Below, piece after piece: positions 1 through 60,000 of a stretch of 60,000 bases of DNA. Under the pieces are notes generated by a model. The model made no database searches. It saw only the letters and a program-made list of their open reading frames with translations, and was not told the origin of the DNA. Made by a program: the position numbers and the translations under genes. How positions within the stretch are numbered: position 1 is the first letter of the stretch; the number at the start of each line of letters is the position of its first letter. Source of the DNA: Malacoraja senta (Eukaryota); contig CM075987.1 of assembly GCA_038087875.1 (NCBI GenBank), positions 22,012,001 through 22,072,000 of the forward strand, given 5' to 3'.

Positions 1-242
1 CCATCTCCAGTCTGGAACATTGCTTCCATGGCAATCCTGGGACACTGCACACTTCTACCTGTGTGACAGAGATTAGGATTCCAGCCATGCCTCCACAACA
101 TCTACTGGTTTTACAGGAAAATTGGCAAACCAACACAAGGCAAGACAGCCAATTTTCCCATCAGATGTAGAAAATTAAACACCATAGGCGATCATCAGCA
201 ATTCTGCACCCATTCACTTTACATGGTAATTGGTCAGTCATG

Positions 243-800
243 TTATAGTCTTACAGCGTGGAAACAGGCCCTTCGACCCAACTTGCCCACACCGACCAAC
301 ATGTCCCATCTACACTGTTCCCACCTGCCAGCGTTTGGCCCATATCCCTCTAAACCTGTTTGATCCATGTACCTGTCTAATTCTTTCTTAAATGTTGCAA
401 TAGTCCCAGCCTCAACTACCTCCTCTGGCAGCTCGTTCCATACACACCACCTTTTGTGTGAAAAGATACCCCTCAGATTCCTATTAAATCTTTCCCCCTT
501 CACCTTAAACCCATGTCCTCTGGTTCTCGATTCCCCTACTGTACGTCTACCCGATCTATTCCTCTCATTATTTTATACATCTCTATAAGATCACACCTCA
601 TCCTCCAGCACTCCAAGAAATAGAATCCCAGCCTGCTTAACCTCTCCCTATAGCTCAGGCCCTCGAGTCCTGGCAACATCCTTGTAAATCTTCTCCGTAC
701 CCTTTCCAACTTGACATCTTCCCATAACATGGTACCCAGAACTGAACACCATACTCTAAACGTGGCCTCACCAACATCTTATATAGCTGCAACTTGACCT
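243..800 (-). mobile_element. CR1-clade (HER1-like) LINE 3' fragment
   Basis: Broken ORF2 C-terminal motifs LYKMLVRPRLEY, RRFTRMLPGL, WNELPEEVVEAGT followed by the 3' tail. Confidence 0.9.
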
Positions 801-1198
801 CCTTGTAATTTATGTGAGCCTGGCCTTTGCTTATCAACGTTATTGTCACACATGTTTTCTTGACATGCACTTTAATGCAAATGTCTGTTGCCCCCTTCCT
901 AACTCACACCAAACCCCATTCACTCTCACAGACCTACAGTGGCCTTGTTCCATACATTGCTTTTTTTTTTTTTTTTTTAATTCTCACCCTTTTCTAAGCC
1001 TTCATTATGGCCTTCTCCAACAGTACAACTTTTCAAGGTTGCTGTGTTTCATTGATTGCAACTTCTTGCAAATCCCCATTTTTTAATGACTCCACCCGAT
1101 TCCACAGAATCAGACGTAGGAAGTTTTCTCCCATGTAAACCACCATTAGGATTCAAGTCAGGATTGCTGCTTTCACAAATGCATTGCCACACCATTAC

Positions 1199-1317
1199 CT
1201 CAGCTGTCCTTGACGATCATGATAATCCTGTTTTGGCAACAGCACACCGGGACTGGAATGAATGACCACAGGGAGCCTGTTTTCTAGGTAGGCTGTCCTC
1301 AGCCACCACTCGCTCAG
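1199..1317 (-). CDS. CRAT: CRAT coding exon 3 (LSEWWLRTAYLENRLPVVIHSSPGVLLPKQDYHDRQGQLR); gene continues beyond the left edge
   Basis: Close match to human LSEWWLKTAYLQYRQPVVIYSSPGVMLPKQDF. Acceptor tttcccgttcag, donor gtaatg; 119 nt. Confidence 0.96.
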
Positions 1318-2488
1318 CTGAACGGGAAAGAAATGAGAAGGTAAACTGGAAGAGGCATTGCTCAAGTGTATATCCAGACTGCAAATGGAGTTATGCTTTT
1401 CAACAATGGAAAACTTCACTTCCTGATTTTTGGTTCAATACTTGCCCAAATTTGGCAAGGCCAGTTGTAGACTCCCCCCATAGATCCTGAACTTTTAAAG
1501 AGATGCACTGAGTTTCTTACCCCGTTTAAAACATTCCAATGTTCTCCATGTGCAAAGAATAGGTTTGACATCAGGAGACAAGGAATTGATTCTGTCTCAG
1601 ATTCATTTAAAAAAATGATGCACAAATTCAGATCCTTAACAGTGCATGATGCAAATTATGAAGGGTAGAAAATCATAAGTTTTAACGACACTGATGAAAG
1701 GAACTAACCGGACGGCTCTTTGAAAGTGTTGGCACAGACACAACAAGACACAATTCTATGTATTTGGAGATAATCACAGTTTCATGGCACCAAATTTCCC
1801 CAGATGATTGGCAACCTTTGGATGACCATCAACTCAACATGATGTTCAGAAGATGGTGTCCAATCTGGTGAAGAGTACCCAGCTGCAATATGAATAAGAG
1901 TGCAAGTCTCTGTAGCAGCACAAAGATAATATTGGTCACTAAAATGGCCAAACACATAAAATTGTACAAAGTGTGGAAAAGGAGAATCAAGAAACAATTT
2001 TTTTTTAAACTTGAAAAAGGAGAATCCGTGCATTTAGCACACAATTTTAGACATACACATTAGCAGGTCGGTCATTCGATGACTCAAACCTCAACTTCAC
2101 ACTCCAGTGTACTCATAACACCCCCTTTCTTATCAAGTATCTATCTATCTCTGCCTTTAAAAATATATGCCTCCAGCTCCACCATACCTCAGAGAATGGT
2201 GGAAGCAGAGTCTTAAAAAGAGAAGGTAGAGACTCACAAAGTGGATGTTGAGAAAGATTCAATCCTCTGAGCGAAACTTTCACCTTATCATTGTCTTGAA
2301 TGGGCAACCTCCTTAATGTTTGTTTTAAATGGTTGTCCATTGTCTTAGTTTCTCCTACACGAGGAGACATTCTCTCCAATTCCTCTCTGGATCTCTTGCA
2401 AGTTTCAATCATGCTCACTTTTCCCACCTCCATTTGGTCAGAGTAAAAAAATATTAAAGTAATGCAAGCTAGAAAACCATATTCATAC

Positions 2489-2764
2489 CCAATTTTCAGT
2501 CTTTCTCGCTCTTCTTTCCAAGCTTGCTTGTAGTCTCGTTCCTACACCCTTCTCAGCAAATTCCTTCACTAATTGATTGGTATGTTCCAACTCCTCTTGA
2601 CTGACAACGGGCTCCAACATCAGCAGGTAACGTTCCAGAGTTTGTAGGAGAGGAGGAACGGGCAGACGAGGCAGAGATTTCTGGTGGGCAAAGTATCGTC
2701 CAGGCAGCTTTGTTGGAGCTATGGGCCTCACCAAGCAGCCAGGCCTCAGTGAGGTTGACTTGAG
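2489..2764 (-). CDS. CRAT: CRAT coding exon 2 (LKSTSLRPGCLVRP...AHQKSLPRLPVPPLLQTL...LERRARKTENW)
   Basis: Carries the LPRLPVPPL motif of carnitine/choline acyltransferases and ERRARKTENW as in human CRAT. Acceptor ttgttacctag, donor gtatga; 276 nt, phase 0/0. Confidence 0.96.
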
Positions 2765-3187
2765 CTAGGTAACAAAACAAGATCATGAACACATTGCAAG
2801 TTATACAAACAATTTCAAATGACGTAGCTTCTTTAACATAAGATATCCCGAGGCATTCATAGAAGGCTATCAGAATAAATAGGACACAGATAGGCACAGA
2901 TATTTAAAATTCTGATCAGAGGTAGGTCTTCAGGAGCATCCTACAAAGAGCAAAGCAGAGGAACAGAGTGGTGTAAAGAAGATTTGAGTCTTGGCAACTG
3001 AAGATATGGCTCCATTGGTGCTGCAATGAAAATTTGGAATGTTCAAGCCATAATTGGAAAGGATGATTTAGAAGAATTGTAAACCAATTACAGTTTCAAT
3101 ATTACTTTTGCTAGAATACATTATAGCCCATTGAACTATTTTATGCAGAACCTGGAAGAATTTGTGTTGTTTTGTTAGGGGATTAGG

Positions 3188-3485
3188 GGAGACACGGCTA
3201 GTAGAGCTGCTGCCTCAGCACGCCAGAGATCCAGGCTCGATCTAGACCTCGGGTGCTGTCTGTGTGGAGTTTGCACGTTTTGCCCATGGTCGCGTGGGTT
3301 TCCTCCCACGTGCAGATTTGTAGGTTAATTGGACTCAGGATTGCCCCAAGTATGTAGGGAGAGAATGAGAAATTGGGATAACATGGAACTAGTGTGAATG
3401 GGTGATTGATGGTTGCAAGGACTCAGTACGTTGAAGGACCTGTTTCCATGCTGTATCTCTAAACTAAATTCAGCTAAACTAAACT
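3188..3485 (+). mobile_element. tRNA-derived V-SINE (HE1-like)
   Basis: tRNA-like head (gctgcctca...ggctcgatc), central gtgtggagtttgcacgtt block, tail ctgtatctctaaactaaa. Confidence 0.85.
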
Positions 3486-3493
3486 TCAAGAAA

Positions 3494-3798
3494 GCGGCAC
3501 GCAGCGGTAGAGTTGCCACCTTACAGTGCTTGCAGCTCCAGAGACACGGGTTCGATCCTGACCGGGTGCTGTCTATACGGAGTTTGTACGTTCTCCCCGT
3601 GACCTCAGCGATCTTCGGTTTCCTCCCACACTCCAAAGATGTACAAGTGTCTAGGTTAATTGGCTTGGTACAAGTGTAAATTGTCCCTAGTGTGTGTAGG
3701 CTAGTGTCGATGTGCGGGGATCGCTAGTTGGTGTGGAATCGGTGGGCCAAAAGGCCTGTTTCTGCGCTGTATCTCTAAACTAAACTAAAACCAAAACC
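3494..3798 (+). mobile_element. tRNA-derived V-SINE (HE1-like), directly behind the previous copy
   Basis: gcagcggtagagttg...gggttcgatcc A/B-box-like head, V-type core, (ctaaa)n tail. Confidence 0.9.
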
Positions 3799-4716
3799 AG
3801 CTACATTGAACATTGTGGACAACAGCAGTTTGACAAATGGCTCATGTGATCAAAACATACAATTTGGACAGGACCTCAGATTTTACTTCACTGTACATCA
3901 CATTAAATTTTGTTTATCTCATATTATAGCACATAACCACCGATAGAAAAGGAAAAACATGTAGACTAAAACATTGTCAACATCCCCCAAATCTTTCCAA
4001 TTAGAAGGAAATCTCTCTTTACCTTTGCCTGCAATGTTATGCCCATGAGAATAGGAGATATAGGACCTTCAATTGATAGGAAGCAACTTGCATTGATATG
4101 CCAGGACAGGATTGTAACTAGTTAACTCATCTGAAACAGTTCCTGGATACAGGACATCTCCCAGATACAGAACATAGTTTACTAATCATGCCCTGTAAAT
4201 TAGTAGAGTGTTAGGGAAATGAAATGATAGTTTTGTGTTAGTAGATAGGCACTGGCAGCTGTTGATTTGTAATAAATCATACTGTACCTTTTGGGAATTT
4301 GGTCTATCCATCGTAGGAACATTAACATAAAAGTCAAAGTATTGCCCCTCTAATCCCGCCCTGCTTTCTCACAACTCCAGAGCAGTTAACCTGGGGCTGA
4401 AATGACACAGTGTATTAAAGGCTGTGCTTAACAACCTTCTGTTTCCTCGTCTTAAATCTGTCAAAAACAAAAATGAAATGAACGAAAGAAAAAAAAGTAC
4501 CAAATATTTCACTGCCAGTATTAAAACAGTCTCGACTCGTGGGAGAAGTGGCTGAAGATTCACATGACTAGGTTTAAATTGGAATCGCTGTAAACTTTAT
4601 AATATGAAGCTGTAAAGTATCTTAGGATCCCCCAGTTCAACAGCAGGCCACTTAGAAATATGGGTTAAGAATTCCAATCACACCTTCAGTGCCAGCCAAA
4701 CCCAAGCAGCATTATA

Positions 4717-4834
4717 GCAAAGATTTTGGTGGGCAACGTATGGTCTAGGCAGTTTTATTGGATCTATGGGCTTCACCAAGCATGCAGGCTTCAGCAATTT
4801 CTATTTGAGCAAGGCAGCAAAGCAAGGTAATGAA
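4717..4834 (-). pseudogene. Decayed partial duplicate of CRAT exon 2 and its acceptor (pseudo-exon) in intron 1
   Basis: Translates LK*KLLKPACLVKPIDPIKLPRPYVAHQ, collinear with exon 2 LKSTSLRPGCLVRPIAPTKLPGRYFAHQ. The acceptor AG is changed to TG and there is an in-frame TAG. Confidence 0.85.
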
Positions 4835-5569
4835 TAGATTGACCGAAAACAACGTTTACACCAACCCAGGTAAAAAAGTTCTCACTGAAATGTCTACACT
4901 GAAAAAACTAACTGGTCTATCCTCTGCAGATGTTGATCTGACTCCAGCACATGATTACTCTGGATGTAGTTTTCAATTGATTGTGGTTGGGACAATGCCA
5001 AAATTTTGCCTCACAACCACCATATGAATAGCATCTGGGCACTTGGCTGGTGTGTGTGGAGTCATGCTGTGCTGATGCCAGCTCTTTCTTGGCACTTGGA
5101 GAAGGCACCAGTTCATGCATATGCCTCAATAGTAGCCTTCTTTCTGGAAAGCAGGGGAGGAGGGCCAAAGAATTAGGAAAAACAACTTTTCCCTTTTCCC
5201 TTTTTTCTTCCCCTGATAATTTTGAGTTGTCAGAAAAGATCGAGAATGTGGCAAAGTCTTAAATAATCCTTGTACCTTCTGGTAACATTTAAACTCACAG
5301 CTCAATTACTTCCTTCTAAGGACAAACAAATTTATATTGCACATTACAGCCAATGAAGCGCTTTTGGGCAACCACTTTTGCACACACTTGCCAATTAGTT
5401 CAATAAGCATTCATTTATTTGCACTGTGTTAGTTGAGGAATATATCCATTCCCTTGTCACAGTTTTGTGTCTCATCTGGAAAGGAACCCATGTTATCAAC
5501 AAAGCCACAGCTGACACATACTCTATACATTTGTCAAACATTTTGTATGATTTTGTATTTAAAAAGTCA

Positions 5570-6680
5570 GAAACTGGGCATTTCTGATAAGACCAACATT
5601 TATTGACCGTTGTTAAGGATAATTGAGAACATAGTGGTGAGATGATTTTTTGAACTGAAACAGTCCATCTGATGAAGATGGTCCACAATGTTGTTGGGCA
5701 GGGCGATTCTGGATCAATAGCTGCCAATGAGGAACAATTGGTGTAAACTTCCAAGTCAGGATAGTGTGCTGCTTGGAAGGGAAACCTCCAGACAGTGGTA
5801 CTCCTATCCAAATTGCCCTTGACCTTCTTGGTGGTAGAGGTTGCTGGTTTGGAGCTGTAAGAGTGGCCTGGAAGAACAACTGTTGTACATTTTATAGATG
5901 GTACACATTGCAGCCGGTAGTGGAGGAAACTAATATTGAGATGTTAATCAAGGGCATTGCTTTATCCTGGAGGGAGTCAGGTTTCTGGACAGTTGGTAGT
6001 GCATTCAATCAGGCATGTGGAGATTATTTCACCACGCTTCTGATTTATGCCTAGTAGATGGTGAAATGGGATGTTAAGAGGCAAGTCATTTGCAGCAGGA
6101 TACCCAGCCTTTGACCTGCTGTTGTTGCAATGCTGTTTATGTGGGTGGTCCCATAGAATATCTGGTGAATGACATTGATGGTAAAGCCATTGAATGGCCA
6201 CAGTAGATGATTAGACCCTCTCTTAATGGAGATGGTCATTACCTGGCACATGGTAGAGCAGATGTTACTTGCCACTTATTGGTACTTATTGAATGTTTTC
6301 TGGATCTTACTGCATGCAGGCACATGGTGTTATATTCAGTGAGGAGTGGCTAATGGAATTCAATATTGGGCAATCATCAGCCAATATCCTCACACCTGAT
6401 CTCATGATGAAAGTAAGTTAGTAATGAAGCAGCTGAAGATGGCTGTGTTAGGAACTGTCCCCAAGAGTTCCCATAACAAAGTCCTGATGCTGGGACGATT
6501 GTCCTGTAACATCTAAAACCATCTTTTATCCAATGCACCACTCCAACCAATAGAGTGCTCTACCCTTAATCATTTAAGCAGGGCACCTTGATAGCACACA
6601 TTATCAGATCTTAATGTCAAGGGCAATCACGCTCACATCATCCTTGGAGGACATCTTTCGTCCGTGTTTAGTCCAAGCTG
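5570..6680 (-). mobile_element. Old LINE fragment of a second CR1/L2-like family
   Basis: Degenerate sequence shared with about 18000-19620 (+) and 41930-42140 (-), e.g. gctttatcctgg / gctttgtcctggatgg; the 41929-42147 ORF gives KLDTIQDKAAYL. Confidence 0.6.
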
Positions 6681-7615
6681 ATGTATATTAATGATTTGGA
6701 TAAGAAGATTGAAGTCTTTGTGGCCAAGTTTGTAGATTATGCTAAGAGAGGTGGAGGGGCAGGCAGTGTAGAGGAAGCAAGGACTCTACAGAAGGACTGG
6801 ACAGGTTAGGAGAGTGGGCAGAGAAGTGGCAGATGAAATTCAGTGTAGCAAAGTGCAGAGTCATGCATTTTGGTAATAAGAATAAAAGCGTAGATTATTT
6901 TTTAAATGGAGAAAGAACCCAGAAATCAGAGATGCAAAGGGACTTGGGAGTGCTGGTGCAGGACTCCCAAAAAGTTAATTTGCAAGTCGAATCAGTACTA
7001 AGGAAGGCAAATTCATTTATATCAAGAGGACTGGAATTCAAAAACACAGATGTAATGCTGAGGCTCTATAAGGTGCTGGACAGGCCGCATTTGGAGTACT
7101 GTGAACAAATTTGGGTCCCATAACTGAGGATGGATGTAATGGTCTGGAGAGGGTACAGAGGAGGTTTACAAGAATTATTCCAGGAATGAGTGGGTTAGCA
7201 CATGATGACCACTTAACAGCACTAGGCCTCTACTCGCTGGAGTTTAGGTTGAGGGTGAAACTTACAGAATAATGAAAGGCCGAGATAGGGTGGATGTGGA
7301 AAGGATGTTTCCACTGGTAGGAGTGTCTAGGACCAGAGGTCAGAGCCTCAGAATTGAAGGGCGCTCTTTTAGAAAGGAGGTGAGAAGGTCAGAGGGTAGT
7401 TAATCTGTGGAACTCAATACCACAGAGGGCTGTGGAGGCCAAGTCAGTGGATATTTTTAAGACAGAGATAGACAAATTCTTGATTAGAACGGGAGTCAAG
7501 AGTTATGGGGAAGGAAAATGGGATTAGGAAGCAGAGATCAGCCATGATTGAATGGCGGAGTAGACTCGATGGGCCGAATGGCCTAATTCTACTCCAAAAA
7601 CGTATGAACCCGTGA
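6680..7615 (+). mobile_element. CR1-clade LINE 3' fragment
   Basis: MKFSVAKCRVMHFG...RDLGVLV...LYKVLDRPHLEYC and the tail gatcagccatgattgaatggcggag. Confidence 0.92.
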
Positions 7616-9769
7616 ACTGATGTGATCTGGTCAAACAGTGCATCAGTGAATAGGATACTGATGAGTAAATGTCACTAGATAACACTCTTGATGACAACTT
7701 CCTTCACTTTGCAGATAACTGGAGATAGACAGATTGAGCATTTGTTAACTGGATTAGATTTGTGCTTTTTTTTGTGAAACTGCGTGGTTCGGTCAGAACC
7801 AAATAAGGGCATTTGTGAGCATATTACAGGGGAGTAACTGTCACTTAACAGCACGGTCAGAGGCACCTTCCATCACTTGGTTGATGATCAGAGCTGACTG
7901 GGTAAATACCAGACCGATTGGATATGTCCTGCTTTTTGTGACAATTTCCAAAAATAAAACCAACACTTAATTTATCAGGACACTGGATGCTATGGAATTA
8001 TTCATGCCTTTTGGGGTAGATATTGTAATTGAATAATATAACTGAGAAAATCAAACCTTCCACCATCTTGTTTTAATTTTCTTCATCATTTGCACAGTTC
8101 CAGACTTCTGCTGGGGTTCATTCCATATTGCAAAACGTGAAGGGGTAGGGCATTAATGATTTGGAACCACATTAGTTGAAAGAGTGAAGGAAGAGATAAA
8201 CCCAAGACTACCTAGATGTTTATTCAGCTGAAAAGCCTTCTCCCATTCCTTTGTTCTCATCTGTCAATCTGCAGAGTTCCCAAAGTCAACACATTAATTC
8301 TTTGCAAGAGCATTGATTGGAAGTGCCAATAATGTAAGACATCCCCAAGGGTAATTGAAGTAACGGTAGAACTATGACCTCCACCAGGACTTGAGACTGC
8401 AAGGAAAATCTAAGCTTGCACCTGGTAAGTTGACATATTGGACACTAAATTCACCCTGAACCGGCCACTAAAAGTACGCACTTGCAAGGACACAGCTGTT
8501 GCTCAGATAACAAGGGGGCCTGAAGATACACGCCAGTCTGCTCTGCATACAATTAGCTGCCCTTTCCTTCATATATGCCCCAGCTATGCAGAGAGCTAAA
8601 TCTAGTATGAAATACACTACTATTAATACAACAGCCTTCCCTTTATGATGAAGTTGGCATAGTTACACGTGGCACAGAATTGTTCAGTCATTATTTTCCA
8701 GTAAGTGACAAGGCTAGCAGACTGCCACATGCAGCAAATCAGTCAGATTATAAACTGAATACCCCAAATAGTAGAGACATAAGTTAAGGGCAATCAGACA
8801 AAATAAGCAGCCATTATAACTTGCCGCACAGTCGACATGAATATTTGCAAAATGTGGACACGTTTGCTAATTTATCTGTAACACATAGGTTTTATGCAAT
8901 TTTAAATTAACTGATGGGCAAAAAGCTGATGATGCTGGAAACAGCAACTGTGGAAGGAGAAACAGCTTTAGTGTTTAAAGTCTGTGACCTCTCATTAGGA
9001 TGAGGAAAAGTTTGTAATCATGCACAATTTCAGCTTTTAGAGATAGATCATGGAAACAAGCCCTTTGGCCCACCGAGTCCAGGCTGCCCATTGACCACCC
9101 GTTGCATAGATGGGAGAGGGTACAGAGAATCAGGGGACAGCCTGTGATAGAGTGGAGATCAAGAGAGACCGAATGACATAAATGGTGCTCTCGCAGGCGG
9201 TAGATAGTGGTGAAGGCTTGTTGCCAAGAAATGGCCTTTATCACCCTCCCTCAGCCAGCATCAGTGCCATGAATCATTCAGTCCAATTTGGTCTTCATTC
9301 TATCACTGATATTCCCCAGTGTATTTTTTAATATTTCCGGTGCTCATGAAAGGTCATTGACCCAAAACTTTAATCGTTTCTCTCTCCACAGATGCTGCCT
9401 CACTAGCTACACCATTTTCTGCTTATACTTTGCAGAATTCTCAGCTTGGCCCATTTGGTAGCACTCCAATCTCAGAATATGAAGACCTTGTACTCAAGCT
9501 CCACACTGTAGATTTGAGTCTTTAATCTAGACAGTCAGAGAGATGTTGTTCTGAAACAGGAACGATGAGTCTGCACCAACCATCTAGTATCCATTTACAC
9601 AAATCCTATCTTCATCCACTTTATCATCAACTGCCCCCAAATGTTATCACTCATCCACACACTTGGAGCCGTTTTTCTTACATAATATTAAAGTAATCAA
9701 TTCACATGTATCTGTTATGTATGAAGAAACCTACACTATCACAGGGTGAATGTTCAAGAGTCAAAGTGG

Positions 9770-10062
9770 AGACACAAGAAACTGCAGATGCTGGAATCTG
9801 GAGCAAAACTCAAGGAGGGAATGAGTCTGAAGAAGGGTCTCACCTGAAACATCAACTACCCATGTTCTCCAGAAATGCTGCCTGACCTGCTGAGTTACTC
9901 CAGCAGTTTGCGCCCTTTTGTGTATTAACCAGCATCTCCAGTTGTTTGTTTCTACGAGGAGGGAATGGACAGGTCACATTTCGGGTCGGGACTGAAGAAG
10001 GGTCTCAACCCGAAACATCATCTATTTTTCCCCCACAGATGCTGCCTGACCCACCGAGTTCC
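9770..10062. mobile_element. Nested Penelope-terminus-derived short repeats
   Basis: aactgcagatgctgg / ctgaagaagggtctc...gaaac blocks shared with many other copies in the window. Confidence 0.7.
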
Positions 10063-10555
10063 TAAAGTGTGTTTAATTGCCATATGCTTTGCTAAAGTGT
10101 GTTTAATTGCCAAATGTATCTGCAACTGAACAATGACATTCTTACTTGCGGCTGTTTAACAAGCCTGTGAACGCAGCAATAGAGAGAGATAGTTGTTGCC
10201 CTCAACAGAATGTGAAAGACCTCAAGACATTGGAAGACAGCAAAGGGAATGCTCCCTGCTATCTGAGGCCAACATTATAGCCTCAAGTAACACTATCAAA
10301 AATATATTAACAACTTATTTAACTCACTGACTATTGTTTTTTTGTGTGGTACTATGCTATGTGTAAATTGGCTGCTACATTTGGCTGTAAACAACCTAAC
10401 ACGTTAAAAATTAAATTTTAAATTATTTTGGGATCATTGAAGTACATGTAAAGTACCTTACAACTGCAATGTCCTCTTTCATGTAGCTCAACTCTATATT
10501 TAACAAACAGATAGTTAATGTTCCATTTTATTCATTCTTGGGAATATAGCCATTA

Positions 10556-11065
10556 GTTCAAGTCAAGTGAGTTTATTGTCATGTGTCCCTAATAGGACAA
10601 TGAAATTCTTGCTTTGCTTCAGCACAACAGAACATAGTAGGCATTGACTACAAAACAGATCAGTGTGTCCATATACCATTCTATAAATATATACACACAT
10701 GAATCAATATACTGATAAAGTGCAAATAACAGTTATTTGGCTAATAAAGTTCAGTGTTTTGTCCGAGCCAGGTTTAATAGCCTGATGGCTGTGGGGAAGT
10801 AGCTATTCCTGAACCTGGTCATTGCAGTCTTCAGGCTCCTGTACCTTCTACCTGAAGGTAGTAGGGAGATGAGTGTGTGGCCAGGATGGTGTGGGTCCTT
10901 GATGATACTGCCAGCCTTTTTGAGGCAGCGACTGTGATAGATCCCCTCGATGGAATGGAGGTCAGAGCCGATGATGGACTGGGCAGTGTTTACTACTTTT
11001 TGTAGTCTTTTCCTCTCCAGGGCGCTCAAGTTGCCGAACCCAAGCCACGATGCAACCGGTCAGCA
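10556..11065 (-). mobile_element. Rex1/Babar-like non-LTR retrotransposon 3' fragment
   Basis: ORF 10751-11029 (LQKVVNTAQSIIG...DPHHPGH...LLPSGRRYRS...RFRNSYFPTAIRLLN) is typical of this clade's RT C-terminus; short (cttga)-type tail at the left end. Confidence 0.85.
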
Positions 11066-11629
11066 TTACCAGACTAACAATTATTAATGTACCCGCATAC
11101 AGGGTAGAGGCATAAACAGGAGAAAACCTTATAGACCTTGAGAGGGTTGCTACCAGTCCAGATGAAGCTGACGGTTATTTCATAATTCGACGATATTTTG
11201 CTTATTTTCAGTCTGGTCCGGTTGAACCAAACATTTCTCTCATCACATAACCAAACACTGCACTATCAAAAGCAAATATTTATATACGGTTGAATATTAT
11301 CTATCATGGGGCAGGGCAGTTCCATGTAACCTTTGTAACTGTGTGAAAGTTCACAATAAATCTACAGGTGCATGCAGGATCGGGTGATTGGACCAATATG
11401 TTCACTAGCATGTAAATCAAAATGTATTTGGCACCCCACCATTTCTTGGCTGAGAAGTACCAAGCAGAGGCAAGTCGAAACTAATGACCCATTCTACCAA
11501 TTTCTCAATCAAACCGAGATTAAAAGCTCTTTGTTCGAAGTTTAAACCTGAATCTTAATTTCAGCACCCTTCGCTACACACTACCTGTTCAAAATGCTAA
11601 GTTATATTGAAATGTGACCTCACAATGAT

Positions 11630-12235
11630 TAGAGTCACAGTCACACAGTACGGAAACAGGACCTTCAGCTCATCTCGTCCATGCCGACCAAGTTGTCCCA
11701 TTTGCCAGTGTTTGGCCCATATTTCTTCCTATACCTGAACCCGTCCAAATGTCTTTTAAATGTTGTTATTGTACCTGCCTCAACTATTCTCACTGGCAGC
11801 TCGTTCCATTGACCCACCATCCTCTGTGCGAAACTGTTGCCCCTTGGGACATGCAAAGTGATTACAGGGAGTTAGGCAAAAATAATAAAAAAGCAGGACC
11901 TCCGAGGTAGTAATTTCCAGATTACTCCCAGTGCCATGTGCTAGTGAGGGTTGGCAAAAGTAGATAGCACAGGATAATGAGTTGCTAGCGCGTTGGTGCA
12001 GGGGGCAGGTTCAGATTTTTGGACTATTAGGATCTCTTTGGGCCAGAGGAGACCTGTATAGTAGGGAGCGGTCGCTCCTAAATGGAGGGGAACCAATATG
12101 CTGACTTTGAAGGCAAATTAAGGAGACTTTGAAGGTATTTGACGGGAATTGGCTGGGATAGACTGGCAAATTATACTTAAAGGGTTGACAGTGGAGATGC
12201 AATGGTGAAGATTAAAGACGGCATGGATGAACTCC
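11630..12235. mobile_element. CR1 fragments: 3' end on - strand (11630-11845) abutting a more 5' internal piece on + strand
   Basis: WNELPVRIVEAGTITTFKRHLD on the minus strand, followed by degenerate CR1-like internal sequence. Confidence 0.7.
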
Positions 12236-12615
12236 AGGTGAATTGCCTACTCACTCAACTGTTGCCTGAATAATACATACTGAATAACACCCCAGTACAC
12301 CCGAAACTGAAATCCTATCCAAGTATCATTTTTCCTCGAGGAAGGCAAATCTCAACAGCGTTAGCAGACTGCTCGTCGCTATATTCCAAAGGGAGCAAGA
12401 GTTACACATACCTCCTCCTACTCTGATCAAGAATTACACACCCTCCTACTTTACAGTCAGGTAAACAAGTACAAACCTGGCATGACCTCCACTCTACCGC
12501 GGCTCAGTACAACAGAGATTTATAGGACCTGGCAGCTCAGCTGAATGACAACGCTTTGCAGAGGTTTAAAACACATGGCCATTAAAATAAATAGGACACG
12601 GTTGTTTGAACTTAC

Positions 12616-12645
12616 CACCATAACACGTCCTAAAGTCGCCAACAT
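12616..12645 (-). CDS. CRAT: CRAT coding exon 1 (MLATLGRVMV; start of mitochondrial-type leader)
   Basis: The minus strand reads aaaATGTTGGCGACTTTAGGACGTGTTATGGTG|gtaagt. It has a consensus donor in phase 0, matching exon 2, and resembles vertebrate CRAT N-termini (human MLAFAARTV). Confidence 0.85.
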
Positions 12646-13223
12646 TTTCCCTTCCCACCGCTGGCTTCAAAGTTAAAGCTGCCAAACATCCACTACTACA
12701 TTCCGAACTCAGCAGAATGGGGTGTGCTCGACTGGTCGACTGACATTATCGTTCTCCAGTCACAGTGCAGATGTGTCACCCAAACGCAGTGTTTACCGCC
12801 CAGGAACCACAACGTCGATCGCTGACCGCCGCCATGTTTGTGCGGGGCAAAAGCTCCCTGCGTACAAGAACATATTTTAAAACAAGTGCACTAGTCAACT
12901 ATTGTTCAAGCATTACTGGTGAAATTCATGAAAATGTTTGAAAGTCTTCCAAGATAGGAAATAGAAGCAAAAAACAACTAGTTAAAGGGACCGTGCCACA
13001 CACAAACATGGACGGTCGTTGTCATAATATTTAACTTATTTACGATTCGCACCGTTCGACACCAGACATCGCTCACTCTTTAAATGTAACCAAATTATGC
13101 AGGCGTGCGTTTTTTATTTTTGCGATAGGCTTGAATGACACTTGACAGGGGGCGAAGATCAAAGGGCGGGTCTGGTTTGCACTTCCGGGTTGGGCGTTGT
13201 GAAGGAGTTCTCTGGGTGTAAAT
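12646..13223. promoter_or_regulatory. Bidirectional CRAT/PTPA promoter and 5' UTR region
   Basis: Lies between divergent start codons (12645 on -, 13224 on +) and is relatively CpG-rich. Contains a GC box GGGCGGG at 13164-13170, an ETS/GABP-type ACTTCCGG at 13181-13188, and YY1-type AANATGGC motifs at about 12831-12838 (-) and 13221-13228 (+). Confidence 0.8.
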
Positions 13224-13512
13224 ATGGCAGGTTCTAGTGAGTCAGGTCAGTATCTGGGCAAGAGTTTCTCTCTTATTATTTATTCTTATAAGGGGATTCA
13301 CTATCTTACTCTGCCCCATGTGCTGATAAGTATTTGTCGATATACATATAATATTTGCCGTTCTCTGGGTGTAAATATGGCAGGTTCTAGTGAATCAGAT
13401 CAGTACCTGGGCAAGAGTTCCTCTCTTATTATTTATTTTTATAAGGGGATTCACTATCTTACTCTGCCCCATGTGCTGATAAGTATTTGTTGATATACAT
13501 ATAATATTTGCC
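13207..13512 (+). repeat. 153-bp tandem duplication covering PTPA exon 1 and the start of intron 1 (13207-13359, 13360-13512)
   Basis: Two adjacent copies with 6 substitutions by my count. Confidence 0.97.
13224..13245 (+). CDS. PTPA: PTPA coding exon 1 (MAGSSES + G)
   Basis: aatATGG Kozak context; donor CAG|gtcagt; phase 1 joins exon 2 in frame (G+GC). Confidence 0.8.
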
Positions 13513-14814
13513 GTCTTTAAAGCTTACCAGTGCTGGCCTTGGTTTGATTACAATGAGTACGATTAATTGAATTATAATTTAACAACAATTTTATAATTCA
13601 CCTTTATTTTTTACATTTAGCAACTAATGAATCCCAAGTGCTTAGTGAAAGTTTTGAATAGGTCCGCTAATGAAAAAGAAAGATACCGTTGAGGCCACTC
13701 AGCTTTCAAACACAGTTGTGGTTGATTATCATGTCCGCTTATCTCCTTTGGGCCTATGTCGTAAATGCCATTACACACCGGGAACTCAAGTACTGACTAA
13801 GGGAGGGAATAGGCTCACAGTGTAGGAAACAATTGTAGTGGGACGTGTATATTCTCATTTTAAAAGCGTGCATTTGTTTTCCTGGTGTCGGCAATGGCAG
13901 AACAGTACTTTCTTTAACACAAGGGTCTAATGTAAACAGTTACCTAATTTACAAAAGTTGACAAATTTGTAAAGAGTTTGTTGCTAAGTTCACAATCCTT
14001 ATGACTTGAAATATGGAGATGTTTAAGTTCACAGATAACACAGGTAACATCAAGCTGTGAAGTTAGCTTTCAGAACAAGTGTCAATGTTCTCCCAAGAGG
14101 TCTGTCACCCAGAGAGAGACTGGATAATTATAGCAGACTTCCTTCCTCAAATGCTGTTAGTAAACCAGATAGTTTTGTTCAATTCGTTGCTTATTATTAC
14201 TTCATTCAAAGTATTCATTCAATCATTTACTTATACCATGATTTTTAAACTATTCCAGATATATTTAATTACTTGAATTTAAATTCTGAGCTGTGATGAT
14301 AGGATTCAAACTAATGTCTCTTGTTCACTAACTCAGAAAGCAAACCACTGGACCCATTCCTGAATCTTGAGTGCAACCTTAGCAATCGTGTTTGTGCAGC
14401 ACTGAGGGAGTGAGAATGTCATGTATTTCAAATAAGTTGTTAAATTAATGCCATCTTTTATCTCTTGAGTTGTGTGGGAGTTTAAAATATTATTTGTGTA
14501 GGAAAGAACTGCAGATGCTGGGTTAAACCGAAGATAGACACAAAATGCTGGAGTAACTCAGTGGGACAGATAGCATCTCTGGAGAGAAGGAATGGGTGAC
14601 GTTTCGGGTCGAGACCCTTTTCAAACTGAAAGTCACGGGAAAGGGGAACGAGAGATATAGACGATGATGTAGAGAGATATAGAACAAATCAATTAAAGAT
14701 ATGCAAAAAAGTAACAATGGTAAAGGAAACAGGTCAGTGTTAGCTGTAGCTACGTGAGAATGAAAGACTTGGTGGGGGAGGGGTGGAGAGAGAGGGAATG
14801 AAGGAGTTATTTAA

Positions 14815-16797
14815 TTTAAAGAATGCATGGATGTACTTCAAAAATTGTTCATCCCTGGCGAAAAAATAAAAAGGGGAAGGCGGCTCAACCGTGGCTAACG
14901 AGGGAAATCAAGGATAGTGTTAAATCCAAGGAAGAGGCATATCAATTGGCCAGAGGAAGGAGCAAACCGGAGGACAGGGAGAAATTTAGAACTCAACAGA
15001 GGAAGTCAAAGGGGTTAATTAAGAGGGGGGGGGGAAAGTGCATGAAAGAAAGCTTGCGGGGAATATAAAAACGGACTCTAAAAGCTTCTTTAGACATGTA
15101 AAAAGGAAAACATTAATGAAGACAAATGTAGATCCCTTGCAATCAGAGACAGGTGAATTTATAATGGGAAACAAAGAAATGGCAGAACAGTTAAACGAGT
15201 ACTTTGGTTCTGTCTTCACCAAGGAAGACACAAACAATCTCCCAGAAATACTAGGGGACCGAGGATCTAATAGGAGGGAGAAACTGAAGGGAATCCACAT
15301 TAATCAGGAAATGGTGTTAGGTGAACTGTTCGGACTGAAGGCAGATAAATCCCCAGGGCCTGATGGTCTGCATCCCAGAGTACTCAAGGAGGTGGCCCTA
15401 GAAATCGTGGATGCATTGGTGATCATTTTGAAAATGTTCTCTCAACTCTGGATCAGCTCCTGTGGACTGGACCCTAGCCAATGTAACCCCACTTTTTAAG
15501 AAAGGAGGGAGAGAGAAAACAGGGAATTATAGACCAGTTAGCCTTACATCAGTAGTGGGGAAGATGCTTGAGTCGATTGTTTATGATGTTATAGTAGCGC
15601 ATTTGGAAAGCAGTAACAAGATCGGTCAAAGTCAACATCTATTTATGAAGGGGAAATCATGCTTGACTAATTTTCTGGAATTTTTTGAGGATGTAACAAG
15701 TAGAATGGATAAGGGAGAGCGAGTGGATGTGGTGTATCTGAACTTTCAAAAAGCCTTTGACAAGGTTTGGTTTAGTTTAGTTTATAGATACAGCACGGAA
15801 ACAGGCCCTTCAGCCCACCGGGTCCGCGCCGACCAGCGATCCCCGCATATTAATACTTTCCTACACCCACTAGGGACAATTTTTACATTTACCAAGCCAA
15901 TTAACCCACAAACCTATGTGTCTTTGGAATGTGGGGGGAAACCAAAGATCTCGGAGAAAACCCACACAGGTCACGGGGAGAACGTACAAACTCCGTACAG
16001 ACAGCACCCGTAGTCGGGATCGAACCCGGGTCTCCCTCCGGCGCTGCATTTGCTGTAAGGCAGCAACTACCGCTGCGCCACTGTGACTGCCCAAATGGTG
16101 TCAGATTAGGAAAAAGGGAGGTCAGTCACGTAGGCAGTGAAGAGAGCTAATGGCATGTTGGCCTTCATTGTGAGAGGATTTGAGTTTAGGAGCAAGGACG
16201 TCCTACTGCAGTTGTACTGGGCCCTGGTGAGACCGCACCTGGAGTATTGTGTACAATTTTGGTCTCCTAATTTGAGGAAGGACATTATTGTTATTGAGGG
16301 AGTGCAGCGTAGGTTCCCCAGGTTAATTCCCAGGATGGTGGGACTGACATATGATGTAAGAATGGATCGACTGGGCTTGTATTCACTGGAATTTAGAAGG
16401 ATGAGAGGGGATCTTATAGAAACATATAAAATTCTTAAAGGTCTAGACAGGCTAGATGCAGGAAAAATGTTCCTGATGTTGGGGGAGTCCAGAACCATAG
16501 GTCACAGTTTAAGAAGTAAGGGGTAGGCCATTTAGGACTGAGATGAGGAAAAACTGCTTCACCCAGAGACTTGTGAATCTGTGGAATTCTCTGCTACAGA
16601 AGGCAGTGGAGACCAATTCACTGGATGTTTTCAAGAGAGAGTTACATTTAGCTCTTAGGGCTAAGAAATCAAGGGATATGGGGAAAAAGCAGGTACGGGG
16701 TACTGATTTTAGATGATCAGCCATAATCATATTGAATGGCGGTGCTGGCTCGAAGGGCCGAATGGTCTACTCCTGCACCTATTTTTCTAAGTTTCTA
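14815..16797 (+). mobile_element. CR1-clade LINE ORF2 fragment with 3' tail, internally deleted and interrupted by a SINE
   Basis: KSPGPDGLHPRVLKE, NYRPVSLTSVVGK, DVVYLNFQKAFDKV, LVRPHLEYCVQFWSP. Confidence 0.95.
15766..16091 (-). mobile_element. V-SINE (HE1-like) inside CR1
   Basis: Reverse complement of the SINE at 3494-3798, with the (tttag)n tail at the left. Confidence 0.9.
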
Positions 16798-17999
16798 CGT
16801 GGTTAGAGAAATCCATATTCATACCCCTGGGTTGTAAGCTGCCCAAGTGAAATATGAGATGATGTTTCTCCATTTGCGTTTAGCCTCGCTCTGACAATGG
16901 AGGAGGCCAAGGACCGAAAGGCCAGTGTGGGAATAGGACGGGGAAATAAAGTGTTTAGCAACCGGCAATCATGTAGGTCCAGGTGGACTTTGCGAAGATG
17001 TTCAGCGAAATGATCACCCAGTCTATGTTTGGTCTCGCCGATGTATAACAGTCCACATCTTGAACAACGGGATACAGTAGATGAGGTTGGAGGAGGTGCA
17101 AGTGAACCTCTGCCTAACCTGAAAGGACCGTCGGGGTCCCCGGACAGAGTCGAGGGAGGAGGTATAGGGACAGGTGTTACACCTCCTGCGGTTGCAGGAG
17201 AAGGTACCTGGGGATGGGGTGGTTTGGGTGGGAAGGGAGTTGCAGAGGGAACGGTCTCTGCGGAAGGCTGAAAGGGGTGGAAGATGGGAAGATGTGACTA
17301 GTGGTGGGATCCTGTTAGAGGTGGCGACAACAAAAATGTATTTGTTGTCACGCAAAGATCAGAGGAGATTTCCAAGATGTTGTGGCCAACACATATCTTA
17401 CAACCAATATAACTAAATATGTTTTTAAAACGAGATGCTGAAAATCTGAAAATTAAAAAGTGGATGTGCTTAGTGGATCAGGCAGCATCTGTGGAAGTAA
17501 ATTTTTCAGCTTGAAGTCCCTTCTTCAGCTGGGGTAAATTAAAAAACGGAAGTTCGTTTTTTTGTGGCAAAAAAGGCAGGCAGAGATAAATGAAAAGACC
17601 AAGGCAATGCCCAGAATTTTGTGTCTTAAAGGCAATGTCTGGAATAGGTTGAGACCAGAGGTGGGTGCTGTGGAGATTTCTGCAAAGCTGATTATTTGGT
17701 CATTTTTGTGGGAATTTGTTGTATGACATCAGCTGCTCATTTCCTACATTATGCAAGGTATTTCAAAAGTTCTTTATTATCTGAACATGCATTGTGAAAA
17801 GTGCTGTATAAATATGAGCTCTTTCTGTCCAGAAGCCGTCAGTGTTTTTTGGACAGAACTGCTTAGAGTCATAGAGTCAAACAGGCCCCTTGGCCGAACT
17901 TGCCCACCCTGACAAACATGCCCCATCCACACTAGTTCCACCTGCCTGCATATGGCCCATATCCTTCCAACCATATCCTATCCATGTAGCTGACCAAAT

Positions 18000-19620
18000 G
18001 TGCCTGGCCAAAAATCCTCTTTGGGAGGCATAACAAGATTAGACTAGGTGTCTTCTGCCAGGTAACTCATCTCATCAGGTTTGGGGTTGTGAGGTCAATT
18101 ATTCCAGCCAAGGACATCGTGGCAACAAACACAAAATGCTGGAGGAACGCAGCGCCTCAGGCAGTATCTGCGGAGGGAATGGACAGATGGCTCGAAGGGC
18201 CGAATGGCCTACTCCTGCACCTAATTTCTATGTATCTCTGACGTTTCGGTTTGGGACCCTTCTTCAGACGAGGTCTCTTCAGAAGGGTCCAGACCCGAAG
18301 CATCACCTGTTCATTTCCTCTCCAGATGCTGCCTGTTCGCTGAGTCCTCCAGCACTTTGTATTTTGCTCCAAATTCCAGCATCTGCAGTCGCTAGTGTTG
18401 ACATCACTGCACAAGTTCTTTAGGGCAGTGGCCTAGGCCCAAACATCAGCTACGACAGCTATGTTTTACCATCTTTCAATTGTAAGCAGAGTGCATATGT
18501 TTGCTGAATGGCACAGTGATTCTTTTGCAATTCCTCGACAAATAAACCAATCGATACCTACATGTAGCAGGAATTAGACTAGTGGCAAGTGACATTTATT
18601 CCATAATCGTGCCAGCAGGGAGTTTGTATACAGCTAATCCTCATGGCTTTACACTAACATACACATTCTCTGTCCATCCCCACCCTACATACAGCTTAAC
18701 ATGCTGTTTTTCTGTGCTCAGTTCTGGCAAAGAATTTTAGACCTGAAACCTTAACACTGTTTCTCTTCCCACAGAAGTGGCATGACCTGCTGAGTATTTC
18801 CAATATTTTCTGTTCTAAAATGCACTATAATTGTGCACCCAAGCTAGTCCAACATAACTTCCGTAAATCTGAGACCTTGATCACCAGGAAGGACTAAGGG
18901 CAGTAGGAACATGCAGACTCTATTGCCTGCAGGTTCATCTCTGTTGTACGGCATTAGGTACTAAGTTCTGGAGCTCCCACAAAACTACTTCAGGGGAGCG
19001 AGCGCCTTCACCAGAAGTAACACAGTGCTTCAGGAAGTTGGCTAATCACTGCCTTCTCAAGGGCACAGGGAGGATTAATAAACGGTGAAATTGCGGGTGA
19101 TACTCACATCCTGCAAGATCAATAAATTACAACACATTGTCCACATTCCCACTCTGCCGAACAACCACCCAAAGCCATTCATTGCCTACAATGCTGGTCA
19201 GGAGCGCGATGGAACACAACCACTTGAGTGGAGGAATACAACTCCACAACACACAAGAATCTTGACACTATCCTGGACAAATTAGCACTTCATTCACTGC
19301 CCTAAGCATCAGCACCTTCACTGTCAGTACATCAGGTCTGCAGTGTGTGCTCAACAAGGTTTATTTGACAACACTTCTAACTCATGACTGCCAACTCAGC
19401 ACTTCTTAAACCCATTGTCTCCACCAGCTAGAAGGACAAGGGAAATAGGTATATTTGATTGTCGCCATTCGTGACTTCCCTCCGTTAAACATTTATTTCA
19501 ATGTGGAAATATATCACTTTATTTGTTCTGTCTAAATCGTGGTGATTTACCACCACCTTCTCAAGTAGTTAAAGATGAACAATAAGTGAAACGAAAATGA
19601 AGCCTTGCTAATAATGCTCA
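18000..19620 (+). mobile_element. Fragmented old LINE (second family) with nested Penelope-derived short elements
   Basis: Shares motifs with 5570-6680 in opposite orientation; a fold-back insert occupies about 18125-18395. Confidence 0.55.
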
Positions 19621-20439
19621 CATTGTATTTCAGAGAAGAAAATTGGTTAATTTCTTACTGGTAAAAAGGTACCAGGATTAAAATTATTTAAGTCTTAGTA
19701 GGGTAGGGTAGGAGTAGGGTAGAAGTGATGGGCAATGTGAGATGGTTCATTTCCCTGGAGATTAGTATGTGGAAGGCATTGCAGTGAAGCCTGGTGCTCT
19801 CATTTCCCGGTAGCCATTTGCCTCCCAAGCAAAACGAGAAGTGGGAAATGTTTGCTTTTTTTTCAAGCTTTTCCCATTGTAGCTGTGTCACCTGGGATCA
19901 CATTTGTTGACAACCTTGGGATCTCTCGGCCTGAAACCTGCCATTACCATAAGGGAATAATATCAGTATTAAAGGTAACTAATTTAACAAATTGCATTGT
20001 GGAAACTGGAAACCAAGCAGTGAATCACATAAAAACAGACATGATAGTGGTTCTTGCAGTTCATTCTTCCATTAAAATGGAAATGTCCACCTGTCTTCCT
20101 CATGAATGATTCTTGCTTCTAGACCACACCAGATATGGATCTTTGTTTATATAAAATTGTATTTCTTAGTTTTAAGCCAAAACTTGCCTTTCACCAGTAT
20201 GGTTTCTCCTTATTCTACAGTATTAGTTTAACTTGAATGGTGCTTCAGATTAACCAAGGAATATTCCATATACTTTTATAATGCTGAACTATATTCATCC
20301 CTCCACCACTGCTGTTTGTGACTTACAGTCTGGTAATATCTTGATTTTAAAATATTGTTCCTTGTTTTCAAATCTTTGCTTGGTCCATCTTCTTATGGTA
20401 ATGGCAGCCTTTGATAAGGTCCCACATAAAGGTAATGGC

Positions 20440-21610
20440 AGCCTTTGATAAGGTCCCTTTTGATAAGGTGGGCAAAATTAGAGCACGTGGTATTGGGGGT
20501 AAGGTACTGACATGGATAGAGAAGTGGTTGGCAGACAGGAAACAAAGAGTAGAGATTAATGGGTCCCTTTCTGAATGGCAGGCAGTGACTAGTGGGGTAC
20601 CGCAAGGCTCGGTGCTGGGACTGCAGCTATTTACAATATACATAAATGATTTAGATGAAGGGATTAAAAGTAACATTAGCAAATTTGCAGATGACACAAA
20701 GCTGGGTGGCAGTGTGAACTGTGAGGAGGATGCTATGAGGATGCAGAGTGACTTGAACAGGTTGGGAGAGTGGGCAGATGCATGGTAGATGCAGTTTAAT
20801 GTGGATAAATGTGAGGTTATCCACTTTGGTGGCAAGAACAGGAAGGCGGATTATTATCTGAATGGTGTCAAGTTAGGAAAAGGGGAAGTACAATGTGATC
20901 TGGGTGTTCTTGTTCATCAGACACTGAAAGTAAGCATGCAGGTACAGCAGGCAGTGAAGAAAACTAATGGCATGTTGGCCTTCATAACAAGAGGAGTTGA
21001 GTATAGGAGCAAAGAGGTCCTTCTATAATTGTACAGGGCCCTAGTGAGACCACACCTGGAGTATTGTGTGCAGTTTTGGTCTCCAAATTTGAGGAAGGAC
21101 ATTCTTGCTATTGAGGGAGTACTGCGTAGGTTCACAAGGTTAATTCCAGGGATGGCGGGACAGTCATATGTTGATAGAATGGAGTGATTGGGCTTGTATA
21201 CATTGGTCTTTAGAAGGATGAAAGGATATCTTATTGAAACATATAAGATTATTAATGGATTGGACACGCTAGAGGCAGGAAACATGTTCCCGATGTTGGG
21301 GGAATCAAGAACCAGTGGCCACAGTTTAAGAATAAGGGGTAGGCCATTTAGAACAGAGATGAGGAAAAATCTTTTCACCCAGAGAGTTGTGAATCTGTGG
21401 AATTCTCTGCCTCAGAAGGCAGTGGAGGCCAATTCTCTGGATGCTTTCAAGAGAGAGTTAGATAGAGCTCTTAAAGATAGCGAAGTCAAGGGATATGGGG
21501 AGAAGGCAGGAACAGGGTACTGATTGTGGATGATCAGCCATGATCACAGTGAATGGCAGTGCTGGCTTGAAGGGCCGAATGGCCTACTCCTGCACCTATT
21601 GTTTATTGTC
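20440..21610 (+). mobile_element. CR1-clade LINE, relatively young 5'-truncated copy (RT domain to 3' tail)
   Basis: SGVPQGSVLG, KFADDTKLGG, KCEVIHFG, RVVNLWNSLP; only a few stop codons; tail cctgcacctattgtttattgtc. Confidence 0.96.
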
Positions 21611-23504
21611 TGTAACCCCTTCAGTCTAAAACCCTCCAGAGAATCTACAGTCTTGAGTTTTTTTAATTTAAGTTACTGCACTGTTGAATCATAGAAATGT
21701 TACAACATAGAAGGCCAATCAGCCCATCATATCTATGACAACTTCTCGCAGCGTAATTTTATCATTCCTGTACATGATAGGAATGCAACTTCACTCCATA
21801 ACCTTGAGCTCGCCTGTATATTACTCCATTGCTACGGGATTCCTCACCCAATAACTTATACGGCATTTTATTAAATGCCTTTTGGAAATTCAAAAACAAT
21901 CACTGGTTTCTCTTTATCCACACTCAAAGAAAGTCAGTAAATTTGTCACGCATAATTTGCCTTTCAAAAAATCACGTCTACTTTCCTTAAATGTATTATG
22001 ATTCACTAAAAGTCCTGATTCCACTTTGGATTCCAGCTTTTCCCAATGGCAGCTATTAGGCTGACTGACCAGTAGTTCCCTGCTTTCCTATATCCATATA
22101 TTTTGAATAGGGACATCACATTTGAGATTTACCAATCCTCCGGGATCATAGGAATTTTCAGAAGATCACAACATGTGCAAGTTATGCCCTTTCACAATTG
22201 ATAATAACTTGCACCATTACTGAGATGAACTTTCTGTGAGTTGGATTTTGAAATTTATTTCCAGCTGTTGAAAGGGTTTTGATAAGAGTAAACGAAGAGC
22301 ATGTTTTCACTGCAGGATGGTCAGTAACCAGGCAAAAGACTTTCACTTACTTGTAAAAAATATATGTTGATCTTTTCCTATTATAATTTGGATACACTGC
22401 CCAAAAAAATGATGGAAACGAAGTCAATAGCAGCGCTTTAAAGAGATTTTGATAAATATTTAAAGGAGATAAATATTTAAAGGATTGCCCATCTGTGGAA
22501 AAGCAGGGAGTAGGATAAATGTGAAAGAGCTGTTTTGTTGTGTCATGTTTTCTCATATGTAATTCCTTAAAAGAAATACACCTGATGAAAGAAATCGGCT
22601 TGTAAATCTATAAACTCAAATTGATTGATCTCAAATTTGAGCTATGCTCTATTGAGCAGATCTTTTCCGTTCTGGATGCAAACTTTCTCTGCAGAATTGT
22701 AATGATGGATTCCTGGTCGTAATGATCTGTCCCTGTGTCTTCAGTAAGGAATTTATTTTTCTGTCATCAAAATAGCTCACTTGGCCCATTATGCACTTGA
22801 AAGAGCTATCCAATTAGTTCTACTTGTACCATCCAGCTGTTGGTGTGTTGCTGCATGTACCCAATCCATCAATGTATTGTTCTGTAGAAGCTGCTTGTGT
22901 TGTCTGAAAGCATTGAATGGGGCACTTTCATGTTACATTTTAACAGCAGTCACTGTCACTGTCACTGCTGTGTCACACACAGGTAAACAAATTAACATCA
23001 ATCCTCTCTTGGGGACAATTTCTCGTTTTCTTCTACTTTAAATTGTCCTCCACTCGCATGGTATTGACTAAAATTCTCGAAACCTTACATACCTTCATTC
23101 CTTGAGAGCTTTTATATTTTTTTCCAATCTTCCTCCCACTGAACCACCCGATAGTTCTCTCTCGGTCAAGCATGTCTCAATGGGTAGCCTCTGAGAAAGA
23201 AGGTTGAGCGTGAGTTCCATTTGGTGACTCGACCACATAATCCCCATTGGCTCTCCCAGTATACATCTGAGGAAGTGCTGCAATGTTGGAAGTGCTTTTT
23301 CATTTTGCAATGTGACTCATTTGAGATCCCATGGACTGTCAGGTGAACAGAAATTTGAAAAAGGTAATTTCTTGTCAATAGCTTGACCAGCATTTGTCAC
23401 TCAATAACATATTTGCTTATTATAAGTATGGTTACACTTTTGAACAGTGCAAAAAGTGCTATATAAAATCTGAATTTTTAAAATGCTGTTGTGTACATGC
23501 ACAG

Positions 23505-23614
23505 GCTCGTCTCCTGAGGAAGAGATGCGGATGTCATTCACCAATCACACCTTCATTGTACCAAAGAAAGAGATCAATATGTTTACAGACATGGTGAAGT
23601 GGAAGCGCTCTCAG
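23505..23614 (+). CDS. PTPA: PTPA coding exon 2 (GSSPEEEMRMSFTNHTFIVPKKEINMFTDMVKWKRSQ)
   Basis: Matches human NFIIPKKEIHTVPDMGKWKRSQ; cag/gta boundaries; 110 nt. Confidence 0.95.
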
Positions 23615-23789
23615 GTACTGGATTGTTTGGAGTTTCCTGCGGTCTGTCATGAATAACTTGTCCGATCAGCTCTTGCTGTGAGGGTTGAGTTTCTGACAAA
23701 ATGAGTTAAAACTAGTTGAAACTTCTCCCTTCTCACCCAAGCTCCATATAGTAGAAAATGTTTAAGGGAAGATATAATTGTGCCCAATG

Positions 23790-24060
23790 TGCAGCACAAC
23801 GGTGCAGCTGGTAGTACTGCTGCCTCAGCGCCAGAGACCTGGGATAAATGCTGACCTCGGGTATTGACTGTGTGGAGTTTGCACGTTCTCCCTGTGACGA
23901 CGCGGGTGCCCTGGTCCTCAATTTCCTCCCACATTCCAAAGACTTGCGGGTTTGTAGTTTAATTAGCCTCTGCAAATTGCCCCTAGTGTGAATGGGTGAT
24001 CAATAGTCAGCGTGGACTCTGGGCCAGAGGTCTGTTTTCACGCTGTATCTTTATTCCATT
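23790..24060 (+). mobile_element. V-SINE (HE1-like)
   Basis: Same head, core and tail as other copies. Confidence 0.8.
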
Positions 24061-24570
24061 CAACCAATTGTGAAGGCTTTTTGACATTGCTTGCAATTTG
24101 GAACACATCGATTTAAAAGGGTGCTGAATTTGTTTCACTTTATTAACATTCAAAAGAGTTTGGGGTACTTGGATAAAAGGTTGTAAGGCTTTTGGGGGGA
24201 ACAATAGATTAGTGATGATTATTTGGATAGTTCTATTAAAGAGCCAAAGCACCCATGAGTGTCAGAATGGTGGCTTTCTGCTATATCATTTTATCATAAT
24301 GTGTGGAGTCAATTTGTATTCATTTATTTACAACTTACGCAGTGGAATATCAAAAATGTAAGATGCCTCCTGCTGTACATTTCTTCAGGCCATCAAATAG
24401 TTAAATGTTACTCTGTGTACAACAAAGTATGTTCCAATAAAGAGGGTGCAAAGAATATTCCTACCTCCCAATGATTGGTAGCCATTCAGTTAGATCATAA
24501 CTGATCCATTCAGGTACTCGATTTGGTTCTGTATCCCTTAAACCTCTTACCAAACAGACACCTAGCAATG

Positions 24571-24920
24571 TTGTAGGAATGAACTGCAGTTGCTGGTTTA
24601 AACCGAAGATAGACAAAATGTTGGAGTAACTCAGCGGGACATTCAGCATCTCTGGATAGAAGGAATGGGTGATGTTTCGGGTCGAGACCCTTCCTCAGGT
24701 TGAATCAAGGGAGAGGGAGATTCAGAGAAAATATAAGGTGTGAAAACAAGACAAAGGGGATGGAGATCAAGGAAAATGTAGAATAGATCATTGTTAGCTA
24801 GGAGAAGGTAACAACAAGCAAACAGATACAATGTAAAGGAGGACTAGTCGGAGAACTGAGAAGAGGGGAGGGATGGAGAGAGTGGGAAGGCAAAGGTTAC
24901 TTGAAGTTAGAGAAGTCAAT
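24571..24920 (-). mobile_element. Penelope terminal fragment
   Basis: Similar to 14497-14810 and 48262-48625; includes a ctgaggaagggtctcgacccgaaac motif on the minus strand. Confidence 0.75.
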
Positions 24921-25547
24921 CTCAGTTTTCAAACTTCCAAGTTTTTTCCAGTACTTTTCTTTTGTGAGTGTTCCAGTCACCTTATGTGTGAAGAAGTGCT
25001 ATCTGACAACGCTCTTGAAAGGTCTACTAACTTTAACTGGTGGGTCAGGCGCTCTAACCTCTTGATCTTATGAAGGTGGAGGTGCACTCACATGTATGTT
25101 ATTTTGGCTGAGAAGAGTGGATGTTTTCATATTTTTGGTGTCTTTGACCCTATTGACAGTGGAGAATGTAGGTTTGGGAAATAGACTCTTAGGGTGGTGG
25201 AAAGGCTGCAGATCAAATGGACTGCTGTAGCCTGGAGCTCTGGACCACACTGCGATTCATGAGTTCTGCTGTAACTGCACTTGGGAATGATTTTATTTTC
25301 ATTCATTTTATATTTAAAAAATTGCATGTTAAAATCTAAGATTGCTTAAAGGTTTAGTAAGTTCTACAGTTTACCTCAATGGTACTTTATTGTCACAGGT
25401 ACCGAGGTACAGTGACATTCTTTTTTGCATACTGTTCAGTAAAAGTATTACTATATATGTACAATCTTACATTAAGTACAAGTGTATAAGAACAGTACGT
25501 GAGACAATATATCTGAGATCTGTATCACCTTCTCTCACTCCCTCAAG

Positions 25548-25634
25548 GCTTATGCGGACTACGTTGGGTTTATTGTGGCACTGAATGAAAGCGTGAAAGC
25601 GAAAAAGCTCACATGTGACTATAAAACTTCCAAG
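25548..25634 (+). CDS. PTPA: PTPA coding exon 3 (AYADYVGFIVALNESVKAKKLTCDYKTSK)
   Basis: Matches human AYADYIGFILTLNEGVKGKKLT; aag/gtagga boundaries; 87 nt. Confidence 0.95.
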
Positions 25635-26509
25635 GTAGGAACGATAAGTTGTGAGCTTGATTTTTTGTGAAGCCGTCTACTCTATTAATGTTATAAAATA
25701 CACATGTTTTACACTGGGGTAAAATGAAGGGACATTTTTTACCACCTGCCCAAAAAAGATATCGGGTTAAGTGACCAAAAAAAATTGATAATGGGGTAGG
25801 TTAGTGGTAATGAAAGGAGAGAGAAATGAAAAGATCTAGGTACGTAATTCTAAAGCTTAAGTCTGCAGAGTTGAAGCTCCAGGCTTGTCTTAAGAACTCT
25901 TCACATTTCATTTAAAAGTTTCTTTTGATCAAGCAGGAGCTGTGAATATAAGGGGTTTAACAGGCTTTTCATCTTCTGATCTTTCATCACGCAGAAGAAA
26001 TTTACAAAGGATTGCATAGGCCCCAGTTCCTCCTCAGCTGTTGATGATATGTCAATATGCTGTTGTAGTTGAGTTACTACATTAGAACCATTGATGTGAT
26101 AATGTAAGTTCAACGTTCCCCATGGTAGTTGAGACATTTAAATTCAAGTAAGTAAATAAAAAGCGTATCAATAATAGTGATCATGAAGCGACTGGATTGT
26201 TATAATTCTGTCCAGTATGGCCTGTGGCGGCAGCACATACACTCCTAACTGCCTCCTCTGTTCGAGATAATTGGGGAGGAACAATAAATGTCCATTGTGC
26301 AAACATTGTCCACGTTATGAATGAATAACGTGGAAGTGCTTTTCCCTCTCCTTGCATCTTACCACAGTGCTGCTGAATTTAGACATCGCAACTTATGCAA
26401 TGGCAGATGCGAGGCAGAATTGCAACTGTTAATGTTATGTTGCATAATCTAAGGGGAAAAAAAGGAGTTCCCTAATGGCTTGATGTTAATTCAAATGACA
26501 TAAGAGAGG

Positions 26510-27020
26510 AAAGAAACTTGCATTTATCTATCATCTTTGACATCTAGATATAGCTTACGATTAATTAAGTTCTTCCGAAGTGTCATTGTAATATTATAAG
26601 ATTCTATCAGTTTGCATAAAGAGGGCTCCTCTTAATAAAGTATGTCTGAAGTGTGATCACTGTTGTAATAAAGGGAAAACATCTACCACTTTGTGCACAG
26701 ATTGCTTCCGTCAATTGAATACTTATCTGTAGTCACTGTTATTATGTAGGAAAAGCCTCTGCTAATTTGCACAGAGGAAACTATCACAAACAGACAAATA
26801 ATCTGACTCGGTGGTATTGAGGGAAAAATATTGATAAGGGCACTGGAGAAAATGCAGTATTTTACATCCTTCTGAGAATGCAGACTGAGTGTGTGTTTAT
26901 AATTTCATTAAACAAACACCTCCCACACTGTCAGGCTGCATGATGTGTTTAATCTCAGTAATGGGCCATAATATCCCATAACCTTCATGATGGAGATGGG
27001 GTACTTAACCCCTAGACACC
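26510..27020 (-). mobile_element. DeuSINE (SacSINE1/AmnSINE1-like) remnant
   Basis: gtagtcactgttattatgtaggaaa...gctaatttgcacag...cacaaacag resembles the Deu-domain core as I recall it. Other remnants lie at about 5330-5500, 17680-17820, 27505-27660 and 35690-35960. Confidence 0.6.
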
Positions 27021-27729
27021 ACTCTAGTCTAGTTGGGTGGCTGATTTCACCCTTCCCATTGCCTTTCCAGTGATTGAAAGCAGACTACCACTCAGAGACT
27101 CCAATGGCATGGGCAGTCCAATCCACGCTTCCAAAATTATCCAGAGTAAGACAACCGACTTCAGAGAGCCTTTTCACATGAGAGCAGATGTAAAGGTGCG
27201 TAGCACTGAGCAATTGCCTCGCCATTTGTGTGTGTCTATGTGCACGTTTAGCTATGCCGTTGTATATAATGACTGGAAGTGACTGATTTGAATCTGCCAA
27301 ATATGCAAGAATTACATTTAGACACGAGGAACTGCAGATGCTGGAATCTTGAGCAAAAAACACAAAATGCTGAAGGAACTCAGCGGATCGGGCAACTTTG
27401 GAGTAAATGGATAGATGACGTTTCAGGTTGGGACCCTTTTTCAGGATTACATGGTGTTCTGAAAAATGTTTTATCTCTGAACCAATATCACCTAAAATAT
27501 ATAATCTGGTCATTATCAAATAGATAGTTTGGGGATCCTATTGTGCATAAATTATCTGTTATGTTTTCTCCATTACAACTGTGCTTACACTTCCCAGAGG
27601 ACATCATTGACTATAAAGTAGCATAGGGCATAGTGAATGCCACAGTATAAATGCAAGGTCCCTCGTTCTCTGTTCAGATAGTGTGCAGGAGTGGTTACTG
27701 AGACCACATGCTTTTTTTTATATCTGCAG

Positions 27730-27855
27730 CCAGTAGAGAAACTAACTGTGCTCCTAAACACCCTGGACCGGTGGATCGATGAGACCCCTCCAGTCGATCA
27801 ACCTTCCCGATTTGGTAATAAGGCGTACCGCACGTGGTACAGCAAGCTCGAGAAG
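27730..27855 (+). CDS. PTPA: PTPA coding exon 4 (PVEKLTVLLNTLDRWIDETPPVDQPSRFGNKAYRTWYSKLEK)
   Basis: Near-identical to the vertebrate PTPA motif DETPPVDQPSRFGNKAYRTW; cag/gtatgg boundaries; 126 nt. Confidence 0.97.
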
Positions 27856-28869
27856 GTATGGACTTATTCAAAGAGTGAATTACTGACATGAATTTTTTTT
27901 AAAGTTACATCACTAAAGCTTTTTTTCAAGTGAACTTTCAGCAATGCTAATTTAAAAAATATATCGTTTTAAATTTTGAGGTAGCAGTTGGAGGAGGAAT
28001 AAATACATTTGCCTGTGGTTTAAATGTGGGAAAATAAATTTCTGGTTGGTCTCAAGAACTTCTTTACAAAATCATTTAATGTTTTAATTTCACATTTGAC
28101 ATAAACAGAAACCAGAAAAGGTAAAAATAAATCATCTGATGTTGGTCTGAAGGAGGATCCTGAGCCAAAATATAGTCTGTCCATTTCCTCCACGGGTGCT
28201 GCCTGACCCACTGAATTCTTCCAGGAGATTGCCTTTCACACATGCAAAATTGTTGGGTGTTGGGATAGGCAAGAACTACAGTATGTTAGTTGGTTATTTA
28301 CGATAAGAACTGAGATGACTGTTTCTTCAGTGATCATATGTTTCTCATAATTTATGTCCATCCCGTTGCATAATGATATCAATCAGGTTCCCCAACCTTT
28401 CCCTGCTTTGGCTTCTCGGCAAAGATGATGTATCTATCCTGGAAGAACTGTGGAAGGAAATGGACTGATGACATTTTGGGTCTGAACCCTTCTGCAGTCT
28501 GAAGAATGGTCCTGGCCTGCTGAGTTTTTTCTAGCACTTTGTTTTTTGTTCAGGATTCCAGCATCTACAGTCCCTTGTGCCTCCATGTATATATGTTGCT
28601 CTATTTGGATTTGGCTCCTGTTTCATGCTGGGAATCTATGTCTTTTCCACTCTGGCTCTATAGGAAAAATATCAGTGCCTAGTTTTTCAGCCATGTAGAG
28701 AGAGGATATTGTGCAAGTCAAATAGGTCAGTTGATGTCTGGGCTATCTTATGAAAATTGGAGACATTGATGTGGTGCAGAAGGATAGATCTTATCATGAG
28801 GAAGAGAACATAATATAAAGGGTTGTTAGAAATGGATCCAGAACATTTGGCTATTGCACCCTGTCCCAT

Positions 28870-29980
28870 GGCTGCATCTGAGAGAGGGAGATGGATCACG
28901 AGAGTTCAAGAGAGACGCAAACTCAGATGAGATGGGGCTATCCTGTGGTGTACACGAACTGGCGACGATACAGAAGTGGCTTCATGGAAGGAGGCGGAGG
29001 GTGGTGGTGGAAGGATGTTTTTTCAGACTGGACGTCTATGACGAGTGATGTGCCTCAGGGAACAGTGGTGGCCCATTGCTATCTGTGGTTTTGTCAACGA
29101 ATTGGATGAGAATTTAGATGTTATGATTAGTAAGTTTGCAGATGACACTAAAATGGAAATTGACAGGTTCTTGATTAGTAAGGGTGCCAAAGGTTATGGG
29201 AAGAAGGCAGGAGAATGGGGTTGAGAGGGAAAGATAGATCAGCCATGATTCAATAGCAGAGTAGATTCGATGGGCTGAATGGCATAATTCTGCTTCTATG
29301 ACATGAACATAAAGTGGGTGGTATCATAGATAGTGAAGAGGGTTATTAAAAGGCTCATTACAGCAAGCTCTAGAGCAATTGGGCAAGTGGGCTGAGGACT
29401 GGCAAGGAGCAGACACATCGATAGGGCGGTCAAGAAGGCATTTGGCTGTCATCAGTCAGGGCATTGAGTTTAGAAGTTGGGACATTATGTTACAGTTGTA
29501 CAAGACCACTGCCGAGGCCTAACGAGTACTATGTTTGGTTTTGGTCACCCTGCTATAGGAAGGATGTCATTAAAATGGAAAGAGTGCAGAGAAGATTTAC
29601 GAGGATGTTGCCAAGACATAAGGGCCTGTGCTAAAGGGAGAGGTTGGGCAGGTTAGGACTTTAATCCTTGGCGCTCAGGAGGCTGAGGGGTGACCTTATG
29701 GAGGTGTGATCTTATAGAGATGTAGAATATCATGAGGGGAATTGATAAGGTGAATGCGAAAAGTTTAAAAAAAAATCCAGGGTAGGGGAATCAAAAACAA
29801 GAGGACATATGTTTAAGGTGAGAGGGACAACATTTAAAAGACACTTGGACATGTACATGGATAGGAATTGTATGGAGGGATATGGGCCGAATGCAAGAAA
29901 ATGAGTAGATTAGGTGGGCACCTTGGTCAGCAGGGATAAGTCGGGCTGAAGGACCTGTCTTCATGCTGTATGACTCTATA
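28870..29980 (+). mobile_element. Degenerate CR1 LINE (RT to tail) with a nested tail fragment
   Basis: SDVPQGTV, aagtttgcagatgacac (KFADDT), 3' tail ctgtatgactcta. Confidence 0.85.
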
Positions 29981-30091
29981 AGGCAGTGTTACTTGGTGTC
30001 CCTTGGTGTTCCAGGAAAGGGAGGTTTGGTTAAGTGCCATTCATGAGTTCCCAGCACTTGCACTAATTAATAATTTACTTTATTGCTGTAG

Positions 30092-30209
30092 GAAGCTGAA
30101 AACCTGCTGTCTGCTGTAATTCCCAAAGAGCTGAGAGCTGCTGTCCCCGAGGTTGCTGTGTATTTAAAGGAATCTGTGGGTAATCCGACGAGAATAGACT
30201 ATGGAACAG
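30092..30209 (+). CDS. PTPA: PTPA coding exon 5 (EAENLLSAVIPKELRAAVPEVAVYLKESVGNPTRIDYGT)
   Basis: Carries the YLKESVGNxTRIDYGTG motif; tag/gtacca boundaries; 118 nt. Confidence 0.97.
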
Positions 30210-31539
30210 GTACCAATATTTACAAATATACCAGCCTCTCATCTGGGTGGCTCAGTACCCCATTCTGCATACTTTTACCCCTGCAAGTTTATCATCGTAT
30301 TTTTGGTTTGTTGTTCCACTCCAGAGAGGGAAGCAAATATTGTGACACTCCTGTGCCAACAACACTCAGGACTGTCGAAGAGTTACTAAATTTTGGATAA
30401 ATTGTTAAACTGCGCCCCTGCCTGCCCTCAGGTGAATGTAAACGATCCAGTGCCCAATTAAAAAAAAGAAGTTACGTTCTTGGAATAAGCTATTTTTACT
30501 TCACCATTATTTAAAAAAATGCTAGGTCATGTTAGAGAGCAGAGGGGTCAACCACTTTGCTGTATAACTGGAGTCACAACTTTTGAAAGTTCATGAGTGA
30601 AACACATGTCTTTTTTACAACAGTCTGATAAGTCTATTAGCTCTTCATTCACAGTTATTTACTTCACTGTTGAAATTCTCAGTTAGTAAAGTGAGGGGTT
30701 GTATTCATGTCCCTGATTAATGACTCCAGGATTATAAGAGTCTATTTATACTTGCCAAAAACAAAACACTATTGCAACAGATTATCTGGTCATTTTCACC
30801 TTTGTTCTTTGGTGAAACTAGCTGATGATTAATGCATTTAACATTAAGTCAACGAGGTACTTCAATTAGCAAATGAGCCACTAGATAAATTAACAAAAAT
30901 ACCGTGATTAGTTTTGGAACTCCTGAAAACATTCCACGATTGCAGGACTTAATATTTTGCCCAGCCACGGTTTGTGTTGCTCCAAGATTGACCACTAGAT
31001 GGGAGTGTTTGTTAAGCAATTAGATTGCTACACTTTCACACATTGGCATCTGGACATTAAATCCACGTTGTGGTGTTTCAAAAACACTCATTTGCATTGC
31101 CACTAATAAACATTACATGCAACCAACCTCAAAATGATTTTTTTAAATGTTGCATTCTCGATTCCTGCCCTACAGACACTTATAATGTTTCCTGTGTTTA
31201 ATTTCATTCCCTGGTGGAAAGTGTAAACAGTCAATAGTGTATGTTCATAACTTCATGCCTCTGCGAAGAGGGGCAAGGGATTTGGGATAATTAATTTGGG
31301 ATAATTAATACTCCAGTTCTGCTTTCATTCTTTCATATTGGTCGAGATTTCCCCCTTTCATAGAATAAGGTGTTAAACAACATGTATTATCTTGCACAGT
31401 AACAGACTGCAGATGTAATTGCTCAATAGGTTATCTCTACTGCATTAATTCTAAGGAGATCTGATTTTCTCAAACTGGAACATTTTCAGTTTTGCTTTTA
31501 GGAAGTATAAATTGACTCTTATAATCCTGGAGTTTTTAC

Positions 31540-33610
31540 AGATTATATAAAGAGTAAAAGAGAAACAAGATGTGAACATTTGACCATTGGAAAATGCCAC
31601 TTGGGAAGTAGTAATGGGGAACAAAGAAATGGCGGATGAACTGAATACGTTTTTTGCGTCAGTCTTCACAGTGGAAGATGCCAGCAATGTGTCCGAAATT
31701 GAAGAGAGTCAGGGGGCAGAAGTAAATGCAGTCGCTATTACTGATGAGAATGTGTTTAGGAAGCTGAGAGGTCTGAAGATGGTTAAGTCACTTGGATCAG
31801 ATGGATAACACCCCAGAGTTCTGAAAGTGTTGGCGGTTGAGATTGTGGAGGCACTGATAGTGATCTTTCAAGAATCACTGGAGTCAGGAATGGTTCCAGA
31901 GATCTGTAATCGCAAATATAACTCCATTGTTAGCCCAGTTAGTCTGACTTCTGTGGTTGGTAAAATTTTAGAGTCCATTATTAAGGATGAGCTTTTGGGG
32001 AACTTGGGAGCACATGACAGAAGTCAGCATGGTTTTGTTACGGGGAGATCTTTCCTGACAAATCTGTTGATGTTTTTAGAGGAGGCAACAAGTAGGATAG
32101 ACAAAGGAGAGTCAGTGGATGTTGTTCACTTGGATTGTAGGAAGTCCTTTGATAAGGTGCCACACATGTGGCTGCTAAAGAAGATAGGAGCCCATGGTAT
32201 TAGAGTCAAGTTACTGGTCTGGATGGAGGATTGGCTGACTGGCAGATGCAAAGAGTGGGAATAAAGGGGGATTGTTCTGGTGCTAGTGACTAGGAGAGGA
32301 CAAAGATTTAAAGTGAGGGGGAAAGATTTAATAGGAACTTGAGGGGCAACATTTTTACACAAAGGGTGGTAGGTATTTGAAATGAGCTTCCAGAGGAGGT
32401 AGTTGAGGCAGGTACTGACACAACATTTTGACAAGCACATGGATAAGATACGTTTAGAAGGGTATGAGCCAAACACCGGCAGGTGGGGCTAGTGTAGATG
32501 GGTTTGTTGGTCGGCATGGGCAACTTGGGCTGAAAGGCATGTTCCGCCTTGTATGACTAGTGGTGTTTTGCAGGGGTCGGTGTTGGGTCTGCTACATTTC
32601 ACGTTATATGTTAATGATCTGGATGAGGGAATTGATGGCTTTGTGGCCAAGTTTGGGGATTAAATGAAGATAGGTTGAGGAGGCAGGTGGTGTTGTGGAA
32701 GCAGGGAGGCTGCAGGAGGACTATGTAGGAAAGTGTACTTCATGCATTTTGATAGAAGGTATAAAGGCATAGACTACATTCTAAATGGAAAGAGGATTCA
32801 GAAAGCGGCAGTGCAAAGGACCTTGGGAGTGCTGGTACAGGATTCCCAAAAGGTTCATTTGCAGATTGAGTCGGCAGTAAGGAAGGCAAATGCAATGCTA
32901 GCTTTCATAATGGGGTTAGGAGGGAGAGATAGATCAACCATGATTGAATGGCGGAGTAGACTTGTTGGGCCGAATGGCCTGATTCTGCTCCTATCACGTG
33001 ATCTTATGATTTTGAGGGTACAAGGATGTATAACCAAGGATGTAATGCAGAGACTTCACAGGCACTGGTGAGGCCACTTTTGGAATATTGTGAGTTTTGT
33101 GCCCCATATCTGCGGAAGGATGTGGTGGTTTTGGAGAGGATCCAGTGGAGGTTTACAAGAATGATCCCTGGTACAATTGGGTTAACGTATGAGGAGTGCT
33201 TGACGGCTCTAGGCCTGTACTCGCTGGAGTTTAGAAGGATGTGGGGGATCTCATTGAAACCTACCGTGTAATGGAAAGCCGAGATAGAGTGGATTTGAAA
33301 ACAATGTTTCCAGTAAAGGGAGAATCTAGAACCAGAGAGCACAGCCTCGGAATAAAAGGACGTACCTTCAAACTGGAGATGAGAAGGAATTTCTTTAGCC
33401 AGAGGGTGCCACAGATGGCTGTGGAGGCCAAGTCAATGGGTATTTTTACATCAAAGATGGATAGATTCTTGATTAGTTAGGGTGCCAAAGGTTATGGGGA
33501 GAAGGCACAAAATGGGATTGAGAGGGGAAAAATAGATCAGCCACGATTGAATGGCACAGCAGACTCAATGGGCTGGATGGCCTAATTCTGCTCCTATATC
33601 TTATGGCTTA
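31540..33610 (+). mobile_element. Degenerate CR1 LINE ORF2 with nested CR1 3' pieces
   Basis: GNKEMADELNTFFASVFT, PVSLTSVVGKILESII, LVRPLLEYC, 3' tail. Confidence 0.92.
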
Positions 33611-34393
33611 TTATTCAAGGACATGAATTCAAAACCTGACTTTGCTAACTAATAATTTCAATTCAGTTACTTAAATAATCTGAAATAAAGAGCTAATATC
33701 GTTGATGCTAACCTATTAAACTGTTGTACTAGTGAATGTTTCACTAATAAATGTTAGGAAGCAACCTGCAGTTGTGACTTGTTGTAGAGATGAGTGGTTG
33801 ACTTCTCTGCTCTCTAAAGTGATTTAGCAAACCATTTACTCTGGATCCATTCGGGATGAGCAAAGAATGCTGATGTGATACTGATGTCTTGTGAAATGTT
33901 AATACAAACCTGCTTTAAAAAGGAAGCACAGGAGGATGCTCACCCGGTGCGGACCCGAGGCCAGAAAGATCCCAGACTTGCTTCCAGTTAGTTTGGAAGA
34001 GGAGGAAATTCAGCCAGAATTTCTGGTTGTGTTTGCCTTGTGAAAAATGCTTATTGGGATTGGGGTCAAGTTCAAGTTGATAGAGGAACGCGACTGTTAC
34101 AGTAAGATCAAACTGCCATCACTCAGTCGCCTGTGCCCACACATTGAAGAATGATCATTGATAACGAGGTGCCAGAGGATGACTGGTTTGGCAAACCCTA
34201 TTCCAGAGCTGCCAAGTAGTACGGATTTTCCGTATTTTGTACGGAAATGCGATTAGAATACGGATGCACGATTTTGTGTTATTAAATACGGATTTAAAAT
34301 ACCGAGTTCAGTTCAGTCTGAAGAAGGGTCTCGACCAGAAACGTCACCTATTCCTTCTCTCCAGAGTCGCTGCCTGTCCCGCTCCAGGTTTAA

Positions 34394-34536
34394 ATAGAGT
34401 GCTGTCAGTTTAACGTGTGGGAATTTAAACAAAGCGCTGTGGGTTCTAAATATAGCGCTACCGGCTGGAGCGCTATGGGCTTTAAACATAGCGCTATGGG
34501 CTTTACACATAGTGCTATGGCCACAGCGCTATGGGT
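34394..34536 (+). repeat. Minisatellite of about 21 bp (agcgctatgggctttaaacat-like), roughly 6-7 degenerate units
   Basis: Repeated AGCGCTATGGG / AGTGCT cores. Confidence 0.8.
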
Positions 34537-34727
34537 CACAGACTATTCAGGAACATTCTCGTATAACAATGAGTCTTTGGAATTCTCTTTCTCAGTGGAA
34601 GTTGAGCCATTGATTATTTTTCAAGCAGTGGTGGAATTCTGGATAAGCCTAGTGGTGAAAGGTTACCAGTGCGATTGCAGTTACATTGCGATTGGCCTTG
34701 ATTTTACAGAACGGTGGGTGGGCTCAA

Positions 34728-34948
34728 GGGGGAGAGAGGGAGGGGTTGAGAGAGGGTCGGGTGGAGAGAGGGAGAGGATGGAGAGGAGAGGGAGAGAGGG
34801 AATAAGAAAGGGAGGGAGAATAAAAGGAAGGAGGAGAGAGAGAGGAAGGGTGTGAGGGAAAGGGGGAGGGGGAGAGAGAGAGGGAGGTCAAGGGGGATGG
34901 AGGGAGGGAGAGAGAGGAAGGAGAGGGAGCGAGGGAGGAAGAGGGAGG
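34728..34948 (+). repeat. GA-rich low-complexity polypurine tract
   Basis: About 220 bp of almost exclusively G and A. Confidence 0.95.
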
Positions 34949-35577
34949 CTTCCAAAATGGCTCCTACATCATCATCTGGTGCTAAAAGCAGGAAGCAGCC
35001 ATTCAAACAGCAGTATACAAAGAGATGGCAATGAATGCACTGTCAAGTATGGTGTGTAGAAGACATGTCAATTGGTAGCAAAGTTACGCATTCTTGTACT
35101 CTTACATTGGTATGACCGCACATTAAAAAAACATTTTTTTCAGCAAAATGGCACCGCGTAAAAATACTGATTTCCTCAGCAAAATACTGATTTTCAGGTA
35201 CTAAAATACTGAAATGCTCTGACAAAACTTGGCAGCTCTGCTATTCTGTCAACACTTGCAATAAAAGAGGGCAGCAATTCTCCCATATGCTCATTTCAGC
35301 ACTGAATGCCGTTACTCTAGATGTTGTTTGCAGCTTGGAAGCAGTTACTAGTCTTTGGTACTTCTTGAGTAATGCTAATGAATTAGAAACACGAGGAACT
35401 GCAGATGATGGAATCTTGAGTGGAGAACAGAGTTCTGGAAAAACTCAGTAGGTCAGGCAGCATCTCTGGGGACATGGAAATGGGACATGGAAAGATGATG
35501 TTCCTTCTTCAGACGAGTTACTGTTGTAACGTAAGAAACATTGACACAATTATGCGGACATAAGTGATGATTTGAGA

Positions 35578-35692
35578 GCGGCACAGTGGTGCAACGGTAG
35601 AGTTGCTGCCTTACAGCGCCAGAGACCCAGGTTCGATGCTGTCTCGGTGGGCCGATGTGCCTGTTTCCGCTCTGTTTCTCAAAAGTCCAAAG
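35578..35692 (+). mobile_element. Internally deleted V-SINE (head joined to tail)
   Basis: gcggcacagtggtgcaacggtagag...ggttcgatg runs straight into ctcggtgggccga...cctgtttcc. Confidence 0.7.
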
Positions 35693-37746
35693 TGATAATG
35701 GTCAGATAATCTGTTTTAGTGTTGTTTGCTGCTGGATATAAATCAATAAAGGCACCAGGGAGAACTTGTCTGCTCATTTTCTGTTACTATTCAGCAAGAT
35801 CATTTTATGTCCACCTGAAATGGCTGGTGGCTTCTTGGATTAATGTTGCCATCTCTACCAGTATAGCAGTTTCCCATTTGTACTAACAGTTTGGGTTGCG
35901 AGTTCAAACCTCTGGTGGGCTTCAAATCCGCAACTTTAAAGATGAAAGTTCTACACCAACTCAACCATGACAGTGTGTAGCACATGTACAATGATCAGCG
36001 TGGAACATGACTGTGGTTGGGGAGATGAAGACGAAGACTGAGTAATAATTTCAAAGAGATTTGCTGCTAGGATGGATTTTCTGAATGGATTAGCTAATAT
36101 GGGTCGAATGCCCTCTTTTGCAGTCAGGCTTTCATTTTAAACAATACTTTGTTGGATAGGAGTTCCCAGAGCCTGTTATATGATGATGAGCTGCTTGTCA
36201 TTAGAGATTTGAAAAGATACAGTTCTAAGTTGGTGTGCTAATATCATTAGGAAAGCACCCTGAATGAGACACTGAGTCCATGGAGCGAGGTAGCTGGATA
36301 CAGGTGGACACTACACGAGCAGGAAATACTGTTAGAATTGGAGACTATCTTATTTCAGAATTCTTCTCTGGAAGTTGGGCATCAGCAGCATTTTTTGCTT
36401 CTCTCTCCCCTGAGAAGGCGTTGTCTTGAGAAGGCAGCAGCTTATATGTGGTGAAGGTAGCAGAGATTCCAGGTGTTTTCAAAGTTTTGGCTCCTCACAG
36501 AATCTCAAGGCACAGAAGATAATTTGTTCATCTAGCCTGGGTTTTTTTTAGGAAGGTCACTCTGTCCTTCACTGTCATGAAATTACTTATTTTCAGATAT
36601 TTATCAAATCCCTTCTGAAAGTTCCTATTGTATCTGCTTCATGAGGTTTCCAGATAGTTCATTATAATTTATGAAAACAAATTCTTCTCATCTGGTTGAC
36701 AATCCTTGTTTCTGGTTACGTCTTTCCACTAGTGGAACATTTCTCCCTATTCTATTAAAAGTCTCGCATTACTGTTAACCCACAGAATAAATCTTAAAAT
36801 GTCTCTGTTTCATGGGGGAAATTCTCATCTTCCCTGGTGTGTGTTTTTTCCCCCCAATTTCAACTAATAGTGATTACTCCGTTTGATTTCTTGAAAAGTA
36901 ACTTAAAATGCAAGCTGGAGCTCAATCAATTCAAAGAATTAGTTTGTGGCATTAACTGACACAATGACTGTTGCTGAACCACTATCACAATGTAACTCAC
37001 TGAGTGCTCCAGTTACTGGTGCCATCCACTCTATCTGGGTAAGCAGGGAGCAAAGGTTCAGCGGGGACAGCGGCTTCATGGTATTCTTGACCTTTCTCTA
37101 ACCAGCGGGCACCACAATGACAGAATCCTCTTACTGATTCAGGTATTATAAAATATGCTTTGGTTTTTGTTTCTTTGTTAAAATCTCTTTCAGATGTATT
37201 CCTTTTAAAAAAAAAAACCAAGTAAGAGTGTGTCTGTATTTATTTGCTTTTCTGCTTTATGGATGTTGACCAGTATTATACTTACGGATGTGTCTGCCAG
37301 AAGGTTAATCCAAAATATTAAAACTTTCCCGCTAACATTGTCTGCTGTCTGACATTGGGGACTTGCCTATGTTATAAGTAGTGTCTGGGCTTTACACTGC
37401 TGCAAACGAGAGGAATGAGACCCTCAGATTTTGCTTTCAATGATTGGGTGACATCTCCTTTTGAAGTGCCAGCTTCCTGCAATCATGCTACAAAAAAATT
37501 TCAGACAGTAACTCCTATAAATTTCCCTTTCAGGTCATTGGATATTTCAAAAAAATTGAGTTACTTTGTTGCACTGGCTGGGAGGGCCATAATGAGGTTG
37601 GGTTTCAGTGTACATTGTGACAGGGAGTGAGGTTTGGATATGAACAAGATTAGTTTCAATCCATAATGGTGTGAATAGCTTGACTTTAACGTCCTTTATC
37701 ATTATATCATGGTCTTTGATTTGTTCTGTCTCTCGCTCTGACACAG

Positions 37747-37846
37747 GTCACGAGGCTGCATTTGCTGCGTTCCTCTGCTGCCTCTGTAAAATTGGAGTTC
37801 TGAAAGTGGATGATCAGCATGCCATTGTATTTTGTATATTTGATCG
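37747..37846 (+). CDS. PTPA: PTPA coding exon 6 (GHEAAFAAFLCCLCKIGVLKVDDQHAIVFCIFDR)
   Basis: HEAAFAAFLCCLCKIGVL as in human; cag/gtgagt boundaries; 100 nt. Confidence 0.97.
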
Positions 37847-37939
37847 GTGAGTCCAATTGTGCCAATAAATTGTCCTTGGAAAATGAATGCTGAAACGTTT
37901 AAACCTTCAATAAATCTGATTTATACATTACAAGTAGAG

Positions 37940-38406
37940 CAGGGGTCGGCAACCTACGGCCCCCGGGCCGAATGCGGCCCGTAACCCGAAATCACCCGGC
38001 CCGCAGGCGGATTTTTCCCCCCGTAATCATCCGGCCCGCCGGGCGCCCCGAGCAGCGGCCGAGCACGCCGAGCTCTGACTGTACCGCATCTTGCGCAAAG
38101 CCGCTGGCACGGACGCGCACCTTCTGTGAACACGTTTAAGAAAGAACTACAGATGCTGGAAAAATAGAAGGTAGACAAAAATGCTGGAGAAACTCAGCAG
38201 GTGAGACATGCAAGGATTGCATGAGGCTGCCTCACCTGCTGAGTTTCTCCAGCATTTTTGTCTACCTTCTGTGAACATGTGATTTGATGTCTGCCATCCG
38301 GGGCGGGATGGGGCGGGATCCATATGTACACGTGATAGATGTGGCCCGCCATCCGCTCACAGACGTGCGTCCTGGACCCTATGCAGAACAAGGTTGCCGA
38401 CCCATG
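37940..38406. mobile_element. hAT (Charlie-type) MITE with 8-bp TSD
   Basis: TIRs CAGGGGTCGGCAACCT / AGGTTGCCGACCCATG; TSD AAGTAGAG at 37932-37939 and 38407-38414; GGCCCG subterminal motifs; CpG-rich. Confidence 0.93.
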
Positions 38407-38467
38407 AAGTAGAGTATAGAATCTCTGGAAAAAATACGAAGATGTTGCTAGAAAAGCACAATAGCCT

Positions 38468-38772
38468 GGGGGTGGCATGGTGGCGCAGCGGTAGAGTTGC
38501 TGCCTTACAGCGTCAGAGATCCGGGTTTGATCCTGACTATGGGTGCTGTCTGTACATATTTTGTATGTTCTCCCTGTGACCGCATGGGTTTTCTCCAGGT
38601 ACTCTGGTTTCCTCCCATATTCCAAAGAATGTTTGTAGGTTACTTGGCTTCTGTAAATTGGCTCTAATGTCCTGGATAGAACAAGTGTACGTGTGATCGT
38701 GGTCGGCGTGGACTCAGTGGACCGAAGGTCCTGTTTCCACACTGTACTTCTAAACTAAGCTAAATTAAACTG
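38468..38772 (+). mobile_element. V-SINE (HE1-like)
   Basis: ggtggcgcagcggtagagttgctgcc...; tail ctaaactaagctaaa. Confidence 0.9.
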
Positions 38773-39202
38773 AATGACTAAAACTTTAAGTAAAGTTTAA
38801 ATGAGGCGTGACTTTTTCTCTGGAAAAGAATATAAGGATAATCTAATAGGGTTAAAATTTATGATTGAGTTTGAGAGGAGAATTCTAAAGGAAATGTTTC
38901 AACTTGATGGCGTCTAAAATCATGCAGCCACAAATTAAGATGGTCACCAGTAAATTCAATACAGAATTCAGGAGAAAAATCTTTATCCAGAATGTGATGT
39001 GAATGTGCCAGGGGAATTGTTGAGACAGATGACGTTGAAGACTTTAATGGTAAGCTAGATAAACACAAGGAAAAATATACTTTGAAAGGATTAGGCGATT
39101 ATATGAATGAGAGAGAACTCTAGTTTAGTCCAGTTGAGACAAAGGTGCAAACAATCCAAAGTAATGCCAACAAACCAAGTTTTGTCTCCTTTAAAACCAC
39201 AG

Positions 39203-39327
39203 GTACCTGCAGGTGATGCGGAAGTTGCAGAAAACATATCGAATGGAGCCAGCGGGCAGCCAAGGGGTCTGGGGCCTTGACGACTTCCAGTTCCTTCCCT
39301 TTTTTTGGGGCAGCTCCCAACTAATAG
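39203..39327 (+). CDS. PTPA: PTPA coding exon 7 ([41 protein letters not shown])
   Basis: Signature [19 protein letters not shown]; cag/gtaaag boundaries; 125 nt. Confidence 0.98.
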
Positions 39328-41819
39328 GTAAAGTACCATCATCAGTTTCCCCCCTTTCACCTGATAACTCTCCCTCTCCAACCCGACCCTCTGAACTCTT
39401 ACTACCTTCACACCACCATTTTTAACCAGGCTGGATCTCTATATTTCAGTACATTGATCCAGTTATCTCACCTTGAGTAATTTCAATTCTGGACACAGTA
39501 AATGTGGAACGGTATATTGGTCTTGGTTAAAGTAGAGTGCAAATTCAGCAGGTTGATGTCAGAGATAAAATTGTTAATTACAAGGAGAGATTGCATATTG
39601 TTTGGCTATCATTCCTATATAAGGATTTAGGACGATCTAATTGAGATGTTCAACATGTTTTTTTAAATAAATATTTCAGAGTAAATAACTATTTCCAATG
39701 GTAGGTGTCAGGATAAAGAGGACTGTACTTTACTATTAAAGATTGACACAAAATGCTGGAGTAGCTCAGCGGGTCATGCAGCATCTCTGGAGAAAAGGAA
39801 TGGGTGACGTTTTGGGTCGAGACCTTTTCTACAAATGCTGCCGAATTTTGTGTCTATCTTCAGTGTAAACCAGCATCTGCTGCTCCTTCCTACACACTTT
39901 ACTATTAAAGTTGGATAGTCGTGATTATTGTCAGCAGGCACTTTTTTTACTCGCAAGGTAATATAAATCCAATGCTGGTGTTCCCAAAGAGCTATTGTGG
40001 TTTTGGGTCAACTGTAAATGTTAGTGCGGTACTAAGATTGATAGATTTTTGTTATTAACCAATACAGTTATAGTTCACATTAGTCATGATATATTTGAGG
40101 GGCTGAACAGATTTAATGGGGTGAATGGCCTACTCATCACATGCACCATATGTGGTAGGAAGCCAGACTGAGGGGCAACTGTGAATGTACAACTTCAATT
40201 CACACATTAACATACAGGCATTCAGTCTTTTTTATAATTGCCATCTGCGTTCTTATTTTCCCATTGCTCAAAATTCTGAGCTCAATAGGTTGGGCTGGAA
40301 TTAGCTCCCTCATATATGACGGTTCTTTTCAGTTTGTGCCTGCTTTACCACAATTTCTTTCCCGACCACCCTGTATTGGCATACGCAGCCTCTGTCCATT
40401 GTTTCACATCCTACAGCAAACATCCATTCCTATCTCGCATAGAAAGACTTGAGAAATTGGACTGTTTTTCACAGGGGTCAATAAAGGACAGGAGTGATTT
40501 AACAGCAGTCTTCAAAATTATGGTAGTAGAATAGATATTTCACTTGGCACGAGCATCAGTAACTTAAGACCCCTAGTGGAGGTGAGGAGAATTTCCTTTC
40601 TAGTCCAGCAGGCTGTTATGACGTGGAATGCTTTGCCTGAAAGGGGTTGAAGGTGTGGGGCATTAAGTGGAGGGGGGGGTCGTTCATTTAGGAAGGAGAT
40701 GAGGAGGAATTTATTTAGTCAGAGGGTGGTGAATCTGTGGAATTCATTGCCACAGTAGGCTGTGGAGGCCGACAATGGGGATTTTAAAGGCAGAGATAGA
40801 TAGATTCTTGATTAGTACGGGTGTCGGGTTATGGGGAGAAGGCAGGAGAATGGGGTTAGGGGGGAGGGAGAGATAGATCAGCCATGATTGAAAGGCGGAG
40901 TACACGATGGGCCGAATGACCTCATTTTACTCCTATCTGTTATGAACTTATGAAAAGGATGCCAAAATACATTTCAGTGAGGAATTGGACCCTAGTTTAA
41001 TGTTACAAATTCTTATGTTCGATGTAATATAAACATGAAAAGTAAAAGTGTATAGAAGAGCAGGGAAACCAAGAGTAATTGGGACAAATTGGTAAAGTAG
41101 TTTCAAAGTAGCAGCAAAGACACAAAAGACTGGAATGAGCTTCTGTAAGTGTACTCAAAATCAAAATATCTAGAACATTGGAAGTGTGAAATAAAATAGA
41201 AAATTCTGGGGAAACGCAGCAGGCCAGACAGCATATGTAGAAGGGGTAAAGGTCAACATTTATTGTTTGTGAACTTTCGAATTGGAAAGGTTTGTACAGG
41301 TAACATGTTTGTTATTGAACGGGAAGTGGATGAGGAGGAGAAAATAAAAAATGAAAATAAAAAAATGGGGAGATCAGTGATAGGGTGGAATATAGGTGAG
41401 AATAAATGACAAAAGAATTGATAGTGCAGGAAAAAGGGGGTGGTAATTGGATGAGTAAAGAAATATAGGTTTTATGGGTATCCTGCAACCCAACTGCATG
41501 AATATTGAAGTATCCAATTTCAGGAACTGAACCTTTTAAATTGTCAAATCATAAGATGATCTGCTGTTTTCAAATGCGCCAAAAGTGTAGGAAATGATGG
41601 AGAAGAGCAAAGAGTGGATTGGATATTTAAAGTGATAGGTGTGCAGCTTGATCTTACTTCCCAATTGGAAAGTGTTCACAAAGCAGTCTATCTGCCCATG
41701 CTTTCAGTCAGTGTCTTAACTGGATGCACACAGGGGAGCCTTGGGGAAAATAAATCATATTTTTATTTACATGTTTTTATTTCAGGACTACATTTGAATT
41801 GTGTTCATATATCTTTCAG

Positions 41820-41920
41820 ATCACCCCACTCTGACACCGGTGCATTTTGTGGATGAGAAAATAGTAAATGAACACCACAAGGAATACATGTTTCTGGAAT
41901 GCATCAAGTTTATTAATGAG
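41820..41920 (+). CDS. PTPA: PTPA coding exon 8 (DHPTLTPVHFVDEKIVNEHHKEYMFLECIKFINE)
   Basis: Matches human DHPYLEPRHFVDEKAVNENHKDYMFLECILFITE; cag/gtgaga boundaries; 101 nt. Confidence 0.96.
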
Positions 41921-42159
41921 GTGAGAAGTCAAACCCCATGACCGTGACAGGGCAAGTTACTGCAGTGCATTTTATAGATGGTACATACTACAGCCACTAC
42001 TGCTGTATTGGTGTAAAACATGAATGTTGATGGGATGTCAGTCAAGTAGGCTGCTTTGTCCTGGATGGTATCAAGTTTGTTGAGAGTTGCTGGCACTACA
42101 CTGAGCCATGCAAGTGGAGAGTGTATCATCATTACCCTGATTTCCATAAAAGCACCACT

Positions 42160-44770
42160 TCTGCATGGAGAAATTGCCCCTCGGGTCTCTTTTAAATTGT
42201 TCCCTTCTCACCTTAAATGTATGCTCTTTCGTTCTAGCCTGCTTAACCCTGGGAAAAAGACTGTGACCATTCACCTCAACTAATGCTCTTATGATTTTGT
42301 TTACCTCGACATCCAATGCTCCATGGAAAAATGTCCATGGCTATCCAGCCTCTTCTTTGGCTCGCGAGGTTAGCTCGAGAGTCCTGGTAACATCTTGATA
42401 AATCTTTTCTGCACCCGCTCCATTTTAATGACATCCTTTCTATAGCAGGGTATTCAAAGCCACATACAATACTCAATACTCCAAATGTGGCCTCGCCATT
42501 GTCTTGTAAAGCTGCGGCGTGATGTCCTAATTCTTGCAGTCAATACCCTTATCGATAAAAGCAAATGTAGTGGCAATTTGGGCATTGCATGAATCTGGAA
42601 ATTAAAGATGCATATAACAATGGTTGGGGAAATCAAATTAGCAGTAATAACATGGAGGATAAATTCATAGACTTGTAAGAGGTGGTTTTCCAAATCATTA
42701 TGTTTAAGGAACTAGTTAGGGAGCAGAATATTTTAAATTTGGATATTGTGCAATGGGAAAGGGCTAATTAATTAGCTTGTAGTTACAGAATTTTTAGCTA
42801 AGCATGATTACAACATGATAGAATTTTATATTGAAAGTGAAAATGATTCAGTTCAATCTGAAATTAGTCATGAATCTCAATAAAACCATATAAAATTAGG
42901 AGGCTGTTGGTTCCAGCAGACTGGGAATTGACATAAAAAAGGTATGGCAGTTAACAAAGAATGTAGTTTACAACAAATATATACCCATTTAAGGCACATA
43001 AATTCTACTTGAAAAAAGTGGTTCTGACCAGAGAAGATAAAAGTATTATCATGTTGCCAAAAAGCAAAAAGCCTATGGATTGGGAAAATTTCAGAATTCA
43101 GCAATGGTGCACCAAAATATTGATAAGGGAGAGAAAATAGAATATGAGAGTAATATAGCAAGCCATATAAAACAGAATGTAAAACCGTATGGACAGATAT
43201 ATAAAAGAAGAGATTTGTAGGAACTAATATGGATCCTTGACAGACTGAAAAAAAATATTGTGGACTAACGAAATTAAAATATTTTACATCTGTCTCTACA
43301 GAATAAGCTCAAAACAAAACTCCTGGTGGAGAATGGCAGGTCCAGAATAATTGAGGAGTTGAAATTAGAGTATTGGAGAAGTATTAGTATTGGTGACATT
43401 TATGGGACTAAAAGCTGTTACATCTCCAGGATCTGATAACCTGCATCCTAAGGTTTTTCTTTAGAAAGGAGTGAGAGAAAATGGGGGACTACAGACCAGT
43501 TAGCATGACATTCGGGGGAAAATGCTAGAACTTATAATTAAGCAATGATAACTGGGTACTTAAAAATGGGCAGAATAAACATGGATTTACAAAAGAGAAC
43601 TCGTGTTTCACAGAACCTTTTGCATTTTTTGATGGTGTTCAAATGCGCCACATTCACAAATTCCCATTTATTTATCCTAGCAGGTTTTTAATAAGGTGCA
43701 ACACATACATTGTTAAGCAAATTTAAAGCATATGGGGTAATGCACTGGCGTGGATTGATTAACAGCCAGAAAACTTGAGATGGAGTAAATGGTCATTTTC
43801 TGGTTTAGAGACTCTAACTATTGGGGTGCTAAAGAGATCCGTGCTGGAGTCTGAGCTGTTCACACCCTATATTGATGAGGTGACCATGTGTAATTTTATC
43901 CATGTGTAGAAAGGAACCGCAGATGGTGGTTTGTACCGGAGGTAGACACAAAGTGCTGGAGTAACTCAGCGGGTCAGGCAGCGCCTCTAGAAAAAAGGAT
44001 GAGTGATGTTTTGGGTCGAGACCCTTCATGTTTGCTGAAGATATAAAGCTTTGTGGTGGAGTGAATTGTGAGGAAGTTGCAGGAAGTTTTCAAGGGAATC
44101 TGGACAGCCCAAGTGAATAGGTGAGCACATGGCAGATAGAATATGTTGTGGAAAAATGTGAGGTCATGCATTTGGGAAGGAAAAAAAAAGAAAATGGAAA
44201 GATGCTGGGGGTAAGAGGGACCTGGGCATTCTGGTTCACAAATCTTTGACAGTTACCCTGTAGCTACAATAATTAGCAAGGTAAATGATTTATTTGCTTT
44301 TATTGCAAGAGGATTTGAGTGGAAAAGTAAAGAGTTTTTACTGAAATTGGATAAGGGCTTTGTTGAGACCACAGCTGAAATATTGTTTATTGATTTAGTC
44401 ACCCCATCTTAGGAAGGATTCACTTGTGATGGAGGGAATACAACAAATGGTTACCAGATTGAATCCAGGGATAGAGTTTGACCTATGAGAGAGATTATCA
44501 GGCTTGACCTACACTCGCTTAAGTTTAGAATGAGAGAAATTTCTTATGGTATCGGACAAAATGAATCAAGCGATGATGTTTCTCCTGGCTCTGGCGTCTC
44601 AAACACAATTCGCAATCTTGGAATAAGGGATTAGTCTTTCAGAATGGAGATGTGAAGAAAGTTCTTCACCCACAGGGCAGCGAATGGTTGGAATTCTCTA
44701 TTCACGAGTGGCACGGAAGCTGACACTAAGTATATTTAAGGTACAGATTTGAATATTAAAGGTTATGTAT
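42160..44770. mobile_element. Highly decayed CR1 LINE fragments (- strand 42160-42560; + strand 42560-44770)
   Basis: Residual ORF2 nucleotide motifs (tctccaggatctgat, actacagaccagttagc, aaatgtgaggtcatgcatttgg). Confidence 0.75.
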
Positions 44771-44801
44771 ATATAAACATCACTGTTCTTCGCTGAACAT
44801 A

Positions 44802-46431
44802 CAGGGCCCTTCATAATGTTTGGGACAAAGACCCATCATTTATTTATTTGCCTCTGTACTCCACAATTTGAGATTTGTAATAGTAAAAATCACATGTGGT
44901 TAAAGTGCACATTGTCAGATTTTAATAAAGGCCATTTTTATACATTTTGGTTTCACCATGTAGAAATTACAGCAGTGCTTATACATAGTCCCCCCATTTC
45001 AGGACACCGTAATGTTTGGGACACAGCAATGTCATGTAAATGAAAGTAATTATGTTTAGTATTTTGTTGCATATCCTTTACATGCAATGACTGCTTGAAG
45101 TCTGCGATTCATGGACATCACCAGTTGCTGGGTGTCTTCTCTGGTGATGCTCTGTCAGGCCTGTATTGCAGCCATCTTTAGCTTATGCTTGTTTTGGGGG
45201 CTAGTCCCCTTCAGTTTTCTCTTCAGCATATAAAAGGCATGCTCAATTGGGTTCAGATCGGGTGATTGACACTCAAGAATTTACAATTATTTAGCTTTGG
45301 AAAAACTCCTTTGTTGCTTTAGCAGTATGTTTGGGATCATTGTCTAGCTGTAGAATGAACTGTCGGCCAATTAGTTTTGAGGCATTTGTTTGAACGAACA
45401 GATAGGATGTGTCTATACACTTCAGAATTCATTACACTACTAACAACAGCAATTGTATCATCAATGAAGATAAGTGAGCCAGTGCCTTCAGCAGCCATAC
45501 ATGCCCAGTCCATAACACTCCCACCATCATGTTTCACAGATGAGGTGGTATGCTTTGGATCTTGGGCAGTTCCTTCTCTACTTCATACTTTGCTCTTGCC
45601 ATCACTCTGATATGTTAACCTTCGTCTCATCTGTCCACAAGACCTTTTTTCCAGAACTGTGGTTGCTCTTTTAAGTACTTCTTGGCAAACTGTAACCCAG
45701 CCATCCTATTTTTGCGGTTAACCAGTGGTTTGCACCTTGCAATGTAGCCTCTGTATTTCTGTTCATGAAGTCTTCTGCGGACAGTGGTCATTGACAAATC
45801 CACACCTGACTCCTGAAGAGTGTTTCTGATCTGTCGGACAGGTGTTTAGGGATTTTTCTTTCTTATAGAGAGAATTCTTCTGTCATCAGCTGTGGAGGTC
45901 TTCCTTGGCCTGCCAGTCCCTTTGCGATTGGTAAACTCACCAGTGCTCTCTTTCTTCTTAATGATGTTCCAAACAGTTGATTTTGGTAAGCCTTAGGTTT
46001 GGCTGATATCTCTTAACAGTTTTATTCTTGTTTCTCAGTCTCGTAATGGCTTGACTTTCATTGGCACAACTTTGGTCCTCATGTTGATAAACAGCAATAA
46101 AAGTTTCCAAAGGTGATGGGAAGACTGGAGGAAAGACTAGGTGCTAAGAGCTCTCGTATACCTGCATTATGGAGGCATTTAAACACACCTGAGCAATTAC
46201 AAACATCTGTGTCCCAAAATTTATGATGCCCTGAAATGGAGGGACTATGTATAAACACTCATGCAAATTCTACATGGTGAAACCAAAATGTATAAAAATG
46301 GCCTTTATTAAAATCTGACATGTGCACTTTAACCACATGTGATTTTTTTCTATAACAAATCTCAAATTGTGCAGTATAGAGGCAAATAAATAAATGACGG
46401 GTCTTTGTCCCAAACATTATGGAGGGCACTG
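44802..46431 (-). mobile_element. Full-length Tc1/mariner transposon fossil with long IR/DR terminal repeats
   Basis: TA on both flanks; inverted repeats of about 225 bp (44802 to about 45027, about 46207 to 46431) with internal direct repeats taatgtttgggaca; length 1630 bp. Confidence 0.96.
45056..46082 (-). pseudogene. Frameshifted Tc1-type DDE transposase
   Basis: Motifs VLWTDETK, KHDGGSVMDW, QLDNDPKHT and SPDLNPIEH are present in order but no continuous ORF remains. Confidence 0.92.
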
Positions 46432-46620
46432 TACAAACATATGAATTAGGACCCCCTCATGGTGCTCAGTTTAATGAGATCATGGCTGATCTGATGGGAA
46501 GCTCAATTCCCTATTCCTGTCAATCTTTCACCCCCTTATAATGTGTGTATGTACTTCTGCTTAAAAATAATCAAGAACACTGCTTCCTCCACCCTTTGAC
46601 AAAGAGACTTTCAAAGATCT

Positions 46621-46945
46621 CGGCACGGTGGAGCAGGGGCAGAATGGTGGCGCAGCGGTAGAGTTGCTGCCTTAATGCACCAGAGACCCAGGTTTGATCC
46701 TGACTGTGGGTGCTGTCTGTACGGAGTTTGTATGTTCTCCCCATGACCATGTGGGTTTTCCCTGAGTGGTCCGGTTTCCTCTCGCACACCAAAGACGTAC
46801 AGGTTTGTTGGTTAATTGGCTTCAGTAAAGACTGTAAATTTTCCGTCGGTGTGTAGGATAGTACTAGTGTGTGGGGATCACTAGTCAGTGCACTCTCAAT
46901 GGGCCAAAGGGCCTGTTTCCGCACAGTGTCTCTAAACCAAACTAA
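46621..46945 (+). mobile_element. V-SINE (HE1-like) with duplicated head start
   Basis: cggcacggtggagcag followed by gggcagaatggtggcgcagcggtagag; standard core and tail. Confidence 0.88.
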
Positions 46946-48261
46946 AAAAAATCTCAACACAGAGAGAAAGATTTATCCTCATCTTTATCTCCGAGGAATG
47001 ATCTATATTTTTAAACACTGATCTCTAGTTCTCGGGATCCCCAAAAGAGGAACCATCTGCCGCCCACCCAACCCCTTAATAACTCCTCAGGATCTAATAT
47101 TTCAATCATCCCTTTCTCAGTCTTCTCAACTCCGGTGGTGTACACAAGCCAAGATATCCCATTCACCATGGGTATTAGACGAGTAAACCTTCTCTGAATT
47201 GCTTGTAGTGCAAGAACAATCTTAATTAAGGTGACCATTCTGTACGTTGAACTCCAGATGTGGTCTCATTTATGCACTGTGCAAGGATTTTACACATGCT
47301 GTTTGACCAGAGAATGGTTGTGGGTACCAGATCGGGTGCAGGGGTCCTAACGACATTCCAAGAGAATTTACTTCGGGGAGGCCAGTTGAGGATGTGAAGG
47401 AGGAAGGGACAGAGGAAAAAAAAGAGTTGAAAGTTGAGAAAACTGGTTTGGCACACAAAGTGTTACAGCTTGCATGCAAGTGGGAGGAGGACGAGTGAGC
47501 TCGGGTTTCAGTTAAACGGCAGAGGAAGCTTACACAGGAAGAAGGAAGCTTGAGGCCCCTGAGCTGCAAGAGAAATAGTTTAAAAGGGTCAGGTCCCTGG
47601 GGGGTGGGGGGGGGGGGGAGGACTGTAAAGCATGAAAGTAGTCACTGAGTAATTTCCTTCCCAAGATGGCTGCTATAACTGATTCCCCACGGACACCTCC
47701 ACCCGCTGCAATGTTTTGCTTTGAATCCAAAATAGCTTCCCTTCGCTTTGTAGAGATCCATTTTTCTCATGTGAAAAGCAGCAAAAGAACGATTGCAGCA
47801 GTGTGTTAAATATCGTCCAGCTCTGAACTCTATGTAGAATTTATACCCTAAGTTTTGTTGTTGTAGAAAAAAGGATTGGAGTGCAGACATTTAAAACATA
47901 AGCACAAAGCGCGTTTTCTTCTTTCCTTTTTGTCTAATGCTGCAGTTCCTTCATTTTTGATTTGCCTTTTTTCAAATCGAGATGTGGGGAAAAACTCAAA
48001 TAGTTTGGGTTTTCACTGGCTTCAGTGGTTTTGATTTGTGTGGAATGGGGAAATTGCTGTTTTGGGGATTTTTAAATGTTACGAAAATCAAAGAATGTGG
48101 GGTTAACGCAAGAAAGTGGTACACAAAGAAAAGGTTCGTCATGATCTTAATGAATGGTAGAACGGGCATGAAGGGCTGAATGGCTCCTATTTCTTTAAGT
48201 TCTTAAACAGAACCTTGGGTATTCTTCCAAATTCAGTGTTTCCTTCTCCTGTTTCCAACCT

Positions 48262-48625
48262 GATATGCAGTGGTATGAATATTGATTTCTCTAACTTCAA
48301 GTAACCCCTGCATTCCCTCTCCATCCCTCCCTCACCCAAGTCACACCAGCTTCTCATTCTCATCCACCCAACAGCTAACAATGAATGGCCTGTTTCCTTT
48401 ATCATCGTTTCCTTTTTTGCATATTTTTCATTCATTGGACTATATCTCTCTATATCATTGTCCATATCACTCGTTTCCCTAGGGCATGACCTTCAGTCTG
48501 AAGAAGTGTCTCGATCCGAAACGTCACCCATTCCTTCTCTCCAGAGATGCTGCCTGCCCCGCTGTGTTACTCCAGCATTTTGTGTCTATCTTCGGTTTAA
48601 ACCAGCAACTGCAGTTCCTTCCTAC
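48262..48625 (+). mobile_element. Penelope terminal fragment
   Basis: Reverse complement of the 14497-14810/16800 junction; includes ctgaagaagtgtctcgatccgaaacgtc. Confidence 0.78.
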
Positions 48626-49629
48626 AACAAACAACTCTGCCATGATCTAGGAAGATATCCTCAGTGAGGAGGATAGGTATTAACATAGAACCACAAGACT
48701 CAACCATGGCTCAGTAGGCAACAGTGTCACCTCTGAGTCAGAAGATTTGAAGGTTCAAACGTCATGCCAAAAATCATGATGATTAAGCCTAGTTTGACAG
48801 TTTAGTGTAGTTTTGTGTCATCTGATTAGATGTTAAACTAAGGACCTGGATGACAGGCATGAAGTTCCCATCACTGTTTAAATCCCATGTGTAGGAAGGA
48901 ACTGCAGATGTTGGTTTACACCGAAGATAGACATAACATGCCGGGGTAACTCAGCGGGACAGGTCGAGACCCGAAACGTCACCCATTCCTTCTCTCCAGA
49001 GATGTCTGTCCCACTGTGTTACTCCAGCATTTTGTGTCTATCTTCGGTGTACTGTTTAAATCTCGATCCTTCAGCCTATAGCACTATAGTAATTATGTTC
49101 ATTTTATACATTAGTACTTTTGGGTCCTTGCTGTCCTCAAACTGCTGCTTAGCAAAGCACTATGATTTGTGGTGCTATAGAAATGCAAGTTTTGGGTTTT
49201 TGTTTGCTGCTTTAGCAACAATGAGCAGGCTGCATTATGCGAACAGCCTCTGTGGTGAAGTCATTTCCTGACACACCGCTGGCCAGGGCCTATAGATATC
49301 GAGACAGAAGGAGACCTGCACTTGAGAGGTACTTTCCAGCACTGGCAGATGTTTCTGCTTGAGTGTGGCACGGATGTGTCAGGAAAGTAATGACACCCCT
49401 CTCTTTGTCATTAGGTAGGTCCATAAAAAACGCAAACTGGAATCTTTTGTTTCCAGACGACAGATTATAAAAGCAAGGAAGCGGTGTTGAACTTGTACAA
49501 AGCTTTAATTGGACCCACTCAGAAGTATTGACTAAAGTTTGAGGGCACTTCCACTATTGAAAAGTTGCAGGAAGAGATGAAGGTGGTGAATTTTTGACTC
49601 AATTTTACTCATTATTAGCAGTGAAGTTA

Positions 49630-49866
49630 AGGGCCCGTCCCACTTACGCGATTATTTCGGCGACTGCCAGCACCTGTCATGGTTGTGACAGGTCGCCGAC
49701 ATGTCGCGGGGTGACGCCTGTATGGTCGTGAGTAGTCGCCCAAAGAGTCATACCTTTTTCTGGTCGCCGCTGGATTTTCAACATGTTGACATTTTTTGGC
49801 GACCTGCTGCGACTATGACGGGTGCCGGCAAGTCGCTGAAAAAATCGCGTAAGTGGGACAGGCCCT
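49630..49866. mobile_element. PIF/Harbinger-type MITE
   Basis: TIRs AGGGCCCGTCCCACTTACGCGATT / AATCGCGTAAGTGGGACAGGCCCT with extended imperfect inverted arms; TTA on both flanks. Confidence 0.9.
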
Positions 49867-50934
49867 TTATGAAGAGGGACTTGAGAAAACACTGCTTTCC
49901 AAATTCAGACGGTTAAATTTGACATGATAGATATCTCCAAAGTTAAGATCTTATAAAGAATGACATGGATTTACAGCACAAAACCGGCCAAAAAAGTCTG
50001 AGCCAGTCTTCAGGTTCCACCCCAACCTCCCACTGCTTCTTCCCCTGTGACCCAATCACAATATTCTTCCATTCTCATTTCCTTCATGTACTTAAAGTAA
50101 TGTTCCACAATCTAGCCACTCTTTGGGTTAGGAAGATTCTCATAATTTCTTTGTTGTGACTACCTTTAGTTTTGAATCCCCATGTGAAAAAAATATTGTT
50201 TTACCCTATCAATCCCTTGCATACAGTGAGTATTAGGAAATCCGACTGGATGGTCAGAGAGCAATGAGGTATTTAGAAATAAGGAACTGCAGATGCTGGT
50301 TTACAAAGAAAAACATAAAGTGCTGGAGTAACTCAGCCGGTCAGGCAGCATCTCTGGAGGGCATGAATAGTGATGTTTTGGGTCGGGACTCCTTTTCCGA
50401 CTCCCTGCCTTTGAGATATATCGGTGGAAACCAGAACACACCGTGGAAACCCAAGCAGTCACAGAGAGATTATACAAACTCCACCAGCAGTCAGGAACTA
50501 ACCCGGGTCTCTGGCATGGTGAGACAGCAGTTCTACTCGCTGCACCACTGTGTGTTATGTTGCCGTTTATTTAAAGTCTATGACTTGAGATTACTGAGAC
50601 AATTATGAAATGAATTATTTTATCCCAAGCACTTCTAAAATCTGTTAGATTTCCCTCCACCTTCATTGCTCCAAGGAGAACATAGCACAATGTTGAAAGT
50701 TGCTGGCCAAGCAGGTCTGAACCATTGATCAAGAGACGTGAGCTTGAATCACATAGTCACAGTTGTGCAATTTTTGCTATTCAAGTTAAATAGCAATAGC
50801 TGCTATTTTTTAATAAACTAAAACTACCAAGTTTTTGCAAACTTGTTGTGAAACCCCACCTGTTTCCACTAAAGTCCTGTAATGAAGGAAATCTGCCATC
50901 CTTTCCCAGTCTGACCCATGTATGTTTGATTCCA

Positions 50935-51123
50935 AGGTAGACAAAAGTGCTGGAGAAACTCAGCGGGTGCAGCTGCATCTATGGAGCGAAGGAAATAGGC
51001 AACGTTTCGGGCCAAAAGGTTGCCTATTTCTTTTGCTCCATAGATGCTGCTGCACCCGCTGAGTTTCTCCAGCACTTTTGTCTACCTTCGATTTTCCAGC
51101 ATCTGCAGTTCCTTTTTAAACAA
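50935..51123. mobile_element. Fold-back (palindromic) Penelope-derived short element, 14-bp TSD
   Basis: Inverted arms of about 70 bp; TATGTTTGATTCCA at 50921-50934 and 51124-51137. Confidence 0.88.
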
Positions 51124-52329
51124 TATGTTTGATTCCAGACTTGTTCCTCGTTTCAGAGGCAGAGTTAGGGATGAACAATGAATGCTGGCAATTCCTATGA
51201 TCTCCTTATCCCATGAGTAAATAAATTATAAACTTGTCCATTCCTTTTACATAATTAAATCCCCTGGCCAGGTTGCCAAGCACAGGACGATGGGCTGAAT
51301 GGTACGCTGCTGTGCTGGAATATTCCTCGATTCATCCACTTCAGTGGGCTGTTTGATCCTTTTGTTCTTGGCCATCAATCTGGATGAGTGCTTCGTATTG
51401 CACTGACTTAACATCCTGTTTTGGTGCGTAAGCTTCTTGCCGCCTTTAATACGTTGGATCAACTCCCATCAAACCATTTATTAAACTTGAGGTGTGTAAT
51501 AGATTTGGAATTTGCACCTGGCTTGGTTTGCAGGTAACTGAAGTTGTCTTAGTAACTGTGAGTTCAAGGCACGGGAGGGGAGAGGTGTGTGATTTGCACC
51601 ATTACTCACAGATGATTAAATGGATTCACTTGTGATCGTTGGTTTCATTTGTTTTTGAGAGGCTGCAGTTATATGGAGAGACCAGAGAAGCTGGGATGGT
51701 TCTCCTTGTACAGATGATTAAGGCAGATGTAACAAATGCATTTAAAGTTTTGATAATGTAGGTAAGAAAAACAATTTCCTATGGTAGAAGGAACCAGATT
51801 TAAAGTAATCGACAAGAGGAGAACTTAATTCCTGCAGGAAGGTATGATGATTTGGAATGCACGGCCTGACAGGTTGGTGCAAGGTATTCAAAGTAACTTT
51901 TGCAAGCAAATTCAATATGACTTGATTTTGGAGAAGTGTGGAAATTGCAAACATGGATTGGGCGCAGGGTATTGGGACCAATTGCACAGCACGTTCAAGA
52001 CACTCGGCTGAAGAGCCAACTCCAGTCTGTAGGCTGGTGTTGTGGTTTCTGAAAAACATCATAGAATTGTTTTTAAATCAAAAATGCTTTCCCACCATCT
52101 GTCCATGCGACAAACTGCCTGTTGATGTACCTGTACACACCACAGTGCACGATGGTGGGGGAGGGCAGGTGAGCACACCGTTTTTGGTAACTGGTGCACC
52201 TGTGCACATTTTTTTGTTTTTTTGTTTAATGCTATTTAAAGTTCTTGAGTTTCCCTGGCTCATTTGGGGATGACAGAATAATGATTCAATTCCTGTTCTG
52301 TGCCAAGTTTGCTTTCTATCGGAAATTGC

Positions 52330-54065
52330 AATTAGTTATGAAGGTGAAATGGGCAAAATTTAAAGGGGATGCGTGGGGCAGTTTTTTTTTTACACAGAGA
52401 GTAGTCAGAGTTATATAGCATGGAAACAGGCCCTTTGGCCCAACCTGCTTATGCCGACCAAGATGCCCCATCCACACTAGTCCCACCTGCCTCTATTTAG
52501 CACATATGCCTCATATTCATGTAACTGTTCAAATGCCTTTAAAATGTTGTTTAGTACCTGCCTCGGCTACCTCCTCTGCCAGCTTGTTCCATATACCCCA
52601 CCACCCTCTATGTGAAATAGTTGCCCCTCAGGTTCCTATTAAATCTTCACGCCATAAACCTATGCTCTCCGATTCTTGATTCCCCTACTCTGGGTAAAAG
52701 CACTGTACAATTACCTTTTCTATAACCTTCATAATCTTATACACCTCTGTAAGATCCTCCATTATTTTTCTGCACTGCAAGGAATAAAGACCTAGCCTGC
52801 CCTTCCACCTACCTCCTGTACCTCACGCCCTCAATTCCTGACAACATCCTCGTAAATCTTCTTTGCACTCTTTCCAGCTTAACGACATCCTTTCTATGAC
52901 CAAAACTGAACACAATATTCCAAAATGCGGCCTCACGTCTTGTACAACTTTAACGTAACATTTCAACTTCTAATCTCAATTCCTTTACTGATGAAGGCCA
53001 ATGTACTGAAAACCATATCTACCTGTGACACCAGTTTCACCGCTCCTAGATCCCCTCTGCTCGACAACTCTCCCCAGAGCCCTGCCAGTAACTGTGAAGG
53101 TCCTGCTCTAGTTTGACTTCCCAAAGTGTAGCACCTCACACTTATCTGCATTAAACTCTATTAACCATTCCTCAGCCCACTTGTGCAACTGATCAAGACC
53201 CTGCTATTATTTTTGATAACCATCATCGTTATCTACGATACCAAACATTTACATGTCATCTACAAACTTACTAATCATGCTTCCTCATCCAAATCGTTGA
53301 TATAAATCACAAACAGAACTGATCCCTGAGGCACACCGCTAGTCACAGGCCTCCAGACCCGAAGAAAACCTTCCACAATTACACTTTGCTTTCTTCCATG
53401 AAGCCAATTCTCTATCCAGTTGGCAGGCCCTCCCTGGATCCCATGTGATCTAACCTTCCAGAGCAGCCTACCATGAGGAACCTTATCAAATACCTGTGTT
53501 CAAGAAGGAACTGCAGATGCTGGAAAATCGAAGGTAGACAAAATTGCTGGAGAAACTCAGCGGGCGCGGCAGCATCTATGGAGCGAAGGAAATGGGCAAC
53601 GTTTTGGGCCAAAACGTTGCCTATTTCCTTCACTCCATAGATGCTGCCGCACCCGCTGAGTTTCTCCAGCAATTCTGTCTACCTTATCAAATACCTTGCA
53701 GAAGTCCATATAGACAACATCTTTGCCCTAAGCATCCCTTTTGATTCCTACTTAAAAAACTTGATCTCCCATGGACAAAACCTTGCTGACTATCACTCAT
53801 TCGCCCATTTATGCAAATGCATATATATCTTATCCCTTAGAATCCTCTCCAATAGTGGGTGCCTGGAACGTGCTGCCAGGGATGGTGGTGGAGACTGACA
53901 CGACAGGAGCGTTTAAGAGGCTTTTAAATAGGCACATGGATATACAGGGAATTGAATGATATAAATCACGTGTAGGCAGAGGAGGTTATTTTAATTGGCA
54001 TCATGATAGGCACAGAAATTGTGGGCCGAAGGGCCTGCTCGTGATTTCTTGTTCTGTGTTCTTTG
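52330..54065. mobile_element. CR1 3' fragment (+) interrupted by a longer CR1 fragment (-, about 52405-53850)
   Basis: tttttttttacacagagagtagt resumes as agtgggtgcctggaacgtgctgcc at about 53854; minus-strand RT motifs lie between. Confidence 0.8.
53496..53680. mobile_element. Fold-back Penelope-derived short element, 16-bp TSD
   Basis: ACCTTATCAAATACCT at 53480-53495 and 53681-53696; near-perfect palindrome centred on caacgttttgggccaaaacgttg. Confidence 0.9.
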
Positions 54066-54929
54066 TACTGCAATAGATGATAACAGATTGTGGTGTAGTG
54101 GATTTTGAGGAGGTGAAATTTAGGCAAACAACAAAGAAAAAAGGCGCCAAATTGAATGTCGCTAAGCTCACTAAGTTCTACTGTTGTCAGACAAAGTATT
54201 AAGAGATGGTCTGGTTGAATACTTACTAACTGACACATCAAATTTGACTTTTAATAGAAACATAGAAAATAGGTGCAGGAGTAGGCCATTCAGCCCTTTG
54301 AGCCAGCACCGCCATTCAATATGATCATGGCTGATCATCCAAAATCAGTGCCCCTTACCTGCTTTCTCCCTATATCCCTTGATCCAGTTAGCCCTGAGAG
54401 CTATATCTAACGCTCTCTTGTATACGTCATTGAATACAATAATAAACCATGAGAGGCAGGGTGAAATGCAGAATATGGAGGCTAGTATCAGAAGTTATTA
54501 ACAGCTGGGTACTGGCATAGATGCTATGAAATGCTGCAGTTGCTTCAGCACAATGTTTATAGAATTGACAGCGTGGTCTGCATCAGTATTCTGTAGAACT
54601 TGTGACTGTCTGCCCTTCTTATTTTACTCTCAGCGTAACTAATTATTTTCTTGCTTCTGGGTTTATCTAATTTGTGGTGTAATACATCTCTGCTGTTCAC
54701 CTCAAAACTTTTAAGTATCAAGCACTGTCTTGTCCCTCTCTGAGTCGCTTCTTCTCAGTACCTTATTAGCTATACTTGTGTTAACCTTGTATTTGTGACT
54801 TGTAGTTTTGATATTTCTAATGTGAGAACAATATTTCTTCATCTCCCCCTGAACCTCTTCATATTTTTAAAGACAAAAAGTAACCCCTCAGCACTTGCTT
54901 TGTTCAATGAAAGGAATCCTAACCTGCTT

Positions 54930-55157
54930 ATAGACACAAATGCTGGAGTAACTCAGCAGGCCAGGCAGCATCTCTAGAGAAAAGGAATAGTTGACATTTC
55001 GGGTCAAAAACCCTTCTTCAGACTGAAGAAGACTGAAGGGTTCGACCCGAAACGTCAACGATTCCTTTTCTTCAGGGAAGCTGCCTGACTCGCTGAGTTA
55101 CTCCAGCATTGTGTGTCTATTTTCGATGTGAATCAGCATCTGCAGTTCCTTCCTACA
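54930..55157. mobile_element. Fold-back Penelope-derived short element
   Basis: tagacacaaatgctggagtaactcagc ... gctgagttactccagcattgtgtgtcta arms around opposed ctgaag...cgaaa motifs. Confidence 0.8.
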
Positions 55158-55284
55158 CCCCAACTAGTTAGTTATTTCCTGATTGATCCATACAGAGGAG
55201 AAAATGCAAAAATACATTGACCAGTTTGCTGAGCAGCCACATAAGTATCATTGATAATGCCACAATCTGTGTTTTCTCCTCCAG

Positions 55285-55392
55285 ATGAAGACTGGCCCAT
55301 TTGCAGAACACTCCAATCAGCTGTGGAATATCAGTGCAGTCCCTGCATGGTCTAAAGTTAACCAAGGACTGATTCGAATGTACAAAGCAGAC
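55285..55392 (+). CDS. PTPA: PTPA coding exon 9 (MKTGPFAEHSNQLWNISAVPAWSKVNQGLIRMYKAD); terminal exon not seen in window
   Basis: Near-identical to human MKTGPFAEHSNQLWNISAVPSWSKVNQGLIRMYKAE; cag/gtgagt boundaries; 108 nt. Confidence 0.97.
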
Positions 55393-55474
55393 GTGAGTGC
55401 AACTGAGGCGTTAACACTGTGCCGGTGCAATAGTTCCTCAGTGAAATTGTTTGCCCCAATTAAGGATTTTAATT

Positions 55475-55639
55475 GAAGGTACACAAAAATGCTGGAGAAA
55501 CTCAGCGGGTGCAGCAGCATCTATGGAGCGAAGGAAAGATTTTTTCCTTCGCTCCATAGATGCTGCTGCACCCGCTGAGTTTCTCCAGCATTTTTGTGTA
55601 CCTTCGATTTTCCAGCATCTGCAGTTCCTTCTTTAACAC
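55475..55639. mobile_element. Fold-back Penelope-derived short element, 14-bp TSD
   Basis: TAAGGATTTTAATT at 55461-55474 and 55640-55653; perfect arms of about 63 bp. Confidence 0.9.
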
Positions 55640-56894
55640 TAAGGATTTTAATTTGTGGATTAGTCTTATCTTTTTCCATAACTATTTTAAAACTGAAAAA
55701 AATATTGTCACTAGTCCCAAAGTGCTTCCTTACTGACATTTCAGTCATTTGCTCACTTCCAGAAAGGTGGAAAGTTTGGAAATAAAAGCAGTTACATAAA
55801 TGCAAATCTTCCCTTTTTACTGTTATTTTGTTTTTCCCTTTTCAAAAGGGAAAAGGGAACTTTCTGCACTCTTGTAGGAAGGCTAGTTTCAAAATTGGAT
55901 GGGGGTGAAGAACAGATAGATTACCCAGATTCCTGAACAGAATTCTTTTTTTGGGTGGGGGTGGATTTCAGAGACTATTGAGTCTGTGAGCACTCTCTAT
56001 AATTTCAAATCTGCTGCTGATTTATCTCATGTTCTGTGCTTCACTTTGACTTTTTCAGTCCCCTATGTCTTAAAGTTTTTGTTTAAAAGTAAGTGGGGTG
56101 ATGTGTGATGTTCCCTGGCAGATATGGGGGTTTTGGGGGAAAGTTGAGCAAACAGCTGATGTATCAAGAACCACAAATTTGAGCTGGACTCACATTGCAC
56201 TCCTTGAGCAAACCAATAAAGCGGGCATTTCCCATTTCATGACGTGGCAGTTTGTCACAAAATCTAATGATATATTCTGAGTCATAAAATATGCTCTGGA
56301 GAATATTAAGTTTAATGCAGTCTTTTAAAAATATTTGATCACATTGGGCCTGGCACTTTTCGTTACAAACTGGAGGTGCCGAAAGGCAAAATGGTGATAC
56401 CTCTCTGTGCAAAATCTAAATCTCCAAATGTGTCAGACATTGAAAAACTTAGAACTTAGCAGGAAAATAAATATAAATAGCAGCCGTAGATTACCAAATT
56501 AAATGATTAACTCACTGGTTACAGTAAAAAGAAAAAATTTGCATTTATATTGTGTCTTCACCACCTCGGTACATCCAAAAATGCCAATCAACGGTGCTGT
56601 GTGTTACATAAGTTGAAACTTAAGCCAATTTGCATTTCAATAAAGTTGGCTCATGATGGCCAAGTCACAAAGGGTCTGGAAAAGAGTCTTGACCCGAAAC
56701 ATCATCTATCCATGTTCTTCTGAGATACTGGCTGACCTGATTTACTCCAGCACTTTGCCTCCTTTTGTGTAGAGACCCGATTGTTTTTGAAACACTAACA
56801 TGGGATAATCTACTATGATGCCTTGTATTTACATACCAACTTCTAATGTTACTAATGATTACAAAGGAGTTCACAGAAGCATTATTAAACAAAA

Positions 56895-57180
56895 TGGGTA
56901 GCACAGTTCTGGTGTGGCATTTTCACATTCTCCCTGTGACTGCGTGTGTTTCCTCCTGGTTCCTCGGTTTCCTCCCAGATCCCCAAAATATTTGGGTTGG
57001 AAGGTAATCGACCAGAGTAAATCATGCCTATTGTGGTAGAAATTGGGGAGGTTGTTTTTGGGAAAGTGGGTAAAATAAAATGGGCTAGGATAGGATTAGT
57101 GTAAAAATGTGCTGGTTGGTGCAGACTTAGGGGGCTGAAGGGCCTGTCTATATGTCTGTCTATGACTTTGCATCTAAAAT
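56895..57180 (+). mobile_element. Degenerate V-SINE fragment
   Basis: cattctccctgtgactgcgtgtgtttcctcc...gggctgaagggcctgt. Confidence 0.6.
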
Positions 57181-60000
57181 TTGATACAGAGCCACAGATT
57201 TTAATATAAAGGTATTGCTTAATCAGTAGCCAATAGAGTGAAGAGTGAATGGGATGCAATGAGATAGAATAAGGGCAGCAGAGGTTTGGATCACCAGGTT
57301 TTGTGGGAGTAGATGTGGGCACAGTTTAATGAACCCTCTGAAGTATGACCGTTCTTCATTTCCACAATACTGAACTCGAGTCTTTCTGACAAAGGGAGAA
57401 TTGCTACCACTGAGCATGGTTGACAAGTTGAAATATTGACGTATCCTTTTATTTGTTAACTGACGCCATGTATTTGTGTGGTGGGTGGGTAGAAAGGGGT
57501 AGAGTTGAAGGGAAAAAGCTGTTCCTACATTTTCTCCCATCCTGACGCAATTTTCTTTTGCTTTCAATGAAGCCGTTCACTAGACTTTGCTCAAAACAGG
57601 TGACAATACCATTAGGACTGTCCATGTCTAAACACTCAAAATCATGCATAACCTTTACTGAACCTTGTGGGTGCTGACTGTTTGATAGTTGTGGGAAAGC
57701 CAGACTTGATGTTCTCACCCAGTGCCCGCTTTACACATAAACATTTCAAAGCTTTTATGGGGAAGAACAGTGCTCATCACAAATGTTTAGTGTCCCATAA
57801 AGGTTCTTCATGTTGTACTTTTCATTACTAAGAAAAGACTCGGCTGACTTTCCCTGTTGGTGAGGCTGACAGAAGGTCATCTTCTGTTGAAGAGGAGAGG
57901 GGACAAAGAAGGAACGTGCCTAATATTCATGAACAGCTGTGAAAGGGACAATGGAAATCAGGCACCTCCATGAGAAGTAATCTACTAAATTGCAATGTTT
58001 GGTGCTGAGAAAGGGCTTCAGGCTCAGACTTGAACAGCATATAATTGGACAGGCCAGATGATAACACAGCAATCTGATCCCTGGATGATGGGGTAGGGCT
58101 GGGCATTATGTCAAGGGGTGGAATTATAAATTTGGGCAGGGAGAAAGCTTCAACGAGCAAGAGGCTGATCTTCCTCATCAAAAGGACTGTCTCTTTAAGA
58201 TATTGGTGCAGGAGGAAGTATTGAAGGCAGCTGGCATGGGTCAGGCATCCTTCCTGAAACACAGTCCTTTAGCCAGAGGAAGCTGAGCTAAATGTTACTT
58301 GAGGCAAAACCATACACAAAAGACAGCCTGTTACTGAGTCTACCAATTGACGGACAGGAAGTGATGCATGTGATCTTTTGCATGCTGCACTACCTCATTC
58401 CCTCTCCCTTTGCTGCCAGTGTTTTACGTTTGCTTTTAAATTGAGCAGCATGCTTTGCTTTTTAATTCATACGGTTTCAATATAAACTTACCAAGAATTT
58501 TCAGCAGAGAAACTAGTCATTCAGCTTTCTTGCTTATGTGGTATTAACGTGTTACGTGAGCCACTTCCCATCCCACTACCTCACAGTATCAACACGTCTG
58601 TTTATTTGTTTCTGTTTCAAGTGTTTATCTAACTTTGATTAAATGCATCTATCTTATTCCACGGCAGCATCAGTTCCCACATCTAACCACTCTGGGCACT
58701 ATTGATAACCATGTTATATTCTACCTTACTGCTCCACAAATTGTCTTCCCTCTCGCTCCCTTATCAAACACTCCTATAATGTTAGACCTCTAACAAGTTA
58801 TCCCCTCAGATTTTGTTTTATGAGAGAAAAGGTCTCCATCAGTTTTAATCTTTACTGACGGTGAATGGAGGCCTTGGCTCAGGAGTGGTGCTTTCACCTC
58901 TGTCAGAAGCCAATGAATTTAAGTCCTACTCCAGACACATAAGCACAAACACTAGGCCAACATTCTTGTGCAATATGTATGTTTTTAAATGGGTAATTTG
59001 GCTATTTGCTGCCGAAAGAAAACGATTAGAAAATCATGCCACAGACTTGATTTAACTGAAACCTTCCTTTGGCTGATATTTTTTCTTGCCTGGGTACAGT
59101 TCCCACCAACTCTTAAATACCCTCCTCCAGCAGTTACTCTGTGTGTGTTGGAGTACACTGTATATATTGGCAGGCAGTTCATTATGAGAGGCATCTCGGC
59201 TAAGCATCAGAGTGATTTTTTTAATTTATTTTTTGTTGCATTTTATTTCCACTCCCTGGCCTAAGGGCATTGGAGCTAATGCCTGGTGCAACGCTTGCAA
59301 TGATAAATTAACTCTGTGCAGATCAAGAATCAAATATTCATGACAGAAGGCGGTAATTTTGCTCGTCACGCCTCTGCTGGAACTTTGAAAGAGCAACTCT
59401 GTTAGTCCATTTTACCCTGCTTTTTCCAGAAACCTTATACGTTTCCCACTTGAGGTATATATCCAACCTTTATTTGGAAATGACTCAATCTGTAACCACT
59501 GCCTTTCAGGCAACACATTGTAGATCATAACCAGATGCTGGGTATTAGCGTTCATGTTTCGTCTGGTTGCAGAGCACCCCCACTGTTGGGAAATAGATTA
59601 GCCCTATTTACCCCACACAGTTTTGAATATTGTATATAAAATAAGTTTTACTGAGATCTTCGTCGATGATTTGGAGTACGTGGACCTGTTTGCCTGCCCT
59701 CACAAGCTATTGATCCAGTGTGGTAGCAGTTGCTGGATGAGTATCCAGAAGCCCAGAATCTTGATCTAGTCCTATAAACTCAACCCCCCCAGTGGGAAAT
59801 TTAAATTAAAATGATTGTAAAACCACATCGGGTTCAATAAAGACAATGAATTCTGCTCCCCTCGTCTGGTCTGACCCATGTGGGACTCTACACCCTTCAA
59901 TGTGGTTGGCTCCTGACCGTCTCTGAGAAGGCCTATCAAAGCACTCTGCTCAAGGTTTAATTAGGACTGGACGATAAATGGAGATCTTGGCGGCAACACC

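Follow-up and report, generated by a model that had tools for sequence, protein, structure and literature searches.

The short fold-back inserts in a 60,000-nucleotide stretch of the Malacoraja senta genome (the window) are very probably severely 5'-truncated, dead-on-arrival insertions of an EN+ Penelope-like element (PLE) of the Neptune/Nematis type, each a separate insertion that takes the form of an inverted copy plus a tail. They are the shortest form of an insertion pattern already described for PLEs and, because this layout is known, the finding will not surprise a PLE specialist. In the typical layout, an inverted pLTR lies adjacent to the copy, one end carries a 31-bp tail, target duplications (TSDs) measure 8-10 bp, and the inverted junction has palindromes that were read as self-priming (PMC3846280). 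The accounts of general PLE layout in PMC8557442 and PMC8969392 agree with it, including the inverted copy and a tail of 30-40 nt. The origin of the tandem and inverted structures of PLEs is called unresolved in PMC8557442 and PMC11167929, and the value of the fold-backs lies in the test material they provide. They are short, abundant, and assembly-friendly, with both junctions and the turn lying within 200 bp.

Six fold-backs bounded by direct repeats had been reported in a sequence-only reading of the window. The coordinates and lengths of the six repeat pairs are as reported, and all six pairs are exact and extend no further. Four older or decayed loci (54930, 18120, 9770, and 28455) bring the number of fold-backs in the window to at least ten.

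38119..38277, minus strand: fold-back with a 14-bp TSD, 7-nt microhomology, and filler at the turn
39727..39910, plus strand: fold-back of a second subfamily with a 15-bp TSD; the tail arm is partly deleted, and the short arm extends beyond it on the upstream side
48873..49062, minus strand: fold-back with a 12-bp TSD, a turn in hammerhead stem II, and a tail arm with an internal deletion
50921..51137, plus strand: focal fold-back, broken down below
53480..53696, minus strand: fold-back with a 16-bp TSD and 5-nt microhomology; turn as in 50921, centre base sense
55461..55653, plus strand: fold-back with a 14-bp TSD, arms 63/63 identical, and a 5-nt spacer
54930..55158, plus strand: older fold-back absent from the earlier reading; turn at a palindrome around a CTGAAGA box, no significant TSD
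18120..18400, plus strand: old fold-back with a CR1 3'-end fragment within its short arm, no clear TSD
9770..10061, minus strand: old fold-back that contains a nested non-inverted copy (9824-9956)
28455..28576, plus strand: decayed fold-back; turn at the palindrome used by 54930, centre base sense

The inserts between the repeats of the six copies span 131-189 bp, and the repeats measure 12, 14, 14, 14, 15, and 16 bp. In a chance control, 8 of 3000 random boundary pairs at 130-190 bp spacing reached at least 12 bp, and some of these random draws may themselves have fallen on true insertions or tandem repeats. The fold-back inserts are real, well beyond chance. Each of the six has the head-to-head layout with a full terminus on one arm that had been claimed for it; the tail is on the right in three and on the left in three. 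Identity of the two flanks suggests that the direct repeats are target duplications. Target duplication implies staggered nicks with 3' overhangs, as in target-primed insertion. An exact 12-16 bp duplication flanks six of the ten fold-backs and none of the four older ones. A search for degenerate TSDs at five other copies gave no significant case (0/5), the best P value being 0.051 for the long PLE copy. Five of the six TSDs exceed the 58% AT content of the window, and no common nick-site sequence was found among the six targets. In total, 23 loci of the window resemble the terminus, one of which is a purine-rich chance match.

The anatomy of these inserts is clear in the copy at 50921, which is made up of the following parts.

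50921..50934: left TSD, 14 bp; its last base is a 1-nt microhomology with the element
50935..51010, minus strand: short arm, the inverted PLE 3' region without the tail
51004..51018: turn, an odd palindrome at hammerhead stem II and the GAAA box, ~112 nt from the terminus; centre base antisense
51012..51088, plus strand: portion of the long arm that pairs with the short arm
51089..51123, plus strand: unpaired tail of 35 nt with the AC-rich terminus at its end
51124..51137: right TSD, an exact repeat of the left TSD

Its arms are identical at 72/77 positions, and those of the 53480 copy at 73/77. The short arm had been described as variably truncated, but its deficit is constant. Measured against its own tail arm, the short arm of the six copies lacks 40, 38, 33, 36, 40, and 34 nt. 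When microhomology with the target is credited, the deficit becomes 33, 35, 32, 35, 35, and 34 nt, which places 6/6 copies at 32-35 nt. The deficit is fixed in this range, and the asymmetry is the published PLE tail of 30-40 nt and not the new feature it had been taken for. In the 48873 copy, a single case, the tail is 4 nt longer and the arm ~6 nt longer, and the offset is still 32. The ends of seven short arms cluster within ~11 nt (P = 1.3e-4 under a uniform null over 65 nt).

Microhomology is found on one side only. At the short-arm end it measures 7, 3, 1, 1, 5, and 0 nt in the six copies, a sum of 17 compared with ~2.2 expected under a rough geometric null. At the tail end there is at most ~1 matching base, the parent sequence being judged from other copies. 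The microhomology noted earlier at 38264 and 53681 is present at both sites, but at 38264 it is 7 nt long and not 5.

The body of the fold-backs derives from the 3' end of a PLE, as had been proposed, and matches positions 14496-14630. The long element to which these positions belong had been presented as a parent at 14497-17330. The body does match its terminus, but the element is not continuous: a CR1-like LINE on the opposite strand takes up ~2 kb of its span. The region 14496-17330 is a 5'-truncated, minus-strand PLE fragment, and it is listed here with two non-inverted copies.

14496..14823, minus strand: 3' untranslated region and terminus of the long PLE fragment
14824..16796, plus strand: CR1-like LINE fragment inside the PLE fragment, with an RVT_1 match; boundaries approximate
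16797..17330, minus strand: frameshifted C-terminal PLE coding fragment with a CX4CxxC linker finger and a GIY-YIG endonuclease
48268..48628, plus strand: non-inverted copy with ORF end, 3' UTR, hammerhead-like motif, and tail; it spans the point of the CR1 insertion in the long copy
24572..24914, minus strand: non-inverted copy with an intact minimal hammerhead-like core

Near 15750-16100, another short insertion interrupts the CR1-like LINE at 14824-16796, and further CR1 3'-end pieces lie at 18202, 21577, and 54255. The segments 14484-14495 and 17333-17343, on either side of the long PLE fragment, may be the decayed remains of a target duplication of 11-12 bp (P = 0.051). The copy at 48268-48628 connects the end of the ORF to the terminus. 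Judged by its linker finger and its GIY-YIG domain, the parent is an EN+ PLE of the Neptune/Nematis type. According to PMC8557442, Neptune and Nematis are marked by a CX2-5CxxC linker finger, which Penelope/Poseidon lacks. The GIY-YIG core of the 16797-17330 fragment carries inner cysteines. The protein P0001 matches the endonuclease fragment (tblastn E = 2e-20) and Pfam GIY-YIG at the cut-off, while the two PLE frames of the window gave no Pfam match of their own (0/2) and a PDB sequence search with the endonuclease frame returned no match. Relatives of P0001 carry RVT_1, and the longer ones, at 530-1100 residues, are reverse transcriptase (RT) proteins. Identity is highest (73-76%) for relatives named from a bamboo shark. 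Of 121 relatives, 96 have the YIG motif, and 94 of these carry the linker finger. A Poseidon parent was considered and dropped, given the CX4CxxC finger in the window fragment and in 94/96 relatives. No RT portion of a PLE and no full-length PLE copy were found within the window.

Where do the arms turn? The turn lies at -130 relative to the terminus in 54930 and 28455, at -115 in 48873, and at -112 in 50921 and 53480. These three positions coincide with native palindromes of the non-inverted copies. Two copies, 55461 and 38119, have their turns at other sites, where no native palindrome was scored and filler is present, and the filler at 38119 includes a short self-copy. In 39727, the arms are joined via a short match. 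The six copies have five different turns, and the copies fall into at least two subfamilies that are ~67-82% identical between groups.

Most of the turns fall on native palindromes within a minimal-hammerhead motif. A minimal-hammerhead core with a very short helix I of only ~2 bp is located ~110-135 nt from the terminus. Four exact cores are present in the window, all within this PLE family, compared with none in 50 mononucleotide shuffles. The bulged base and the G-C pair of the motif agree with features of the minimal hammerhead given in PMC4209133, and the motif is a predicted ribozyme. A search of Rfam gave 16 matches, all of them generic hairpins below the gathering score, and no hammerhead. 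Ribozyme cleavage was considered as the source of the template 5' end. It was ruled out because arms run past the predicted cut site in 50921, 53480, 48873, 39727, and 54930. Among the non-inverted copies, 9 of 13 have 5' ends at -121 to -135 (median of two or three references), a figure of little weight since old subfamilies may lack alignable upstream sequence. RNAalifold on the terminal region gave one 4-bp helix and no covariation. A three-helix model that includes a long-range stem had 88.6% of its cells paired, with covariation not above that of shuffles. Two complementary 7-bp motifs at about -83 to -76 and -24 to -17 are retained in most copies, and could pair into a stem around the second start site, although without covariation support.

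How do such inserts form? Retro-insertion at a staggered cut with a second priming or switching step had been suggested, and it is supported as an interpretation. In the account preferred here, which has about an even chance of being correct, both staggered nicks would prime reverse transcription ~34 nt apart and the two cDNAs would join at a palindrome. The PLE protein would nick the two target strands 12-16 nt apart and leave 3' overhangs. One 3' end would prime, without base pairing, at the AC-rich terminus, whereas the second would prime ~34 nt further in, often aided by a few matching bases, and would produce an inverted arm without a tail. Both cDNAs would stall early on uncleaved RNA, in most cases at the hammerhead-like motif 110-135 nt from the terminus. 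Their 3' ends could then anneal at palindromic sequence or be end-joined with filler, and host repair would fill in the strands and so duplicate the target. A more specific version is marginally less secure. It holds that a dimeric PLE enzyme primes simultaneously at both nicks with a fixed ruler (a 12-16 nt stagger and 32-35 nt between starts), and that the cDNAs stall at the hammerhead and anneal via its palindromes. If this is true, dimeric dual priming would yield the tail, the inverted pLTR, and the junction palindrome in one step.

Biochemical support for dual priming comes from a purified anole PLE. This enzyme cuts and extends both strands, and its two RNA start sites bracket the tail; it needs no homology at the start and takes uncleaved RNA as template (PMC11167929). 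The in vitro support concerns a Poseidon element, whereas the element in the window is Neptune/Nematis-like. Dual priming from both nicks has been proposed for L1 (PMC2837659). In the freely accessible literature searched, no account was found that applies dual priming to the inverted ends of PLEs or that proposes the dimeric model with its fixed ruler.

The chief rival is a single priming event, possible but distinctly less likely. A tail-primed cDNA would snap back at a palindrome, self-copy as far as the protein bound to the last 35 nt, and join the other target end by microhomology. Turns at native palindromes, private variants common to both arms of a copy, and the short self-copy within the filler of 38119 speak for snap-back, and self-priming at junction palindromes has been proposed in PMC3846280, there on an antisense template. 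However, snap-back leaves the second in vitro start site (PMC11167929) unused. The base at the centre of the junction bears more directly on the choice. A tail-primed snap-back predicts sense centres only, whereas the annealing of two cDNAs allows a centre in either orientation. Read with the tail on the right, three copies (53480, 48873, 28455) have a sense centre and three (50921, 54930, 39727) an antisense one. Dual priming is favored over snap-back because antisense centres exist. To accommodate these 3/6 junctions, and the 39727 short arm, which holds sequence upstream of the tail arm, snap-back needs later flips or deletions. Palindrome loops can flip, and arms can homogenize, after insertion, and this would blur the tests based on centre bases and shared variants. 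The evidence on mechanism is thin, as there are only six informative junctions: the other four of the ten fold-backs gave no usable centre, three of the six are old or partly deleted, and the sense base of the young subfamily was taken from the other subfamily, the young one being without an upstream parent of its own in the window. A density of ~ten copies per 60 kb implies that one genome would supply enough junctions for the centre-base test. Scored across a genome, the fixed offset together with the mixed junction centres would be a cheap way to test a step in PLE integration that is still open.

Could the fold-backs instead be copies of a few fold-back masters, transcribed and re-inserted by PLE proteins, with 5' truncation trimming the short arm? 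Non-autonomous PLE derivatives exist (PMC8557442; bioRxiv 10.64898/2026.07.22.740005), and 50921 and 53480 agree in turn and in short-arm end and are 91-92% identical. Yet such a family is improbable. Between these two, the centre base differs, as do variants present on both arms. Five turns and two subfamilies among six copies are also at odds with a few masters, and a fixed end is unexpected from 5' truncation. The differing turns, the subfamilies, and the both-arm private variants leave the earlier proposal of a non-autonomous hairpin family unsupported. In the four copies of the young subfamily, seven variant calls fall on both arms of a copy and seven on one arm, a result that point mutation of a master would not produce, although later arm-to-arm conversion could. 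Because the arms of one copy share private variants, separate insertions are preferred to an amplified hairpin. The second arm is optional and long duplications occur in the family either way, because the non-inverted copy at 9824-9956, nested in the arm of an older fold-back, is flanked by an exact 11-bp direct repeat (9813/9957). A separate 21-bp direct repeat is located at 10062/10092, beyond the 9770 fold-back.

For rotifer PLEs, self-priming on an antisense transcript has been proposed; here it is very unlikely. It is the published reading of head-to-head junction palindromes (PMC3846280), and three junction centres are antisense, but the other three are sense, the sense arm has 32-35 nt that are missing from the antisense arm, and the anole enzyme uses sense RNA (PMC11167929). 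A TIR DNA-transposon MITE, which the inserts resemble in being short, non-coding, palindromic, and bounded by direct repeats, can be dismissed almost entirely, in line with the sequence-only reading, because the ends are asymmetric with inverted repeats that do not reach both of them, the direct repeats vary from 12 to 16 bp instead of being constant, and the body is a PLE 3' end, which is also present in non-inverted form and linked to a GIY-YIG ORF. Fold-backs of this kind are likely to be misfiled as MITEs or microRNA hairpins.

Several known systems resemble the fold-backs in part. Pen2a_Av and Pen2_Av of Adineta vaga (PMC3846280) have a head-to-head 5'-truncated inverted copy, a one-sided tail, a junction palindrome, and a TSD. 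In contrast to the Adineta vaga PLEs, the 131-189 bp inserts of the window have no ORF and no intervening sequence between the arms. Their TSDs are 12-16 bp long compared with the 8-10 bp quoted for rotifer copies, and their density of ~ten loci in 60 kb is unlike that of the copies described in PMC3846280. The Poseidon element PAc of Anolis carolinensis (PMC11167929) shares a hammerhead ~110-130 nt from an AC-rich start and AT-rich targets. As described, PAc lacks the CX2-5CxxC linker that the parent here possesses, and the six targets show no evident shared copy of a 5'-ATT-3' cut motif. No inverted-arm or TSD model is given in the passages of PMC11167929 that were consulted. Twin or dual priming of L1 (PMC2837659) is alike in second priming from the top-strand overhang, in microhomology, and in an inverted structure within 7-20 bp TSDs. 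In L1 twin priming, however, the inverted pieces do not overlap and their positions vary, whereas here both arms carry the same stretch and the second start has a fixed position. Non-LTR retrozymes (bioRxiv 10.64898/2026.07.22.740005) are likewise short, non-coding, and PLE-derived, with type I hammerhead motifs, but they are head-to-tail tandems with whole ribozymes, whereas the ribozyme here is mostly cut off at the turn. A retrozyme identity was rejected since the arms are head-to-head and the neighboring cores at 9827 and 9992 derive from a nested insertion. No description of the family in cartilaginous fish was found in the freely accessible literature searched. A search of metagenomes with the 19-nt terminal motif gave 26 loci, none of which (0/26) extended past 29 nt, and all were judged to be chance matches.

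All six fold-backs first reported lie within introns of the plus-strand PTPA gene, as had been stated. The parts of the gene that frame them are listed below.

37747..37846, plus strand: PTPA exon upstream of the 38119 copy
39203..39327, plus strand: PTPA exon (Pfam PF03095, E = 3e-22)
41820..41920, plus strand: PTPA exon that opens the long intron with 48873, 50921, 53480, and 54930
55393..55398, plus strand: splice donor of the next PTPA exon

A motif search of 55400-60000 found no last coding exon and, because of this, PTPA probably extends past the window. The 55461 copy is a near-perfect palindrome that starts 68 bp past the splice donor. It is the youngest-looking copy and, of all the copies, the best candidate for being polymorphic or affecting splicing. 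Folding of the 50921 copy gave -144 kcal/mol (z = -19.7), and its hairpin would fold on either strand. The double-stranded RNA stems predicted earlier for the PTPA pre-mRNA are a sound prediction of such folding. If the density of the window held genome-wide, introns would carry many dsRNA stems of 60-80 bp, possible substrates of ADAR or Dicer.

At 49629-49867 lies a different palindromic element that has the look of a true TIR MITE; its long nested inverted arms (37 bp at 92%, then 33 bp) have no relation to the PLE end. A reading frame on the minus strand at 45400-45560, in the long PTPA intron, resembles a Tc1/mariner transposase fragment. At 13203-13493, a tandem duplication of ~120 bp is visible as a repeated peptide in the reading frame.
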